A DNA stretch of 64,000 bases from a virus, in the IMG/VR virus record IMGVR_UViG_3300036985_002546, positions 7,812 through 71,811 of that record. One strand, written 5' to 3'. A program made the position numbers and the translations under genes. Positions 1-64,000 of the stretch are shown here, in pieces (the first letter of the stretch is position 1; the number at the start of each line of letters is the position of its first letter). The notes beneath the pieces are model-generated. The model was not told the DNA's origin, made no database searches, and worked only from the letters and a program-made list of their open reading frames with translations.

Positions 1-120
1 ACCAATAAGAGAACTTTTGATTTTAAACATTACAGCTTTCATGGTATCCGCTAGCGTAGCACCATATTGTGCTGAGTTAACGTTAAATTGCCATACTTTT
101 GATTTAGCTGGTGCAGGCAT
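1..120 (-). CDS. Type-B array paralog, N-terminal 40 aa (runs off window edge)
   Basis: Manual translation MPAPAKSKVWQFNVNSAQYGATLADTMKAVMFKIKSSLIG matches the N-termini of 1429..2430 and 7371..8366; RBS TAAGGA upstream. Confidence 0.9.
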   Translation of the reverse strand, partial: MPAPAKSKVWQFNVNSAQYGATLADTMKAVMFKIKSSLIG

Positions 121-129
121 GATTAATCC

Positions 130-1116
130 TTATAGCATGTTTGTAGAACCGTCCCAAGGCAAAATTAAGTCATTAGTATAAACCCATTCTTTTGAAGGTG
201 TAGAATCAAATTGGACACCACGCATCAATCCAGGATCCCCAAAGTACATATCATAAGTTTCTCCCCAGATACCTCGTAATGGTGGCAAATCACAAATATA
301 AACTATCGGCCAATACTCTCGTACTCCTGTTAAATCGTTTACTAATTGACCTGTACCTCTTTCAATTATTGAACTTGAAACTACAAATGGTGTAGCCATG
401 TACAATAAACCGGAAGTTAATGACGAACTTGGTTTAAAATTTAACCTTGCTGTATCGTTCCAATCTTGTACCCGCGCTCCAGAAGTTGTGGTAGATGATG
501 AAGCTCTAAAACCCATAACCCAAGGAGTTGTCCAACCAGATATTGCGTTCTTTGGTTTATCAGCAATTAAAACAGTAACTGGATAGAGATTGTTGGTAAC
601 CAGTACACGAGTACAAGCACCATCAGTACTTTGCATGCAGTGTACGCGGTATAATTGGGTAGAGGATAAATTGTCACCCCACACGGTATTACTTAGAACC
701 ACGATCTCATCTGTAGCTGTAGGTCTAGCAGAAGTACTACCATTGGTACCTCCGTTGGCAGTACCAAATCCATTAGCTGGTGATAGTACAATAGTCATGT
801 TTACAGATGATGCATTACTTAAATCAAAGCATAGCTCAAATTTAGTAGCTAACCCTGTTTGACGTAAAACAATCCACGAATGAGCACCGGTTCCCCACAC
901 TAAATTTGTGGAAGTGCTCCAACGGTCTGTACCATCCATACTAGATGCAGAGCTATTGGAACTACCAGAAACCGTCCACGGTAGTGTGCTAAATCCTATT
1001 AAAGATGTTTTAATTTGCAGCATAGTTTGCTGCGTATCAGCTAAAACAGTACCACTAGCTCCTTTAGTATTGTTTACTGAATATTGCCATGTTTTATCTT
1101 TTGTAGGAAGTGCCAT
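130..1116 (-). CDS. Type-A array paralog (328 aa), putative virion appendage/receptor-binding protein
   Basis: Shared core SGSS..S.MDG.DRW / AHSWIVLRQ / SP.NGFGT.NGGT.GST.ARPTATDE; closest to 8376..9362; lies downstream of tail fibre genes. Confidence 0.75.
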   Translation of the reverse strand: MALPTKDKTWQYSVNNTKGASGTVLADTQQTMLQIKTSLIGFSTLPWTVSGSSNSSASSMDGTDRWSTSTNLVWGTGAHSWIVLRQTGLATKFELCFDLSNASSVNMTIVLSPANGFGTANGGTNGSTSARPTATDEIVVLSNTVWGDNLSSTQLYRVHCMQSTDGACTRVLVTNNLYPVTVLIADKPKNAISGWTTPWVMGFRASSSTTTSGARVQDWNDTARLNFKPSSSLTSGLLYMATPFVVSSSIIERGTGQLVNDLTGVREYWPIVYICDLPPLRGIWGETYDMYFGDPGLMRGVQFDSTPSKEWVYTNDLILPWDGSTNML

Positions 1117-1137
1117 AAGTACTCCAATTAAACTTTG

Positions 1138-1422
1138 TTAGCTAATCCGTTTTGATACAATTACGTTCGATAGTGATCCTGGTCCTGTGTAAATTAGACC
1201 TGTGTAATCAACAAATGATGCAGTCCAGTAAACTGTAGTAGATAAAGTATTATCAAAACCTCTCATACGATATATACGTTTACCTGTTGCACCAGCTGTT
1301 GATCCGCTTAATGCTCCTGTGGTTTCTTTCTCAGAAACACTTGTATAGCTACTACTAGAACCGCTTACAACAGCTCCACTTGTGTTTATCTGACCAGCTA
1401 ACAATTCAACAGCTATAGACAT
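1138..1422 (-). CDS. Type-C small array paralog (94 aa)
   Basis: YRMRG(F/Y)D.TL...VYW...YTGPG.L.N motif shared with 3454..3741 and 7071..7367. Confidence 0.8.
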   Translation of the reverse strand: MSIAVELLAGQINTSGAVVSGSSSSYTSVSEKETTGALSGSTAGATGKRIYRMRGFDNTLSTTVYWTASFVDYTGLIYTGPGSLSNVIVSKRIS

Positions 1423-1428
1423 TGTTCT

Positions 1429-2430
1429 TTATCCCATTCGTTTGATACTCGAACCGTCCCACGGAACTATAAGTGTTCCAAACTGTGCCCAAGACAGTGC
1501 TGAACCCGACATATAATAATCCATTGGAATCGTATTACTGTTAGCGTTAGTACCCCAATATAGATCATAAGCTGTACCAAATAAACCTAAGACGCTTGTA
1601 CTCGTACTTGCGAGTGTGATAGCAAAGAATGGCCATTCACCGCTTAAATCATGTGAAACTAGACCACCTGCGTGTTTTCCGAAAACAGAAGACACACAAC
1701 CTGGTGTAGCAAAATAGAATAAACCAGCTGTTGTGCTGTGCTTAAAGTTTACGTTAGCGTTTGTATTGTTATAATACGTATAATCTAACTGAGTTGCGGT
1801 AGAGTTTCCAATACCTTTAACCGAAAAATAAGCTTTTGTTCCTGTCCAACCAGACAATGCATTATTTGCATAATCAAACATGAACAACGACACCGGATAC
1901 CCGTTAGCGCAGATAATTACTCGTGTACACTTACCATCTGTGCTTTGCATACAATGTACTATACATGGCGTGTTATTTGCAGATCCAGTAATCCAATCTC
2001 CACCGTTCAGTATAACCATTTCATCTGTGGCCGTAGGTCTAGCAGCCGTACTCCCATCAGTACCACCATTTACAGTACCAAAGCCGTTCACGGGAGAAAC
2101 AACGACTGTAAGTAAATGTGTGTTGACGTTAGCACAGTCAAAACAAATTTCACATTTTGCAGCTAACCCTGTTTGACGTAAGACTATCCAAGAGTGTGGG
2201 TTTCCCGCACTGTTCCATTGCAGGTTAGTGGATGTCCATCTATCTGTTCCGTCCATACCAGAGGCAGAACTGTTAGAACTTCCAGACACTGTCCACGGAG
2301 TAGACCCAAATCCCTTTAGTTTATCCTTAATATAATTGAGTATTCGTATACGTGAAGTATCGTAGTTTGCTCCACGCTGGAGTGAGTTAAGATTAAACTG
2401 CCAAGTTTTTACTTTAGATGGTGCTGGCAT
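1429..2430 (-). CDS. Type-B array paralog (333 aa)
   Basis: Shared core plus B-type features EWPF, YDLYWG, WAQFG..I.PW.G; shares GWTGTKA with 7371..8366. Confidence 0.75.
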   Translation of the reverse strand: MPAPSKVKTWQFNLNSLQRGANYDTSRIRILNYIKDKLKGFGSTPWTVSGSSNSSASGMDGTDRWTSTNLQWNSAGNPHSWIVLRQTGLAAKCEICFDCANVNTHLLTVVVSPVNGFGTVNGGTDGSTAARPTATDEMVILNGGDWITGSANNTPCIVHCMQSTDGKCTRVIICANGYPVSLFMFDYANNALSGWTGTKAYFSVKGIGNSTATQLDYTYYNNTNANVNFKHSTTAGLFYFATPGCVSSVFGKHAGGLVSHDLSGEWPFFAITLASTSTSVLGLFGTAYDLYWGTNANSNTIPMDYYMSGSALSWAQFGTLIVPWDGSSIKRMG

Positions 2431-2454
2431 TGTGTTTACTCATATTATAACGGA

Positions 2455-3450
2455 CTACCACCAAATCGTTGAATTAATATATGTCCAAAAGTCTTTTACA
2501 TATGTCCATTTAGTATTATCTGTAGCAGTTGTAGGTAAGGTTATACCAGGATCACCAAAATATAAATCATGTAATTCTCCCCAAACACCACGTGTTCCGA
2601 CAGTATTGCTTATTAAAGTAATAGGATTAAAAGCTCTATTGGATGAGACTGAATTTGCGTTTTGTCCAGCAGTAGTTTCCATCCAAGTAGTGGTATTAAC
2701 AAATGCTGCACCCATAAATAAGTTACCTATAGGTGAAGTCGTTGTTGGTTGAAAATATAACAATGCTGTATCGTTCCAATCTAAGATTCTAGCTGACGAT
2801 GTAGAAGTTCCACCAGAACCTTTAATACCTGCGATCCATGGAGTAGTCCAACTTGATAGTGGATTTTTAGGTACAGCAAAAATAACAGTTGTAACCGGGT
2901 AGTTGTTAGTAATTACGTGCGTATGTGTACAAGTACCATCAGTACTTAGTGAAACACACACTTTATAACCATATGTGCTAAACGTACCAGGGTTATCATT
3001 CCATACAACGTTATTATGAATGATTATTTCGTCAGTAGCTGTCGGTCTAGCAGATGTACTACCGTCAGTACCCCCGTTAACTGTCCCAAATCCGTTATTT
3101 GGAGACACAACAACAGTCATAATACTGCTGTTAGAGTTACTTAAATCAAAACATACCTCAAACTTTGTCGCTATGGTGGGTTGACGTAGTACAATCCACG
3201 AATGAGCACCAGTACCCCAAATTAAATCTACGTAATTGGGCCATCTGTCTGTACTATCCATACCTGACGCAGAACTACTTGAACTACCAGATACCGTCCA
3301 TGGATTTGTTGGGGAGGTTTCTTGCCCACGAAAAGCACGTTTGACAAGCCACAATATCGCTTGGTTATCTGTAAGTTTGCTGCCATTAGGACCTATTTGA
3401 CCTTGGTTGGCTACACTTTGCCAAGTTTTTGTTGTAGATGGTGATGCCAT
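2455..3450 (-). CDS. Type-A array paralog (331 aa)
   Basis: Shared core plus A-type features PW.AG, AR..DW, GVWGE..DLYFG. Confidence 0.75.
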   Translation of the reverse strand: MASPSTTKTWQSVANQGQIGPNGSKLTDNQAILWLVKRAFRGQETSPTNPWTVSGSSSSSASGMDSTDRWPNYVDLIWGTGAHSWIVLRQPTIATKFEVCFDLSNSNSSIMTVVVSPNNGFGTVNGGTDGSTSARPTATDEIIIHNNVVWNDNPGTFSTYGYKVCVSLSTDGTCTHTHVITNNYPVTTVIFAVPKNPLSSWTTPWIAGIKGSGGTSTSSARILDWNDTALLYFQPTTTSPIGNLFMGAAFVNTTTWMETTAGQNANSVSSNRAFNPITLISNTVGTRGVWGELHDLYFGDPGITLPTTATDNTKWTYVKDFWTYINSTIWW

Positions 3451-3453
3451 GTA

Positions 3454-3741
3454 TTAACTCAGTATGTGTACAATTGTTATATTTGTTAATGGTCCTGGTC
3501 CTGTGTATTGCGCACCAGTACTATCTACTGACGTGGCTGTCCAGTATACCGTTGTAGTAAGTGTAGTATCATAACCACGCATTCTATAGTTATTTGTAGG
3601 TGTTACTAACGCTGTACCACTAAATGCTGCTGTGATTTTATTGTTGGGTTGAGGTAGTAATTCACCCGATACTCCTGCCAAAGCAGTAAGTGAAGTAGTC
3701 AGTTGACCTGCAACAATGTTATCAATAGCAAATGTCGCCAT
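3454..3741 (-). CDS. Type-C small array paralog (95 aa)
   Basis: YRMRGYDTTL...VYW...QYTGPGPL.NI. Confidence 0.8.
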   Translation of the reverse strand: MATFAIDNIVAGQLTTSLTALAGVSGELLPQPNNKITAAFSGTALVTPTNNYRMRGYDTTLTTTVYWTATSVDSTGAQYTGPGPLTNITIVHILS

Positions 3742-3744
3742 GTG

Positions 3745-4716
3745 TTAACCTAGTTTCTTTAGCGAAGATCCATCCCACGGAAGAATAAGGTCACCAAATT
3801 GTGTCCACGTGTATCCAGGATAGTCTACTTTACCCTGGAAGTTCTCACTACCCCAGTATAAATCATATGGAGTACCAAAGATCCCGCATCCATTAGTTCC
3901 GTTCCCAGCTAGACTTATAGGCATAAACGGCCACTCATTAGTAAAACTTGCAGTTTTACTACCACCTGGATTACGCCCGTAGGGTGCTGACGAATAACCC
4001 AAAGTAGCTAACCACACAGGAATATAAAAGGAATTTGCTTTTACAATTAAGTTTGCATTTTCGTTAAGTGTGGGGTAAGAAACAGCATTTCCAAGTTGAG
4101 AATATACACCAAACAATAGCCTTGGTGTATTCCAACCAGTTATTGCATTCTTTGGTGTATCAAATACCAATATATTGATAGGATACCCGTTAGAACAAAC
4201 AATTACTCTAGTACACGTACCGTCAGTACTTTGCATACAGTGTACTACGTATGCTGGTGATGCGTCACTACCACCCCAAGATGTACCAGGAAGTGTGTAC
4301 GAGTCAGTTGCTGTAGGTCTAGCAGTAGTACTACCGTTGGTGCCTCCGTTTGCTGTACCAAAGCCGTTTACAGGAGAAATTAAAAAGGTAGCTGTGTATG
4401 AAGAACTAGCTGAGTTACAATCAATGCACACTTCAAATTTAGTATTTAGTCCTGTCTGACGTAAAACGATCCATGAATGAGCACTACCATCGTTGTTATG
4501 TAATATTTTTGTGTAGTCAGTCCATCTATCAGTTCCATCCATACCTGATGTAGCACCATCTGAAGATCCTGAAATTGTCCAAGGGTTAGTTCCGAATCCT
4601 TTTAATGCGTTTTTAATTTGTAATGCCATTAAGTTTAGTCTATAAACTGGCGTAGAATCATAACATATGGCGTTTACATTGAATTGCCAGGTTTTAGATC
4701 TTGATGGGACACTCAT
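3745..4716 (-). CDS. Type-B array paralog (323 aa)
   Basis: Shared core plus EWPF, GIFGTPYDLYWG, WTQFG.LILPWDG. Confidence 0.75.
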   Translation of the reverse strand: MSVPSRSKTWQFNVNAICYDSTPVYRLNLMALQIKNALKGFGTNPWTISGSSDGATSGMDGTDRWTDYTKILHNNDGSAHSWIVLRQTGLNTKFEVCIDCNSASSSYTATFLISPVNGFGTANGGTNGSTTARPTATDSYTLPGTSWGGSDASPAYVVHCMQSTDGTCTRVIVCSNGYPINILVFDTPKNAITGWNTPRLLFGVYSQLGNAVSYPTLNENANLIVKANSFYIPVWLATLGYSSAPYGRNPGGSKTASFTNEWPFMPISLAGNGTNGCGIFGTPYDLYWGSENFQGKVDYPGYTWTQFGDLILPWDGSSLKKLG

Positions 4717-4734
4717 GTTAATTAGACCTTTTAT

Positions 4735-5748
4735 TTACCGCCAAACTTGTGAGGGCATAACAAACATCATTAAGTCAATAAACATAAAGGACGAAGAATC
4801 TGTAGGTATATCTCCATGTCCTGCAAAATTGTCTGTAAAATATAAATCGTACACCTCACCCCACACACCATTTGTACCTGCTGTATCACTAATTAATGCA
4901 ATAGGATAAATAGTGTAGTTTCCGCTAATTTTATTTGAATTTGGACTTATACTATAGTAGGCGTCAAAGAGTCCTCTAGTTCCTGTAAATGTTGTAGCCA
5001 TAAACAACTTGCCTACAGGAGAGGTAGTTGTGGGTTTAAAAAATAGTTTATCGTACCTATTATAATGATTATACGTATCATACTGATTTTTTAGTACACC
5101 CGAACCAGGTGATAAGGATGATGTTATTCCTGCTATCCATGGATTTGTCCAAGAGGATATAGGATTCTGTGGTTTTTCAATAAAAAACGCCATTACAGCA
5201 CACGTGGCATATGTGTACGATGTAGTTAGGAATATACGCACACAATCCAAGGTATCAGTACACACAGCGTTAATATAATAGCCAGATGTATTATAAAAAC
5301 TACCGATATTATCAGCCCAAGTAGCATTATTTACCACTACAATTTCATCTGTAGCTGTAGGTCTAGCAGAAGTACTTCCATCGGTACCACCATTTGCAGT
5401 ACCAAAACCGTTATTAGGTGAAATTACTATTGTAATAGTACTACAGGTAGTACTACTGACTAAATCAAAACATATCTCAAATTTACTTGTTATAGCTGTT
5501 TGACGTCGAACGATCCAGGAATGTGCTCCGGTACCCCACACTAAATTAGTGTAAGTAGACCAACGATTGCTTCCGTCCATACCTGACGTAGAGCTGTTAG
5601 AACTACCAGAGCACGTCCACCCGCTGTCTGATAACGCACTACTAATCTCAAAGATTACTTTTTGACCATTACTTAGCGCATCAGTACCTTTAATATTATT
5701 GGTAGTACCTCTACGGATCCAATTTTTACTTAACGATGGTGATGCCAT
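4735..5748 (-). CDS. Type-A array paralog (337 aa)
   Basis: Shared core; NP.SSWT.PWIAGI and PTTTSP.G.LFM shared with 2455..3450. Confidence 0.75.
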   Translation of the reverse strand: MASPSLSKNWIRRGTTNNIKGTDALSNGQKVIFEISSALSDSGWTCSGSSNSSTSGMDGSNRWSTYTNLVWGTGAHSWIVRRQTAITSKFEICFDLVSSTTCSTITIVISPNNGFGTANGGTDGSTSARPTATDEIVVVNNATWADNIGSFYNTSGYYINAVCTDTLDCVRIFLTTSYTYATCAVMAFFIEKPQNPISSWTNPWIAGITSSLSPGSGVLKNQYDTYNHYNRYDKLFFKPTTTSPVGKLFMATTFTGTRGLFDAYYSISPNSNKISGNYTIYPIALISDTAGTNGVWGEVYDLYFTDNFAGHGDIPTDSSSFMFIDLMMFVMPSQVWR

Positions 5749-5759
5749 AAAAAATTTTA

Positions 5760-5972
5760 TTAATCTATATAATTAGGAGTCAAGAATTGAAGACCATCTG
5801 CTGTTTGAGTGCCTATTAGCGTAATTTCATACACACTGCGATAGATCGCATCAGGTAAATTTATGTCACGCCATGCTTCAAATTTACTTTGAGCTTGTTC
5901 TGGGCTCTCTGCACGAACCATCGTGCAATTCATAGATAAATCACGAACCGAATAAATATTGTATGTTTCCAT
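5760..5972 (-). CDS. Type-E small protein (70 aa), unknown function
   Basis: Abuts the D gene; VRAE...A.SKFE.W...NLPDA..RSV shared with the uncalled frame at 9372..9572. Confidence 0.8.
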   Translation of the reverse strand: METYNIYSVRDLSMNCTMVRAESPEQAQSKFEAWRDINLPDAIYRSVYEITLIGTQTADGLQFLTPNYID

Positions 5973-6959
5973 TTAGTTCACCGTGTGTGTGATTTGTATG
6001 TAAGATCCACCCAATTCAACAGAATCAGCTGGATTTGATGGACTTGTAACCCAAACTTCTACTTGATACACTTTGGAAGACGTTTTTATATTTCCTGAAC
6101 TGCTTCCTATAGTAAGAGCTGCGTCAGAGAATGCTGGTGTAGTGCTTGTAAATGTTAACGTAGCTACAGTTTCTGAATCTGTTACATTAGTCAATCTAAC
6201 GTTACCTGTAGCCGTGTACCCGATAGCAGCTACAGCTCTAAACCTCATAGTTTTGGTAGTTCCAGTGATGCTATAATCAGATGGATTCAGTTCAAATTGG
6301 TGTACGATAAGGTGTGTATCACTGTTGTACGACGTACTAGATCCACACGACAATGGAATAGTTACCTTGTCACCTGTTGCACCAATTCCACCGCTAGCGG
6401 TGGAAGCTATAGTTAAAGTTTCATCAGCACCAGCACTACCTTTAGTTAAGGTAACGTTAGTACCAGCTACTAGTTTTCCTAAAAGATATCCAGGAGTTGT
6501 GTCTCCAGACGAGACAGTAGATTTTGCTTTAGCTGAATTTAACGTTCCGAGAGTAGAATCTGATTGACGCATAAACATCGTCATATCAGGTTGCCACCCC
6601 TTAATATTTCCACCTGCGTTATACTCCAGTTTTTCATCATATCCTGGAATACGTGCGCCAGTAGTTGCTAATGGCACAGCTATAACAACTACGGAGGTGT
6701 CAGAACCGTTTACTATACATCTTACACGGTATGAACCAGTGTGTGATGGTGAGAAGGTTGCTGTTGGTGTTGATGCACCGCTTAAAGATGATGTTGAACC
6801 AGTAGGAATATCTACTAAAGTCCATGCATACGCTGCACCACTGTTACCAGGTTCAGTGTCTGTTAAAGTAATAGTTTCATAGAGCACTAAGTCATTACGG
6901 CCTACACCAGTTACATCACCGGACGTACTGCCGCTACTTTTAATTATCGGTGTCGCCAT
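5973..6959 (-). CDS. Type-D protein: N-terminal PKD/Ig-like domain, fibre-like linker, C-terminal beta domain
   Basis: Y.WT..D.P..S...LSGASTPTATFSP..TGSYRV is a PKD-like signature; one DTT.GYL.GKL unit; paralog of 10765..11880. Confidence 0.7.
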   Translation of the reverse strand: MATPIIKSSGSTSGDVTGVGRNDLVLYETITLTDTEPGNSGAAYAWTLVDIPTGSTSSLSGASTPTATFSPSHTGSYRVRCIVNGSDTSVVVIAVPLATTGARIPGYDEKLEYNAGGNIKGWQPDMTMFMRQSDSTLGTLNSAKAKSTVSSGDTTPGYLLGKLVAGTNVTLTKGSAGADETLTIASTASGGIGATGDKVTIPLSCGSSTSYNSDTHLIVHQFELNPSDYSITGTTKTMRFRAVAAIGYTATGNVRLTNVTDSETVATLTFTSTTPAFSDAALTIGSSSGNIKTSSKVYQVEVWVTSPSNPADSVELGGSYIQITHTVN

Positions 6960-7023
6960 GTGTATTTTATTTCCTGTTAGTTGGTTGTGGCGATTTCAAA
7001 GATACTTTGTAATATACTAGTAA

Positions 7024-7052
7024 ATAGTACACCAATCGTGTTTCTTAGTCTA
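7024..7052 (-). promoter_or_regulatory. Candidate sigma70-type promoter in front of the second D-E-(ABC)n module
   Basis: TAGACT-N17-TACTAT in the largest intergenic gap (6960..7070) between array genes. Confidence 0.4.
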
Positions 7053-7070
7053 GAAGTAGTTCAAAGATTT

Positions 7071-7367
7071 TCAATGACCTACAACGTTATACACCACTAT
7101 ATTTGATAGTGGTCCCGGTCCTGTATACTGACTGCCTGCTGTGTCAATTGTTACAGCTAGCCAGTATACATTGTACCCCAAGGTAGTATCATATCCTCTC
7201 ATTCTATACACCAGCGAACCTCCTGACCCTATGGTAGAGCCGCTTATAGCTGCTGATGATGTAGAAGATACTTGTCCGGACATAAAATCACCACCAGCAC
7301 CATCTTGCACGCCACCAAATGTTGCGTCTATTTGGTTTGATACATAGTCACCATTAACATCGGCCAT
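7071..7367 (-). CDS. Type-C small array paralog (98 aa)
   Basis: YRMRGYDTTL...VYW...QYTGPGPLSNI. Confidence 0.8.
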   Translation of the reverse strand: MADVNGDYVSNQIDATFGGVQDGAGGDFMSGQVSSTSSAAISGSTIGSGGSLVYRMRGYDTTLGYNVYWLAVTIDTAGSQYTGPGPLSNIVVYNVVGH

Positions 7368-7370
7368 AGA

Positions 7371-8366
7371 TTATCCTATTCGCTGTGCAGCAGTACCATT
7401 CCATGGAAAAATCATGTTACCAAACTGTGCCCATGAAAATGGCACAGATGATAAGTCATAACTCACCATAGAGTTGGGTGTTGTAGAACCCCAATACAGG
7501 TCATACACTGTACCCCATTGTCCTCTAAGTGTGGAAGTTTCGCACCACAGCCCCATAGGACAAAAAGGCCATTCTTTTGTTATATCTTGCACAATGATCC
7601 CACCAGGCTGTCTTGGAAATGCTGAAGATCCATATCCTGGTGTTGAGAGGTAGAAGTTGCCGTTTGTGGTATTGTGTTTAAAAAACAATGTACTACTTGC
7701 GTCATTATAATTACCAAAAGTTAGTTGATTAGAAGCAGAACCTACACCCCAAAAACCATAAAAAGCCTTGGTTCCTGTCCATCCAGACAACCCATTATTT
7801 ACTGCATCAAAAATCATTAATGTACAAGGTACACCGCTAACACAAATAACAGCACGTGTACAAGCTCCATCAGAACTCTGCATTACGTGTACAGCTAGTG
7901 TTATGTTAGTAGCTCCGTTAACCCACCCATTTGCGTTAGATGTTGCTAGTACAGTTACCTCATCAGTAGCTGTAGGTCTAGCAGAAGTACTACCGTTGGT
8001 TCCCCCGTTTGCTGTCCCAAATCCATTCACAGGAGAAACCACAACGTTCATAATTGAGTCGGTTGCTGAAGCTAGGTCGAAGCACACTTCAAATTTAGTG
8101 GCCACACCTGTTTGACGTAAAACAATCCATGAATGTGCACCTGAACCCCAAACTAAATTTGTATACGCACTCCATCTATCTGTACCGTCCATACTTGATG
8201 CTGAACTACTAGAACTTCCGGATACAGTCCAAGGTGTAGAACCGAATCCGATCATGGATGATTTTATTTGGTATAATACGTTTTGGTGTAGTATTAACGT
8301 ACTCGTACCTGTTTGTAGGGAGTTTACGTTAAATTGCCAAGTTTTGGTTTTAGTTGGTGCGGGCAT
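7371..8366 (-). CDS. Type-B array paralog (331 aa)
   Basis: Shared core plus B-type C-terminal motifs. Confidence 0.75.
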   Translation of the reverse strand: MPAPTKTKTWQFNVNSLQTGTSTLILHQNVLYQIKSSMIGFGSTPWTVSGSSSSSASSMDGTDRWSAYTNLVWGSGAHSWIVLRQTGVATKFEVCFDLASATDSIMNVVVSPVNGFGTANGGTNGSTSARPTATDEVTVLATSNANGWVNGATNITLAVHVMQSSDGACTRAVICVSGVPCTLMIFDAVNNGLSGWTGTKAFYGFWGVGSASNQLTFGNYNDASSTLFFKHNTTNGNFYLSTPGYGSSAFPRQPGGIIVQDITKEWPFCPMGLWCETSTLRGQWGTVYDLYWGSTTPNSMVSYDLSSVPFSWAQFGNMIFPWNGTAAQRIG

Positions 8367-8375
8367 AATTAGTCC

Positions 8376-9362
8376 TTACTGCATGGCATTGGCGCCATCC
8401 CATGGAAGAATCATATCACTGACAAATACCCATTCATGTGATGGAGATGAATCAAATCCTGTACCTCTAGCCACTCCTGTAGACCCAAAATAAAGATCAT
8501 ACATTTCACCCCACATACCCCTCATTCCAGTAGATTCACTAATAACTGTAATAGGGAAGAATGGCCAATTACCTGACACATCGTTGGCTACAGTTCCTGC
8601 GGTTCTAACAGCTAATGTTTGTGTCAATACCATAGGTATAGATAGATAAGCACTTCCAACGGTTAACGTTGTTTTTGGTTGTAGTTTCATATTAGCTGCG
8701 GTAATCCAATCAGCTATTCTTGCTCCACTGGTAGTTGCTGATGCTGATGCTTTAAATCCAACTAACCACGGAGCATCCCAACCTGTTACTGCATTTTTTG
8801 GTCGATCTATGATCCAAACAGAAACAGGGTATAGGTTATTTGTAACTAAAATTCGTGTACATTGTCCGTCTGTACTCTGCATACAATGTACTTTATACGA
8901 TTGCCCAGAACCTGGTGCGTCATTCCACGTGGTATTACTTAAAACTACATATTCATCTGTGGCTGTAGGTCTTGCGGTAGTGCTACCATCAGTACCACCG
9001 TTTGTGGTACCGAAACCATTTGCAGGAGAAATTACAATTGTTGCTGAGTTAGAACTTGCGTTGGCTAGGTCTATACATAATTCAAATTTAGTTGCCATTC
9101 CGGTTTGACGCATGACAATCCAGGAATGAGCACCAGAGGCCCACACTAGATTTGTATCAGCAGCCCAACGGTTACTTCCGTCCATACCAGAAGCAGAACT
9201 GTCTGAAGAGCCAGAACAGGTCCACGGTTGTGTGCCGAAGGCAGTTAAAGCAACAGGAATCTGACGCATGGCTGCCCTGTTGTCTGTAAGTAAAGTACCG
9301 GAACCGCCTTTAGCTATATTTATTGTGTGTTGCCAAGTTTTTGATTTTGTTGGTAAACCCAT
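8376..9362 (-). CDS. Type-A array paralog (328 aa)
   Basis: Shared core; same length and similar termini as 130..1116; RBS AAGGAG. Confidence 0.75.
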   Translation of the reverse strand: MGLPTKSKTWQHTINIAKGGSGTLLTDNRAAMRQIPVALTAFGTQPWTCSGSSDSSASGMDGSNRWAADTNLVWASGAHSWIVMRQTGMATKFELCIDLANASSNSATIVISPANGFGTTNGGTDGSTTARPTATDEYVVLSNTTWNDAPGSGQSYKVHCMQSTDGQCTRILVTNNLYPVSVWIIDRPKNAVTGWDAPWLVGFKASASATTSGARIADWITAANMKLQPKTTLTVGSAYLSIPMVLTQTLAVRTAGTVANDVSGNWPFFPITVISESTGMRGMWGEMYDLYFGSTGVARGTGFDSSPSHEWVFVSDMILPWDGANAMQ

Positions 9363-9371
9363 TGACTCTCC

Positions 9372-9572
9372 TTAATCTAAGTAGACAGGTGTAATTAGCA
9401 TTTTCTCGCTACTTGGGGGTCCTACTAACCTAACATAATCAACAGATCGACAATCAGCGTCTGGTAAGTTGGCTAGGCACCATTCTTCAAATTTACTCTT
9501 GGCACCTTCTTCGGTCTCCGCTCTAACAAATGTTAGATGTCTTGAGTTGTCAAATACTTCGTATAAATTCGT
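9372..9572 (-). pseudogene. Type-E paralog separated from its ATG by the TnpB insertion; frame intact (66 codons), now beginning with ACG
   Basis: Manual translation (T)NLYEVFDNSRHLTFVRAETEEGAKSKFEEWCLANLPDADCRSVDYVRLVGPPSSEKMLITPVYLD* aligns with 5760..5972; the matching start ATG AAT TTA TA lies at 10763..10753. Confidence 0.75.
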
Positions 9573-10766
9573 GTTTCTACCCTTCTTCCTTATTTATTGT
9601 TGAGTATTTCTTCTGCAAGAGGCAGAACACTCTGCCCAAGTTTGAGTATATTCAAGGAAGAGTTTGTATCTCTGTCGTGTATTGTATTACAATTTGAACA
9701 TACCCATTCTCTTATTCCAAGACCTGCGATACCTTTCGGCCTCGACTCAGGTAGAGTACCACAAGTCGAACAGGTTTGGGTTGTAAATTTTTCGTTGACA
9801 ATTTTGAAATAAGCTTGATGCCTACTGGCTTTATACTCAAGCATAGTTCTAAACTTGTACCAACTTGAATTCATTACACTTTTAGCTAAGTGTGTCTTTG
9901 CAAGTTTGGTAGAGTTTACATTGCCTACGATTATTGTTTTGTTTTCTGCTGCTATTTTATGACTAGCTTTGTGTAAGAAATCCTTTCGTATATTTTTAAT
10001 TTTAGCGTGTATTGCTTTTACTCTTTTTTTATTGTGTGCTCTTTGTGCTACAGCTAATTTCTCTTCGTATTTGTAGTAAGTCTTTGGATTCTCTATCTTT
10101 TCTCCGGTAGACAAGGTAGCGAGTGTCTTTAATCCTAGGTCTATACCTACTTCACCTGTACCTGTAGGTAAATTAGGTACATCTACATACAAACATACAT
10201 ACCACTTACCTTGTGAATCCTCTACAAAACTACCTCCAGTAACTTTGTTTGGAATAGGTCTACGTTTAATTCCAAATAACTTAAAGATATTACCTAGATA
10301 GGATATAGAGTCTGTACCTACTTGTCTAGACTGTTCTTGGAAAGGAATCCAACCTAGAGATTTCTTGGATCCAAAACTAACTCTAAATTTAGGACATTTC
10401 TTGTGTTGATTTCTACTCTGTACAAATTGTTTGCATATACATTTAGATGTCTGTGCGTGTATTCCTAATTCTTTCGAGGTACCTTTTGTTAGAGATCCTA
10501 AATCAAAAAAACTAAGCCAATGTGTATTAGATCCTTGCTTATACAACAATTGTGTTTTCTTTTGTGTAGCTACACAAAAATTCCACACCTGATTTACAGA
10601 AAAAGACATACGTGACAAGATATTAATCTTGTTTTTGTCCTTAATTCTATATTTATAAGTAAGAATCATAGTTATGACTAATATATTAAAACAGTATTAA
10701 TAACGCAGTGTTTACTATACCTTAATTTTCAAAATTTAAACTTACTAGAGCATATAAATTCATGTT
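9562..10766 (-). mobile_element. TnpB-only insertion bounded by a 14-bp imperfect direct repeat
   Basis: TATAAATTCGTGTT (9562..9575) versus TATAAATTCATGTT (10753..10766); no tnpA; interrupts the D-E junction that is intact at 5972/5973. Confidence 0.75.
9590..10669 (-). CDS. tnpB: TnpB RNA-guided endonuclease (IS200/IS605/IS607 family)
   Basis: N-terminal TYKYRI, GIDLGLK (RuvC-I), VNEKFTTQTCSTCG and CSNC zinc finger, HDRDTNS (RuvC-III); GGCAGA-GTGT-TCTGCC hairpin in the 3' end where the omega-RNA is expected. Confidence 0.95.
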   Translation of the reverse strand: MILTYKYRIKDKNKINILSRMSFSVNQVWNFCVATQKKTQLLYKQGSNTHWLSFFDLGSLTKGTSKELGIHAQTSKCICKQFVQSRNQHKKCPKFRVSFGSKKSLGWIPFQEQSRQVGTDSISYLGNIFKLFGIKRRPIPNKVTGGSFVEDSQGKWYVCLYVDVPNLPTGTGEVGIDLGLKTLATLSTGEKIENPKTYYKYEEKLAVAQRAHNKKRVKAIHAKIKNIRKDFLHKASHKIAAENKTIIVGNVNSTKLAKTHLAKSVMNSSWYKFRTMLEYKASRHQAYFKIVNEKFTTQTCSTCGTLPESRPKGIAGLGIREWVCSNCNTIHDRDTNSSLNILKLGQSVLPLAEEILNNK

Positions 10767-11880
10767 AATTTACCGTATTAATGATGCGTATTTCAGCAAC
10801 ACCCAACTCTATAGAATCTAAAGATGATGCTGGACTGTTGACCCATATGTGTACTTCATAGAATTTGGAGGAATTTTTTAAATTACCTGAACTACTTCCT
10901 ATTGTTAGAGTAGAACTTTGTATGCTTAGTGTTGTAGAGCTGAAAGTTAAAGTAGCTACCGTTTCTGAATCTGACACGTTTATTAATCTTACATTTCCGG
11001 TTATTCCACTGTTACCCATTAAACCTGTAGCCCTAAACACAGCTGACATAGTCGTGCCTGCCACAGTAAAATCACTTGGATTAACTTCTATCACACCGAC
11101 TATTAGGTGTGTATCTGAGTAATAACTTTTATTTATTCCGCATAAAATAGGATTAATTAATTTATTAGTCGACGCACCAATACCACCTGCTGTGGAAGCT
11201 ATAGTTAGTGTTTGATCTGTACCTGGAGTACTAGGTGTTAACGTTATATTAGTACCAGCTGCTAGCTTTCCGTAAAGATATCCTAGAGTTGTGTCACTGG
11301 ATGATACAGTTGCCAGACCATCAGAGGAAATTTTTATATTTTCGTTAAAACCTGCATTCTGTTTAGTTAACGTTACTCCATCACCCTCAACTAATTTATC
11401 CCAAAGAAATCCAGATGTTGTGTCATTTGTAGTAATTTTTACTTTATTAGTTCCTACAGTAACTGTAGACAATGCAGCGTCAGTTTGACGCATAAATAAC
11501 GTTTGATCTGTATGCCATCCTTTAGTATTACCATCACCATCATATTGCGTTAATTCGTTATACGCCGGAATCCTTGCGGTAGTATAACTTAATGCAACGG
11601 CAATGATTTCCTCAGACGAAGAAATTCCGTTTACTAAACAATTAACTCTGTAAGATCCCGTAACATCAGGAGAAAATGTCGCGGTAGGTGTTGATGCTCC
11701 TGATAATGAAGCGGTAGAAGTAACTGGAGTATCTAAGAACGTCCAAATGTAGGTAGCGCCTACATTGGCTGTTTCGGCATCTGTAAGTGTTACTGTTTCT
11801 CCAATAATAAGATCTTTTCTGCCGTGTCCAGTGATAGTACCAGAACTAGAACCAGTACTTCTTATTATCGGTGTAGCCAT
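10765..11880 (-). CDS. Type-D protein (371 aa): PKD/Ig-like domain plus two DTT.G.L..KL fibre units
   Basis: Paralog of 5973..6959; directly follows the tail fibre gene. Confidence 0.7.
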   Translation of the reverse strand: MATPIIRSTGSSSGTITGHGRKDLIIGETVTLTDAETANVGATYIWTFLDTPVTSTASLSGASTPTATFSPDVTGSYRVNCLVNGISSSEEIIAVALSYTTARIPAYNELTQYDGDGNTKGWHTDQTLFMRQTDAALSTVTVGTNKVKITTNDTTSGFLWDKLVEGDGVTLTKQNAGFNENIKISSDGLATVSSSDTTLGYLYGKLAAGTNITLTPSTPGTDQTLTIASTAGGIGASTNKLINPILCGINKSYYSDTHLIVGVIEVNPSDFTVAGTTMSAVFRATGLMGNSGITGNVRLINVSDSETVATLTFSSTTLSIQSSTLTIGSSSGNLKNSSKFYEVHIWVNSPASSLDSIELGVAEIRIINTVN

Positions 11881-11895
11881 GGAATTATCTCTAAA

Positions 11896-14800
11896 TTAGA
11901 TGTGTATGTGTGCTCTAAAGTTTAATCCGATATCCGAATATCCGGTAGGTGCCGCAAATGGATTTCCACCTTCTGTGTCTGTGGTAGCTTGTGTTCCAGA
12001 ATCTGCTAAAAATGTCCCGTTCCTTTCTATGGCAAATCCGTCTCCGCTAGTCCAAGTTGCACCACTAACCACAGAGCAGACATTGGCGTATATTATACTG
12101 TGTGATGAACCCCATGTAGTAGGTACTCTAATTCCGTGTGCATATACCCTGTTAGTAGATGCATCTGCACCCCAGTAGCACACGTTACCTATAATTGATC
12201 CTACGACGTACTCTGGACCGCTAGAAGAGGGTACCTGTGATGCATCAATACAACAAGCGTCAGAGTTAGTATAACCTTTATAGATTACTGTATTTCCATT
12301 TATGTTAAACCACTTTTTATTTACAATAATGCCTGCATTGCTAGCAGCATTACCACTGATTAATATAGAATTTCCTGTAATAAAGTTACTTATACCTGCA
12401 ACATTAATACCTTGGTGTGGTGCATCTATGAAATTACCTTTTACAGTTACTTGAGGAGTTAGGGCAATAGTCACACCTGTTACGGTTACAGCAACTGCGC
12501 TAGTATAACTTAATGATATGTTGTTATCATTAATTAGTGTTGACGATAACTCATCGGTAGCAAGAACGTTAACACCCGTTTTTCCTGTATTTATTAAATT
12601 TCCTAATATGGAACAGTTCGATATAGAACCTACTGTATTGATTATTGAAACTGCATTACAGTACGGGTTATTAGAATCAATACTGTTGTTTTTGATAGTA
12701 ATCATATCCACTAATGACGCAGCTGTTAATAAACCTATACCGTGTACTACAACACCATACGGTGACGTGATACCCTTGATTTGGTTATTACTTATAGTTA
12801 TGCTTGTGCTATTTGTATCTAAATTTAAGAGTAAACTACTGATCCCAGTAGCTGTTGCACTAGTGTTACCGATAGTATGTATTTGGTTGTTGTTTTCTGT
12901 GATATTTATTAGCTCTCCCGTCAAGAAAATACCACTACAAGTACTATTAGTAGTTCCTAAACCTGAAGTACCTAAATGATCTATTTGGTTGTTAGATACA
13001 CTAAGTTCATTACATGTATCTGCATAGATACCATAACAAGTAGAATCTACGCCACTAGAGGTTGGATTGATGTTAGTGATTAAATTGTTCGATATAGAAA
13101 CTCGCTCTACTTCTTGTAATTCAATTCCACATGCGTTAGTTGTACCCCATACAGTGTCTAATTGGTTGTTACTGATTATTGTATCAGTTACAGATGGAGC
13201 ACTTATAAGAGAAATGCCTTTTGAGTTAGCAGCAGAAGTTTTTAATGAGTTAATATTGTTGCTACTAATCTCAGTCTTTGTGCATGTACTTTCAATTAAA
13301 ATTCCAGTTAGATTAACACCGAGTGTTGTGGTGGCTCCTATAGAATTGTTTGTGATGTTTGTTTTGGATATATAACTGGATGAAGTTCCATAAATACTGT
13401 TTACACAGTCTGTTATCGTGTTGTTTGCTACAGTACAAGCAGTACTACCATCCAGAATAATACCTTGAGCAGTAGTACTGGATGCCCCAGCTTTACAGAT
13501 TATGGTATTTCCTAACACATCACAGTTTGTTGGTTCGTTGTATAAATAAATACCAGTAGATGTGCCGCCTAAATACACGATATTATTTTGTATTCTACAT
13601 GTATCGGCTTTAGGCATCAATAGGGCATTTACAAACGGAACACCACCACTAAACGGATAGATAAACGTACAGTCTTCAATAGAAATACTTTGGGCACCAC
13701 CTGTAGCATCGGTACTGTTGATATACACTGCATGGTCTATAGCAGTACCAGTACTTGTAGAGCCAAAAATACAATTTCTAAGAGATACGTTAGAAGCTAC
13801 TCCTGCTTTTACAATACAGTCTGATGCGCTTACACCTGTTGATTGTGTAAACTTTACGTTGTCAAATACACAGTCTATTAGTGCTGTAACGTTAATTGGT
13901 TGTGTAGTCGAACCAATTACAACCTGACTAAAAGTTGAACTAGTGTTAAGATTTCCGCCTATACCACCTAAATCACAGTTATATGCGTTTATTTTACCAG
14001 TTCCGATAAAACACGCTGTTAGCGTGCTATAAGATACAGGTGCCCACATTATATTTTCTATTGTTAAGGATGTGGTTCGCGTTAGAGTAGCGGAAGAATG
14101 TGCAGGATTTACAATTGTTCTATTGCGTGATTCACCAACGATATGAATTGGTACTGTTGCTGTTAAACCTGTAGTTAAACTGTAGGTACCGTCTTTTATG
14201 TAGAGCGTTCCTCCACCCCTTGTGTTTAGGTAAGCTACAGCGTTTGTAAACGCTGTATTAACAGATACTGCGTTGGTATTAAAATCACCGAATGTGTTAA
14301 CACCATCACCTATAGAAACAGATACGCTTCTAGACGGGATAACACCACTGGATGGTGAATAGTATCTATTATTAGTTGTAAATGGACCAAGAGGTGGTGC
14401 AGTGTTGCCTAGTGTGGTGTTTTGTGACGCACCAAATTTTAGCTCTCTAATCTGACTTGATAGGTGGTCAATATAGTTTTTAAGTGATTTAAGTTCAGTA
14501 TCTGTACGAGTGTCTCCTACATCATTAGGATCTAGTCCGAGTAAATAACCTGTATTTTCATCCCCTGAAAAGAAGTGTGTTCGTTGGTCTAGTGATCCAG
14601 TTCCCTGTGTAGTAAGAAATACTGAACCAGTAACAGAGCAGCGGCTACCAATTGGGTGTGTGTTGCCTGGTGAGGAACCTAGTGTTAGAATACCATTTTC
14701 CTGATCGTTAGTACTTATTGTGACTGTCTCTGCAAGTCCCGTGCCAGGAGAGAGAACTAATGAAAAAGAATCTACGGGTAATTCTCTGGAGTTGGTAACA

Positions 14801-15414
14801 TAGATCTTAGAACTTGACGGTGTAACGGCTTGCAGTAGTACGGAACTTATAGAGTGTGTAGTTCCTGTTATTACACCACCAGCTACTATGACTTTAGCTA
14901 CCGGTATTTTAAGTGAATTTGGGTTTGTGTCAAGTTCAAACCCAGATGTAGAGATAGGGCTAACAATCTGCCAATCCGGAGTTATCCTGGTAGAAACGTT
15001 GTCGTTAACTTCCCTACCTTTTGGTCTCGCGTCACCCGATGGATCAGAACCGTTGGAATATGTAGGATCCCAAAAACCTCTCGAATCAGAATCTGAAGCT
15101 GTTTGGGTATAAATAACTTCTACGTAATAAGTATTATTTGACGTAAAGGTTATATCCCGTTTTGCTGCAAAATCGTCTTCATTATTGATTATTTGACCGT
15201 CTCTGTCAAATGCTACACCGTTATAAACTGTGATCCATTTAGTCGCTGCGTCAGTTACTTGAACTCTAAAACCATCTAGTACTACAGGTTTATTATCAAG
15301 TATAGTGCGTTCAGCTAAATGTTTTTGTCCATCTACAGACAAACCTACAGTTTGTTGTGTTAAGTCCGTAATATCTATACGAAGATTAGGGGATAAATTT
15401 ACTTGTTTAGGCAT
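11896..15414 (-). CDS. Tail fibre/spike with right-handed parallel beta-helix (pectin-lyase fold), putative depolymerase
   Basis: GGGTLYIKDGTY...IHIVGE helix cap followed by many I.NN.I / GI repeats; follows the baseplate genes. Confidence 0.8.
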   Translation of the reverse strand: MPKQVNLSPNLRIDITDLTQQTVGLSVDGQKHLAERTILDNKPVVLDGFRVQVTDAATKWITVYNGVAFDRDGQIINNEDDFAAKRDITFTSNNTYYVEVIYTQTASDSDSRGFWDPTYSNGSDPSGDARPKGREVNDNVSTRITPDWQIVSPISTSGFELDTNPNSLKIPVAKVIVAGGVITGTTHSISSVLLQAVTPSSSKIYVTNSRELPVDSFSLVLSPGTGLAETVTISTNDQENGILTLGSSPGNTHPIGSRCSVTGSVFLTTQGTGSLDQRTHFFSGDENTGYLLGLDPNDVGDTRTDTELKSLKNYIDHLSSQIRELKFGASQNTTLGNTAPPLGPFTTNNRYYSPSSGVIPSRSVSVSIGDGVNTFGDFNTNAVSVNTAFTNAVAYLNTRGGGTLYIKDGTYSLTTGLTATVPIHIVGESRNRTIVNPAHSSATLTRTTSLTIENIMWAPVSYSTLTACFIGTGKINAYNCDLGGIGGNLNTSSTFSQVVIGSTTQPINVTALIDCVFDNVKFTQSTGVSASDCIVKAGVASNVSLRNCIFGSTSTGTAIDHAVYINSTDATGGAQSISIEDCTFIYPFSGGVPFVNALLMPKADTCRIQNNIVYLGGTSTGIYLYNEPTNCDVLGNTIICKAGASSTTAQGIILDGSTACTVANNTITDCVNSIYGTSSSYISKTNITNNSIGATTTLGVNLTGILIESTCTKTEISSNNINSLKTSAANSKGISLISAPSVTDTIISNNQLDTVWGTTNACGIELQEVERVSISNNLITNINPTSSGVDSTCYGIYADTCNELSVSNNQIDHLGTSGLGTTNSTCSGIFLTGELINITENNNQIHTIGNTSATATGISSLLLNLDTNSTSITISNNQIKGITSPYGVVVHGIGLLTAASLVDMITIKNNSIDSNNPYCNAVSIINTVGSISNCSILGNLINTGKTGVNVLATDELSSTLINDNNISLSYTSAVAVTVTGVTIALTPQVTVKGNFIDAPHQGINVAGISNFITGNSILISGNAASNAGIIVNKKWFNINGNTVIYKGYTNSDACCIDASQVPSSSGPEYVVGSIIGNVCYWGADASTNRVYAHGIRVPTTWGSSHSIIYANVCSVVSGATWTSGDGFAIERNGTFLADSGTQATTDTEGGNPFAAPTGYSDIGLNFRAHIHI

Positions 15415-17871
15415 TTATAATCCAACTGGTTGATCGTTAATAAACACTTTGACTCCTGCCGCTCTAATTAACTTTATTAAGTTCGCAAAAATCTTTACAG
15501 GTTCTGGTGACATGTGAAATCCGTAACCCGTCCCGTCATCAGCAGGAAGACACAAACCTGGACTGTAAATAATAGATTCACCAATATCATGTAGCGTATC
15601 AAAGATTATATCATCCGTAAATGTAAAACTCGTAGTTCCTTTATCATTATACGGCACTGTAATTGGATCACCACTGTGATACTCAACATATTGTCCGTCA
15701 GAAAACGAACCAACTAATGGACTTTGTAGCGTTAGTTGTTTAAGAGTTGTGTCATTGTCTGTTACCAGTGCGTATTCTTGCTGAGGTATTCCTTGTCCAA
15801 CGGTTATTTGGTAAGGATATCCGGTAGTTGGAAAAGCACTGGTACTGTCAAATTCTAAAATTGAAGAAGAAATTACTGTAGAAATCTTTTGACGAACATT
15901 AGGTCTACCTGACCCAAAATTCAGCCAAATTACACCCGATGAAGGAAAACTTGAGGCGGACACTACATCTACTGTATTTACTATTTTTTCAATTTTTGCG
16001 TTGACAGCATGTGATAACAATAATGGTTCCGTAGTTATAACGTCATGCACCAATTCTACAGGTTCACCTGAACTGTGTGTAATTGTAGGTGTAGTATACA
16101 TAGTTAACGATCCAGGGGAACCTACAACAACTGAAAGTACTTTTAGTATTTCTTCGTTCGCATTGCCTCTATCAATTATTACGTTATAGCCACAAGGAGC
16201 ACCACTGATTGGACTCCGTGGAAATAAAGATGTACTCGCACAATTCACTACACTACCTGCTACAGATGTTACAGTTGTAACTGTAGCTACTTTCGTAGCG
16301 GTAAAGGTAGCTCTAACAGGTTCGTCTATCTCAGAATTTCTACCAACTTTTACGTTATAAAATGGAGATGGTGTGGGCCACAAAGAAATATCGTCTACTT
16401 CTATGCACGTCTGTGTAGGTGTTGCAGCTACTTGAATAATAGCCGCAGGTGGAATTCGTGAAGCTAGGGTAGTACTAACCATAGATCTACCATACTGCGT
16501 AGTGTCATAGAGATATGGTCCAGACCACTCAGGTGAAGAATTTATACTACCACCAGAAGTTCTTAAATTTCCTTTTTCTAATGAAGTTCCTAAATATGAA
16601 ACTGGTATAGAAGCAACAGGATCACCTGATGTAACATCAGCAGGTAATCCATTTGTTAGTTTAAAGTGTGTAGCATCAACTATATGTAAATATTGAACAG
16701 TGTGTACTCCGTCTATTAATAACGCACCAGTACCTTCCCTAAAACTAGAAGTTGATGTTACTTGTATTACCGTGTCTCCTGTTGTTCCGTTAGCTGTTAA
16801 GGTAGTGGAAACAGCAGCTGGTGATGTAGCGTGTAAGAATGATGCGTCAGTTAAACGATTAACGATACTCTCTGGTGTAAGATAAATTTTGACACGACGT
16901 GGTTCTGGTTGTGTAATACTCCAGTTTTTACCTCGTTGAATAATGTTCAGCGTAGAGACAACAGAACCTGGAGTTACTAGTTCGACTGATTCTCCCACGG
17001 AATGAATGTCAACTGTAGGCCAATTAAGGTTTAAAACTGAGTTGATAACATCGTTTGATATAAATTCAACTACTTCTTCAGTCACACCAGCAGAATTTAA
17101 CCTAACAAATCCAGAGGTACCAAATACCCTCGTTTTGTTAGCATCTAACTGTATAAACATACTTTTTGCTGGACTATCCTCATTTACATAGGTCCTAATA
17201 AATCCCTTGGATTTTGAGCCAATGTGCTCTTTTGTAGTTACGTTTTGTAAAGTTAAAACACCAGTTCCTCTGTTGTTGTTAGTAACAACTAGTAATTCTT
17301 CGTTTTTCTCACCCTGATCTATAATTATTGCATAAGGGTATCCAGAATTTGGTAACTCTGTTGTATTGTAGAGTGTTAACGTTCCAGATCCAACCGACGC
17401 CGTTACCTTTAAATAATTAAATGCCGAAACTACAACCGTGTGTGCATTAGCTAGTTTCGAGTCTAAGTATATGTAATTATTAGATAAGTCTCTATACCCA
17501 AAATCTAAGGTTTCTTCTGACGTAAGACCAGGATCTATAGTTATAGTTCCTATCTGCAATAGATTTTCGCTGTTTGTAGTCTGGAGTATCTGGTCATCTG
17601 ATAGAGAATTTAATGATAAGTGTGCAATTCTACTTTTTTGTGGACCTGCAACAACTTCTAATGCACGATAAAAAATGTTTTCAATTAGTTTTGGTTGTAA
17701 CGCAATAGACTTAACAAAAGCTCTCCACTCATCATCAGCCCCACTAATAACAGGTCTATTTAACCCTAAATTTGCTGACGTAACATTTAAATAGATATCA
17801 TCAGCTGTATCTAAAAACAGCTGATCCCTCATCTCACGAATAGCGCTTTGTTTCTTATCGTTGGCTCCCAT
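15415..17871 (-). CDS. Baseplate wedge subunit (gpI-like) with repeated inserted beta domains
   Basis: N-terminal LDTA...YL....NLGL.RP....DDEWR and C-terminal IRAAGVKV; follows baseplate J. Confidence 0.7.
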   Translation of the reverse strand: MGANDKKQSAIREMRDQLFLDTADDIYLNVTSANLGLNRPVISGADDEWRAFVKSIALQPKLIENIFYRALEVVAGPQKSRIAHLSLNSLSDDQILQTTNSENLLQIGTITIDPGLTSEETLDFGYRDLSNNYIYLDSKLANAHTVVVSAFNYLKVTASVGSGTLTLYNTTELPNSGYPYAIIIDQGEKNEELLVVTNNNRGTGVLTLQNVTTKEHIGSKSKGFIRTYVNEDSPAKSMFIQLDANKTRVFGTSGFVRLNSAGVTEEVVEFISNDVINSVLNLNWPTVDIHSVGESVELVTPGSVVSTLNIIQRGKNWSITQPEPRRVKIYLTPESIVNRLTDASFLHATSPAAVSTTLTANGTTGDTVIQVTSTSSFREGTGALLIDGVHTVQYLHIVDATHFKLTNGLPADVTSGDPVASIPVSYLGTSLEKGNLRTSGGSINSSPEWSGPYLYDTTQYGRSMVSTTLASRIPPAAIIQVAATPTQTCIEVDDISLWPTPSPFYNVKVGRNSEIDEPVRATFTATKVATVTTVTSVAGSVVNCASTSLFPRSPISGAPCGYNVIIDRGNANEEILKVLSVVVGSPGSLTMYTTPTITHSSGEPVELVHDVITTEPLLLSHAVNAKIEKIVNTVDVVSASSFPSSGVIWLNFGSGRPNVRQKISTVISSSILEFDSTSAFPTTGYPYQITVGQGIPQQEYALVTDNDTTLKQLTLQSPLVGSFSDGQYVEYHSGDPITVPYNDKGTTSFTFTDDIIFDTLHDIGESIIYSPGLCLPADDGTGYGFHMSPEPVKIFANLIKLIRAAGVKVFINDQPVGL

Positions 17872-17878
17872 GGTATCC

Positions 17879-19717
17879 TTAATTTACTGTAACTAATGAA
17901 TTACCTAATGCGTCAACAGCTCTAGGAAGTTCGTTTTCAAGAACAACTAAGTTTGACGCTGGAAAGACTACAGAAACATCTTTTACACCTGTTACTTGCA
18001 TACATCGTCTAATGATTTCTGCAACTATAACATCTTGCCCAATACCAAGGGAATTTATATATCCCTCAATAGATTCTTTAACGCTAGACACTAGATTAAT
18101 TTCCTGATATCCAGACATTGCTGAAATAGCTATACGTACAGTAATGCGTCTAATAATGGGTGTTTCTACAACTACATGAACGCCTTTTGCAGCAATTCCA
18201 GGGTAATTCACTTGATCGTTAGGGTCTCCTGATAGTACTTTTTGTACTGTAGCGATAAGTCCTGTGTAGTATGTGTAGTTCGCTACAACCATAGAACCCA
18301 CAGCCAAGCCCGTTGCAAATTCCACATCTCCAGTACCACGGTCTACTCTATAGTGAGTACCTTCTGTTTGGAGTTGTACCCCAGCTAGTGTTCTAACCCA
18401 TATCTTCAATGAGCCTCTCACTACAGGAATACCTGTTAAGCGGAATCTACGTTCTCCTAATTCTGTGGATTCAGATAGTACGTCAACAAATACTACTTCG
18501 TCGCTGCTGTTGTGTGTGTTTGCTAGTGCGTCAACTAAAGTTATTTCATTTGGAGGTGCTGTACTATAATCTATAGCTGAATATTGTACAATCTCTGTTT
18601 GTGCATCATCGTCTGGTGAAACTAAAATATATCCTTCACTTGGAAATGTCGATACTCCCACTGCTTGTATCGCTAGGGATGTGTAGGAATCTAATGACGC
18701 AATTGGCAGAGTAACGGAGTCTGGTGCAAAACCTGTGCCATCATCTACGTACACAAGAACTTCATCCGGATCAAACAGCTCAATAATGCTAGCGGTTTGC
18801 ACCTTTTGTTCTGTAACGGGATCTGTAACACCTAGAGCTGCTTCAGTTAATGCTACTGTATTTCCCTTAGATAAACTCTGAATATGTTGGTAACCCCTGT
18901 CTCTAAAATCAGCATCGGTCTCAAGGTCTCTTCCGCCTGATATAGGGTTGGGGTTAGAGACTAGAGCACCGTCAAAGGCAGGAGATGATGCAAATTTTGT
19001 AATTTTTTGTGAGCCAACGTTACCTATAGTACCAGGAGTTTCACACTTAACTCGTATAGGTGTGGAGTAGTAGTTACCTGCAATAATCGTGCCATTTGTT
19101 GTAGATACAAAGGTAATGGCTGGGTTTGTTCCCGTTGCTTGTACTTGGACTCTAATACCGGTCCCTAATTGTATGTCGGTTCCGGAAACTAAGGTTACTC
19201 TCACGTTCCCCATTTCGGAGATATCGTATTCCTGCGTTAACGCTAAACTTAGTGTCAATTCACCGGTGGCCGTGTCATTAGCTGTGATTGTAGTATCTAA
19301 TACTTTTATTGTTCCTTCTCCTATTCGTATCGTCGCAGGAAATCCAGTAGTAGGGAATTTAGAGGAATCTTCAACAAGAATACTTGTTGCCCCTAAATTT
19401 GCTGTAAACGATAGAAGCGAGGATGGTTGATTATCATTTGCAACATACACTACTCCAGAAGACGGAGAAGCTTGTAGTGGCCTTAGATTGTACTCCTTTA
19501 ACCTGTCATATAGGTCTTGACCAGATGCAGTAGAGATGTTGAAAGAATCCAGTAACTGTGCCATTTGGTAATACTGTTCATCATCTTCTAGAGCAGCCGC
19601 TTCTACCATGGTGCGTATAACAGATCCAATTTGGAAATCAGTTAAATTAGTCTGCATGCGGATAAAATTCCACATGTCATCTCTAATTTGTGTGAACGTT
19701 CGTGGAGTAAAAGCCAT
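17879..19717 (-). CDS. Baseplate J/gp47-like wedge protein
   Basis: TDFQIGSVIRTMVEA, G..GNV, GGRDLETDADFR.R, YINSLGIGQDV. Confidence 0.9.
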   Translation of the reverse strand: MAFTPRTFTQIRDDMWNFIRMQTNLTDFQIGSVIRTMVEAAALEDDEQYYQMAQLLDSFNISTASGQDLYDRLKEYNLRPLQASPSSGVVYVANDNQPSSLLSFTANLGATSILVEDSSKFPTTGFPATIRIGEGTIKVLDTTITANDTATGELTLSLALTQEYDISEMGNVRVTLVSGTDIQLGTGIRVQVQATGTNPAITFVSTTNGTIIAGNYYSTPIRVKCETPGTIGNVGSQKITKFASSPAFDGALVSNPNPISGGRDLETDADFRDRGYQHIQSLSKGNTVALTEAALGVTDPVTEQKVQTASIIELFDPDEVLVYVDDGTGFAPDSVTLPIASLDSYTSLAIQAVGVSTFPSEGYILVSPDDDAQTEIVQYSAIDYSTAPPNEITLVDALANTHNSSDEVVFVDVLSESTELGERRFRLTGIPVVRGSLKIWVRTLAGVQLQTEGTHYRVDRGTGDVEFATGLAVGSMVVANYTYYTGLIATVQKVLSGDPNDQVNYPGIAAKGVHVVVETPIIRRITVRIAISAMSGYQEINLVSSVKESIEGYINSLGIGQDVIVAEIIRRCMQVTGVKDVSVVFPASNLVVLENELPRAVDALGNSLVTVN

Positions 19718-19721
19718 CTAA

Positions 19722-21563
19722 TTATCTCCTAGTGTCGAAATTTACAGCTAATGATTGATTGACATCAGCTATAGTTAAGTTTGCTGTAACAGACAGGACA
19801 TTTCCATTTAAATCAAATGCTAATTTATTAATCGCATTAATTCTTTCGTCTGAAAGAAGACTATTTCTTACATTGATTTGCCAACCTACAAGTGTTCTAA
19901 TTTTCATTTTAGATCCAATTGGTGCTTGTACTCCGTATGTAGGGTGAAGTGGTAGACTTCCTTGTTCAGTAGAAAATCGTAGTTCAATGGCTTGTTTTAT
20001 ATTAGATAATCCTTCCGTAATATCTAAATCTCCACCATTACTAACCCCTAAATCCAACAAAACAGTTCCACTTAGTTCTGTGTAAGAAATTAGTTTTACA
20101 TCTCTTCCTAATCTAGCTACTAGAGGATCTACTACCAATAAATCTGGTGCTATGGATGAATCTGCCGATGTTGATGCGGAGGGATATAGTATTGGGTCTA
20201 GTGGTCTTAGAACTGTTCGACCATCTCCTGTAGGATCTACATAAGGAGGAGATAATCTGTTTGCAATTACTAATTCTTTCCAACGCGAAGCATCACCTAG
20301 TAGTCTATAAGCTAAACTATAAATATTATCGTTGCCAGAGATAGTAGCTACGCGTTTTGCGTTGCTGACAACAGTGTTAAGTACGTTAGTTGGATCCTTA
20401 CTTTTTCGAGGGAATTGATTACCTAGCGCAGGATCACTGTATGGGTACCGTCTTCTAGCAATTACGGACGTATCTTGATCTGTGTATAATTCGTCAATAT
20501 TAAATATTTGCGTTAAGGATTTAGCGAATTCTTTGGCGGAATGGCTGACGGTACAAGTTGCTGTAAGAGTGTTTGCATTAATTGGACGTGGTGTAGTTCC
20601 GTAACCTCTTGCTGCATAATCCAAATCTTGCAATTCAGCAAAAAATTCGTATGAGGTTTTTGATAATAAAGAAACACTAGATCTTGGCATACCTAGTATT
20701 CGAGTGGCGCCTGTAATGACATTGGTAACTGCGTTTAATACATCTGTACCGTTTGTAAGAAATCTGTTAACCGTTACTTGAGCTTTTGTACTCAGTTTAT
20801 CCATATTATTTTTCATATCAGTGATAGATTTGGATAAACGCTTTGATGACTCACTAAGACGTTCGTTAAATCGAGCTACACCAGTTAACTCTTTGTGAGA
20901 ATCTTGATTATCCTTGTGTGCTTTATCGACAAATTCTAACCTTCTAATCGTTCGCAATTGAATTTCATAGTTAAACGTAATTGGAGATGATGCATCACGA
21001 GGTGTTCTAAAAGACAAAGGTTCTACTTGGTAGAACTCACCTTCTTTACCATTCTGCCATACCATTTTGTATTTATAAGCTAGATTAGGATCTCTCTTAA
21101 TATCCATGTAGTTACGAAATAAATTTCGTAAATTCATAAAATCATCAAAGCCTGTGGTATCTCCTTCTTTGTATGATGCACCATTAGCAGTAGGACGTAC
21201 TCCGGTGGTTCCACGAATAGTAATGGTTTTGTATAAACTTCCTTGGTGTTCTATAAATTGGCTACCATCTTGTGTTGGTTGTATGTTTACTGCAACAGGT
21301 TCATCCATATCAATGCTTTTTGGATTTACAGTAAAAATATACTCTAGTTTAGAGAAGGTTTCTGAATCAGATGGAGTACTGTCAAGACTGGTAGAACTCA
21401 TAGGCATAATGGCTAATGCATAAAGATTATTCGCTCTTCCTGGTGTTGAGATAGACCAGTTTTTTCTTAGGTCATCTGACACACTCGTAGTTGTGGATTG
21501 CCCTTGTAACTGTGTAGGGATTAGTTCAAAACCTTTTTGAGAGTTTAGGTTATCTGTTGTCAT
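19722..21563 (-). CDS. Tail-tube initiator / LysM-like / gp25-like sheath initiator fusion
   Basis: FTVNP..I...E and TITIRGTTG N-terminal domain; DNIYSLAYRLLGDASRWKELVIAN LysM-like motif; G..NIKQAI..R..TE.GSL..HP.YG gp25-like C-terminus. Confidence 0.75.
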   Translation of the reverse strand: MTTDNLNSQKGFELIPTQLQGQSTTTSVSDDLRKNWSISTPGRANNLYALAIMPMSSTSLDSTPSDSETFSKLEYIFTVNPKSIDMDEPVAVNIQPTQDGSQFIEHQGSLYKTITIRGTTGVRPTANGASYKEGDTTGFDDFMNLRNLFRNYMDIKRDPNLAYKYKMVWQNGKEGEFYQVEPLSFRTPRDASSPITFNYEIQLRTIRRLEFVDKAHKDNQDSHKELTGVARFNERLSESSKRLSKSITDMKNNMDKLSTKAQVTVNRFLTNGTDVLNAVTNVITGATRILGMPRSSVSLLSKTSYEFFAELQDLDYAARGYGTTPRPINANTLTATCTVSHSAKEFAKSLTQIFNIDELYTDQDTSVIARRRYPYSDPALGNQFPRKSKDPTNVLNTVVSNAKRVATISGNDNIYSLAYRLLGDASRWKELVIANRLSPPYVDPTGDGRTVLRPLDPILYPSASTSADSSIAPDLLVVDPLVARLGRDVKLISYTELSGTVLLDLGVSNGGDLDITEGLSNIKQAIELRFSTEQGSLPLHPTYGVQAPIGSKMKIRTLVGWQINVRNSLLSDERINAINKLAFDLNGNVLSVTANLTIADVNQSLAVNFDTRR

Positions 21564-21565
21564 GA

Positions 21566-22087
21566 TTATACCAACTTACCTACTATGCTTGGTGGTGTAG
21601 CTGTAACTACAGTTTGTGTGTATGTGTCAAACAGTGTTGCATGTTGTTCCGCGGCTTCAACAGCAGTTATACCCGGAAGGGGTATTGTCATATTACTAAT
21701 CCACGTAGTTTCTAATGCACTGCTTAGTACTGTAGTACCAGCACTACTGTCTGTAACAGTAGAGGAATCAGTAAACAGCATACCAATCCAAAATGTTCCT
21801 AATGCGGAACCAACTCCGTTTGCAACTGAAGCTATATCTGTAGCTTGAAATGCTAATGTCAATAATCCGGATAATGCTGTTTCCGCTAAGTCTATCGAAG
21901 TCTGTATAGGTGTACCTCCACCAGGAGGCGTTGGTGTTGCATCTTTTGCATAGTTTGTGTATACTTTTGCCCACTTTTGACCAGCTTCCACTACATCCTT
22001 TGGCCAGGTATAATTACCTTGGTCGTCTAGTGGTTTACCTTCAAACAACTCTAATAAAGCATCTTTTAGTGCAGTTTTATTCAGCAT
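21566..22087 (-). CDS. Baseplate-associated hypothetical protein (possible spike tip/chaperone)
   Basis: Coupled to the spike gene (TAATG); position only. Confidence 0.5.
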   Translation of the reverse strand: MLNKTALKDALLELFEGKPLDDQGNYTWPKDVVEAGQKWAKVYTNYAKDATPTPPGGGTPIQTSIDLAETALSGLLTLAFQATDIASVANGVGSALGTFWIGMLFTDSSTVTDSSAGTTVLSSALETTWISNMTIPLPGITAVEAAEQHATLFDTYTQTVVTATPPSIVGKLV

Positions 22088-23136
22088 TATGCTTTATCTT
22101 TCTTTACAAATACAAACTGTGAAAGATGATTTTGTAATTCTAACTTCATACTTCCAAAAACATCAATATTTAATGGAACACTTGAAGTTCCTAACGGAGT
22201 AGATACAGTTATCAGCATTATATTGGTAATTAACTTATCTAAAAATGTATTCAGCAAATCACCCAGCACAGCGTGTTGATCTGCATCCATACCCAGCTTA
22301 ATATCGCCTTGTGGGGTGGATACGTTAACATTACCACGTTGTGCGGTTAAATTTACCTCTTCTCCAGCACAAGCAGATACAGATGTTTGTGTAAGCTTTA
22401 ATGACGTATTAGAAGTATTTCTAGATTGAGGTTGTTCATTTGGTCCCCAAAGGAACTCAGGTTCGTTTGGATCTCCTTTAACAAAAGGATTAAAGTTAAC
22501 CTCAAACTCCCTTTCAGGTTTCATAGAAACCCGAATGTCCCCTCCTACGGCTTCAGGTTTACGTGTATTACCTGAAGTTTTTGGTCTATTGGCTTCTTGT
22601 GTATCAACTAGTATTGAACCCTTACTTGTTGTAACTACTCTAGTACCTTGAAATCGTTTAGCAAATCTACGACCTTCGGTAACTATTGCTGCATCGGTTT
22701 TATTCGCTGGGTGTGGCCACCACGTTACCATAAAAGGTGACGCTATGTTTCCTCCGATAAAGTCCACAACGCACCAATCACCATTGTATCTAGTAGGATT
22801 CGTCTCCTTTTCAGTTTCGGCATCATCAATTGTACCCGTAGTGCCTCTCGGTAACTCTTCTTCATAGTTATCAAAACCTGTAGATCCACTTGGGGTTATT
22901 GTGACATTATCAATAATCCACGGACTATCTGAACCGTCGTTAACAACTAATACACGTGCTTGTGCGTGTGACCCAAAGCCATCTCTAGCATTAGAACTTG
23001 ATGTATTGTGTGGATCGTTGGATTTGAATACATTCAGCACTACACCCAACACAGGGTAGGTCACATTCATATGACCGTAATCACTAGCGTTGAAATTTAG
23101 GCCACTAGGTATTACAGTTCCGTCAATCGTTCTCAT
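22087..23136 (-). CDS. Baseplate central spike (gpV/gp5 OB-fold type)
   Basis: GDWCVVDFIGG....P OB-fold motif, beta-repeat C-terminus, AVLGD.L and PLGTSSVPLN end. Confidence 0.7.
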   Translation of the reverse strand: MRTIDGTVIPSGLNFNASDYGHMNVTYPVLGVVLNVFKSNDPHNTSSSNARDGFGSHAQARVLVVNDGSDSPWIIDNVTITPSGSTGFDNYEEELPRGTTGTIDDAETEKETNPTRYNGDWCVVDFIGGNIASPFMVTWWPHPANKTDAAIVTEGRRFAKRFQGTRVVTTSKGSILVDTQEANRPKTSGNTRKPEAVGGDIRVSMKPEREFEVNFNPFVKGDPNEPEFLWGPNEQPQSRNTSNTSLKLTQTSVSACAGEEVNLTAQRGNVNVSTPQGDIKLGMDADQHAVLGDLLNTFLDKLITNIMLITVSTPLGTSSVPLNIDVFGSMKLELQNHLSQFVFVKKDKA

Positions 23137-25889
23137 TATAAAGTCACCTTAGAATTAGGATCTGATGATAGTCCTACTTCTTGTTCAGCACGTGGGTAAT
23201 TTTGTACCCAGTTATCGCAGTAACTTTGAGCGTTAGGACTAATCACTCTAGGATCAAACCCTTGTTTTGCTGCATCATTCCAAGTTTTACTTCCACTACG
23301 CCAACCTACATATGCTAAACGAAGATGTTGATCTAGGGGTAATGGGTTTGGTTTACCATTGAGTGATTTGTTGATGGTAGTGAGACGTTGTCGCATTATC
23401 TCTGTTCCTAGCATGATATTAGTGTTTGGGTCATATAGGTCTTCAACACTAACCCCATATTTTGCCATTCTCTGATACTCTGACAACGCATTAATCTGCA
23501 TCAATCCATGACTTTGTTCATTGGACGAAATATTAGGTGGTGGGCTAATTTGTCCATTACTTTCAATTAAAATAGTATTTATCACCCAGACTAAATCTAG
23601 TTTTCTCGCTAAAGCCCACTTTCGTGCTATCTCTAGTACTTCTTTAGTAATGTGTCCCCCTTTACCTTTACTCTTGGTTGGCTTTTGCTTGGCTACAAGT
23701 TTAGGCGGTTGTGGTGCATCTGGAATATCAGCTTTTACACCATCTGGAATAGTTGACTTTCCGTTATAAGCTAACTCGTAACCTACGTTAGAATTATTAC
23801 TTACCAAACGCATCATTTCATCAGTTTCAATAGATGCTGTATTACTAGGACCGTTTGTACCCACATAGGCCATAGTATCATATACTCTAAACGCTTGTGC
23901 AAGTCGTCCAGTACTAGTTCTATTTCCACTTTTATTTCTAATTAATGTTTTACCTTGTGTAAAGAACATAGGGTATACATAGGACAAATACGGATCATTT
24001 CGTTGTCCGCGAGACACTTCTACCGTAGTCTGTAGTATACCTGCGTTAGATCCTGCTGTATACTGCCACGTATGATTTACTGAATCAACATAGTAACTTT
24101 CATGTCTACTTTCCCAATCCAATCTATACCCTACACGTATCTCAGGCATACCACGTAAAGTAATGGTTCCATTTAAGTATTCCACATTATGCTGATACCA
24201 ATGGTCTAGTAGCAGTGTCCACCGAGCTAAATTTTTACGAGGAAATGCGAAATCAGCATCTCCAGGATACACTGCAAACTCAGTTGGTATTTCCTTAGTT
24301 CTCAAACCATGACGTGCTATAGAAATCTGATTAACGATGGGAGAAAAACTAGATAACATTTCTCTCCAATACGTCTCTTGAACTCCTGGAATACGTGCAA
24401 ATATTTGGTGCAAGTTAAATACATGCTCATCACTACGTCCAAGCTTAACGTTGGAGACGTCACCGTTATCAATTTTAACAATATCAATATGTTTGATAGG
24501 TTTTTGTGACTTATCAAACCTATTTTTCATAGGGTGTAGTGGCTGTTTATACTCGTAAGTTTTTCGTCCTGATTGGTTACTTGGTGTAGCAAAAACTGGG
24601 CCAAGTAATATTAAACTAGAAGTATTAGACTCTATTGGATTCGAGTTTGCACTAGAAACTAAACCACCCAAATCTATTGACTCTACAACAGAGTAGGGAT
24701 ATTCTCTAAAAATTACAGAAGGTTGGTACTGGACTGCTGGAACGGTAATGCCAAACTCGCCCATACCGTTGGTGTTTATACCTAATTCGTCTGGTTCCGT
24801 AGAATAGGAATCACAATCAGCTAAACCACCACCAGGACCAATAGGTCTTAAATCGAAGATTAATTCATTGATAGTCTCGTGTGCGTGGCCATACAGATAC
24901 TGGGCTAGCGTAGGATTAGCCATGGTCCACATAGCTTCGTTGGTTCTGTAACCATCAATAGCTAGGTGTTCTATAAAATCTAGATTTAAAAGGTCAAATA
25001 AACCTGTAGGTGATGTAGGATCTGCTGATCTCTTAATTAGAGTTCTTAGTGCGTACAAGTCAGCGTTACCAGATAAATCTAACGCAGCTGCGTATTGCTC
25101 TTGATTTACTACTGATTGAGAATCTTCAGCTTTCTCTTTTTGTTCAGTAAGTTTGTTTACGTACTTAAATAATGCGTCAATTTCCTGATCAATTATAGTG
25201 GGATCCATTCCTAATGACGCAATAAGTTTTCTTACGTTATCAGGTAACTGATCTTTAGCTTGCTGAATTTTATCTTGACGTTTTGTTAATAAAAATGCGC
25301 GTCTAGATGCTGCGTAACTCGTTGGTAAATTCCACTGTTGTGCAAAACCTAGGATAATTTGTAGACAATTTCGTAGAAAATCTGCTGGAGAACCTGAAAT
25401 CTGCATACCCGCTTGTCGTAACGCAGTACCAAAACCAGACGACTGTCCAATAATAGCGGTTCCTTTGTAGAGATTAATTAAATCATCTAGTTTGGAACGC
25501 ATCATATCATTAAAATACAAGCTAGTTTTTTCAATAGCTTTTTGGAAGTCAGAACCTATAACAATGTAGCGTGTAATCATACCTCCGTTGCTATCCACAG
25601 ATTCACTACGCTCGATTCTATCAATATATCCGAACATTGTTCGAACGAACCCACGCTTCCCATCACCTGGATCGAAATAAATGTTAACTACATCATCCGG
25701 AGACAACAATCCCATGTAGTTCTGTGTTGGGATTAAGTGTACTTGAAACTTACCACTACTTTTTATAGACTTACTTGTAGTAACTTGTACTACATCTTTT
25801 GTTAAATCCACCATACCGTAGACGTGTGAGTCTACGCGAACAATAACACGTGTATGTTGGTATTCAGTTTTAGGCGCGGTTAAAGGCAT
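23136..25889 (-). CDS. Baseplate hub protein with C-terminal lytic transglycosylase (SLT) domain
   Basis: Hub motifs MFGYIDRI, GTITLRG.PEIRVG, YYVDSV.H; SLT motifs LIESNG, GLMQI, LYDP..NI..G. Confidence 0.8.
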   Translation of the reverse strand: MPLTAPKTEYQHTRVIVRVDSHVYGMVDLTKDVVQVTTSKSIKSSGKFQVHLIPTQNYMGLLSPDDVVNIYFDPGDGKRGFVRTMFGYIDRIERSESVDSNGGMITRYIVIGSDFQKAIEKTSLYFNDMMRSKLDDLINLYKGTAIIGQSSGFGTALRQAGMQISGSPADFLRNCLQIILGFAQQWNLPTSYAASRRAFLLTKRQDKIQQAKDQLPDNVRKLIASLGMDPTIIDQEIDALFKYVNKLTEQKEKAEDSQSVVNQEQYAAALDLSGNADLYALRTLIKRSADPTSPTGLFDLLNLDFIEHLAIDGYRTNEAMWTMANPTLAQYLYGHAHETINELIFDLRPIGPGGGLADCDSYSTEPDELGINTNGMGEFGITVPAVQYQPSVIFREYPYSVVESIDLGGLVSSANSNPIESNTSSLILLGPVFATPSNQSGRKTYEYKQPLHPMKNRFDKSQKPIKHIDIVKIDNGDVSNVKLGRSDEHVFNLHQIFARIPGVQETYWREMLSSFSPIVNQISIARHGLRTKEIPTEFAVYPGDADFAFPRKNLARWTLLLDHWYQHNVEYLNGTITLRGMPEIRVGYRLDWESRHESYYVDSVNHTWQYTAGSNAGILQTTVEVSRGQRNDPYLSYVYPMFFTQGKTLIRNKSGNRTSTGRLAQAFRVYDTMAYVGTNGPSNTASIETDEMMRLVSNNSNVGYELAYNGKSTIPDGVKADIPDAPQPPKLVAKQKPTKSKGKGGHITKEVLEIARKWALARKLDLVWVINTILIESNGQISPPPNISSNEQSHGLMQINALSEYQRMAKYGVSVEDLYDPNTNIMLGTEIMRQRLTTINKSLNGKPNPLPLDQHLRLAYVGWRSGSKTWNDAAKQGFDPRVISPNAQSYCDNWVQNYPRAEQEVGLSSDPNSKVTL

Positions 25890-25894
25890 ATGTA

Positions 25895-27964
25895 TTATTG
25901 ACGTCCTGGTTGATTTTTAGTCCAAGGATTCTTGTTTCGATAAGGAACAGACCCCATATTAACACCTGCATTTAATCCAACACCTACTGCATGATACACT
26001 AGGTTAGGATCCATGTTTGATGATTCTGGTACACTAGTCATATTACCACTAAAGGAACCAACAGCTGATGTTAAATCTTCCAGAGTTTTTTGTAGTTTAG
26101 TCAAATCTGATTCAACACTTTGAAATCGTTTAGCTTTTGTTGTAGCCTGAGTAACTTCTTCCGGAGTAAACTCTGTTCTAGGTCCTTGTAGAGGCCCTAG
26201 ATAACTACGTGCAGAACGAGCTACATCATTATCTCGTTGTATAGCAGCTAGTTGTTCTGGATTTAAATTACCAGGATTATCTGTTACTAGCTTTCTTCTC
26301 TTGCTTTCTAGTCTATCAAGAGCTTCAGTGTCTCCAATTCTTAAAGCTACAGCTTCTTGCTTCTTGTAGTGTTCTAATCGTCGTTGAACTAACTCTTCGT
26401 TAGGACCACCCCTAGCCCCAACAAACTTAAGAATGCCGTCAAGAATATCTTCTTGTACGTCAGTCATATATTCAAACATAGGAGCAGCATCTTCACCTAA
26501 CATGAAACTGCGGTCAAACTTTTGTGCCATTTTTTCTAGGTGTGTACCGGAATCCACCATAGCTTGTCTAGCTTTTTGTTCTAATGTTCCTTGATTATCC
26601 TCAATTACTTTTAATAGTTGCTTTTCAGTTTCTTCTGAAGCATCCCCACTTTCATAGATTTTCTGCAACAAGTCACCCTGTTGCATAGTAAACCCACCCT
26701 GCTGTCGTAGCATCAAAGACCGTACACCTTTTTGCTCAAAACCCGCACCTGGAGCTATTGTGTATAGGTTTTTCATTACTTGACGGAATTTATCTATTGC
26801 GTCTGTGCCTTTTTTACCTCCAAATAAACCCTCACCCATTTCGTATTCAGATTTCATGTAACTCTTTGTAGAACCTGGTAAACCATACCCAGTAGCTAGC
26901 ATACGCATCAAAGACTTACCCTCTTCACCACCGCCAGGATTTCGAACCATCTCGTCAAATGTATCTAATAAGTTAGTTGCTCGTTCGCCTTTAGCTCCTG
27001 TAAATCCAGCTTTGTTAAACAGTGCAGCAAGATTACCAATACCCTCCAAATTGACGTCACCAGCCATATATTTGACTTGTTTTTGAGCTAGCTGGTCAAC
27101 ACCTTTCATAAATTCTGGTGCTAGAGCTTTAGGTAACGTAGATGCGATTGCTGCTGCGTGTAATTTAGCTATAGCTTTTTCGCCAGTATCGGTTTCTCCT
27201 TGTTGCTGACCAAACTGATAGCCACTTAGACGTAATGTCTTCATAAGTTCGGCTACATCGCTCTCATTCATGCCGGTAGCACGTGTACCTGTCATCAATG
27301 CGCGGGTAGCGTTAGTACCTGTAACTCTAGCTGCGATATCTTGTAAATCAGCGCGATCTTGGATGTTGTAGCCAAGATTAGCACCTTCACCTGTTTCCAC
27401 AGCTCTATTACGTAAATTCCCTAACCCTAAACCAATTGATTTTCCAAATGATTTTTGCGTAGCTAAAAAGGTTTCATATCCTCTAGACAAACCACCCATG
27501 GCCATACCAGCGCCTGCACCAGCCAACAGTCCTAGTATGGGACCACCAATTTTACCAATTGCACCAAGACCACTAAATAAACCTCCTCCACCACCTCCAC
27601 CTCCTCCAGTAGCCCCTCCACCACCCCCTCTACCACCAGACAAAGCTTTTGAAATTCTCTGTATTAGAGGTACTTGCCGTGTTTGTTCCTTAGTGATTAC
27701 TTTTGCAGCATCTGATTGTTTTTTTAGTTCTTTAGATATATGAGTTTGTGCTTTTTGAGCTTTAAGTATATCCGGTAGATTTTCTGAGTAGCCATTACCT
27801 AGAATGTCATTCTGCGTCTTAAGTTCTTTTGCTTGTCGTACACGTCGTTTATGTTGTCTATCTTCAATAGTAACAGTTCTACCCGCAGCTTTTTCTAACT
27901 CATTAATAGCACGACGTATTTCAGAAATATCTGCATTAACTTTAAGCTTGAATTGCGACTCCAT
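25895..27964 (-). CDS. Tape measure protein
   Basis: Helical Ala/Gly/Leu-rich protein between tail chaperones and hub. Confidence 0.75.
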   Translation of the reverse strand: MESQFKLKVNADISEIRRAINELEKAAGRTVTIEDRQHKRRVRQAKELKTQNDILGNGYSENLPDILKAQKAQTHISKELKKQSDAAKVITKEQTRQVPLIQRISKALSGGRGGGGGATGGGGGGGGGLFSGLGAIGKIGGPILGLLAGAGAGMAMGGLSRGYETFLATQKSFGKSIGLGLGNLRNRAVETGEGANLGYNIQDRADLQDIAARVTGTNATRALMTGTRATGMNESDVAELMKTLRLSGYQFGQQQGETDTGEKAIAKLHAAAIASTLPKALAPEFMKGVDQLAQKQVKYMAGDVNLEGIGNLAALFNKAGFTGAKGERATNLLDTFDEMVRNPGGGEEGKSLMRMLATGYGLPGSTKSYMKSEYEMGEGLFGGKKGTDAIDKFRQVMKNLYTIAPGAGFEQKGVRSLMLRQQGGFTMQQGDLLQKIYESGDASEETEKQLLKVIEDNQGTLEQKARQAMVDSGTHLEKMAQKFDRSFMLGEDAAPMFEYMTDVQEDILDGILKFVGARGGPNEELVQRRLEHYKKQEAVALRIGDTEALDRLESKRRKLVTDNPGNLNPEQLAAIQRDNDVARSARSYLGPLQGPRTEFTPEEVTQATTKAKRFQSVESDLTKLQKTLEDLTSAVGSFSGNMTSVPESSNMDPNLVYHAVGVGLNAGVNMGSVPYRNKNPWTKNQPGRQ

Positions 27965-27965
27965 G

Positions 27966-28427
27966 TTATGTACCTAATATATCTATCCATTCATCAGATT
28001 TTTTGGATGATGCAGAAGTTCCTAACGTACTTAGGATTTTTTGTTTTTCTTTACCTAGCTTTTTTTCGATATTATTCTTTTCTTTTTCAGCAGGAGACAT
28101 ACCTTCTGTTAAGTCTGGAGTAAGACCAGCTGACAGCTCGGCTTCCCATTTATCAATCAAAGGATCTCCTGTGTCAGAAAACACATAATCTCCGTTATTA
28201 GCCAGTACTTTTCGTGCTTCTATTGGATTTTCTATGTAGTAATCTTCGTAAAACTCAACAAGTAAGTCTGAGATTGTAGAATTTTGTGCAGCAGCGTCAG
28301 TCCAAGGAAGCTTGTACTTCTTTACCCACCACAGCCTTAAGGACGTTTCCAGCGTCTGTTCCCTGAGATTTTTCGCTGCTGTTTTGCGCGCCCACGCCAC
28401 CAGATCCGTTAGTTCCTCCTCCTCCAC
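27966..28427 (-). CDS. Tail assembly chaperone, second (GT-like) frame
   Basis: Overlaps the upstream chaperone by 131 nt in the +1 frame; WW.KKY.LP and GDPLIDKWE; directly precedes tape measure. Confidence 0.7.
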   Translation of the reverse strand: MEEEELTDLVAWARKTAAKNLREQTLETSLRLWWVKKYKLPWTDAAAQNSTISDLLVEFYEDYYIENPIEARKVLANNGDYVFSDTGDPLIDKWEAELSAGLTPDLTEGMSPAEKEKNNIEKKLGKEKQKILSTLGTSASSKKSDEWIDILGT

Positions 28428-28800
28428 TTTTAAGACGAAGCTCGTGGTTTACCACTCGCTCGTATACCTCCCGCACTAACTGCATGTCATTCAGATTATT
28501 GAAATCAAACCACATTGGTTTCTGAATTAAAACAAGCTCCAAATGAGCTAACATTGTGTTGGTAAATTCAGTGTCTGCGGTAATACCTTGTCCTGTAGGT
28601 TCACCAGCATCGTCTCTAACACAATGCATGCCACCACACCGCTGAGAAACATTTACGCCTAATTTAGCCTTATCGTTTACTGTTAAACGTTTTGCAGTAA
28701 ATTGACCTTCTAACATCTGACCAGTATCTTGATCTTTATACTGAAAGTTAAATGTTATTAAGTTGTGCGGTGCGATTGGAACTTGACTTTTAATGTTCAT
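28297..28800 (-). CDS. Tail assembly chaperone (G-like)
   Basis: Follows tail tube; G.FT.KRL, A.L...L...P.WF. Confidence 0.75.
   Translation of the reverse strand: MNIKSQVPIAPHNLITFNFQYKDQDTGQMLEGQFTAKRLTVNDKAKLGVNVSQRCGGMHCVRDDAGEPTGQGITADTEFTNTMLAHLELVLIQKPMWFDFNNLNDMQLVREVYERVVNHELRLKSGGGGTNGSGGVGAQNSSEKSQGTDAGNVLKAVVGKEVQASLD
28429..28440 (-). promoter_or_regulatory. Candidate +1 programmed frameshift site CTT CGT CTT AAA
   Basis: The +1 frame has TAA at 28451..28449 and is then open into 27966..28427; the GTG at 28427 has no good RBS. Confidence 0.45.
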
Positions 28801-28830
28801 TTCTTAGTCCTCACTTGTTTGTTGTTTTAC

Positions 28831-29268
28831 TTACCCGTTAACAGGTGCGTCAGATTCATCCATCATTTTGATTGTTACGAAGTTGACATTCTCTGACACG
28901 ATGCCACGTGCTGTAATGTCAAAACTGTGTTCTTGTGCTTTGCAGTTTAGGAAGTTTGCCATGGTCTCACCGGTCATACGATCTTGTACAGAGCAGGTTA
29001 AATCACCTGATGTTAAGATCGTATCCATGTTGTTACGCGGGAAAATGGATTGTTTCTTTAAGGAATTCCCTATGATGCGAAAGATTTGTGCAGCAAGAGT
29101 AGCCCGATACGCAACTGGAACGAATTCTTTTACTTGAAGTAAATCGAGTACTTCAACAGGTTCGTAGTCAATTGATTCGGAACCATTTACACCAGATGCA
29201 TACCCAATTTCGTTTTGGTTGATTTTAAAAATTGCTCGTGCGCCAGAAAAAACAGGTGTGGAAGCCAT
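28831..29268 (-). CDS. Tail tube protein
   Basis: 145 aa; SGARA, IGYA.GV...E...YEPV..L......EFVP; strong RBS AAGGAG; between sheath and chaperones. Confidence 0.85.
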   Translation of the reverse strand: MASTPVFSGARAIFKINQNEIGYASGVNGSESIDYEPVEVLDLLQVKEFVPVAYRATLAAQIFRIIGNSLKKQSIFPRNNMDTILTSGDLTCSVQDRMTGETMANFLNCKAQEHSFDITARGIVSENVNFVTIKMMDESDAPVNG

Positions 29269-29427
29269 ACTACAATCTCCTTGTATTTATGCGTTAATGG
29301 AGTGTTCTCAACACAACGCCTTGAGTTGGCTTATAGTATTAAAACGGTATAGAACACCTTCTATACTGTTATGAGTCATTCTACTTAGAATAGACTACTA
29401 ATAATTTAACGTAGTATTGCGTATAAG

Positions 29428-29778
29428 TCAATACTTCCTAGACCACCAATTAGTAAAAGGTTGGTCATATTGATAAATAACTGTAGATTTAGTCTCAACG
29501 TTTAATTTAGTGTTTGGTATAGTAATTGCACTTAAAAATTTTTTTAGTTCCACATAAACCATTGACGCAGACTTAAAATCCTCAACGTTCCCACCATGAT
29601 CGGGATGCAATTCTTGTGCCAACTTTTTCCAATTCTTATTTATACGCTCTTTTAATTCACATAAATAAAGTGTAGCTAATTCAAATGATATAGCTGTTAG
29701 GATACAATCTATATCATCATTGGAAAATCCTAGTTTACTACACCAAACTTCTTGTTCTTTGTTTTTAAGTTTAAACAT
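29428..29778 (-). CDS. J-domain (DnaJ-like) protein
   Basis: INKNWKKLAQELHPDHGGNVEDFK: helix II, HPD motif, helix III. Confidence 0.8.
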   Translation of the reverse strand: MFKLKNKEQEVWCSKLGFSNDDIDCILTAISFELATLYLCELKERINKNWKKLAQELHPDHGGNVEDFKSASMVYVELKKFLSAITIPNTKLNVETKSTVIYQYDQPFTNWWSRKY

Positions 29779-29784
29779 GTTTAT

Positions 29785-29821
29785 AAAAAGCTAAAGCCGC
29801 TTTGTGTTAGAAAGCGGCTTT
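29785..29821 (-). terminator. Probable intrinsic terminator
   Basis: Perfect 11-bp stem AAAGCCGCTTT / 7-nt loop / AAAGCGGCTTT followed by AGCTTTTTA on the minus strand. Confidence 0.7.
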
Positions 29822-29860
29822 GTTACTCCTTCTACGTGTGGTAGATGAGCTATACTATTA

Positions 29861-30925
29861 TTATGATGCAGTTACTGAATTGAGGCTGAGAATCATCCAA
29901 CCAGAAGCGGTCCATTGAAGAACTGCACAATCATTAGCAGCATCAAATGCTAGTGAAGTGTAACCAAGAGCTGTAGCTGGTGTAACAGTACCTGCTGGTG
30001 TATTAATTGCCGCAGTACAGGAAATTACCTTAACTTGTCCTACTGTAGAACCGTTTGCGAGCGAGTATGCTTTTGTACCGTCTATGGTGATAAGAGTAGT
30101 TTTCTTAACAACAGAACAAACACCTGAAGCTACTGTTTCGATACCTGTGTCGTATGTTACCTGTGTGTTGAAAGCGGAGACTACAGCAGCATTAGCTGTG
30201 GTAGTCGTGTTGTCCATCATAATTCTAACCCAAGCAGTACCATTCCACTCTAGAGTAGCTGCATCACCTACAGTGTTAAATACGATAGTTGAAAAACCGA
30301 GTGCGTTGGCGGGTGTAAGCGTACCAACAGGGGTACTTGCGGCTACTGTACAAACGAGAATTTTCTTCTGTCCTACTGCGGTTCCGTCAGCTAGTGTGTA
30401 AGCTTGTGTTCCGGTTACAGATAACTGTGTAGTTTGTTTGGTGATAGAGCAAGCGCCAGAAGTAGTGGTTTCGATAGCAACATCATAAGCAGCTTGGGTA
30501 TTGAAAGCGGCAACTACAGCAGCATTAGCTGTGGTAGTTGTGTTGTCCATTACTTTACGTTCCCATGCTGTACCGTTCCAAACAAAAGTTACAGCGTCAC
30601 CAACTGTATTAAACACTACAGTAGAAAAACCTAGTGCGTGAGCTGGAGTTAGCGTACCTACAGGAGTACTTGCTGCTACAGAACAAACAAATACTTTTTC
30701 CTGACCTACAGAGGTACCGTCTGCTAGCGTATACCCTTTTGTCCCAGTTACAGATAACTGGGTAATTCGTTTGGTGATAGAGCATGCGCCAGTAGTTACA
30801 GTCTCTAATCCTGCGTCATATATAGCTTTTGCTTCAAAAGCAGCGTTGTTAGCTAAGGCGTTAGGCATATCATCTAAAACGTCTGCTTCTTCTGGACTTA
30901 ACAATGCTTTTAATGGATCAAACAT
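29861..30925 (-). CDS. Three-repeat structural (decoration/fibre-like) protein
   Basis: Three ~115-aa units YD...ET...G.CS..K..T......Y.LA.G..VGQ.K...C...TP.GT.TPA.ALG; strong RBS; follows sheath. Confidence 0.65.
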   Translation of the reverse strand: MFDPLKALLSPEEADVLDDMPNALANNAAFEAKAIYDAGLETVTTGACSITKRITQLSVTGTKGYTLADGTSVGQEKVFVCSVAASTPVGTLTPAHALGFSTVVFNTVGDAVTFVWNGTAWERKVMDNTTTTANAAVVAAFNTQAAYDVAIETTTSGACSITKQTTQLSVTGTQAYTLADGTAVGQKKILVCTVAASTPVGTLTPANALGFSTIVFNTVGDAATLEWNGTAWVRIMMDNTTTTANAAVVSAFNTQVTYDTGIETVASGVCSVVKKTTLITIDGTKAYSLANGSTVGQVKVISCTAAINTPAGTVTPATALGYTSLAFDAANDCAVLQWTASGWMILSLNSVTAS

Positions 30926-30956
30926 ATGAATTCTCCTTTAATTTTCTTGTGTTAAC

Positions 30957-33296
30957 TTACGCTGTTAGGTGAGGAATTTGGAGTGAAATATCGTTTAAAG
31001 TAAAACAAATACCGGGCGTTGGGAAAATTTCTACACGAATAGTTGCAACGTTTCCATCAATGAAAATTCTCAAACTCCTATACCCAGGTAAAGTTACTGA
31101 TAGCGTTTCAGGATCAAGAGATTGTGTAATAATCCCTTGGTTAAGATAACTATCCATTTTAGCTACTACGAAATCACGAATGCTAGCTGCTGTTGCCGGT
31201 TTAGCTTTTAGACCTGTAAATTGGTCTTCAATGCTTTGGCGTAAATCATATGCTATGTAACGAATTTCTTCACGAATATTACCGTCCATAAAACAAATGT
31301 TATCATCTTTGATGTAAGTAGTAAGGTCTCTTACCCACCGAATACCAGCAGGAGCAGATTCAGCAAACATGACGCCACCAGCAATAAGCTTATTGATTGA
31401 AGTTCGGTCCGTTGGTGCCCAGCTGGTATCTTGTGTGAACTGACTAGTTTTAATAAACTTGAAGGTAAGAGGATCACCCACTTCGTTAGTTCCTGCACGC
31501 ATACTTGCAGCTGCTACAGCTGATGCCCACTCAGGCATAAGCTTGAGTGTATTTTCGGCGCCAGCAAACATCATTTTCTGTGGGAATAGCTGAACATCTG
31601 TGTCATTTAATGCTTTAGCTTGGACTAGTACTTGTGTAAGAGTACCTTGCATACCTACATATCCGCCCATCTCGTTCTTACCCATACCGCGACCAAGTTG
31701 GACGTGTGACGAAAGTTGTGCTGCTATAGTAGCAAAATCTACCTTAGACGTAACCATACCATCACCTGTCATATCTGCACTGACAAGAGGTACACAGTGA
31801 TTACCGCGTTCTTGAATTAGTGCATCAAATCCGTTTTGGAAGTTAGTGTTTATACTAATACCACGCGTACCGCCTAATAGAAACACAGGAACATCTCTTA
31901 CTAGTGTTGAGTCTCCGCCAGTAACATTAGGTAATTGACTACCTTCAGTAGCGGCTGTAGTAGCTTTTGTAGCAGTAGCTAGCGTAGAAAAATTATTAAT
32001 CCAATCAACAACAACTTGTAAATCCCGTCTGAATGTTCCATGTGTACTAGGAGAATATTCTGCATCAAATCGGCAATTTACAGCAGTATTTCTAGTTCCA
32101 AAATCAAACGATGACATTAGTGTTGTATCTGGATTAACCCCATTTGGTGTGGTAGCAATCCAGTTTGTATTTGCATTGATGTATGTAACTAACTCCCTGA
32201 GTGTGGTTACTTGTATTGTAGCGAACGTTAAATCTAAGTTATCAGTAGTAGATGCAGGAGTACTGGTAACTGAAGAAGTAATTTTTGTTGCTAAGCCATT
32301 AGCACCAACAATTGTAGCTGTTGCAGCCGAAACATTTATAATTTCTGCCGAAGTAGCAGAGGCTTGCTGTTGTGTTGTGAGTGTGTGACCTGTAGCCAAG
32401 ACTACAGCAGTAGGATCAGCGGTATCGTGTGACGCAATTAGTCTTTGTATACCGTTGTTAAATCTAATTATTTTTGCATCCCAAGCGTTAGCAGAAGGAG
32501 CACTAGCTGGATTTACAACAAGATGAAGACCGTCTGTCCACGAAACTACAGGACCAGAAGCAAGAACTGGACCACCATCATAACGTAAGTTTAAAAATGA
32601 ATCTCCACCAAGAACACCGGACTGTTCTACGGTGTCTTCAAACGCAAGAGTTACAACAGAACCACTACCACTACTCTCAAATTCTACTGAGATTTGGTTT
32701 GTGTGGGATCCGTAATCTTTGCTAGTTAGTGAAAGCTGATTATTAAGAATTTTTACTGCGGTAGGAGAAACTGGCGCTGATGGAAATCCTGGATCGACTG
32801 TTACTGTGGTAGCAGTGTTGCTTAGAATGCGTCGTTTTACATCACTAATTAAAAGCCACCTACCTGCGTGTTGATTTATGGTTAACCCGCCCGTAGTTAG
32901 CTGAATAACTGTAGTTGTAGACGAGGGCGAAGCCGCCGTCGTGTCGGATACTAATGTATCAGAATCTACTCCAGAAAGTTTAATACCTGACCGTGTAGAG
33001 TTATTAGTTTTGTAAGCTAACACTCTAGATGCGCCACCAGGTACACGTGTATCTCCGCTAGCTGAAAATGCTACTTTAATAGCGTCAGCTAATGGACCAG
33101 ATCTAAAAAGCGATTTAGCAAGAGATGGATCATCAATTTGCTGTACAACACCAGGTTCACCACCCTCTGCTTCACCGATAAGTTGTATAATACCTGTAGG
33201 TGATGCGTTAATAGGAAGTGTACCGTCTGTGTTGATTCTAGTAAGGCCCCCTGGTTTGTACTGGGTCTGGCCACCAAAAGTTACTGAACGTGCCAT
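30957..33296 (-). CDS. Tail sheath protein
   Basis: YKPG, LIGEAEGGEPG, FRSG.L..A, SKDYG...NQI, EVGDPLTFK, VRDLTTY; Herelleviridae-like sheath. Confidence 0.92.
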   Translation of the reverse strand: MARSVTFGGQTQYKPGGLTRINTDGTLPINASPTGIIQLIGEAEGGEPGVVQQIDDPSLAKSLFRSGPLADAIKVAFSASGDTRVPGGASRVLAYKTNNSTRSGIKLSGVDSDTLVSDTTAASPSSTTTVIQLTTGGLTINQHAGRWLLISDVKRRILSNTATTVTVDPGFPSAPVSPTAVKILNNQLSLTSKDYGSHTNQISVEFESSGSGSVVTLAFEDTVEQSGVLGGDSFLNLRYDGGPVLASGPVVSWTDGLHLVVNPASAPSANAWDAKIIRFNNGIQRLIASHDTADPTAVVLATGHTLTTQQQASATSAEIINVSAATATIVGANGLATKITSSVTSTPASTTDNLDLTFATIQVTTLRELVTYINANTNWIATTPNGVNPDTTLMSSFDFGTRNTAVNCRFDAEYSPSTHGTFRRDLQVVVDWINNFSTLATATKATTAATEGSQLPNVTGGDSTLVRDVPVFLLGGTRGISINTNFQNGFDALIQERGNHCVPLVSADMTGDGMVTSKVDFATIAAQLSSHVQLGRGMGKNEMGGYVGMQGTLTQVLVQAKALNDTDVQLFPQKMMFAGAENTLKLMPEWASAVAAASMRAGTNEVGDPLTFKFIKTSQFTQDTSWAPTDRTSINKLIAGGVMFAESAPAGIRWVRDLTTYIKDDNICFMDGNIREEIRYIAYDLRQSIEDQFTGLKAKPATAASIRDFVVAKMDSYLNQGIITQSLDPETLSVTLPGYRSLRIFIDGNVATIRVEIFPTPGICFTLNDISLQIPHLTA

Positions 33297-33336
33297 TTGT
33301 TTTATTCTCCTTAGTGTTTTTTATAGGCGGTCAGTG

Positions 33337-33534
33337 TCAGTATGCCTTGAAAAGATTATCCCAGTCAGCTTTTGTTCGCTTTCCGAGAAAAGTGTTACGT
33401 AGATACGTAAGCATACCAGCTTTATGATGAATTGGTTTACCTGTAGTAGCAAACCAGCGATCGAACGACATTAAAGATGTCTTCTTTGTATTATCTTCTG
33501 TTTTACTGTTTTCTAATTCTAATTGATCCGACAT
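33337..33534 (-). CDS. Small pre-sheath protein (65 aa; start moved to MSDQLE)
   Basis: TAATG coupling at 33536..33532 with the upstream gene; small gene before sheath. Confidence 0.6.
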   Translation of the reverse strand: MSDQLELENSKTEDNTKKTSLMSFDRWFATTGKPIHHKAGMLTYLRNTFLGKRTKADWDNLFKAY

Positions 33535-34541
33535 TATTGTACCTGTGTATTTGACACTACCGTTAATATTCCATTTTGACAACTAGATTCTAACACAAGA
33601 TTAAAGCTTGTGGCGTACTCTGGTTGAATATAAATACTGAATGGATATTGGAAACTTACTTCTATAGCACGCATATATGCAAAATCTGGATAGTATTCTT
33701 TTCTTGGTGTAAAATCAGAAGCACTGAGCCTCATGTTAATTATACCTTGACTCTCCAGAAATATCCTAGACATTGTTAGAATACTTTTAACAATTGTGGA
33801 TAGGTACACTGTAATTTCTGGATTTTTATCAACTACTTGTAGTTGATACGTTGTGTTATAGTAACTTCCTTTACTTTCAACAAACTGAGATGTTTGATTC
33901 GGGTATAAAGACCTAGGCTCTCCTACAATTTCTTTTTCTTCACTTCTTATAACAAAAATAGAAGTGCTATCCGGAACAACATTCCAGTTAGGAGTAACCA
34001 TTAACGTATCGCGACTATTTGTAGTGATTTTACGTTGTTGGCCTACACCCTTACCACCTACAATGTGTACTGTGTAGTTTTTTATCCTATATTGGTCTAT
34101 ATTCCACGTAACTGATGGCAGTGAGATGGTGTTTAGTGTACCGTGATCCGCTTGAGCTGGACCGTAAACACATAAACCTTCTCCAGACATAGAAGAAACA
34201 CTTGCTGCACCGTGTATAATACCCCCACCTAAAACTTCCTCTGAAAAGTCATCGAACCCCATTCCGTCAGGAACCTCTCCGGTCGCCATGTGATCTCCCA
34301 GAAATGCCTGTGACTCACTTTCAGATTTTAAAAGTATAATAATTGCAGGTACTTTGGTAGCTTCACGCGGATAGTTAATGTCTATCCAAATCATATTTTG
34401 TTCAAAATACTCTCGCATTTGCGTAGCAGAATCTCTGTCCAAATTCCTAAACAATTGCTCTAAGTACTTAGGATTATTCCTAAAAGTTTCAATTCCTTTT
34501 ACGACTACCGTACGAAGTATTAATTCTGGGTTAATAGACAC
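33534..34541 (-). CDS. Tail terminator / neck protein with an inserted beta domain
   Basis: INYPRE...PAIII.L..E.E...FLGD motif; position before sheath. Confidence 0.65.
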   Translation of the reverse strand: MSINPELILRTVVVKGIETFRNNPKYLEQLFRNLDRDSATQMREYFEQNMIWIDINYPREATKVPAIIILLKSESESQAFLGDHMATGEVPDGMGFDDFSEEVLGGGIIHGAASVSSMSGEGLCVYGPAQADHGTLNTISLPSVTWNIDQYRIKNYTVHIVGGKGVGQQRKITTNSRDTLMVTPNWNVVPDSTSIFVIRSEEKEIVGEPRSLYPNQTSQFVESKGSYYNTTYQLQVVDKNPEITVYLSTIVKSILTMSRIFLESQGIINMRLSASDFTPRKEYYPDFAYMRAIEVSFQYPFSIYIQPEYATSFNLVLESSCQNGILTVVSNTQVQ

Positions 34542-34543
34542 AG

Positions 34544-34930
34544 TTACACCTCACTGTCAAAAGCTGATTTAAAGGCTGCATCAATGAGATTGTCAGAATT
34601 GTTTTTAATGTTTTCAATAGGATTTGCTGATTGTGTTCGGTCTACAGAGTTTATCGTGTGTATTGCTGGTTTCCAGCCATCAATACTCATTGTAACCCCA
34701 TCCGATTCTATTGTAACGTGAAGATTTTCCATATACGTGTTAGTATCGGATTCTGAACTTTGATCTTTAGAATCTATATAATACTGCGTTAAATTTTGTT
34801 GTAAATTTTTAAATGCAGTCGTTTGTGCTCTTTCAAGTACTTCGCTAGGAGATTTACCGGGTACTGGTACTAATTTTAGTTTAAAAGCCATATTAGCACG
34901 GAACCCTACCAGATAGCGGTTGTCTGTCAT
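34544..34930 (-). CDS. Hypothetical neck-region protein
   Basis: ORF within neck operon; start uncertain (MAFKL is an alternative). Confidence 0.5.
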   Translation of the reverse strand: MTDNRYLVGFRANMAFKLKLVPVPGKSPSEVLERAQTTAFKNLQQNLTQYYIDSKDQSSESDTNTYMENLHVTIESDGVTMSIDGWKPAIHTINSVDRTQSANPIENIKNNSDNLIDAAFKSAFDSEV

Positions 34931-35687
34931 CTTCAGTTACAAACGGACTTTCATTTATGTTAGCTATGTGTCGTTTTCGTAACATTAATAACTGACCTAA
35001 ATCTGTTTCTCCTCTATCAGTTCTTTCTTGTGGAGGAGCCCATACAATCCACTCTAGGAATGCTGTATATTTTAGTACGTATTTAGTACCAACGGCTGGT
35101 TTATTTCCAACCCAATTGATTAATTTTCCTGGTCCTAATGTAAAATCTGACCCATCATGGTATTTAACTCTATTTTCATCTTCACACCACAAACCGTGTT
35201 GTGGTTCATACCAAACGCGGTCTTCATTAGGATTTATGAACTTAGCAAATCGTGCGTTGGTGGATAAATGAGCAGCTCCACGAACTATCGTTTGACCGTC
35301 ATCTAACGGAGTATCCCAGAGTTGTGTTATTCTATCGTTTGCTGAAACGCGTCTAGGAGTGTTGGAACCAAAAGCTCCAGGTAATAGAGAAAATTGTATG
35401 TCACCAACTTGAACAATACCCACGTCAACAGGATTGGCTTGTTGGCGCATTGAGGTAGCCAATCCCAGAACTATTACGGGATCTCTATACAACCAGCCAT
35501 CACCACCACAATTAGGACAATCTGGTAATCTTCGTTGGAATTTTCCACCCTGTAACATGTTTGCTGCTGGGTCAGACGTCCTACATTTTGGACACGCTAG
35601 TGCCATTTCATGAACCATGCGTGTGCCTCGATCTCCAAAAAGACCTTCTTGTAATCCAGGAAAAAAATCTAGTCCAAGGCGCTCCAT
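34893..35687 (-). CDS. Head closure / neck protein with Cys motif
   Basis: ACPKC...CPNCGGDGWLY resembles the Cys-containing neck protein of SPO1/Twort-like phages. Confidence 0.65.
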   Translation of the reverse strand: MERLGLDFFPGLQEGLFGDRGTRMVHEMALACPKCRTSDPAANMLQGGKFQRRLPDCPNCGGDGWLYRDPVIVLGLATSMRQQANPVDVGIVQVGDIQFSLLPGAFGSNTPRRVSANDRITQLWDTPLDDGQTIVRGAAHLSTNARFAKFINPNEDRVWYEPQHGLWCEDENRVKYHDGSDFTLGPGKLINWVGNKPAVGTKYVLKYTAFLEWIVWAPPQERTDRGETDLGQLLMLRKRHIANINESPFVTEDDRQPLSGRVPC

Positions 35688-35692
35688 AAAGT

Positions 35693-37429
35693 TTACACCA
35701 CAATCATATTTGGACCACGGAATGCACCGCGTAGTAGAACTATGTTCTTATCAATCCAATCCTTATACTCTGTAACAGCCATACCGTAGGTACCAGCTTG
35801 TGCTGACTGAATATATGAAACAGACTCTGAAATTCCATCTCTATGTATCGAAGAACTAGTAATTCCTGGTCTATAAGCCATACCAGCTAGTGTTAGTATC
35901 TGTATTGCTGCTTTTTTAGCTACAAGTTCTAATAGAACCGGTGGTACTTCCCTGTGACCTACAAGTGCTGTAAAATTCCAAAAATTAGGTAATGGTACTT
36001 GACCTTGTAAACTTTGCATCAACATTAAACCAATAAAGTTAAATACGGTTTCTTGATTGAAAGGAACTAACTCTACGAATCCTGATTTTTCGTGCGCTTC
36101 CACCCATTCTAATGCAACGTCTAAAATTCTGGTATTTGATAACTTTCCGTATAATTCATCAAATCTAATTATTGGAATATATGGAAATTTGAAATTAATC
36201 CAGTGTCCGGCTGAGGGAATATAGTATGCCAAAGAATCAACTACTACGTCCCATGTTGCGTTAATTAATTGGGGAATATCGCTGTCTATAGGATAAGCCA
36301 GCACATCAGGATCTACTTCAGTTGTAATCACTGTAGGTTCTATGAATACAGATAGCGCGCTATCTTCTAGCCACGAAATCGACTCATCTATAGCCCGTCG
36401 CATAGTCTCAGTATCAAGAGGCTTTTTAGCTATCAATAAGTCTTCTGCACGACTCTGTGCTGGCATTAGAGACAAAGCCGGAACACGTACTTGAATACAA
36501 TTATTTGTGTTTCCTTGACGTAGTGTATAAGTTTTTTTACCTTCTGTTAAAACAACAGCAGGACCACCACACCAAGTGAGAAAGCGAGTAATATTCGCGA
36601 CATCAAATTTCCCTAATAAACCCAAGGTTGTAGTAGCTGTACCTGCTGGGTCTATAAGCAGTGATATTAATCCTCCAGTAATTCTTACTTTATTGGATTC
36701 AGCTACTGAGGTAACACCATAACTAGATAAACTGGACGAAATAACTGCGGCTACTTCTAACGCTGTAGCAGCAGAAATACTAACAAATTGACTAGTTAAA
36801 AATGTAACAGTTAACGGATCTCCGTTATCTAATCTTAAAATTAGTGTCTGTCCATTGGACAAAGCAAATGTCTGTGATGTTACACCTAATACTGTAGGGA
36901 CGTGATCTCCTGCAAAGTTATAGGATAAAGGATACCAACCTGTAGGGTGCCCTTGTGAAACACTAGACACGACAGTACCAGAAACAGCACTTGGTTGTTC
37001 TTGTACAGTTAAAACATCAGCAGCTAACCCGTGAGCCCCAAACATGAAATCTGTTTTTAATCTTTCTACGGAAACTAATGAAACTCTAAAATCTTCACTA
37101 TCCGCAGTCAAATTAGGATTAGAAACTGATGTAGCACGCAGAAAGTAATTACCTCTACGTACTTTTGAAACTGCTTCTTCATCTACTATATCAGGTAAAT
37201 AGAACTCTAATTGATAAGCTTGGGCTAAAGATGCAGGAATTGTGAAGGTTTTTGTTGCAACTAACTCATCTCTGTTTCGTCTGGCTTTTATTAATGTAAC
37301 ACTTATTTGTTCGTTGGTAAGGTTAGTTCCCGTAGGTGTAATCGTAGAGATTACAGTATTACGCTCTGATTCAAAACGACTGTATTCTTCTTGGTCTACA
37401 GTAATCGAAAGCGTAAGTGGGGCGCTCAT
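35693..37429 (-). CDS. Head-tail adaptor (neck) protein with N-terminal extra domains
   Basis: C-terminal AI......E..L...I.P, P..L...V.K.AAI..L, GI.S.SI..DG.SES.S. Confidence 0.7.
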   Translation of the reverse strand: MSAPLTLSITVDQEEYSRFESERNTVISTITPTGTNLTNEQISVTLIKARRNRDELVATKTFTIPASLAQAYQLEFYLPDIVDEEAVSKVRRGNYFLRATSVSNPNLTADSEDFRVSLVSVERLKTDFMFGAHGLAADVLTVQEQPSAVSGTVVSSVSQGHPTGWYPLSYNFAGDHVPTVLGVTSQTFALSNGQTLILRLDNGDPLTVTFLTSQFVSISAATALEVAAVISSSLSSYGVTSVAESNKVRITGGLISLLIDPAGTATTTLGLLGKFDVANITRFLTWCGGPAVVLTEGKKTYTLRQGNTNNCIQVRVPALSLMPAQSRAEDLLIAKKPLDTETMRRAIDESISWLEDSALSVFIEPTVITTEVDPDVLAYPIDSDIPQLINATWDVVVDSLAYYIPSAGHWINFKFPYIPIIRFDELYGKLSNTRILDVALEWVEAHEKSGFVELVPFNQETVFNFIGLMLMQSLQGQVPLPNFWNFTALVGHREVPPVLLELVAKKAAIQILTLAGMAYRPGITSSSIHRDGISESVSYIQSAQAGTYGMAVTEYKDWIDKNIVLLRGAFRGPNMIVV

Positions 37430-38032
37430 TTAAATAACACCGGTAAACAAGTTAGCTGAAGACTGGTTTGGAACCACCAATCTACGTCTAAATTCCACAG
37501 ACGGAATAAAGATTTCTACATCAGCTAATCTAACTAAAGACAAGAAAAACTGACCATTAGCGTCAGTCATGGTGGCAATTGGTATTTGTAATAGTGCTGC
37601 CTGTGATCCTTCTATAGAAGGTAATCCTATTACTTGAGCGGAAACAGAGATGTTGGCTTGTGGTACTCCGGTTGCATCTACTACATGACCCCAAAGTACA
37701 CACGTTTCAAAGGTTACACTCGTTCCAGGTATAATTCCACCACTAGCAGCTACTGTAGCAGTAGTGATTATCGTATCAATATCAGCTCCATCTACCATCA
37801 CAGAAATCGGACCAACTACACTTAAATCACTTGTAGTTAAGTCTATCTCATACGCACCGCTTCCAATTTCTCTGAAATTTCCAGCAGTTAGAGTTTTTGT
37901 AGCAAAAACTCCACTGTATTTTCTAATGCTACACCCTACATCACTATAAACTAGTCCTGTAACAGCTGTGTTGTTGTACGACAGTAATACAACTAGGGAC
38001 CCGGCTGTGTTTTGAGTAAACACCTGTGCCAT
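37430..38032 (-). CDS. Ig/carboxypeptidase-regulatory-like structural protein
   Basis: G.VVDATG.P..N..V and TDANGQF motifs; structural operon. Confidence 0.55.
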   Translation of the reverse strand: MAQVFTQNTAGSLVVLLSYNNTAVTGLVYSDVGCSIRKYSGVFATKTLTAGNFREIGSGAYEIDLTTSDLSVVGPISVMVDGADIDTIITTATVAASGGIIPGTSVTFETCVLWGHVVDATGVPQANISVSAQVIGLPSIEGSQAALLQIPIATMTDANGQFFLSLVRLADVEIFIPSVEFRRRLVVPNQSSANLFTGVI

Positions 38033-38034
38033 GG

Positions 38035-38304
38035 TTAACCCTCAAAGAATAAAGCGGAGTATGTAGTTCCAGAGTCTGATTTCAACCAAATATAATGGAA
38101 TTTTATATCTTCTGCAAACTCTTTTGCTGTACCAACAGGAAACCAATTTGTTCCATTGTTGAAGGAGATGTCAAGGGAGTTGGAACCTGTATTAAGGAGT
38201 TTAACTCGAAACCCAATACCACGTTTAATATCGATCTTTACAGGTGTTGCAGTAAGAGTACCTTCGTAGTGCGTAGCACGTAATGACGCCGGAATTGCAG
38301 GCAT
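38035..38304 (-). CDS. Small beta-rich structural (decoration-like) protein
   Basis: 89 aa; N.G.N.L.ISFN.G; RBS AGGAGG. Confidence 0.55.
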   Translation of the reverse strand: MPAIPASLRATHYEGTLTATPVKIDIKRGIGFRVKLLNTGSNSLDISFNNGTNWFPVGTAKEFAEDIKFHYIWLKSDSGTTYSALFFEG

Positions 38305-38328
38305 ATCGCCTCCTATATAACGAACAAT

Positions 38329-38353
38329 AGCGTAGAACTTAACGTTCTACGCT
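38329..38353 (-). terminator. Intergenic stem-loop (weak terminator or mRNA stabiliser)
   Basis: Perfect 10-bp stem AGCGTAGAAC/GTTCTACGCT with 5-nt loop; poor U-tract. Confidence 0.45.
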
Positions 38354-38359
38354 TATAAA

Positions 38360-38566
38360 TTATTGCTGTGGATCGGGAAGTTCGATGGATGTTACAATTT
38401 GCTCTAAAGTCTGTAGTGCGGTAATAAGATTACCAACTGTAGCTGTACTAGAATCTAGTGCAGCAACAACGGCAACCATCTCATTCCACTGTTTACGAAC
38501 TTCTTGAGAAACACGAGACGAGGTATCATCAATTATTTTCTTAGAAAGTGGGGTAATTGCGGCCAT
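38360..38566 (-). CDS. Small helical hypothetical virion protein
   Basis: 68 aa ORF with RBS AGGAG. Confidence 0.6.
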   Translation of the reverse strand: MAAITPLSKKIIDDTSSRVSQEVRKQWNEMVAVVAALDSSTATVGNLITALQTLEQIVTSIELPDPQQ

Positions 38567-38569
38567 TTA

Positions 38570-39187
38570 TTATTCTCCTGTGTTTTTTGTAGACGTAGCT
38601 AGCTCTGCGCGTATATCCTCTACAAGGTTAGTATTTTTTGTAGTATTAAGCAATGCTTTTTTATTTTTACGGGACATCTTTTTCTGACCTTCAGCAGTAT
38701 CTGGCTCAACCCTATAGGGAAGATTAATCTCCGGTTGTTCAATTCTAGTGTTATCACTAGGTACTACTGGTAGGGAACTTCTAGGTAATTCTTGGGCTTT
38801 TGCAGGTTCCACACTCTGAGTAGGAGGTACACTTACATCCTTCTGTGTAGGAATAGTTCCGTCCTTATCGAGTTCCGTTATTCCGTTCATTTTAACCAAC
38901 TGTTCAAAGTCTTCGATACACGTAGCCCTATAAGTATTTTTAAAAGTACAAATACCTTTAGCATCAAAATTAAATACTGTATTACCAATAACAGTTTGAC
39001 GATTAGCGAATCTAGGACAATACGCTTTTCTCACTTTTTTACTCTCCTTACCTACTGGAGTAGGTTGCGTTAAAGGTAGAAGTGCTAATAAACTCTCTAA
39101 ACTTTGAGACGGTGTGTTATTTACAACTTCTGCTTTACGTTGTTCTCTTGCAGTGCGTTGATGTTCATCTTCTGAAGGCAATGGCAT
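38570..39187 (-). CDS. Hypothetical protein (first gene of the neck block)
   Basis: 205 aa; small folded core (FNFDAKG) with disordered flanks. Confidence 0.55.
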   Translation of the reverse strand: MPLPSEDEHQRTAREQRKAEVVNNTPSQSLESLLALLPLTQPTPVGKESKKVRKAYCPRFANRQTVIGNTVFNFDAKGICTFKNTYRATCIEDFEQLVKMNGITELDKDGTIPTQKDVSVPPTQSVEPAKAQELPRSSLPVVPSDNTRIEQPEINLPYRVEPDTAEGQKKMSRKNKKALLNTTKNTNLVEDIRAELATSTKNTGE

Positions 39188-39221
39188 GTTGGTAGTTTAA
39201 CACACCTAAGTTGTGTGTGTA

Positions 39222-39656
39222 CTAGTAATTTTCAAATGACGGAGTTTCACAGTTTTCTACAGCCCAACGCATCCAAAACTCAAACCAAATTAATCTTGCT
39301 AAATCATAGTCATAGGTTTTCTCATCGTCTGACCAACCTGGTGGTAGCGTTGCTGTGTTTTTATAAAGTTGTAGTGCGTTAAATACGGCATCTACGTCTT
39401 CTTTAGTTACAGGAAGACAGTTAGGATGTTTTTCAGTAAATTTACCTAGAATGTGCTTGGTATTGGTTTTTTTAAGAAAACCTTCCCAACCCGTATATGA
39501 AGGATATCTAGAATTGGACATTCCACAATTTGAACACCCAGGAAATATAGGAGCACTATCTAACGTTTGATTCTCTACTCTAATTAGTAGAGGTAGTTCT
39601 TCTGAGTGCTCTATCTCGTTAATTACTGCATTACCAATTCGTAATGTGTATCCCAT
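39222..39656 (-). CDS. Accessory hypothetical protein (start MGYTLRIG)
   Basis: ATG at 39656 just after the stop of 39659..39781; N.RYPSY..W and RL.W..FW..WA...CE.P motifs. Confidence 0.65.
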   Translation of the reverse strand: MGYTLRIGNAVINEIEHSEELPLLIRVENQTLDSAPIFPGCSNCGMSNSRYPSYTGWEGFLKKTNTKHILGKFTEKHPNCLPVTKEDVDAVFNALQLYKNTATLPPGWSDDEKTYDYDLARLIWFEFWMRWAVENCETPSFENY

Positions 39657-39658
39657 GA

Positions 39659-39781
39659 CTAAAAACACACAGCAATACTAATAGCTGCCAAAGTTACTAG
39701 AAAACTTAGCGCCCAAATACGTAATTTCCTAGTACGACGTTGACTTAGTTGTTCCCATTCCAAATACCAATCTTTGTTCAT
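39659..39781 (-). CDS. 40-aa single-pass membrane protein, not in the ORF track
   Basis: MNKDWYLEWEQLSQRRTRKLRIWALSFLVTLAAISIAVCF*; RBS AGGAG; basic patch then hydrophobic helix. Confidence 0.65.
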   Translation of the reverse strand: MNKDWYLEWEQLSQRRTRKLRIWALSFLVTLAAISIAVCF

Positions 39782-39828
39782 GTCCGTTTGCTCCTACGAA
39801 TCAATTTAGAAGTTTTATTAGTCATAAC

Positions 39829-40200
39829 TTAATTGCACACAAATGAATCATATAGATAACTATTAAATGCATCTTTCATTTCAGTTTCAGGATGATTATA
39901 GATAAATGTGGCTGCGGTACGCATATCCATTACAGATGATTCTCTACGCATTTCTGCTTCAATTTCAAGGTCTGAAAGACTACTCCAGCCACCATACAGT
40001 TCATAAGTATCAAAAAAGTAGTGATAATAGAAAAATTTACTGTCAGGTAGTTGGGCTAATATATGTACAGAACCTCCATGACCATCATAATCATCCTCAT
40101 CCTCATAACTGTCTTCATAAATGATTTCAGCATCTTTAATGATTTTTCCTAAAATGTCTCCGTATGTACACTTGGATGCTACAGTATCACAATATCGCAT
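39829..40200 (-). CDS. Acidic accessory hypothetical protein (cassette gene)
   Basis: 123 aa; ATG is the last 3 nt of 78-bp repeat copy 1. Confidence 0.7.
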   Translation of the reverse strand: MRYCDTVASKCTYGDILGKIIKDAEIIYEDSYEDEDDYDGHGGSVHILAQLPDSKFFYYHYFFDTYELYGGWSSLSDLEIEAEMRRESSVMDMRTAATFIYNHPETEMKDAFNSYLYDSFVCN

Positions 40201-40275
40201 TGGGGTTCTTCTTTCTAAAGTTTATGGTCTAGGTATATAGCAGGTTACTTGGAAATTGAATCTACGGACTCCGGA
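40198..40275 (-). repeat. 78-bp leader repeat, copy 1
   Basis: 76/78 identical to 40555..40632; begins TCCGGA and ends at the ATG on the minus strand. Confidence 0.95.
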
Positions 40276-40557
40276 TCATCCTTCAACACATGAACAACTA
40301 ATTAGCTGACCACAGCAGTTTGGACATCTTTCGACGTCGCACCCTGGTACGTGATATTCACCTAAAATAGCACAACAGTCATGACAAGGTAAGTTATTAT
40401 GTTCTTCACCATACTTAATATGTTCTTCACCATACTTAATACGAGGTAGTTCAACATCATCAATCTTTATAGTTGTTATAAGTTGTGCTTTACGAAGTCT
40501 ATTAGGCCAATTGGGTGACACTTCATAACCACGAAATATAATCAATTTTTTGGACAT
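40276..40557 (-). CDS. Cys-rich (zinc-binding) accessory protein (cassette gene)
   Basis: CHDC......YH.PGCDVERCP.C.GQLISC.C; internal 21-nt duplication IKYGEEH x2. Confidence 0.75.
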   Translation of the reverse strand: MSKKLIIFRGYEVSPNWPNRLRKAQLITTIKIDDVELPRIKYGEEHIKYGEEHNNLPCHDCCAILGEYHVPGCDVERCPNCCGQLISCSCVEG

Positions 40558-40632
40558 TGGGGTTCTTCTTTCTAAAGTTTAAGGTCTAGGTATATAGCAG
40601 GTTACTCGGAAATTGAATCTACGGACTCCGGA
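40555..40632 (-). repeat. 78-bp leader repeat, copy 2
   Basis: See copy 1; period 357 bp. Confidence 0.95.
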
Positions 40633-40648
40633 GGGTCGTAGTTTTAGT

Positions 40649-40689
40649 AAAAAAAGGCTAGAAGAAAGCTTATCACCTTCTTCTAGCCT
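40649..40689 (-). terminator. Intrinsic terminator of the capsid operon
   Basis: AGGCTAGAAGAA stem / TTCTTCTAGCC followed by T7; a second hairpin at 40718..40742. Confidence 0.85.
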
Positions 40690-40752
40690 GTCAATTCAAG
40701 TCTACTAGTCTAATGGATGATTCTTCTCTTAGAGGAGAATCAATTTACCTAG

Positions 40753-42195
40753 TTAGCGAGTAAGAGATCCAATGTTTACGTAGCGTAACCATTTCCGTGC
40801 GGCGAACAGGATCGGGGTCCCATACAGTAGGATCATCCAGCGGAAGGCAGGACCCATTACAGCAAGGTCCATACGTAACATCGGTAGTAACTGACGGAAG
40901 GTTAATACCGATGGAGTCATTTCACCCATGTAAGCAATCGAGGTGAAGGGGAGGAGGAAGTTTACATCGTGGAATGCTGTGGTTCCCGATGGTGCTTGCG
41001 ATGCAGCAGGTAGTTGACCTACGAGGGAGAACTTCGAAAGATCAGAACCTACAGCCGAACTTCCTGCACGTGCAACCGTGCGGTAGACACGGAAGAACTC
41101 TGGAGGATATGTGCCGATTGTGCCTGCGTTGGTGATTGTTAAGTCAATCCGACGATATGCATTCTTCTCAGACTGAGTGATGTCTTGGCTGGAGCCAATT
41201 AGTACAGGAGCGGACTCACCAAAGCGGTTAGCTGCGGTGACTGCGTAAGCGTAGTTATTGGTACCAGTGAATCCACCTTTGTTGAAGTTACCGTTGGTAA
41301 CGCCAGTATTTACAGTGGATGCAACGCTAGCCGGTGTGGCAGGTGCGTTAGCGGAGGTAGCAGCGGCGTGAGGAGAAGGAAGTGCCTTTAGGAATACGTT
41401 TGGATTTAACTCCATTACGCCTGCTTGTGTCATTACGGAATTGACAGAGAGACCGACCATTCCGTTCTGAGGAGCAGGAAGACTGATACGCTCTTTGGGA
41501 TAGAAACCCTTTACTAGGTCTGAGTTGTTGCGATTGCCGAGCCAGAGATCTGTTGGATAAGCAAAGTTATCCACGAGCTTCTGGGCGCCTTCCTCGATGT
41601 CAGCTTCTTGAAGAGCTTCACCTTCTAGATCAATGAAGTTCGAAGGATCGATTAGTGCGTCAAGACCGTTCCATTGTTGTGCTTCACCGCTGTAAGCGAG
41701 CGAGGCATCGCCTTGGAATAGAGACTTTTCAATGCGCTCTAGGAGCCAAAGAATACCGTTCTGATTCTCAAGTGCGATTACATCTCCGTGTGCTGGGTGC
41801 ACAACGGTCATGGGGTGGTCAACTTCTCGTGTGGTACCAATGTACTTGATTAGTGCGGTCCGACGTGCATAGTTACTGTCCTGTGCAGGAGGTAATTCAC
41901 CAGGCATTAGGAATGCCGAGGAATCCGAACCGTAATCAATTAATTGGGTGTACTCTTCGTTGGTGCTGAATGCTGGAGACTTGGGAATCTTCTTCCACAT
42001 TTTGATGTGGTGCGCCGAGTAAGTTACGACCTTCAACGAACCTTCTAGTGATTGTACGCGTAAAGCGGAACCACCAGTCTGATTCACGATGTCATAGCCA
42101 GGCGTAAGGGCTTTGGCTAGTTCCTGTACATCTGTAGAGGTACCAGTACCAAATCCATTAAGAGTCCCACCATTGTAATTCTGGAGACCGATCAT
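40753..42195 (-). CDS. Major capsid protein (480 aa; true start MIGLQN)
   Basis: ELAKALTPGY, GGSALRVQSLE..LK..T, IEKSLFQGD, YGTPIL.A.RKW as in SPO1/Twort-like capsid proteins; RBS AGGAG before ATG 42195. Confidence 0.93.
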   Translation of the reverse strand: MIGLQNYNGGTLNGFGTGTSTDVQELAKALTPGYDIVNQTGGSALRVQSLEGSLKVVTYSAHHIKMWKKIPKSPAFSTNEEYTQLIDYGSDSSAFLMPGELPPAQDSNYARRTALIKYIGTTREVDHPMTVVHPAHGDVIALENQNGILWLLERIEKSLFQGDASLAYSGEAQQWNGLDALIDPSNFIDLEGEALQEADIEEGAQKLVDNFAYPTDLWLGNRNNSDLVKGFYPKERISLPAPQNGMVGLSVNSVMTQAGVMELNPNVFLKALPSPHAAATSANAPATPASVASTVNTGVTNGNFNKGGFTGTNNYAYAVTAANRFGESAPVLIGSSQDITQSEKNAYRRIDLTITNAGTIGTYPPEFFRVYRTVARAGSSAVGSDLSKFSLVGQLPAASQAPSGTTAFHDVNFLLPFTSIAYMGEMTPSVLTFRQLLPMLRMDLAVMGPAFRWMILLYGTPILFAARKWLRYVNIGSLTR

Positions 42196-42223
42196 TTGTA
42201 TACTCCTTTTTCTTTTAGTGGGG

Positions 42224-43273
42224 TTACTTGCCCGCCACAGCGGCTTGGACAAGAGCTAGTGTTGATGGCGAAATGTCGCCACCTGTTTCATATTTAACTA
42301 CATCGAGAGGATGAAGTTTATTGCTCTTTACTAGGTCACACATTACGTCTACGATTTGGCTCTTAGCCATGCTCTCAGTAGATAGGTCTAGACCACCAGG
42401 TCCAAAACTCTTATTCATTACTTGAAGACGGCTCTTAGGCGCGCCTACAGGAGATGAAACTTCCTGAATTTGAGCTTGCGAGGTGCCTGCAATGTGCTGA
42501 CCGATACCAGCAACGGCTTCAGCAATCGACTTCGAGAACTCACCTTGATTAGAGGCAAATCCTTGAAGAGCGTTTTCTAGACGCTCGATACGATTGAATA
42601 CTGGAGCTAGCGACTTGTTGACCTTAGCAACTACACCAGCCTCTACACCAGCAAGACCCTCACCAATGGCGCGAGTAACCTCAAAGAGGATAGGCGACAT
42701 TTCAATACCTTTACGTAGATTGGTAGAATTATTTACTGCGTTAGTAAAAGATTTCTTAGCGTCAGTGCCATCACCATCTAGATCTTCATCTGTCGTATCT
42801 TTGTTTGGATTCGTTTCCGGAACTTTCTTCGAATCACTCTGAGTGCCCGAAGCAGGCGCAGGAGAGGGCTTAGTAGAAGCCTTTGCCACGTCCTTTTCGT
42901 CTTCATCTTCATCTTCTTTTTCAAATGGAAAACCCTTTTTTACTGCCCATGCTTCAGCAGAAGTAAGCTTCTGACCCTTAGCAATCTTGTTGCCGATTAG
43001 GGTAAGAGGGTTGGTGTTCTTTACAATAGCAACTTCAGCCGGAGTAAGAGCTTTGCTCTTAGCGACTTTCGAAGCTAGTGCTTTCTTTACACCGTTGTAG
43101 TCAGTACCATTCTCGTCGATGCCATCATCATGTTCATCGACATCTTCTTGGGATGTTCCTGCCCAAGTACCCGGATTCGAATCAGAAGGGGTAGCGAAAA
43201 GCTGGGTTTGACCAGTGCCTTTGGCTAACCGTTCGAGACGATTCAGGGAAGCAGCGAAGTCTTCAGTCTTCAT
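42224..43273 (-). CDS. Capsid scaffolding protein
   Basis: Between protease and capsid gene; acidic/helical; many K-S/K-A sites. Confidence 0.75.
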   Translation of the reverse strand: MKTEDFAASLNRLERLAKGTGQTQLFATPSDSNPGTWAGTSQEDVDEHDDGIDENGTDYNGVKKALASKVAKSKALTPAEVAIVKNTNPLTLIGNKIAKGQKLTSAEAWAVKKGFPFEKEDEDEDEKDVAKASTKPSPAPASGTQSDSKKVPETNPNKDTTDEDLDGDGTDAKKSFTNAVNNSTNLRKGIEMSPILFEVTRAIGEGLAGVEAGVVAKVNKSLAPVFNRIERLENALQGFASNQGEFSKSIAEAVAGIGQHIAGTSQAQIQEVSSPVGAPKSRLQVMNKSFGPGGLDLSTESMAKSQIVDVMCDLVKSNKLHPLDVVKYETGGDISPSTLALVQAAVAGK

Positions 43274-43282
43274 CGTGTCCTC

Positions 43283-44080
43283 CTATCGTTTTAGTTGATT
43301 TACAAAAATGGCGTTGGCAAATGCCCGCGCCATGGGAAGTGAGTAACCCTTTGATTTCACCATGAAATCAACAGCCTCACCATAATTTACATCAGCAGAC
43401 TTAAAGGTCTGTACTATCGGTTTACCCTCTAAAGATTGGGGTATTAGTAAGCTACCCATACCGTTTACCGATAAAGCTTTCTCTTCCTCTTCTAGCCGTG
43501 CTTTATTGGCTAAACCTTTTGGACAACAAGTACCTTTACACGTTGCGCTACCTGGATTTTTGCACCAAGGATTTTCATTCAAAGATTTCATAATCTCTGC
43601 ATAACTATGTGTATTTACAGGGGAAGCAGTAATTGCTATGTCCTGCAACCAGCACTTGACAATAGTATTGCCATCGCGCTTTAGAACCTTACCCTGTATA
43701 GAGAAGCCAACCTTTCGGTTTGACTTGTTCTCTTCAAGTGTCTTAAGGTGTTCCCACCAGTATTCTGCCCGTTCTTTACCCTTGTATAAGAACGCACTGA
43801 TCCATAAACCGTCTGGAGTAGCTTTACAGTCTAAAGGCTCTCCAACCTTGTTCTCAGGACCATCTTTGTGATCATCATTGATATAACCGTATTTTAAGAA
43901 ATACGATGTATCAATGCCTTTTTGAGTTACAACTTCACCTTGTAAATCACGATGATCCGTTGATGCAACGCCTTGAATTCTACGACGTTTGTCTGTAGAT
44001 TCAGCTTTTGCAAACGATTCTATCGGTGCAAAAAATTGAAAGGTATCTGTTGTTAAGTGTGTGTGCTCTTGATGTTGCAT
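43283..44080 (-). CDS. Prohead protease (HK97/herpes-type fold)
   Basis: IQGVAST...D.QGE.V.Q.GID, IN.DH, GFSIQG, IAITASPVN. Confidence 0.93.
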   Translation of the reverse strand: MQHQEHTHLTTDTFQFFAPIESFAKAESTDKRRRIQGVASTDHRDLQGEVVTQKGIDTSYFLKYGYINDDHKDGPENKVGEPLDCKATPDGLWISAFLYKGKERAEYWWEHLKTLEENKSNRKVGFSIQGKVLKRDGNTIVKCWLQDIAITASPVNTHSYAEIMKSLNENPWCKNPGSATCKGTCCPKGLANKARLEEEEKALSVNGMGSLLIPQSLEGKPIVQTFKSADVNYGEAVDFMVKSKGYSLPMARAFANAIFVNQLKR

Positions 44081-44109
44081 AAAGGATGGTCATTTTCTGA
44101 CCTCCCTTT
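44081..44109 (-). promoter_or_regulatory. Hairpin occluding a strong Shine-Dalgarno and an out-of-frame ATG immediately before the protease start
   Basis: AAAGGGAGGTCA-GAAAA-TGACCATCCTTT|ATG: 12-position stem with one mismatch and one GU pair. Confidence 0.6.
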
Positions 44110-44130
44110 ACTGGAGCATCACATACTAAA

Positions 44131-44158
44131 ACAATACTAAATTCTGGGTTATTGTCAA
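44131..44158 (-). promoter_or_regulatory. Candidate sigma70-type promoter for protease-scaffold-capsid genes
   Basis: TTGACA-N16-TATTGT in the intergenic gap. Confidence 0.45.
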
Positions 44159-44181
44159 GACTGAAATAGAAGAAAGTTTAC

Positions 44182-44397
44182 TCATTTGTTTAAGTAAAGA
44201 GGTGGTCCAGAATCTAATGTATCATCAACCACTCTAAAGGGTAGTTGTACTTCTGCGTTACAACTTTTGCACACAGTATAAAGTAAGTTACCTTTACGTA
44301 ACCACACTTTACCGTGAATTTTTTCTTCTGAAGGAGACAATGATTTAGCTACGACTTTGTCACAATTTGGACAGAGTAGCGTTGCACAATTAATCAC
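44182..44397 (-). CDS. Small zinc-ribbon protein
   Basis: CPNC...CKSC; immediately upstream of the protease gene. Confidence 0.7.
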   Translation of the reverse strand: MINCATLLCPNCDKVVAKSLSPSEEKIHGKVWLRKGNLLYTVCKSCNAEVQLPFRVVDDTLDSGPPLYLNK

Positions 44398-47300
44398 TAT
44401 TGGGTTACCTCGTTATTTAGTGATTTGTACGTAGTTTCATCGACTTCAGCGTGTTCATGTATAGGATGAAAGTGTAGCCAACCAGAAAATTCTTTTTCTT
44501 CGTATGTACGATCTGTTAAGTCCATGGATACGTGAGGTATTATGTAGGTATTAGGAACACTTTCTATTTCTTGTGGTGGCTTCTTTTTTGAATATGATTG
44601 CTGTAGCAACTCAACAACAATTGGATCTACTAACGAAGCTAAAATTAACTCTACTGTTTGGTGTGGATCTACGTCAGCAGCTAGGCCATAACCCCATTCA
44701 TGTGCTATCGTACGACACGCTCTGTCAATGGCAGTTTCAAATGCAGCACCAGCAGAAAGATAACGAATGACGTCCCTAGCAAATGTCATTGTAGCATGAT
44801 ATGTCTGTATAGAATACAAACTAATTCCTTGAGATTCTACAACTCTAGATAAATAATGAGGCCCTATTCGTCTACGTAATCCATTATCGTCAGGTTTACC
44901 GTCTTTATCCTGCTTTGGTATAGCAAATAAAGGTTCGTCTTTTTGTTTTGTGCTTACTAACTCAGACAATATGGAACGAATTCGTTCATCTACGTGTATT
45001 TTACGTGTACCTAACTGTACGACACTATCTGACACTCGTACTTCAGCTGGAGTTAGCGAGGCTAGTTCAGTTACTCGCATACGTCCTTGATCCAACAACG
45101 CAAGACACACAGCAGTAACTTTATCCTTTATTAAATAACTGTTAAATAAATCTATATAATACTGTCTAAATGACGTAATTCTCGCGTCAAATAACGCATT
45201 TTGTTGATTTATAGCAAGTTTAGGGATTTGTTTTATGTCACTGTGTACATAAGTGTGTTTATGCTCGCCCGAGTCTGGATCTCGCCATCTAGCTGCCCAT
45301 AAGTTCTTAGGATCAAATTTATTATAATTTTGATTCCATTCTATTGTTGAAGGATCTTGTGCCGCTGGTGCTCTAGAAAGTTTTTTACCTTCTGGTGTGA
45401 AATACTCTGGATTTTGATCTATAGAAGGTTCAGATGGGTGAACTTTAGCCTCTCCATGAGCTGAATGCCTATCAGCGTGCCCAGTTGGTGCGTTAGTGTA
45501 TCGTATAAAGTTATTGGCTTGGTCTTTGTAATAGTGCTTTGGATGGTCTTCATCACCTTCCATGTGGCTGTAGGTGTGAGACGGATCTACGTTTTTATCC
45601 CGAGTTAGGATACCTAACGCTGCTTTACTTAATTCCCACTCCGCATAAGCTAGTTGAGCTAATTCCAAAGATTTCCCAAAATCAGGTTCTACGAAGTGTT
45701 CTCCGTGTTTCTGAGAATGCATTATCTGTTTAAGTTGCTGAATTGCAGCATTTTGTTGTTCTTTTGGAACACTATTTACAATTTGATTGATATAGCCTGC
45801 ATATTGATCAGCGTGTCCAGACGCTAAACCAGGAGATCTACTAGACCAATCCTCAAGTGAACCTATTTGTGCATCTGCCCATCGTTCGATTGGTGTTTGA
45901 GCTTGAGAAGAACCCGCAAGAGTTGGTGTTTCTTCTCCAGACATTAGAGCTTCTTCTGGATTTAATAGGTGGGCCCTACCTTCAGATGCCTGAGAGATTA
46001 GATTAGGGTCATCTAGACGATTATAACCTTCTCCTGTTCTAGACATTACGTCCACAGGTGTTCCTAATGCTTCAGATATTAGTTCACCTTGTGGATTTTC
46101 ATCATTCTTTTCTGTATTAGGTATGTACGTAGCGCGTCGCATATACTGAAATAACTCACCACCCGCTCCAGCAATTAAACCTCCGAATGACTTGTGTTTG
46201 TATGGATCAAACCGGTCAATTGCTCTTGATATAGCTTTATAGGCAGGTGAATTTTCATCTGATAAACCGATTACTTGTGGTATTTTATACCCTTCGGATT
46301 CTAGTTTCGGATCATATCCTACCTGTGGTGGTAGTGTAGGACCTGTGCCTATTAGCCGAGACATCCAGTATTGCTGTTGTTCTGGATTTTTTCCTAAAAT
46401 AGGACTCTTTGATACTGCTTGCTTGGCCATTTTAACAATATAGGGCCAATACTGTTTAGCAACATCGTCAACAATATTTCTACGTTCTTCTGGACTTACA
46501 TTTAACTCAACTCTAGTACGCTTAAAAGTTCTAACACGTCCAGTTTTGTCTGTAACAACACTAACTTCTTCTTTTGGTCTCCATTGCTTACCACCAGTGC
46601 CTATAGCATTGCGTCGTATGCGATCTTCAAAAGAACCTGGAGTGATGTGAAATGCTTCTGAAGCAGCGCTTTTATCGGCTTCAGATTCGTTAGTACTTTC
46701 TGTAGGGGTACTCTGAACCGGTTCAATAGGCTGAGATTGTCCTTCAGGAGTATTTATAACAGTTGGAGTATCTGGTGTAAGTTCTACAGAACCAGCAGAC
46801 TCAATTTGTGTAGGAGTTTCAGGTGGAGTTCCTCCAGATAGACGCAACTCATCAGATAATTGTGTCTGTACGTATCTCTGTGCTAATTCCCTACTTTGTT
46901 TTTTTAGTATAGGAGCGTCAGGATTTTGTAAGTCAGTTACTTTCCACCTAAGTTTGTCTGGTGGTACTAATCCATCTTTTGTAATAGTCCCTACAATTGG
47001 TGAAATCGTATAACGTGCTTTACCGTCTAAACCTGGATAAGCTTCTGAATGACTCGATATAGCGTACCAAGCTTCAAAGTGTCCTTTACTCTTTGCGTGA
47101 AAAAGTACTGTTTTGTTGTCTGGATTAAAGACATCAAATTCTGTTTCACCTTTTTTGTTCTTTACGGGATGAATTTCTAGGTCTGGACCACCTTGCATGG
47201 GGTGTGTAATGGGAATTTTAGAACCTGCAGTTAACGCGGTGTTCATCCCGTGTTCGTAGTCGGACTTAGCCTGTTCTTCTGGATTTTCTGTTGTTGGAGC

Positions 47301-47519
47301 CGTCTCCGGTACATCCATAGAGTGTTCACGGGATAAATCTGTATATGCAGGTTGTTGTCCAGATCCGTGAGCAGCAGATGGCATCTGTGTGTATTGGTAT
47401 ACCCACCTTTCACCATTCCACTTTCGAGAGATGTATTTGCCACCTCTTGGTGGTCCCATGGGTTGTGCAGATTTTTGCAGTATTCCACTTTGTGGAAAGA
47501 GAATATCTAAAAAGTCCAA
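44397..47519 (-). CDS. Multidomain putative head-cargo protein: sigma70 region-2-like domain plus inactive-looking topoisomerase IB-like domain
   Basis: AISRAIDRFDPYKHKSF and NPEEAL (sigma-like); ARWRDP, AVCLALLDQGRMRV, LASL...V.V, QTYHAT, TIAHEWG, SLVDP (TopIB-like); RBS GGAGG before TTG. Confidence 0.65.
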   Translation of the reverse strand: MDFLDILFPQSGILQKSAQPMGPPRGGKYISRKWNGERWVYQYTQMPSAAHGSGQQPAYTDLSREHSMDVPETAPTTENPEEQAKSDYEHGMNTALTAGSKIPITHPMQGGPDLEIHPVKNKKGETEFDVFNPDNKTVLFHAKSKGHFEAWYAISSHSEAYPGLDGKARYTISPIVGTITKDGLVPPDKLRWKVTDLQNPDAPILKKQSRELAQRYVQTQLSDELRLSGGTPPETPTQIESAGSVELTPDTPTVINTPEGQSQPIEPVQSTPTESTNESEADKSAASEAFHITPGSFEDRIRRNAIGTGGKQWRPKEEVSVVTDKTGRVRTFKRTRVELNVSPEERRNIVDDVAKQYWPYIVKMAKQAVSKSPILGKNPEQQQYWMSRLIGTGPTLPPQVGYDPKLESEGYKIPQVIGLSDENSPAYKAISRAIDRFDPYKHKSFGGLIAGAGGELFQYMRRATYIPNTEKNDENPQGELISEALGTPVDVMSRTGEGYNRLDDPNLISQASEGRAHLLNPEEALMSGEETPTLAGSSQAQTPIERWADAQIGSLEDWSSRSPGLASGHADQYAGYINQIVNSVPKEQQNAAIQQLKQIMHSQKHGEHFVEPDFGKSLELAQLAYAEWELSKAALGILTRDKNVDPSHTYSHMEGDEDHPKHYYKDQANNFIRYTNAPTGHADRHSAHGEAKVHPSEPSIDQNPEYFTPEGKKLSRAPAAQDPSTIEWNQNYNKFDPKNLWAARWRDPDSGEHKHTYVHSDIKQIPKLAINQQNALFDARITSFRQYYIDLFNSYLIKDKVTAVCLALLDQGRMRVTELASLTPAEVRVSDSVVQLGTRKIHVDERIRSILSELVSTKQKDEPLFAIPKQDKDGKPDDNGLRRRIGPHYLSRVVESQGISLYSIQTYHATMTFARDVIRYLSAGAAFETAIDRACRTIAHEWGYGLAADVDPHQTVELILASLVDPIVVELLQQSYSKKKPPQEIESVPNTYIIPHVSMDLTDRTYEEKEFSGWLHFHPIHEHAEVDETTYKSLNNEVTQ

Positions 47520-47532
47520 AATTAGTCCTCCG

Positions 47533-48849
47533 TTACACGGTAGGTTTTAACGCCTGATTGTGTTGATTCTGTGAGGAATCCGGCGTTGACAAGTTGTTTA
47601 AGGATCCGTCCGTTGATTCCAAATTTGGCGCATTCCCAGTAAGTTCGGGGTTTTGTTCCGAAATTGGATAACCATTGTTGGAGTCGTTCGGTTGCTCCAG
47701 TTCCATATCTTCTTGCAAAGGTAGTATGTTTTGAGCTACCCCTAACAAATCCCGTTGATCCATCAGGAATCCTATTATCTCTTCCCGTGCTGATTCTGGT
47801 GTTTGTCCTTGGAAGTTGCATCCGGGTCCCCATATCTCACTAGCAATTTGCATTAATTCTGCGTCTTTAGAGTCTCCAATTCTACTCAATATAGCACGAA
47901 CACCGTCAAACGTCTCTACATCTATTGGAGGTGGTCCCATCATACCAGGGAACATAGACATACCAGGCATACCGGGCATAAAAGCCTTCTTAACTGCACG
48001 TGTTTTAGGTCCGTCTGAAGCTATCATACGCTTAAAGGCGTCTATAGTAGTCTCAGTCATTTCACCGAAAAACTTAGGAGTATCATAATGTTCCAGATAT
48101 GCAGCTTTAGCTTCTCTAGGAGAAATAAATCCAAGCATAACCTTATCTTCGTCATACTGCGTAAACTTTGGCGCTTTTAGTTGGTGAATAACAAACACCT
48201 TATTAGACTCGTCATCGGTACCAACATAAACGTCTATGCTATCACCATCATTACCTTCAGTACGTTTAATGAACCCATAAGGATAGTTCATTTTAGTTTT
48301 TCTCGTGGTTCTAGTTCCTGGGTCGTACCAGTGTCTATACTCACCCTTATCAGTTTCTATACCGATAGAAAAACCTTGGAATTGTATAGTTCGTTTTACT
48401 TTTCCATTACTTTTTAGGGCTTTCCACACTAAATCTGTAGTTTGTCTAACTTCAAAACAATCAAAATGTTCAGAAACAAACGACTTATCTACCGCTTCAA
48501 TTTGCTTTAGTTTGGTGTAGTATTCAGCATCTTCTTTTAGATGGTCTACAGCAATCTGTTGAGCAACTTTAGGATCATTAGTATGTTCTAACTCGTGCTC
48601 TGTGCCAGTTTTTAATTCTTTTTTATCAAAATCTTCTGCTGGACCTTTTAACTTTTTTATTTCCTGCTGTTTACTAGACCAAAGAATACAGTGTCCTTTA
48701 GTAGACACCTTAGCATCTTGTTGTCCGTCACTCAGTAAATTACAAGTTTCAATTTCTGACCTAAAATTAACGCAAGTATCACAAACTTCTTCAGAAGTTG
48801 TGTATAGAACTTGTGTAGGTGTAGGCCGTTTAGTAAGAAGATCCGCCAT
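47533..48849 (-). CDS. Multidomain protein: HiPIP-like 4-Cys domain, DUF5661-like domain, phage inorganic-pyrophosphatase-like domain
   Basis: CDTCVNF..C..VSTKGHCILW; G.EHELEHT.D...A..IA.DHL.E...YY.KL; YGFI..TEG.DGD.IDVYVG...YDEDKVMLGF; start MADLL with RBS GAGGA. Confidence 0.75.
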   Translation of the reverse strand: MADLLTKRPTPTQVLYTTSEEVCDTCVNFRSEIETCNLLSDGQQDAKVSTKGHCILWSSKQQEIKKLKGPAEDFDKKELKTGTEHELEHTNDPKVAQQIAVDHLKEDAEYYTKLKQIEAVDKSFVSEHFDCFEVRQTTDLVWKALKSNGKVKRTIQFQGFSIGIETDKGEYRHWYDPGTRTTRKTKMNYPYGFIKRTEGNDGDSIDVYVGTDDESNKVFVIHQLKAPKFTQYDEDKVMLGFISPREAKAAYLEHYDTPKFFGEMTETTIDAFKRMIASDGPKTRAVKKAFMPGMPGMSMFPGMMGPPPIDVETFDGVRAILSRIGDSKDAELMQIASEIWGPGCNFQGQTPESAREEIIGFLMDQRDLLGVAQNILPLQEDMELEQPNDSNNGYPISEQNPELTGNAPNLESTDGSLNNLSTPDSSQNQHNQALKPTV

Positions 48850-49159
48850 CGGAGAGTTCCTCATCTAACCACGATCCAAGTCCATCGTTTGGTTCTGTTG
48901 GTATAGAAGAGGATTGTATTCCTTTGGCTCTCATAAAGTCTAACAGTGACTGAAGTTGTTGTGGACAACCAAGTTCTTGTGCTTCCTGTACTAACTCTTC
49001 TAATTCCTTAACCGGCATTTCTTCTAAGTCAGTAGGATCATACACAGAATCACCAATCATAGGAGGATCTACAGAGTCATCTATAAGTCCATCAACTCCG
49101 TATTGAAGCTGAACGTGTTCTGGTGATAATGGCATGATTTGCCCGAATAATAGTCCCAT
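48830..49159 (-). CDS. Acidic hypothetical protein
   Basis: 109 aa ORF in operon. Confidence 0.55.
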   Translation of the reverse strand: MGLLFGQIMPLSPEHVQLQYGVDGLIDDSVDPPMIGDSVYDPTDLEEMPVKELEELVQEAQELGCPQQLQSLLDFMRAKGIQSSSIPTEPNDGLGSWLDEELSDGGSSY

Positions 49160-49171
49160 TTATATTCCTTT

Positions 49172-50734
49172 TTATTGTTGCATTAAACCTAAAAATTGGT
49201 TCATATTGTCTTGTTGTGGACGTTGCTTAATAACTGAGGGTTCAATTGCTGTCTGTTGTGATCCTGCGTTAGTAGGTGGTGCGTTAATTCCTATATTTTT
49301 TGGTGGAGTCGAGAAGGTCTCAAGCTGTTTTGTAGAAGAACCGGATGAAGGCATTTGGGGTGGCGACGTCATGGCTGCTTGAGGAGGAGCCGGTTTTTGT
49401 AACATTCCTGGAATAGGACCTTGACGATCTGCACCAGAAGGTAATCCTACTGGAGGTTTATTCTGAAATGGAGTCATTTGTGGTACTGGTTTAGGTGCTG
49501 CTAATGCAGGAGGAGCACCAGGACCTGTACCTGGAGGTGTTGAAGCTAGAGACGTACTAGTACTGTCTGGTTTACTAAAAATACCCATTGCTTGTGGTCC
49601 AATACCACCTACACCTTGTTGCATGTTTTGAGGAGAACCAAACCCTTGACGACCACCTTGTGGTTCGTTAGAACGCGGTACTTCACCACGTTGCGCTACT
49701 TGCTCTGAAACACGAGCCATAGGACTCATGACATCCTTTGCTAGCTCACGATGTATCTGTGCGTGTTGTGCATGCATAGGATCTTCCTGTGCGTGTTCAT
49801 CGTGTAGATTCGCAGCTGCTTCGTGATCATCTTTACCGAAATCTTTATGTTCCGGGTGGAATGGATCGTTGTGTACAGTCAAACCGTTTGGAGTGAATCC
49901 TAACGGAGGTTGTTGTGGCTGTTGCTGTTCTTGAGAAGCGGATGTGTTATTAGGGATTTCGCTCTCGCCTGGTTGTTTGTTAGGTGTAGACTGTTGTTGC
50001 TGTTGTAGCGGAACTTTTGGTACACCAAAGTTCTTAAGAATATCAATAGCTTGTCTAAAACTCTTGTTATATGTGGGGGCGCTAAAGTTTTGATTAGACC
50101 CGTGTGCGTGTGTTGGGTAGTGTTGTTTCCCTGTAGAAGTGATGGTATACTTTCCACCGCGTGGACCAATACCTTGTTTTGCTGCATTAAGTTGTTGTTC
50201 TTGTCCTGGAGTTGTTCCACCTAATGGCGTTATTGGTGGTGGTCCGGAAATCAAAGGAGATGCCGACGAAGCAGCATGGATAGCAGCTAATACTTCCGCA
50301 GAGTGTGGATCTATAACTTTACTTTGCTGAGACGTTGGAGCCTGTTGATCACTATGCCCATCACCTAATTGTCCTGCATCCATGAGCAGCGAATCATATA
50401 CTCTGCTATCAGACACAACATCACCAAATAGCGGTTGATCATTTGGATTTGATTCTTGTTGAATTAAATCCTGCATAGATGTGTCTGGGTTAGCTTGGTT
50501 AGGTTGTTTATTTTGTGCGTGATTTAGAAATAAATTTGGACCTGGATCTTTAGGAGCCTTTAGTTGAGAAGGTTGTCCTTGAAAAGATCCTGGTCTAGTT
50601 ATCGGAGGTGGTTGTGATGCTTGTCTGTATGGAGAACCTTGTGTTGGAGCAGGTTGATTTGGTAAAACTGGGATAGTGGATTGGGGTAATGCTTTATCTA
50701 CCCAGTTACATGGTTTTCGACTTCCGTGGTCCAT
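49172..50734 (-). CDS. Pro/Gln-rich intrinsically disordered putative head protein
   Basis: Low complexity; GPRGGKY motif; His-rich helix HEAAANLH...HAQHAQIH. Confidence 0.65.
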   Translation of the reverse strand: MDHGSRKPCNWVDKALPQSTIPVLPNQPAPTQGSPYRQASQPPPITRPGSFQGQPSQLKAPKDPGPNLFLNHAQNKQPNQANPDTSMQDLIQQESNPNDQPLFGDVVSDSRVYDSLLMDAGQLGDGHSDQQAPTSQQSKVIDPHSAEVLAAIHAASSASPLISGPPPITPLGGTTPGQEQQLNAAKQGIGPRGGKYTITSTGKQHYPTHAHGSNQNFSAPTYNKSFRQAIDILKNFGVPKVPLQQQQQSTPNKQPGESEIPNNTSASQEQQQPQQPPLGFTPNGLTVHNDPFHPEHKDFGKDDHEAAANLHDEHAQEDPMHAQHAQIHRELAKDVMSPMARVSEQVAQRGEVPRSNEPQGGRQGFGSPQNMQQGVGGIGPQAMGIFSKPDSTSTSLASTPPGTGPGAPPALAAPKPVPQMTPFQNKPPVGLPSGADRQGPIPGMLQKPAPPQAAMTSPPQMPSSGSSTKQLETFSTPPKNIGINAPPTNAGSQQTAIEPSVIKQRPQQDNMNQFLGLMQQ

Positions 50735-51462
50735 TAGCCTACTCCATTTAATGTGCTTGACCGTCCTTCAACAGACCCACCTAGACAAACATATGACGTC
50801 AAAATGTTGTTTGCAATTTGTTTTTTTCTGTCCAAGGAAACCTCCGTAGTTTCATATAATATACGTATTATAGTTAATGCTTGTGTACCCTCAATAGAAA
50901 AATTAAATATATTTTTTCTAGGACGAACAGTAGCTTCTGTATAAACAATACCTTTAATAAACATTCTAAATTGAGCTAACAAATCATGTGAACCATATAG
51001 CTTAAGAACAGGGTAACCCCTAGTATGCATAAATATAGTGCCGTTTCCATCAATAACACCACGCCAAAAGTCACTACTACACACTACAGAATCCGATGCT
51101 TTAGCAACCATACTTTTTCTAGGAACCACCCCGTATAGGGCTAGGTCATTCACTAATTTTGAACTCCTAACATGTATACTACACCTATTTCCTGTGCCTA
51201 ATGTAGTAACACGCCTATAATGCCTTATTTTATGTTTAGACCCTAAAAATGTCTTGAATTTAATTAGATGGTCTGTATCTATGTCACTAAGACATAGGGA
51301 TATTGTTGGTGCCCCTACTGAGTAATTAACGCACCCATCTGCCATTAAAAAACCAATCCAGTAACAAGATTCAGGTGTTAATGAACTAAATGCATCGTCC
51401 TTTAACGGAAAACGACTACGCCAAGCAGATGTGTTACAGCCTTGTGGCTGACCTGTCAACAA
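50734..51462 (-). CDS. Free-standing two-motif LAGLIDADG homing endonuclease
   Basis: YWIGFLMADG and FWRGVIDGNG motifs, GVVPRKS, SLDRK; AGGAGG before the TTG TTG start. Confidence 0.92.
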   Translation of the reverse strand: MLTGQPQGCNTSAWRSRFPLKDDAFSSLTPESCYWIGFLMADGCVNYSVGAPTISLCLSDIDTDHLIKFKTFLGSKHKIRHYRRVTTLGTGNRCSIHVRSSKLVNDLALYGVVPRKSMVAKASDSVVCSSDFWRGVIDGNGTIFMHTRGYPVLKLYGSHDLLAQFRMFIKGIVYTEATVRPRKNIFNFSIEGTQALTIIRILYETTEVSLDRKKQIANNILTSYVCLGGSVEGRSSTLNGVG

Positions 51463-51907
51463 TTGAGCCTCCTAATCCGGCGTTATAATTTAATTCTTCC
51501 TTCATTTGAGCTTCTACAATTGCACGTACTTTATTTTTTTCAGTATCTGAGAACTGCGTTAAAATGTTGGCTTGCATTGGTTCCATGATTTTAAATTTAT
51601 CAGGAAACACTACAGATATTAGTGCCATTTCTGTAGGTAATAGAGAGTTAGGATACTGCATTTTATGTATAGCGTCAATAATTATGTTCTTCGCCCACTG
51701 GTAGTCTAGTGTACCATCTGGGTATCTACGAATCACTGACATTGCGTGTGTAGTAGGTCTGTCGTCAGACCACAGTGTTTTGTATTGTGGCGTGAAAACT
51801 TGATGTGGCGCAAATGACTCATACGAAGGATTTATTTGAGCACCAGTAGCTTTGACTAAATTTGGTTGCTGAAGATGAAGAGGTATTCTAGAACCGTGAT
51901 CACTCAT
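51434..51907 (-). CDS. Hypothetical protein; target gene of the homing endonuclease insertion
   Basis: C-terminus LGGSIVDRSAT is echoed as LGGSVEGRSST at the end of the endonuclease ORF. Confidence 0.7.
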   Translation of the reverse strand: MSDHGSRIPLHLQQPNLVKATGAQINPSYESFAPHQVFTPQYKTLWSDDRPTTHAMSVIRRYPDGTLDYQWAKNIIIDAIHKMQYPNSLLPTEMALISVVFPDKFKIMEPMQANILTQFSDTEKNKVRAIVEAQMKEELNYNAGLGGSIVDRSATRL

Positions 51908-51910
51908 AAT

Positions 51911-52153
51911 TTATTTATCCTTTGCAATTTTGCTTTCAGGCATTTGATCTAATAAAGCTGTAACTGCGTCGTCCAACTCTTTTGATCCGGGTTTAATACC
52001 CTTATGACTTCCACCAGAAATATATTGCCCAACAGAGGGATCTCTATTAGGATTAGCTTTTAAAAACAATTCTGGATCCTCCTCCACAATACTTTTAAGT
52101 ACAAGGTCAGGAGATTCCGGAATATCTAAATAAAGTTGTGGAGTAGAACCCAT
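51911..52153 (-). CDS. Small putative head protein
   Basis: LVLKS and LFLKA followed by NPNRDP..GQY.SGG. Confidence 0.6.
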   Translation of the reverse strand: MGSTPQLYLDIPESPDLVLKSIVEEDPELFLKANPNRDPSVGQYISGGSHKGIKPGSKELDDAVTALLDQMPESKIAKDK

Positions 52154-52162
52154 TTTAATTCC

Positions 52163-53830
52163 TTACTTCAAGTTAGTTTTCATACCACCAAACGGATCGA
52201 ATGGACTTCTCATAAACTCTTGACTGCTTCTACAAATTGGGCACACTGAGTTACTTTTGTGCAGTAATCCGTGTACAACACAAGATTTATATGTATTGTG
52301 TGTTCTAATCTGTTCATCTTCAACTACATTGTTCAGTGTATCACGAATTGGGTCGGCAAGAGAGGTATACATGCGATTTGTTTGAGTAGTAGCTGATCTA
52401 AGTATAGCATTCGGATCATATGAATCAGACCGCAGATAAAAGGGTGTAGAAGATAATGGAACACTGTACCAAGACTTTTTGGTTGTAGGTGGTGTAGCTG
52501 TGTTGTTCTCAGGAAATGGTAGTGGTGCTTGAGGTGCTATTGGAGGTTTTTTGTATCCAAATTGCCCACCTTTACCTCTGTTAGGATTACCTGTACCTGG
52601 TCCTCCTGGACTACCTCTACCTCGTTTTTGTGCCGACATTGGAGTAGGTGTAGCCTTTGGTGCAGCAATAGGTGTAGGTGTAGGTCTTGGAGCGGGTGTA
52701 GGAGCAGGTGCGGAAGGTCTTGGAATTACAGCAGGTTTTGGTGCTGCTTGTGGTGCTTGAGGTAGCGCAGGTCTCGGAATCTTTACCGTTTGTGGAGAAT
52801 TTGCAAACTCATTTACGGTCTTAGGTGCCGTCTTAAAGTCATTTGTGGTCCTAGGTGCCGTCTTAAAGTCATTGGTGGTCTTAGGTGCGTTCGCAAAAGC
52901 ATTAGAGGTAGCAGGAGCAGGTGCTGCTATAGGTTTACTTGGTGGTACAAGAGCCGGACCTATGTTACTACTATGAACTTGAGGTAATGCAGGACCAATA
53001 TTTCCTCCAAAGTTTTCCGACTGAGAAGACATATCTACAGGTTTATTAGTTGGAGCTAATTTTAAATTAGCAGGCATTTTTGGTGCAGGTGGAGTTGCAG
53101 GACCTTGTGGCACTAATGGAGCTAATTTAGTTGTCGGTGGTGCACTAATAGGTGAAGCTGCTTGTGTAGATTGTTTATTCCACCCAGCTCCTGGTCCTAC
53201 CGACGGAGGCGGTGGTTGTGCTGGTGCGGCAGCAGCAACCTGATCCATAAAATGTGGACCAACTGTTGGAGGAGTACTAGGTACAGACGGTTCCGATCGG
53301 GGTGGTAGAGGTATGGACTGCGGATTATACTGAACCCCTGGAACGTGTACACCCTCTTGTGGATTTAATGCTTGTTCTGCATCCTGAACCTGCTGTTCTT
53401 TGAACGATCCTCCTCTACCCATCATACGTCCTACAGTACGTGGTGCTTGAGCAGCAGCACTAATTACTGTATTGGGTGCCTGTAGTTGAGAAGAACCGGC
53501 TTCAGAACCCATACCGTAACCAATATTGTAACCAATTCCAAGTGGATTGAAAGCGTACTGTGAGTTAGGACCTACACCTCCTACAGCCTTTTTAATTTTA
53601 CTGCAAGAACAATTAAGACCTTTCCCACAACTACACTCAATACCTTCTCCTTTATTAATCAATAATTCCAGTAGTTTCAAATCTGAAGAATTGCTTGATT
53701 TTTTAGTTTTTGCTTCGCGTTGTACATCTAGCGCAATCGCAACCGCTTGTTCCTGTGGTTTACCTGCACCTAACTCCCGTTTAATATTAGTTCCCACGGC
53801 AGAATCTTTTTTGCTGTGTATTAATGGCAT
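52163..53830 (-). CDS. Pro/Ala-rich disordered putative head protein
   Basis: N-terminal MPL....K..AV..NI..E...GKPQ.QAVAIAL module familiar from small phage proteins; C-terminal C..H...H....C..C. Confidence 0.65.
   Translation of the reverse strand: MPLIHSKKDSAVGTNIKRELGAGKPQEQAVAIALDVQREAKTKKSSNSSDLKLLELLINKGEGIECSCGKGLNCSCSKIKKAVGGVGPNSQYAFNPLGIGYNIGYGMGSEAGSSQLQAPNTVISAAAQAPRTVGRMMGRGGSFKEQQVQDAEQALNPQEGVHVPGVQYNPQSIPLPPRSEPSVPSTPPTVGPHFMDQVAAAAPAQPPPPSVGPGAGWNKQSTQAASPISAPPTTKLAPLVPQGPATPPAPKMPANLKLAPTNKPVDMSSQSENFGGNIGPALPQVHSSNIGPALVPPSKPIAAPAPATSNAFANAPKTTNDFKTAPRTTNDFKTAPKTVNEFANSPQTVKIPRPALPQAPQAAPKPAVIPRPSAPAPTPAPRPTPTPIAAPKATPTPMSAQKRGRGSPGGPGTGNPNRGKGGQFGYKKPPIAPQAPLPFPENNTATPPTTKKSWYSVPLSSTPFYLRSDSYDPNAILRSATTQTNRMYTSLADPIRDTLNNVVEDEQIRTHNTYKSCVVHGLLHKSNSVCPICRSSQEFMRSPFDPFGGMKTNLK
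52787..52903 (-). repeat. In-frame 30-nt tandem repeat (about 4 units, N.F..AP.T.)
   Basis: NAFANAPKTT NDFKTAPRTT NDFKTAPKTV NEFANSPQTV; boundaries approximate. Confidence 0.8.
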
Positions 53831-53840
53831 ATTGTAACCT

Positions 53841-55961
53841 TTACTGTTTATTCAGACCAGCATGGTCTGCATACTGAGTGTTTGGATCTGCACTATCCTG
53901 TTCACTAGCATCCGGTTGTGGCTGCTGTTGTGCAGATTGTTGAAGAGCTTGTTGGTATACAGGATTAAGCACAGTATCACCACCTGGTAGAGGCGGTAAT
54001 CCGATAGACACGCGACCTTCATTCAGAGTCTTGTAAGATGAAATTTGCTCTACTAACATTTGATGTTTTTCAGTTTCCGATAATTCATCTAGACCTACAA
54101 ACTCAAATGCAAAATGGTCGTCAATCTTGTCTATTATATTTCTATTAAGTAGTTTTGCCATAAAACGAAGTAATGGCTTTAAACCACGATCTCTAGAGGC
54201 TTTAATTTTCCATTCTTGTGAAGATTCGAACAGCGGAGTTTGTTGTTGTCCTCCGTGCATATCAAAGTTCAATTCAGCAGGATCAATTTGATACACTGCG
54301 GTAGATAATTTTATTAAATAATCTAGCCATTTACCAAATTCCATTTCTGAATTTGATTTAGCTAAATCCACCCACTCTAAACCTTCTGTTTGTAGTATTG
54401 GTGTGGTCCAACTACTTTCCACACCTGACGCTTGAGCAGCCCATTGTCTTCTAAAACCTTCTAGTTGTTCTTGTGTAAAATTATCACCTTTTAAGTTTAA
54501 AATTCCTTTAGCTTGTGTGCCGTGGGAAAAAAACCGACGATTATATAATTCTGTGAACAAATGTGCCGTAACTACTGTTATTAATTGCTCTAATTCGCCA
54601 TATCCGTAACCTTGAATATAAATATCACTCCGTGGATTACGTACACCAAATGCTAATTCATCAGAACTGTATACGTTTTCTATTTGTCCGTTTATTATTT
54701 GTACATAAGAAATAGGAGCTTTTCCACCTGATGAAGGTACTCCATATTCTCTTCCTTGGTACAGGTTAGCGAACCTAGCTGGCATGGACGGTACAAAGCC
54801 AGATCTATCGTGGTAGCTCGCGTTTACACCTACATATCGATCATCTGCTGCAATTCTTATAGTTGATGCATCAACAGTCAAAAATTCAAACGGAATATTT
54901 AATCGATCAGGAACAATTTCGAAACAACAGTTGTGGCTTACAAATCCGTTAGCTATATAACTGTGGTCTTCTTCCACCTCTAAGTTGAACACAGGTAGGT
55001 TTTCTACCCACTCCTTAGATACCTTTCCTATTTTGATATAGAAATATTCATCTTGACTGTCAGTAACAGAATACTTAGGCTTCGGATAGCAGAGATAGTG
55101 GTCTTCCGTTAGATTCTCTGCATCCACCCACTCTGGTTTTATATTCTTTTCTCTATATGGGGTCAGTCTAAACCACTTTTCAGTTATTGCTAAGAACGGA
55201 TGTTCTGCTGTTGCACTAATAGACTGCGAACCAGATTTTAATGTAATAAGGTCCCCAGTGTAGTTGCTGTGTTTCTTAGCCACAACAGTACGAAGATTAC
55301 CTGTGTGTGTTCGCACTACATCACCAATCTCTACACTCTCAATAGGTGTAGGCGCCCCATTAACACCCTCAACCATAGTACCCGCAGGCAAACATTGGTC
55401 AAAAAGTAGGCTGTCACGCGTCATTTTTCGTAGAAAAGTCTCAAAGTCATCGCGTTGTACATTACTGTACGGATTTCTCTCTGCTTTGCCACAACGCATA
55501 ATGAAGTCTTCTAACTCTTTAATAAAGGCAACTTCAGCCGGTGTTGTAGTGTGATCAGGATCTTTATGCTTAACCACAAATCCTAGTGATTTAGTCCATC
55601 TATATGGTTGAGCAAAAGTAGCAACTTGTGAACAACGTGTGTTAATAATTGCAGATATAATTGATAATTGACCTGCAATTCTCTTTAAAACATCATAAGT
55701 TAGGCTAAATCTACGATCTTTATACCCAAGACTATACTGCAACGCAAGAGGATCATGCATCCATGATTTTTGCGATCTATCTGCATCTGAGTTAGGTAAC
55801 TGTTTCCATGATTTTTCTAGTTCTTTACGTACTAACGCAGGAATGTGTGCAGTAGCTGATTGGGCAGCTACAACACTTTTTACTACATCTTCCATATCAA
55901 AAGAAGATGTATTTTTTGCAGTCCTACGATTTTTAGTCGTGTTTCTCTGGTTAGTTGCCAT
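53841..55961 (-). CDS. Portal protein (intein-containing)
   Basis: AIINTR..QV..F, RNPRSD....GYG..ELE, FF.HG...KGIL, MEF.KW..YL......YQIDP.E.NF, S.DRGL.PLL.F. Confidence 0.93.
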   Translation of the reverse strand: MATNQRNTTKNRRTAKNTSSFDMEDVVKSVVAAQSATAHIPALVRKELEKSWKQLPNSDADRSQKSWMHDPLALQYSLGYKDRRFSLTYDVLKRIAGQLSIISAIINTRCSQVATFAQPYRWTKSLGFVVKHKDPDHTTTPAEVAFIKELEDFIMRCGKAERNPYSNVQRDDFETFLRKMTRDSLLFDQCLPAGTMVEGVNGAPTPIESVEIGDVVRTHTGNLRTVVAKKHSNYTGDLITLKSGSQSISATAEHPFLAITEKWFRLTPYREKNIKPEWVDAENLTEDHYLCYPKPKYSVTDSQDEYFYIKIGKVSKEWVENLPVFNLEVEEDHSYIANGFVSHNCCFEIVPDRLNIPFEFLTVDASTIRIAADDRYVGVNASYHDRSGFVPSMPARFANLYQGREYGVPSSGGKAPISYVQIINGQIENVYSSDELAFGVRNPRSDIYIQGYGYGELEQLITVVTAHLFTELYNRRFFSHGTQAKGILNLKGDNFTQEQLEGFRRQWAAQASGVESSWTTPILQTEGLEWVDLAKSNSEMEFGKWLDYLIKLSTAVYQIDPAELNFDMHGGQQQTPLFESSQEWKIKASRDRGLKPLLRFMAKLLNRNIIDKIDDHFAFEFVGLDELSETEKHQMLVEQISSYKTLNEGRVSIGLPPLPGGDTVLNPVYQQALQQSAQQQPQPDASEQDSADPNTQYADHAGLNKQ
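54930..55394 (-). mobile_element. Mini-intein (155 aa) in the portal protein
   Basis: Q|CLPAGT block A, TAEHPF block B, VFNLEV..DHSYIANG block F, SHN|C splice junction; no endonuclease domain. Confidence 0.93.
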
Positions 55962-56165
55962 TTAACTTACCCAGCTTTCTTCTACAAGAGGCATAACACT
56001 CTGCCCGGTAGTTTCTGTCTCTACCTTATTTCTGTTTAGCGTTACATTTCTGCTACTCTTACGAGAGTTAAACAGAGAAATATTAGTATTTAGGTTACGT
56101 TGCATAGGTTGCCTACTGGCTGAATAATCCTTTGCAATACTACCTAACACTATTGTATTAGCCAT
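55962..56165 (-). CDS. Small hypothetical protein (start MANTI)
   Basis: ATG overlaps the upstream stop; its own stop abuts the portal ATG. Confidence 0.5.
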   Translation of the reverse strand: MANTIVLGSIAKDYSASRQPMQRNLNTNISLFNSRKSSRNVTLNRNKVETETTGQSVMPLVEESWVS

Positions 56166-57018
56166 TATTATTTTTTCCAATCCAATTATACAAAGAATCT
56201 AATTTACTGTGCAATCTTTGTGATTTCCACTGCACAAATCCTAATTTATGTCGTGGTGGAAGAGACATACACTTGCGTATGTCACTATGTGACATCCCTA
56301 AAACTTCTTCCATATACTGTTTTTCTAAAGGTTCTAAATGCGTGACATACTTAGATTTTTTAATTTCATTGGTCCAAGCTTTAACCAGATCAACTGTAGA
56401 CCAATATGGTGGAGTTTCTGGTGTATTGGGTGGTGTTAAACTCTTTGTAGCATCTCCGTGCCAATTTTGTGTATTTTGACCGTCATCAGGAGAAGCTGCT
56501 GCGGTAGAACCAGGATGTACCATCGTAGCTGTGTTATTCTGACTATCTACCCACTCTTGTTCTGGAATGGATGGTAGTGCTGGAAGACCGGGTTGTACTG
56601 CCTTGTCTTCTTTATCTTCTGTCGATTCTTCTATAGATTCACCTGAATCTATTGGATCTTCTATCTTTTTTAAGTCACAACCACTTTTACACACAGTATA
56701 AAATCTAGTAGCTTCAGCTATACGCTCTGCATCAGCAGCTTTTATTAGTTTAAAATTAGTATTAGGAGTCCATTGAAAATAATGCAAAGAACCATCTGTA
56801 GACTTTATAATACCTCGATATACTTCGTAATCACGGTGTTTCATTACCGTGTAACGTAGTGATTCCGGTACCACCTTCAGTTGTATAGATTTCTCTACAA
56901 ACTCTTCATCTTTGTCTAAAGATAAAAGATTTTGAGACCGATACACGTCTAAAAAAGACCCAGGTTCGTCTGTTGTGTGTTGTGCCGCAGATAAAGGATC
57001 TGACTCGTCTGTAATCAT
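56158..57018 (-). CDS. Hypothetical protein rich in K-S/K-A sites (start MITDE)
   Basis: ATGA coupling at 57018..57015; VEKS, IIKS, LIKA, VCKS, LVKA, IKKS. Confidence 0.65.
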   Translation of the reverse strand: MITDESDPLSAAQHTTDEPGSFLDVYRSQNLLSLDKDEEFVEKSIQLKVVPESLRYTVMKHRDYEVYRGIIKSTDGSLHYFQWTPNTNFKLIKAADAERIAEATRFYTVCKSGCDLKKIEDPIDSGESIEESTEDKEDKAVQPGLPALPSIPEQEWVDSQNNTATMVHPGSTAAASPDDGQNTQNWHGDATKSLTPPNTPETPPYWSTVDLVKAWTNEIKKSKYVTHLEPLEKQYMEEVLGMSHSDIRKCMSLPPRHKLGFVQWKSQRLHSKLDSLYNWIGKNNNG

Positions 57019-57479
57019 AAGTTCCCACCATATTTTAACTGCCACTCACGAAGTCTATCTAAATACTTTGCTTGCTCTCCCTGCATATGACTACTAACGT
57101 CACTAAATTTGTTTTGATTTTCAGAAGCAAAGTCTACTGGATGTTCTTCTGTAGCAGGCTTGTCAAATAAAAACGAAGTAAAGGATTCCGGAAGTTGTGT
57201 CGTACTGGCTGGTTCTGTGTTAAACGATACACTTTTCATGTTAAAACAAACTGTCCCTAACCTATGATTTCTCCCACAACTAGGACAAACAGTACTCCCT
57301 GGAGACCGTTTAGCAGCTCCAATCAGTGGATTACCTTGTCCCATCATCTTGTTAGCTTGTTTTTCCGCCGTAGACTGGTGTGGCAAAAAGAAATCCGAAT
57401 CTTTAGTCACACCAGTTTCAGACCTAACTAGGTCTGCATAATTTATCATATTCGATTTGATAAATATCGGCGATTTCAT
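57015..57479 (-). CDS. Hypothetical protein with CPSCG..H....C metal-binding motif
   Basis: 154 aa; IFIKS near the N-terminus. Confidence 0.6.
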   Translation of the reverse strand: MKSPIFIKSNMINYADLVRSETGVTKDSDFFLPHQSTAEKQANKMMGQGNPLIGAAKRSPGSTVCPSCGRNHRLGTVCFNMKSVSFNTEPASTTQLPESFTSFLFDKPATEEHPVDFASENQNKFSDVSSHMQGEQAKYLDRLREWQLKYGGNL

Positions 57480-57486
57480 GTATTAT

Positions 57487-58182
57487 TTAGTACTCAAACG
57501 CTCCTGGACCTAACGGTTTAGGACTGATACCGAGCACAGCATCAGAGTTAGGGCTATCTACAAGAATGTTTATCGTTTTGTGTGTGTTTTCTTTCTTACT
57601 ATTACGTACTTTAGCAATTTCTAACGAAGCTTCAAGAGATTTACTTTGATCAGACGTACGCACACGAGGTGGTGTCGTTTCTTCTAGGCCGCTCATTAAG
57701 GACGATGTATCCATTGCACGTACATTACCTTCAGATAAAACTTTGACATTACTAGCATAATCTGGTTCTTCAATAAATACAAGCTCTACATCAGTATTAC
57801 CTAATGTAGCTATTTCATATTCTTCTTTTTTCTTTGCTACGAACACATTTCCAGCTTTTATTTGACGCGGAATTTCTTCCTTATTTACTAAGACACAAAG
57901 CGTACCTTTTTGGACTAGTATAACTCTGTCTTTTTTAGAGTTTACAATCTTACCTGAACTGTTACCAGCCGACATAAGTTCTGAACGAACTACAAACGGT
58001 CCTGAAAATAACTCTACAGCGATTCCTGTAGCGGTGTTTACACGGTTTTGGTTAGGAAGCGTGCTACCTATACCGTGTCGTTTCATAATTTCGCCATGTG
58101 TGGTGCCCGCCCTAAAATCAGGAGCATGACGAGGTTGTGTAGTTTTATAAAAATTTGCTGATAAATGTGGATTGTAAGACAT
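57487..58182 (-). CDS. Cupin-like protein lacking metal-binding histidines
   Basis: DRVILVQKG.L, IKAGNVFV, YEIA..G..DVELVFIE; RBS AAGGAG. Confidence 0.55.
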   Translation of the reverse strand: MSYNPHLSANFYKTTQPRHAPDFRAGTTHGEIMKRHGIGSTLPNQNRVNTATGIAVELFSGPFVVRSELMSAGNSSGKIVNSKKDRVILVQKGTLCVLVNKEEIPRQIKAGNVFVAKKKEEYEIATLGNTDVELVFIEEPDYASNVKVLSEGNVRAMDTSSLMSGLEETTPPRVRTSDQSKSLEASLEIAKVRNSKKENTHKTINILVDSPNSDAVLGISPKPLGPGAFEY

Positions 58183-58193
58183 AATTCTCCTTT

Positions 58194-58466
58194 TTAGTTA
58201 ATTTGTTCCAAAACCGTATCTTCTGCGTAACCTACCGCGTTAGTTAGTTTTTTGACTGATTCTTCACCATTTGCAAGATAACCACCAATTAAAAATATAT
58301 CATTTATTAAAAACTCTCTATCACACCCCCCACAAGCTAAATCCCATAAACCTAAAACCCAAGCTGTAGCGTTTAGAATAGTGCACGCGGGAAACATAAC
58401 TGTTGACCCACAGTGTTCACATTGTAGTAAACTTTGTTTTTCTACACACAACCACTCTAGTCGCAT
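58194..58466 (-). CDS. Small zinc-finger hypothetical protein
   Basis: CEHC...CGGC. Confidence 0.55.
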   Translation of the reverse strand: MRLEWLCVEKQSLLQCEHCGSTVMFPACTILNATAWVLGLWDLACGGCDREFLINDIFLIGGYLANGEESVKKLTNAVGYAEDTVLEQIN

Positions 58467-58736
58467 TTAAATAACTTCTTTTTGTCCTACTAAGTGCTCT
58501 ACAACTGGGTGTATGTTATAAACTACCGTCTTTTCTCCTAATGCGATCTGCCATTGACTAGCTCTCTGTCTAGATACGCTAAACGCATAACCAATCTTAG
58601 TACACGACTCTCCGCGTTGAAAAAGTTCTAGTAATAGCAAAAACTGTGACATTCCATATTTCTTAATTAGTCTTGACGCAAGACTTCTTACAGAATCGGA
58701 ACTATGTTGTGTGACTTTATGCAGTGTAGCGTTCAT
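58467..58736 (-). CDS. Helix-turn-helix DNA-binding protein (sigma region-4-like)
   Basis: GES.TKIG..FSVSRQRASQW. Confidence 0.65.
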   Translation of the reverse strand: MNATLHKVTQHSSDSVRSLASRLIKKYGMSQFLLLLELFQRGESCTKIGYAFSVSRQRASQWQIALGEKTVVYNIHPVVEHLVGQKEVI

Positions 58737-58767
58737 TATGTATACAATACAACGTATACTTTACATG

Positions 58768-59070
58768 TCAATCAAAAACTTTACACTTAGCCCAAACAAC
58801 GCCTAAGCTTTCTGTTGAACCGAAATATCCTGTTAAAATATAAGCTTGTTTCGTACCCTTATCTATAATTACATCTCCTATTTTAAATGGTCTAGCAAAT
58901 TCAAAAGGAGTAGTTTCACTGTCTTCAGTGAATTTGTGTGCTTGTCCATAAGCCTCACGTGGACATGATGCTATCATTTCTCCTGCTTCAGTGTAGTATT
59001 TGTCCAGCAAAACCAATTCAGGAGCACGATTATCTCTACAAATTCGGTACCATACTTCATACTTTGGCAT
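58768..59070 (-). CDS. Hypothetical protein
   Basis: 100 aa; RP..IGDVII motif. Confidence 0.55.
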   Translation of the reverse strand: MPKYEVWYRICRDNRAPELVLLDKYYTEAGEMIASCPREAYGQAHKFTEDSETTPFEFARPFKIGDVIIDKGTKQAYILTGYFGSTESLGVVWAKCKVFD

Positions 59071-59082
59071 GATTCTTGCTTT

Positions 59083-60156
59083 CTATGCACACGATTTTAA
59101 CATTCTATATTGAAAAAACGTAGGACTTTTTATATCTATCCGTTGACTAAACGCGTCTTTAATATACTCAACCACTTCAGCTTTTACCAACGCATCACCA
59201 GCGTCTACTTTAGTATCTGCGTTGTCATTTACTTTATCGAATGTAAGTACAGATATTTTAGGAAATATGTGTGATACTTTGTCTACAGTACTGAGTGTAG
59301 ACTTGTAAGCGTCTAAATCCCAAGCAAATACTACTTCGACAGGTCTTAACTCTTGTAATAGCTGTAACTGAGTAGTTGAAAGTGACTTACCAAACGTACA
59401 CAACGCAGGCATACCTACACTAAGAAAACCTAGTGCATCAAAAACACCCTCTGTTAATATTACAGTTTTATTCTTGTAGAATTGGAAAAACAAATCAGAT
59501 AACGGCCACACCCATTCCTTAATATTTGCGTTTCCGAAATATTTGGGATCTTGTTTAGAACCTACTCTACGACCTTGCCAGGCTACAGGTTTTTTACCAA
59601 AAAATACAGGAAACAACAACCAAGGACCAACAACGTCATACCCTTTGTTAGTTGGTAACTTTGGTGCATACCGAAGCTGTAGATAACTAACCATTTCAGG
59701 AGTTAAACCGCGACTGTATGCGTAGTTTAATACAGGGTGAGTAATTATGGAGTTCCAGTTGTCTGTGCCAGGTAACTCAATTTCCTTTGGTTCAGGAACG
59801 TTGATATTAAAGTTAATTTCAGGGTTAAATATGTTCTCTAACTTAGTCACTAGGTTGGTATTCGTTGATGGAATAACTGTTTTAAGAAGTTCTGAATAGA
59901 TCTCAGACTTCAATTTATTTGACACACTAGCTAAAAAGTCAATAAAACTAGACTTCCCTCTACCCCAATCACAGTTGAAACAAATCCAAGTTTTCTTTTG
60001 TATGTTTACATACAATTTATGTCTATTATCAAGACATTTTGGACAAACTTCTATACGACGCTCATCTCCACCAGCTTTTTTAATACTAGACGTAGCATTG
60101 GATTCAATCCAACTTTCTAGATCTAAGAGTTCTATTGCCTCATAAATCGCAGACAT
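59083..60156 (-). CDS. DnaG-type DNA primase (zinc finger plus TOPRIM)
   Basis: CPKC/CFNC, Y..SRGL, WQGR, PKY, TEGVFDAL, FAWDLDA. Confidence 0.88.
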   Translation of the reverse strand: MSAIYEAIELLDLESWIESNATSSIKKAGGDERRIEVCPKCLDNRHKLYVNIQKKTWICFNCDWGRGKSSFIDFLASVSNKLKSEIYSELLKTVIPSTNTNLVTKLENIFNPEINFNINVPEPKEIELPGTDNWNSIITHPVLNYAYSRGLTPEMVSYLQLRYAPKLPTNKGYDVVGPWLLFPVFFGKKPVAWQGRRVGSKQDPKYFGNANIKEWVWPLSDLFFQFYKNKTVILTEGVFDALGFLSVGMPALCTFGKSLSTTQLQLLQELRPVEVVFAWDLDAYKSTLSTVDKVSHIFPKISVLTFDKVNDNADTKVDAGDALVKAEVVEYIKDAFSQRIDIKSPTFFQYRMLKSCA

Positions 60157-60157
60157 A

Positions 60158-60604
60158 TTACTTAGTCTTTTTTAACCAACGTCCTTTTGCATCACGTGGC
60201 CACTCCAACATTTCATTTTTTAAAGTTTCTATGTAGGATGTAGCGTATGGTTGTGGTATTAAGTAACGCAATGGTATATTTTTCGTATCATCTTTTAATG
60301 ATTCATCTAAATCATCATCCAGTACTTTAACTTCTTTATTCGTAAATCCAAACCTAACTAACCACACATACACAGTTTTTTCTGGAGTAAAATGGTTAGG
60401 ATCACCGTATTGTCCACTACTCCAGATACCCTCAATAATATAGGTGCCTCCAGTTATCCACCCAACCCTAAAAGGACTCAATTCTTTCCGTTGTATAACA
60501 CGCTTGTAGGTGCTCCATTGATCGTCACAGTTTATGGAGTCAATATCAGCTAGTGCACGTACAATTACAGGACTTCCAACAGTAAATCGTTTTTTATCAA
60601 TCAC
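60158..60604 (-). CDS. Hypothetical protein
   Basis: 148 aa; ends in WPRDAKGRW. Confidence 0.6.
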   Translation of the reverse strand: MIDKKRFTVGSPVIVRALADIDSINCDDQWSTYKRVIQRKELSPFRVGWITGGTYIIEGIWSSGQYGDPNHFTPEKTVYVWLVRFGFTNKEVKVLDDDLDESLKDDTKNIPLRYLIPQPYATSYIETLKNEMLEWPRDAKGRWLKKTK

Positions 60605-60615
60605 AGTACAACTCC

Positions 60616-61461
60616 TTACAGTTCATATTTATTTTTAACTAAATCTACAAGACACTTTACAGCAGTAGTAGTGCGAAGCGTTACACGGTGTGTACACGGA
60701 TAGTGTTTATCCTTACATTTTTCTTTTACGCGAACAGGTACTTCTAGTTGTTTGACTAGCTGACTAGACTTTAACGCGTTAGGTTTAATAGTGTGTAACT
60801 GCACAGTACCTAACGTATATGATAACTGTTTGATGTCATCAACTAATTCTGGTACTACGTCCACAACTGCATGCCACGGTGTTATTGTCCAAAATCGGAC
60901 GATTGTTACACCTTCGGATTCTTCTTCAGCTGAATTATCTCTCGGCATAAGAATAATGCTGATGTAACTTGATGTTCTAGCTGAAACAACACTACCTAAA
61001 TGCTTGTATTTATTGTAAAAATTAGAATTATGCCATATTTTTGGTAATACAGGAATAGTACCTAATTCTTGTATAAATCCTGTAGCTAACGTATCTACCC
61101 ATCGTCCTGAAGGCTCATAACCGGTTCTGATAAATTTCGGTATACCAAGTTTTTTCCATTTACCCCTTCGTATACCGTTTTTGTAACTGGTTTTTTTCCA
61201 AGCATTTTCATCTAATAAATCATCATCTACAGTGTATAGGGATGACAATCCAGCCAGATGTTGATTTTTTACTATCTCACAATATTGTCTAATCGCACAC
61301 TTGTCCTCCGGACACTCTCCGTCTTCATCAGAAAACAACCACCCAAAGCAAGGAGAATTGTCTATAAAATCTGAAGTCTTGTCATCAACTTGAGCTTTTA
61401 CAGATTCTATTAGGGGCACATAGGATTCTACTTGTTTCCAAGTTTTAGTTTCGTCATCCAT
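60616..61461 (-). CDS. Hypothetical protein with PCFG...EC...C.....C motif
   Basis: 281 aa ORF. Confidence 0.6.
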   Translation of the reverse strand: MDDETKTWKQVESYVPLIESVKAQVDDKTSDFIDNSPCFGWLFSDEDGECPEDKCAIRQYCEIVKNQHLAGLSSLYTVDDDLLDENAWKKTSYKNGIRRGKWKKLGIPKFIRTGYEPSGRWVDTLATGFIQELGTIPVLPKIWHNSNFYNKYKHLGSVVSARTSSYISIILMPRDNSAEEESEGVTIVRFWTITPWHAVVDVVPELVDDIKQLSYTLGTVQLHTIKPNALKSSQLVKQLEVPVRVKEKCKDKHYPCTHRVTLRTTTAVKCLVDLVKNKYEL

Positions 61462-61463
61462 GA

Positions 61464-61655
61464 TTATTTTTTGAAATATTTTTCAAACCACTGCTTTTTA
61501 ATAGGTTTTCTACGAAATTGAGGTTTATTTGATAGTTGGCATAGTTCTTGCTTGAACCAATAAGGAACATCACCAATGTAGTGAACAGGTAATTTATTGT
61601 CGATTAAAGGTACACAACCACCACACCTAGGACAAGTTACAAAGTTATAAATCAC
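61464..61655 (-). CDS. Small zinc-binding hypothetical protein
   Basis: CPRC...H...C. Confidence 0.5.
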   Translation of the reverse strand: MIYNFVTCPRCGGCVPLIDNKLPVHYIGDVPYWFKQELCQLSNKPQFRRKPIKKQWFEKYFKK

Positions 61656-61664
61656 ATCGTTACT

Positions 61665-61946
61665 CTACTGCATATAAAGAATAGTAATACTCCCGTTAGA
61701 TTCTTGTTTTGGTATGGCGTATACAAACTCGTCCCAAGCCCACTTTGCGCGTTCAGCTGCGGTTTTAACGGCTTTAAGAATTTCATCTACATCAGGATTC
61801 TTAGTAGTAGTTTCATAAAACCGTACGGTTATTAAAGCCCCATGCCAATCATTTTTATAGAATTCGATATGAAAATCGCTTGTGTACAGAACATTGACCT
61901 TCCATCCTCTGGAGTACATATCCTGAAGTAGAACAGCCAGCTCCAT
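61665..61946 (-). CDS. Hypothetical protein
   Basis: 93 aa ORF co-oriented in the accessory cluster. Confidence 0.55.
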   Translation of the reverse strand: MELAVLLQDMYSRGWKVNVLYTSDFHIEFYKNDWHGALITVRFYETTTKNPDVDEILKAVKTAAERAKWAWDEFVYAIPKQESNGSITILYMQ

Positions 61947-61977
61947 ATCTCATACAGTATACACCAACTCCGACGTG

Positions 61978-62196
61978 TTAGCTAGACGGTATGCAATCTA
62001 CCACGGGAAGCACACCAAAGTACATTTCCCAAGTACGTAGTGCATCGTCTAACTCGTCAACACGAATAGAAATACTACGACCGTCCTCATGTGGACATGT
62101 AATGTGTACAAAGGTATCACCTACGCACACTCCTGGATACTTACCACACACTTTACAAGGCACAAACACAACATTTAACTTCTTAGTTCCAAACAT
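61978..62196 (-). CDS. Lar-like zinc-ribbon protein
   Basis: PCKVCG..P...ITC.H...DDALRTW resembles Lar-family ribbons. Confidence 0.45.
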   Translation of the reverse strand: MFGTKKLNVVFVPCKVCGKYPGVCVGDTFVHITCPHEDGRSISIRVDELDDALRTWEMYFGVLPVVDCIPSS

Positions 62197-62211
62197 TTCT
62201 AATTTTCCTTT

Positions 62212-62427
62212 CTACTTTTTCGTTAATGAATTCACTTGTGTTTCTAGTACAGCAACACGTTCCCTCAGTTTAATAACCTCTTCACGAAGATATTGTAACT
62301 CTGTGTCATTTTGCTTAGTAATAAATTTCTCGTTATTAAAGAAAATTTCTGAAATGACTTCTGTCTTTTCACGAACACCCTCATCTGGAAATGGTGCAGC
62401 ATACATATAAATTCCGTTATCTTTCAT
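62212..62427 (-). CDS. Small coiled-coil protein
   Basis: LREEVIKLRERVAVLETQV; RBS GGAGG. Confidence 0.6.
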   Translation of the reverse strand: MKDNGIYMYAAPFPDEGVREKTEVISEIFFNNEKFITKQNDTELQYLREEVIKLRERVAVLETQVNSLTKK

Positions 62428-62459
62428 AATTAAAGTCCTCCGGTTAAAAAACTCATCGT

Positions 62460-64000
62460 TTACGAACAGCCACTCGTTGTACCACAGTTAGTACACCGGT
62501 GGCAACTACCATTTGGCACCATGATGGAACCACAATCAGCACACGTAGGAGCATCCGTCCTTTGTACCAATCCAGTTTTTGCAAAACCAATAACTGGTGT
62601 AATTGGTAAATCGTGCGTAACTTCTTGTACTTCTTTTGGAGTCAAAAACTTCAACTCTAACCACCTGAAAACATAATCTAAAATTGATGACGCACGTTGA
62701 ATACTCATGTTTCCGGTAAATCCGGATGGTTCAAATCTGGTTCTAGAAAACTTATCCACAAGAGAACGTAGAGGTACCCCATACTGAAGTGCAATAGACA
62801 CCGCTGTAGCAAAGCCGTCTATTAGACCGGAGACAGTACTACCCTCTTTCGCCATTTTAATGAAGAGTTCTCCCGGCTCTCCGTTGTCATACAATCCTAC
62901 ATGTAAGTAACCTTCGTACCCCGCTACAGAAAATTTGTGGGCAATAGCTTTACGTTCATCAGGTAATCGGTTCCGTACAGCTCCTACAGGTGCTAACACT
63001 GACACTTCTCCTTTTTTGTTTGTTGTTTCTGTGCTGCTAGTAGATAAAGGTTGCGTCAACTTACAACCATCGCGATACACGGCTACGGATTTTAGACCTA
63101 ACTGCCAGGCTAACATGTAGATATTCTCAATATCTTGTATAGTTGTAGTTGCTGGAGCATTGACTGTTTTTGATACAGCACCGGAAAGAAATGGTTGCGC
63201 TGCTGCCATCATTCGTAAATGTCCTTCAGAGGATATACACCGAGTACCGTTAGCAGGTTTAAATGCACAGTCAAAGACAGGTAGATCACTAACCTTAAGT
63301 AAAGGACAACCCTCGATCGTATCGTGTTCTTCTACATAAGAACAAATTTTGTCAATATCAATTTTTTCATATCCAAGGGATTCTAACGCAGCAGGAATAA
63401 CGGTGTTAATTGTTTTTATTGTACCACCACCTACTAATTTTTTATATTTAACCAAAGCTAACTCAGGTTCAATACCTGTAGTAGCACAATCCATCATCAT
63501 TCCACAGGTTCCCGTTGGAGCTAAGACTGTTACTTGCGCATTTCTAAATCCAAAATTTTCACCCCATTTAATAGCTTCGTAAAACATAATACCTAAAATT
63601 TCATCTCCAGTATTACCGTTATAATCAGCTAATCCTTTATAGTTTTGATGTTCCTCCAGTACAGTCAACATTGCGCATTTATTTTCTTTGTACGCGTCAA
63701 AAGGACCTGTAACGTCTCTACTGATTTTAGCAGACGTACCATATGCAGTTGCTGTCATGATACCCGTAATAAGGCTACACATAGAACGTCCTAGGTCAGA
63801 ATCGTAGGGTATCCCTCTACTCAATAGATACGCTCCCAGATTTGCATATCCTAGCCCTAATGGCCTAAATCTTAGTGCATTTGTCTCAATTTTCTTAGTT
63901 GGATAACTTGAATTACCTACAATAATTTCTTGAGCAATAATTACTCGTTTGATCACTTCATCAAATGAGTCGTCATAAGTATCTTCGTCGTGTTCAACGG
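62460..64000 (-). CDS. nrdJ: Class II (B12-dependent) ribonucleotide reductase, 3' part; frame stays open to the window end
   Basis: RPLGLGYANLG, APTGT, GIEP, SKTVN, YRDG, TSCPD-type domain (PGELFI...KEGS, RFEPSG) and C-terminal C..C/C..CG.TSGCS. Confidence 0.93.
   Translation of the reverse strand, partial: VEHDEDTYDDSFDEVIKRVIIAQEIIVGNSSYPTKKIETNALRFRPLGLGYANLGAYLLSRGIPYDSDLGRSMCSLITGIMTATAYGTSAKISRDVTGPFDAYKENKCAMLTVLEEHQNYKGLADYNGNTGDEILGIMFYEAIKWGENFGFRNAQVTVLAPTGTCGMMMDCATTGIEPELALVKYKKLVGGGTIKTINTVIPAALESLGYEKIDIDKICSYVEEHDTIEGCPLLKVSDLPVFDCAFKPANGTRCISSEGHLRMMAAAQPFLSGAVSKTVNAPATTTIQDIENIYMLAWQLGLKSVAVYRDGCKLTQPLSTSSTETTNKKGEVSVLAPVGAVRNRLPDERKAIAHKFSVAGYEGYLHVGLYDNGEPGELFIKMAKEGSTVSGLIDGFATAVSIALQYGVPLRSLVDKFSRTRFEPSGFTGNMSIQRASSILDYVFRWLELKFLTPKEVQEVTHDLPITPVIGFAKTGLVQRTDAPTCADCGSIMVPNGSCHRCTNCGTTSGCS

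Follow-up and report, generated by a model that had tools for sequence, protein, structure and literature searches.

A phage head-module protein that combines a predicted sigma-factor-like domain with a TopIB fold stripped of catalytic residues

The stretch of viral DNA that we analysed (64,000 nucleotides; hereafter the window) encodes a protein, P0001, that is predicted to join a sigma-factor-like domain to a type IB topoisomerase (TopIB) fold stripped of catalytic residues. Its gene (44397..47519, minus strand) is open over 1040 codons plus the stop; its TTG start at 47519 immediately follows the stop codon (47533-47535) of the InPase gene upstream and has a Shine-Dalgarno GGAGG (47527..47531, minus strand) 7 nt 5' of it. 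A sequence-only reading of the window had claimed this frame and quoted the motifs PYIVKMAK, AISRAIDRFDP.K..SF, YMRR, NPEEAL, QTYHAT, WGYG and SLVDP, all of which we found. We confirmed that the sigma-like and TopIB resemblances it reported are real and above chance; its interpretation of them is supported in part. P0001 alone gave no significant match to Pfam Topoisom_I (E 0.13; 12 bits vs a cut-off of 23.7) and no match to the Pfam sigma families, and a search among 1.84 billion representatives recovered 106 clusters or relatives at E<=0.001. We found no published description of a head-module protein that pairs a sigma-like domain with a dead TopIB. With evenly balanced confidence, we put forward the putative reading that P0001 is packaged, protease-cut, host-delivered cargo that acts by binding.

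The TopIB-like module (residues 633-1025; 44445..45623, minus strand) consists of an N-terminal beta domain and a catalytic-type domain, the latter placed by VIA at residues 765-1021 (44457..45227, minus strand). An AF2 model of residues 636-1040 adopted a two-domain type IB topoisomerase fold (pLDDT 92.7). Its best VIA match was the Deinococcus TopIB 3m4a_A (Z 19.8, rmsd 2.7, 210 aligned), and other matches included the human (Z ~17) and variola (Z 16.4) enzymes and tyrosine recombinases (Z 8.4-11.7). Foldseek matched the model to solved TopIBs at E 3e-9 and the family profile matched PDB TopIBs at E 6e-14 to 1e-5, so that the TopIB likeness first seen in the letters is borne out. The two-domain fold is that of the TopIBs of Deinococcus radiodurans (2f4q/3m4a), poxviruses (1a41/2h7f) and archaea (6z01) and of human Topo I (Z 12.6-19.8), and P0001 also carries their Trp-rich segment ahead of the catalytic domain, their first catalytic arginine (Arg-I) and the Thr-Tyr that follows the second (Arg-II) position. 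Poxvirus TopIB is virion-borne and aids early transcription, a carriage to which we liken that of P0001, whose own packaging is putative. Tyrosine-recombinase-fold proteins share the same superfold, and the segment around Arg815, which lacks the TopIB insertion, aligns with the archaeal Xer recombinase 4a8e (E 2e-4). Unlike tyrosine recombinases, however, P0001 has the TopIB N-terminal domain and no recombinase Arg-His-Arg-Tyr set; since that domain is present and TopIBs score clearly higher, we consider the module TopIB-like rather than recombinase-like. Going by its entry title, the phage phi3T repressor SroF (9rgl_A) uses a tyrosine-recombinase fold as a non-recombining DNA binder.

The catalytic positions of this module are altered as the sequence-only reading had claimed, and canonical TopIB chemistry is lost. 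Arg815 (45075..45077, minus strand), which aligns with the AMRVG arginine of archaeal TopIB 6z01, is the first catalytic arginine and is kept. A Gly-Thr-Arg-Lys hairpin (residues 837-840; 45000..45011, minus strand) replaces the longer Gly-Lys loop of TopIBs, which variola TopIB has as an insert when set against the family profile; the loop is kept in the relative P0055 (aligned to Deinococcus TopIB) and deleted in P0001. Gln905 (44805..44807, minus strand) occupies the Arg-II position, aligned to the FRTY/LRTY arginine of 6z01, 2b9s, 1a41 and 2h7f (Q in 41 and R in 20 of 102 rows), and Tyr944 (44688..44690, minus strand) aligns with the catalytic His265 of variola TopIB (H in 47/102 rows, Y in 11/102). 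The Leu codon called at 44633..44631 is indeed that of residue 963 (44631..44633, minus strand), which in the relatives' alignment falls in the Tyr column of Ser-Tyr-Ile-Asp-Pro (L in 37, Y in 15 and F in 9 of 102 rows); from the familiar motif, we take this Tyr to be the TopIB nucleophile, a column that the PDB alignments cover unreliably.

Among 79 full-length modules, 55 lacked both Arg-II and the Tyr, 11 had Arg-II only, 6 the Tyr only and 7 both. In a tree, P0001 fell in a 39-member group without a single case of either residue (UFBoot 87, aLRT 82); forms with the Arg or the Tyr occurred mostly in a second, separate group, which has 22 members (100/100). Judged from these sequences, the catalytic residues were lost long ago and the loss has been stable. 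The module is nonetheless strongly conserved (many relatives share 38-48% identity with it), which speaks for its having kept a function. Unlike TopIBs, it has an additional segment on its N-terminal side that is conserved (residues 637-700), and its C-terminal tail carries a motif (residues 1004-1022; 44454..44510, minus strand) in which Glu1008 and His1021 are invariant and Phe1011, Leu1015 and Pro1019 near-invariant, including in relatives with TopIB residues; the tail lies within the region aligned to the C-terminal helices of bacterial TopIB. Whereas TopIBs are basic, the P0001 module is acidic (pI 6.0, net -11), as is every member of its group of 39 (pI 5.1-6.7); basic values (pI 9.55 and 9.64) were found for the two relatives that have the complete Arg-Arg-His-Tyr set. 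This acidity argues against general DNA binding and weakens the earlier proposal of a non-catalytic DNA clamp.

The sigma-70 region-1.2/2-like helical domain was delimited by structure and profile comparison to residues 297-481 (46077..46631, minus strand). It is basic (pI 9.5), and a beta-hairpin (313-339) is inserted between its first helix and its 2.1-like helix. Six of the seven VIA rows reaching into residues 290-482 were sigma-2 domains of sigma factors, at Z 5.8-7.3, a range that the tool flags as a possible common helical arrangement. The helical fold is that of the sigma-70 region 1.2-2 domains of SigB (8x6g_H), sigma-70 (1sig), SigE (8b3z), RpoS (5h6x), sigma-28 (6pmj) and WhiG (7lq4); for five of these six, 80-96 residues aligned at rmsd 2.7-3.4. 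When the P0001 region was compared by hhalign with five E. coli sigmas directly, the match was not significant (probability 15% and 0.6%), but a chain of profiles linked the two: P0001 to its distant relatives (97.9%, P 3e-13) and these relatives to the five sigmas (88.6%, P 2.7e-6; controls 0.1-0.3%). Pfam Sigma70_r2 matched 2 of 64 relatives scanned (P0071, 24.5 bits with a cut-off of 24; P0066, E 3.5e-4). P0001 resembles sigma-70 further in the Ala-Ile-x-Arg-Ala-Ile-Asp-x-Phe-Asp-Pro at its region 2.2/2.3 junction and in having an insertion where sigma-70 bears its non-conserved region. Unlike the sigma-70 family, it lacks regions 3 and 4 (region 4 was looked for by Pfam and by fold and was not found) and the region-2.3 aromatics, it has ~45 additional residues between the 2.1-like and 2.2-like helices, and the domain sits within a 1040-aa head-module protein. 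The region-2.3 Ser-Thr-Tyr and Trp-Trp are kept in the distant relatives P0079 and P0055 and absent from P0001, and the Trp-Trp is missing in 33/35 family members. The suggested likeness to sigma-70 region 2 holds, and the transcription-redirecting role attached to it is weakened by the confinement to region 2 and the loss of these aromatics; NPEEAL, which had been counted as part of the domain, falls instead in an unconserved linker (pLDDT <50 over residues 492-521). Both borrowed modules in the P0001 lineage thus look, from their sequences, to be without classical chemistry, which makes binding rather than catalysis the most likely mode of action.

The head-module location was equally upheld: a block that runs from portal to protease contains the gene. 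Upstream is a 443-aa DUF5661 plus InPase protein, a polyvalent-protein pyrophosphatase (47533..48864, minus strand; InPase E 3e-35); downstream are a 71-aa Cys-x2-Cys ... Cys-x2-Cys protein, p71 (44182..44397, minus strand), whose GTG start overlaps the P0001 stop, the prohead protease (43283..44080, minus strand; phrog_1028, E 5e-52) and the major capsid protein (40753..42252, minus strand). Upstream, the cargo block ends with an intein-bearing portal protein (53841..55961, minus strand). The order portal, p555, p157, p520, InPase, P0001, p71, protease, scaffold, capsid was conserved in 6/6 related viral contigs, each compared as far as its sequence reaches, and p71 was kept in all six loci. 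In the cultured relative Bacillus phage Nachito, the portal is followed directly by protease, scaffold and capsid, so we regard the cargo block as an insertion. The capsid protein and its counterparts in SPO1-like phages share 40-43% identity. No relative was found among 185,579 species genomes, nor tRNA genes in the phage record (~42% complete). Most likely, the phage is an uncultured myovirus distantly related to SPO1, and P0001 a 'polyvalent-type' protein of its head-assembly operon.

Fusions of InPase with the TopIB-like module occur in 19/24 distant relatives and 3/40 closer ones, and in two relatives the slot of P0001 also holds Zeta-toxin-like, RelA/SpoT-like and zincin-like genes. In cultured coliphages, InPase-bearing proteins carry minor-head or portal annotations, and an InPase-like segment is present in the solved portal chain 9b41_L. 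According to the main text of Iyer, Burroughs, Anand, de Souza and Aravind (2017, PMC5512222), InPase is confined to polyvalent proteins of the phage type, which are presumably packaged and injected; like them, P0001 is multidomain, encoded in a head module and linked by fusion or adjacency to InPase and DUF5661. That main text does not contain the words sigma, recombinase, integrase or TopoIB, and has 'topoisomerase' once, in a reference title; unlike the proteins it describes, P0001 has two borrowed modules that both appear non-catalytic or degenerate. T4 Alt, an ADP-ribosyltransferase treated there as the prototype for packaged proteins that modify host RNA polymerase, shares with our reading of P0001 the concept of a head-packaged protein acting on host transcription at injection. 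Unlike Alt, P0001 has no sequence or fold relation to it, and it appears to bind where Alt is an enzyme.

Between the sigma-like and TopIB-like parts lies a helical bundle (residues 541-632; 45624..45899, minus strand), whose VIA matches were generic helical bundles only (Z 5.6-7.4) and which has conserved Lys sites at its end. Of the K-S/K-A sites that the sequence-only reading saw separating the two parts, K616-S617 (45669..45674, minus strand; Lys then Ser/Ala/Gly in 28/41 family sequences) and K632-A633 (45621..45626, minus strand; 35/41) were conserved and K283-S284 was not (2/41). K632-A633 marks the start of the TopIB-like module, and stand-alone relatives of the module begin near it. 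A capsid-protein site, Leu-x-Lys47-Ala-Leu, near the N-terminus was kept in 4/4 orthologues, as were similar Lys sites near the N-termini of p157 and p71 and within the protease, and capsid-protein similarity to cultured relatives starts at residue 41-42. From these patterns we infer a prohead-protease specificity for Lys-Ala/Ser, and P0001 would probably be cleaved at K616|S617 and K632|A633, although K632 is predicted to sit within a helix, which is unusual for a cut site.

In the mechanism that we propose, P0001 would be produced from the head-assembly operon and taken up into the prohead; the prohead protease would cut it at these two sites, and it would be released into the host together with the DNA. 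Gene context makes capsid loading and delivery with the DNA probable: the conserved synteny, the InPase fusion or adjacency and the Zeta-toxin-like, RelA/SpoT-like and zincin-like genes in the same slot all support virion delivery. The sigma-2-like domain would then bind host RNA polymerase on the beta-prime clamp helices, the docking site of sigma region 2, and the module derived from TopIB would be a non-covalent binder of a DNA structure or a protein partner. As infection begins, the two would work alongside the pyrophosphatase of the adjacent gene.

An internal head protein, core- or scaffold-like, that organises or neutralises packaged DNA or aids assembly and has no role in the host after ejection is an unlikely alternative, even though P0001 lies between portal and protease-scaffold-capsid in all six contigs, beside P/Q-rich low-complexity proteins (p520 and p555; 520 and 555 aa), and its conserved Lys-Ala/Ser sites resemble many such scaffold-protein sites. 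An acidic module would not neutralise DNA, cultured relatives build heads without the block, and the sigma and TopIB folds, the InPase fusion and the co-located Zeta-toxin-like and RelA/SpoT-like genes better fit host-directed cargo. The acidity shared by 39/39 group members, against the basic Arg-Arg-His-Tyr relatives, would suit a decoy or inhibitor of a host protein (a defence nuclease, a nucleoid protein or RNA polymerase), with the sigma-like part as an anti-sigma-style competitor that blocks host transcription. The strongly conserved surface motifs, including the tail with Glu1008 and His1021, and the setting of host conflict that the main text of PMC5512222 gives polyvalent proteins point the same way; yet net charge is a crude measure, and a residual DNA groove would be consistent with the conservation of Arg815 and many other basic residues across the four closest sequences. 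We regard this decoy as quite unlikely.

That P0001 is a minimal phage sigma factor steering host RNA polymerase to phage promoters seems very unlikely to us. The T4 late sigma has region 2 only and offers an analogy for the basic domain with its sigma-2-like fold and motif, and SPO1-type phages, to which the capsid protein points, are known for sigma cascades; against this, the region-2.3 residues of P0079 and P0055 are missing and region 4 went undetected by Pfam or fold. It is highly improbable, finally, that the TopIB-like module is still an enzyme acting on DNA or another phosphoester through another nucleophile (Tyr, His or water): three to four of the five canonical positions changed together, the Lys loop is deleted and no other conserved Tyr stood out in the module, despite conservation of Arg815, His908 (H in 76/102 rows), Asp965 (85/102), Glu1008 and His1021, a His at the Tyr column in several relatives and the association with the phosphoesterase InPase.

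The N-terminal domain of P0001 (residues 25-230; 46830..47447, minus strand) is beta-rich with two helices (pLDDT ~90); Foldseek gave no significant match for it in PDB or BFVD and ESM Atlas no usable match. It is followed by an acidic disordered linker (residues 236-296; 46632..46814, minus strand; pI 4.05, pLDDT <50 over 247-287) that is not conserved. At the N-terminus, a conserved beta-hairpin motif (residues 22-45; 47385..47456, minus strand; strands 29-34 and 39-44, pLDDT ~93), with Y29, R32, W34, W39, Y41 and Y43 each present in 90% or more of 41 sequences, is a candidate capsid-loading tag.

P0001 is encoded on the minus strand at 44397..47519 by 1040 open codons, with a TTG start codon. 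A GGAGG stands 7 nt ahead of this start, which lies 14 nt past the stop of the upstream gene. All motifs quoted in an earlier, sequence-only reading of this gene were recovered at their described places, with residue 963 a Leu codon (44633..44631). The source record is a linear virus sequence of 71.8 kb (~42% complete by estimate), and P0001 lies within the structural genes of a phage with a contractile tail. This module comprises a portal gene with an intein (53841-55961, minus strand; Pfam Intein_splicing, residues 228-344), several genes for unknown proteins, a gene for a DUF5661 + InPase protein (47533-48864, minus strand) adjoining that of P0001, a gene for a zinc-ribbon-like 71-residue protein with two Cys-x2-Cys pairs (p71; 44182-44397, minus strand) whose GTG start overlaps the P0001 stop, the prohead protease gene (43283-44080, minus strand), a scaffold-like protein gene and the major capsid gene (40753-42252, minus strand), with sheath and baseplate genes beyond. 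The capsid protein shares 40-43% identity with its counterparts in SPO1-like Herelleviridae. In the SPO1-like Bacillus phage Nachito the portal gene directly precedes protease, scaffold and capsid, without the block found here, and we therefore regard the ~9.7 kb portal-protease stretch as a lineage-specific insertion.

We then scanned IMG/VR with an alignment of the four closest proteins and obtained six related contigs. The order portal, p555, p157, p520 (neighbours named by length in residues), InPase, P0001 orthologue, p71, protease, scaffold and capsid was found in 6/6, as far as each contig reaches, and p71 was kept just ahead of the protease gene in 6/6. On the 125-kb contig L006 (9193-10975), the TopIB-like part forms a separate 341-residue ORF directly after InPase, without the N-terminal and sigma-like parts. 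Two further contigs carry extra genes between the P0001 orthologue and p71 (L001, 10788-14977; L002, 6779-8649), encoding Zeta-toxin-like kinases, a RelA/SpoT-like protein and a 910-residue protein with a zincin (ATLF family) match. The portal orthologues of L003 and L006 align only up to residue 190 and from ~336-345 on, and since the alignment skips that part, these portals are without the intein. Within the cargo block, p520 (49172-50734) and p555 (52163-53830), both on the minus strand, are Pro/Gln-rich and of low complexity. An endonuclease-like ORF also lies there (50734-51462, minus strand; phrog_4645, E 4e-34); because its counterpart is absent from all six related contigs (0/6), it probably represents an inserted homing endonuclease.

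Searches with the full-length protein returned 0 PHROG families, no tblastn match among 50,697 phage records and no phmmer match to PDB sequences at E<=10, and its one Pfam match was to Topoisom_I (12 bits, E 0.13; cut-off 23.7). When 1.84 billion representatives were searched exhaustively with HMMER, 106 proteins passed E<=0.001, of which 94 also passed 1e-10 and 54 passed 1e-30; each of these relatives stands for a cluster at 50% identity. No P0001 relatives or prophages were detected in the species genomes scanned. In a local search of 108 proteins (the query and its duplicate counted), the C-terminal part (~637-1030) matched 103, against 33 for the N-terminal and 16 for the middle part; an iterated local profile raised the last figure to 37. 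The C-terminal part occurs in ~1000-residue proteins like P0001, alone (~390 residues) and within proteins of 1100-1800 residues; stand-alone forms start at about residue 638 of P0001. A profile of residues 637-700 gave weak extra matches only, and a word index searched with residues 290-485 yielded no shorter relatives.

To this C-terminal module the sequence-only reading had assigned a TopIB fold, and structure search bore this out. An AlphaFold2 model of residues 636-1040 (32-sequence alignment) was confident throughout (mean pLDDT 92.7, pTM 0.90), and Foldseek against PDB ranked Deinococcus radiodurans TopIB first (2f4q; E 3e-9, 304 columns, 309-residue chain), followed by human, archaeal and variola TopIBs and then Xer/Cre recombinases. 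VIA-align likewise placed the Deinococcus enzyme at the top (Z 19.8/19.7, rmsd 2.7, 210 residues), ahead of human (Z about 17), variola (16.4) and archaeal (16.2) TopIBs and a vaccinia fragment (12.6). By predicted structure, P0001 thus contains the two-domain TopIB clamp fold, an N-terminal beta domain and a catalytic domain. A relic of a tyrosine recombinase or integrase was ruled out by the fold ranking, as the recombinases (Z 8.4-11.7) scored under every TopIB (12.6-19.8); P0001 also lacks the recombinase Arg-His-Arg-Tyr set, its Tyr column being Leu. Consistent with the fold, a profile of family and distant members (A4) matched archaeal TopIB in PDB at 6e-14, then Leishmania (1.7e-6), vaccinia (1.8e-6), variola (1e-5) and archaeal Xer (2e-4), and the whole-family profile (A3) matched TopIB only and no sigma. 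Among 24 distant relatives, Pfam Topoisom_I matched 20 at E<=0.01 and 14 over the gathering cut-off (best 1.2e-23), while P0001 itself, at 12 bits against a gathering score of 23.7, is not a TopIB by the Pfam sequence criterion.

The catalytic positions of this module are largely replaced. In the alignments, Arg815 occupies the place of the first catalytic Arg (archaeal TopIB segment AMRVG; R in 37/102 rows), Gln905 that of the Arg in Arg-Thr-Tyr of 6z01, 2b9s, 1a41 and 2h7f (the second catalytic Arg, Arg-II), and Tyr944 that of His265 in variola TopIB, the catalytic His being kept in 47/102 rows. The Leu963 column holds the Tyr of Ser-Tyr-Ile-Asp-Pro, which we take to be the TopIB nucleophile, in 15/102 aligned relatives, a column that the PDB alignments do not reliably reach. 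Variola TopIB carries the Gly-Lys loop, home of the catalytic Lys, as extra residues that the family profile lacks, and the distant relative P0055 has the loop as well, aligned to the Deinococcus enzyme; at its position P0001 has a short Gly-Thr-Arg-Lys turn, whose Arg839 or Lys840 might stand in for that Lys. The altered positions listed in the sequence-only reading were upheld for Arg-II (Gln905) and the Tyr column (Leu963).

We counted residue states and built a tree from the 79 modules that are complete over the catalytic columns. Both Arg-II and Tyr were absent from 55, Arg-II alone was present in 11, Tyr alone in 6 and both in 7, and the full Arg-Arg-His-Tyr set occurred only in P0055 and a second distant relative, P0079. 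In the maximum-likelihood tree (79 rows), which is unrooted and so carries no direction of residue change, P0001 fell in a group of 39, all without Arg-II and Tyr (UFBoot 87, aLRT 82), and forms bearing Arg or Tyr clustered mainly in another group, of 22 rows (100/100). The replacement of Arg-II and Tyr is nevertheless old and stable, in a module that is still well conserved. The best-conserved feature across the whole family is a C-terminal tail motif (residues 1004-1022; 44454-44510), in which Glu1008 and His1021 are invariant in dead and TopIB-like relatives alike.

The P0001 module is also acidic (pI 6.0, net -11), as are residues 740-1025 of every member of the group of 39 (pI 5.1-6.73, median 5.82), whereas the pair with Arg-Arg-His-Tyr, P0055 and P0079, lies on the basic side at pI 9.55 and 9.64, with a further relative at 8.89; the comparison with the other group is rough, because insertions lengthen many of the segments extracted there. 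This acidity speaks against the general DNA clamp that had been proposed for the module, and would still be compatible with a local basic groove.

For the first 640 residues, the model was of lower confidence (mean pLDDT 76.5), with confident parts at 25-230 and ~297-470, a disordered acidic linker between them, then a poorly predicted stretch and a helical bundle (541-640). Foldseek of this model against PDB and BFVD gave no match at E<=0.001, with Thermus sigma-A chains at E 0.1-0.5. In an independent VIA search, among the 50 matches listed, 43 lay on the helical bundle and 7 reached residues 290-482, and six of these seven were sigma-2 domains (Z 5.8-7.3 with the 640-residue model): SigB (8x6g_H; Z 7.3, rmsd 2.7, 90 residues), sigma-28 (6pmj_F; Z 6.8), a sigma-70 fragment (1sig_A; Z 6.6), the SigE N-terminal domain (8b3z_A; Z 6.6, 80/80 residues), RpoS regions 1.2-2 (5h6x_B; Z 5.9) and WhiG (7lq4_A; Z 5.8). 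Since Z values of 5.8-7.3 are common for helical domains, this fold match alone is moderate evidence.

Profile comparison provided an indirect chain to sigma. A profile of 29 close family segments matched the segments of six distant relatives (probability 97.9%, P 3e-13, 93 columns), and these six matched an E. coli sigma alignment (probability 88.6%, P 2.7e-6, 34 columns), with controls against a TopIB alignment at 0.1% and 0.3%. Direct comparison of the P0001 region with five E. coli sigmas by hhalign gave 19 columns and was not significant, and these columns fall exactly at the region 2.2/2.3 junction. Pfam Sigma70_r2 had no match in P0001 and none elsewhere in the window's own record; it was found in 2/64 relatives, one over the cut-off (P0071, 24.5 bits against 24; P0066, E 3.5e-4). 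An ESM Atlas search with residues 290-485 returned 30 matches at about 0.9, 7 of them belonging to a set for which the cluster listed contains Sigma70_r2 in 14% of its members, and we treat this as a lead only. P0079 and P0055 carry the sigma-like Tyr-Asp-Pro-Ser-Lys-Gly-Trp-(Arg/Lys)-Phe-(Ser/Asn)-Thr-Tyr ... Trp-Trp, and P0001 retains Asp-Arg-Phe-Asp-Pro. From the fold and the profile chain, we conclude that the domain at 297-481 is derived from sigma region 2. The sequence-only reading of a sigma70 region 2 thus holds by these two lines, and neither the Pfam search with P0001 itself nor direct comparison with E. coli sigmas backs it; its NPEEAL motif falls outside the domain, in an unconserved, low-confidence linker.

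The aromatic residues of sigma region 2.3 serve promoter melting. P0001 is Gly/Ala-rich in their place, and the region-2.3 Trp-Trp is missing in 33/35 family members, being kept only in P0079 and P0055; promoter melting has probably been lost in the sigma-like domain of P0001. For region 4, the part of sigma that recognises the -35 element, there was no Pfam match in P0001 and no fold match among the VIA matches listed, where residues 482-640 are scarcely covered beyond the helical bundle. P0001 is accordingly classed neither as an active TopIB nor as a complete sigma factor.

The N-terminal part gave no usable match in ESM Atlas (residues 20-235). Its hairpin was considered as a tag common to all cargo genes and rejected, the strict pattern being confined to P0001 orthologues; a shorter Pro-Arg-Gly-Gly-Lys-Tyr stretch in p520 resembles the N-terminal motif of P0001. 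We next compared the candidate cut sites between the parts, where Lys-Ser and Lys-Ala sites had been noted earlier. Lys632-Ala633 is kept in 35/41 family sequences and Lys616-Ser617 in 28/41, which favors these two, while Lys283-Ser284, in a variable linker, is kept in 2/41 and is not favored. Lys632 lies within a predicted helix, which counts against it as a cut site. In alignments of neighbouring proteins from the related contigs (4 orthologues each), like sites were present in 4/4 orthologues near the capsid protein N-terminus (Leu-x-Lys47-Ala-Leu), in p157 (Lys19-Ala), in p71 (Lys18-Ser) and within the prohead protease (Lys201-Ala), and the scaffold-like protein has many Lys-Ala/Ser-type sites. 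The capsid protein itself resembles those of cultured relatives from residue 41-42 onward. The HK97-type prohead protease cleaves after Lys in HK97, and we infer from site conservation that P0001 may be cleaved at Lys sites by the prohead protease.

The InPase domain links P0001 to a known class of phage proteins. It lies C-terminal to the TopIB-like module on the same polypeptide in 19/24 distant relatives and is fused in 3/40 closer ones; In P0055, the polypeptide with the basic TopIB-like module includes both InPase and a domain of the S-adenosylmethionine lyase type (E 7.5e-8). The InPase and DUF5661 of the gene adjoining P0001, also fused in relatives, are a link to hallmark polyvalent domains, and ART-PolyVal, SAM lyase and Zeta-toxin domains were found in relatives. 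As in polyvalent proteins, several unrelated effector-type domains are present on one polypeptide of a virion-module gene. Cultured coliphages have InPase-bearing proteins too, annotated there as minor head or portal proteins, and an InPase-like segment occurs in one portal chain of solved structure. Iyer et al. (PMC5512222) propose that InPase clears pyrophosphate and so aids early replication or transcription. The words sigma, recombinase, integrase and TopoIB are absent from the main text of that paper. The P0001 architecture was not found described in the searched literature on phage virion TopIB, injected sigma and polyvalent proteins, and no description of a sigma- or TopIB-derived module in phage capsid cargo was found in that literature or in the main text of PMC5512222. 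We group P0001 with the polyvalent, presumably packaged phage proteins.

Together, these results point to P0001 as a putative capsid-cargo protein that would be cut at Lys sites and would work by binding. Its basic domain of sigma-2 origin would attach to host RNA polymerase at the sigma region 2 site, its TopIB-derived module would be a non-covalent binder of a DNA structure or protein, and both would act with the adjacent pyrophosphatase at infection onset. The pairing of sigma-like and TopIB-like parts occurs too in relatives retaining TopIB residues, which suggests that the original role was transcription-coupled handling of entering DNA.

Other roles are possible but less likely. P0001 may be a purely internal head protein, as might be read from its place among head genes, although its borrowed folds and the InPase link fit host-directed cargo better. 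It may be a minimal sigma, given its region 2-type fold, with the region-2.3 aromatic residues and region 4 being the parts not seen, or a decoy or inhibitor, which the acidity of the TopIB-like module would suit. That module may also be a residual enzyme, having Arg815 in place and Gln905 and Leu963 at the two other columns. We prefer the binding role. A more specific version of it, tentative and in our estimate rather unlikely as a whole, is that an SPO1-related lineage packs sigma-2, TopIB and pyrophosphatase as a 'transcription starter kit' of host-type parts, which here have turned into pseudoenzymes, the sigma-2 remnant docking on RNA polymerase and the acidic, dead TopIB having switched to binding a protein or special DNA structure, so that injected binders, not enzymes, would control the host early.

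The first minutes of infection are decided by packaged, co-injected phage proteins, few of which are understood. If the binding role is true, sigma- and TopIB-derived modules would be among the proteins that a widespread group of uncultured phages (106 clusters) packs into its capsids, and the polyvalent-protein repertoire would extend to transcription and topology machinery. There would also be a parallel to poxviruses, in which TopIB is a virion component. With its dead, acidic TopIB fold, the present branch is in addition a clear natural example of how a topoisomerase becomes a pseudoenzyme, and because the active-looking P0055 and P0079 can serve as controls, the role of a Tyr-less TopIB fold is directly testable.

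Elsewhere in the window, which has no tRNA genes, the minus strand at 130-9362 carries seven paralogous ~330-residue ORFs (34-60% identical) interleaved with three paralogous ~95-residue ORFs. These paralogues have no PHROG match, and an eighth ORF of similar size (5973-6959) does not match the seven; the array may form a cassette that encodes fibre or receptor-binding proteins together with their chaperones. Between this array and the tail genes lies a transposase-like ORF (9590-10669, minus strand; phrog_506, E 4e-71).
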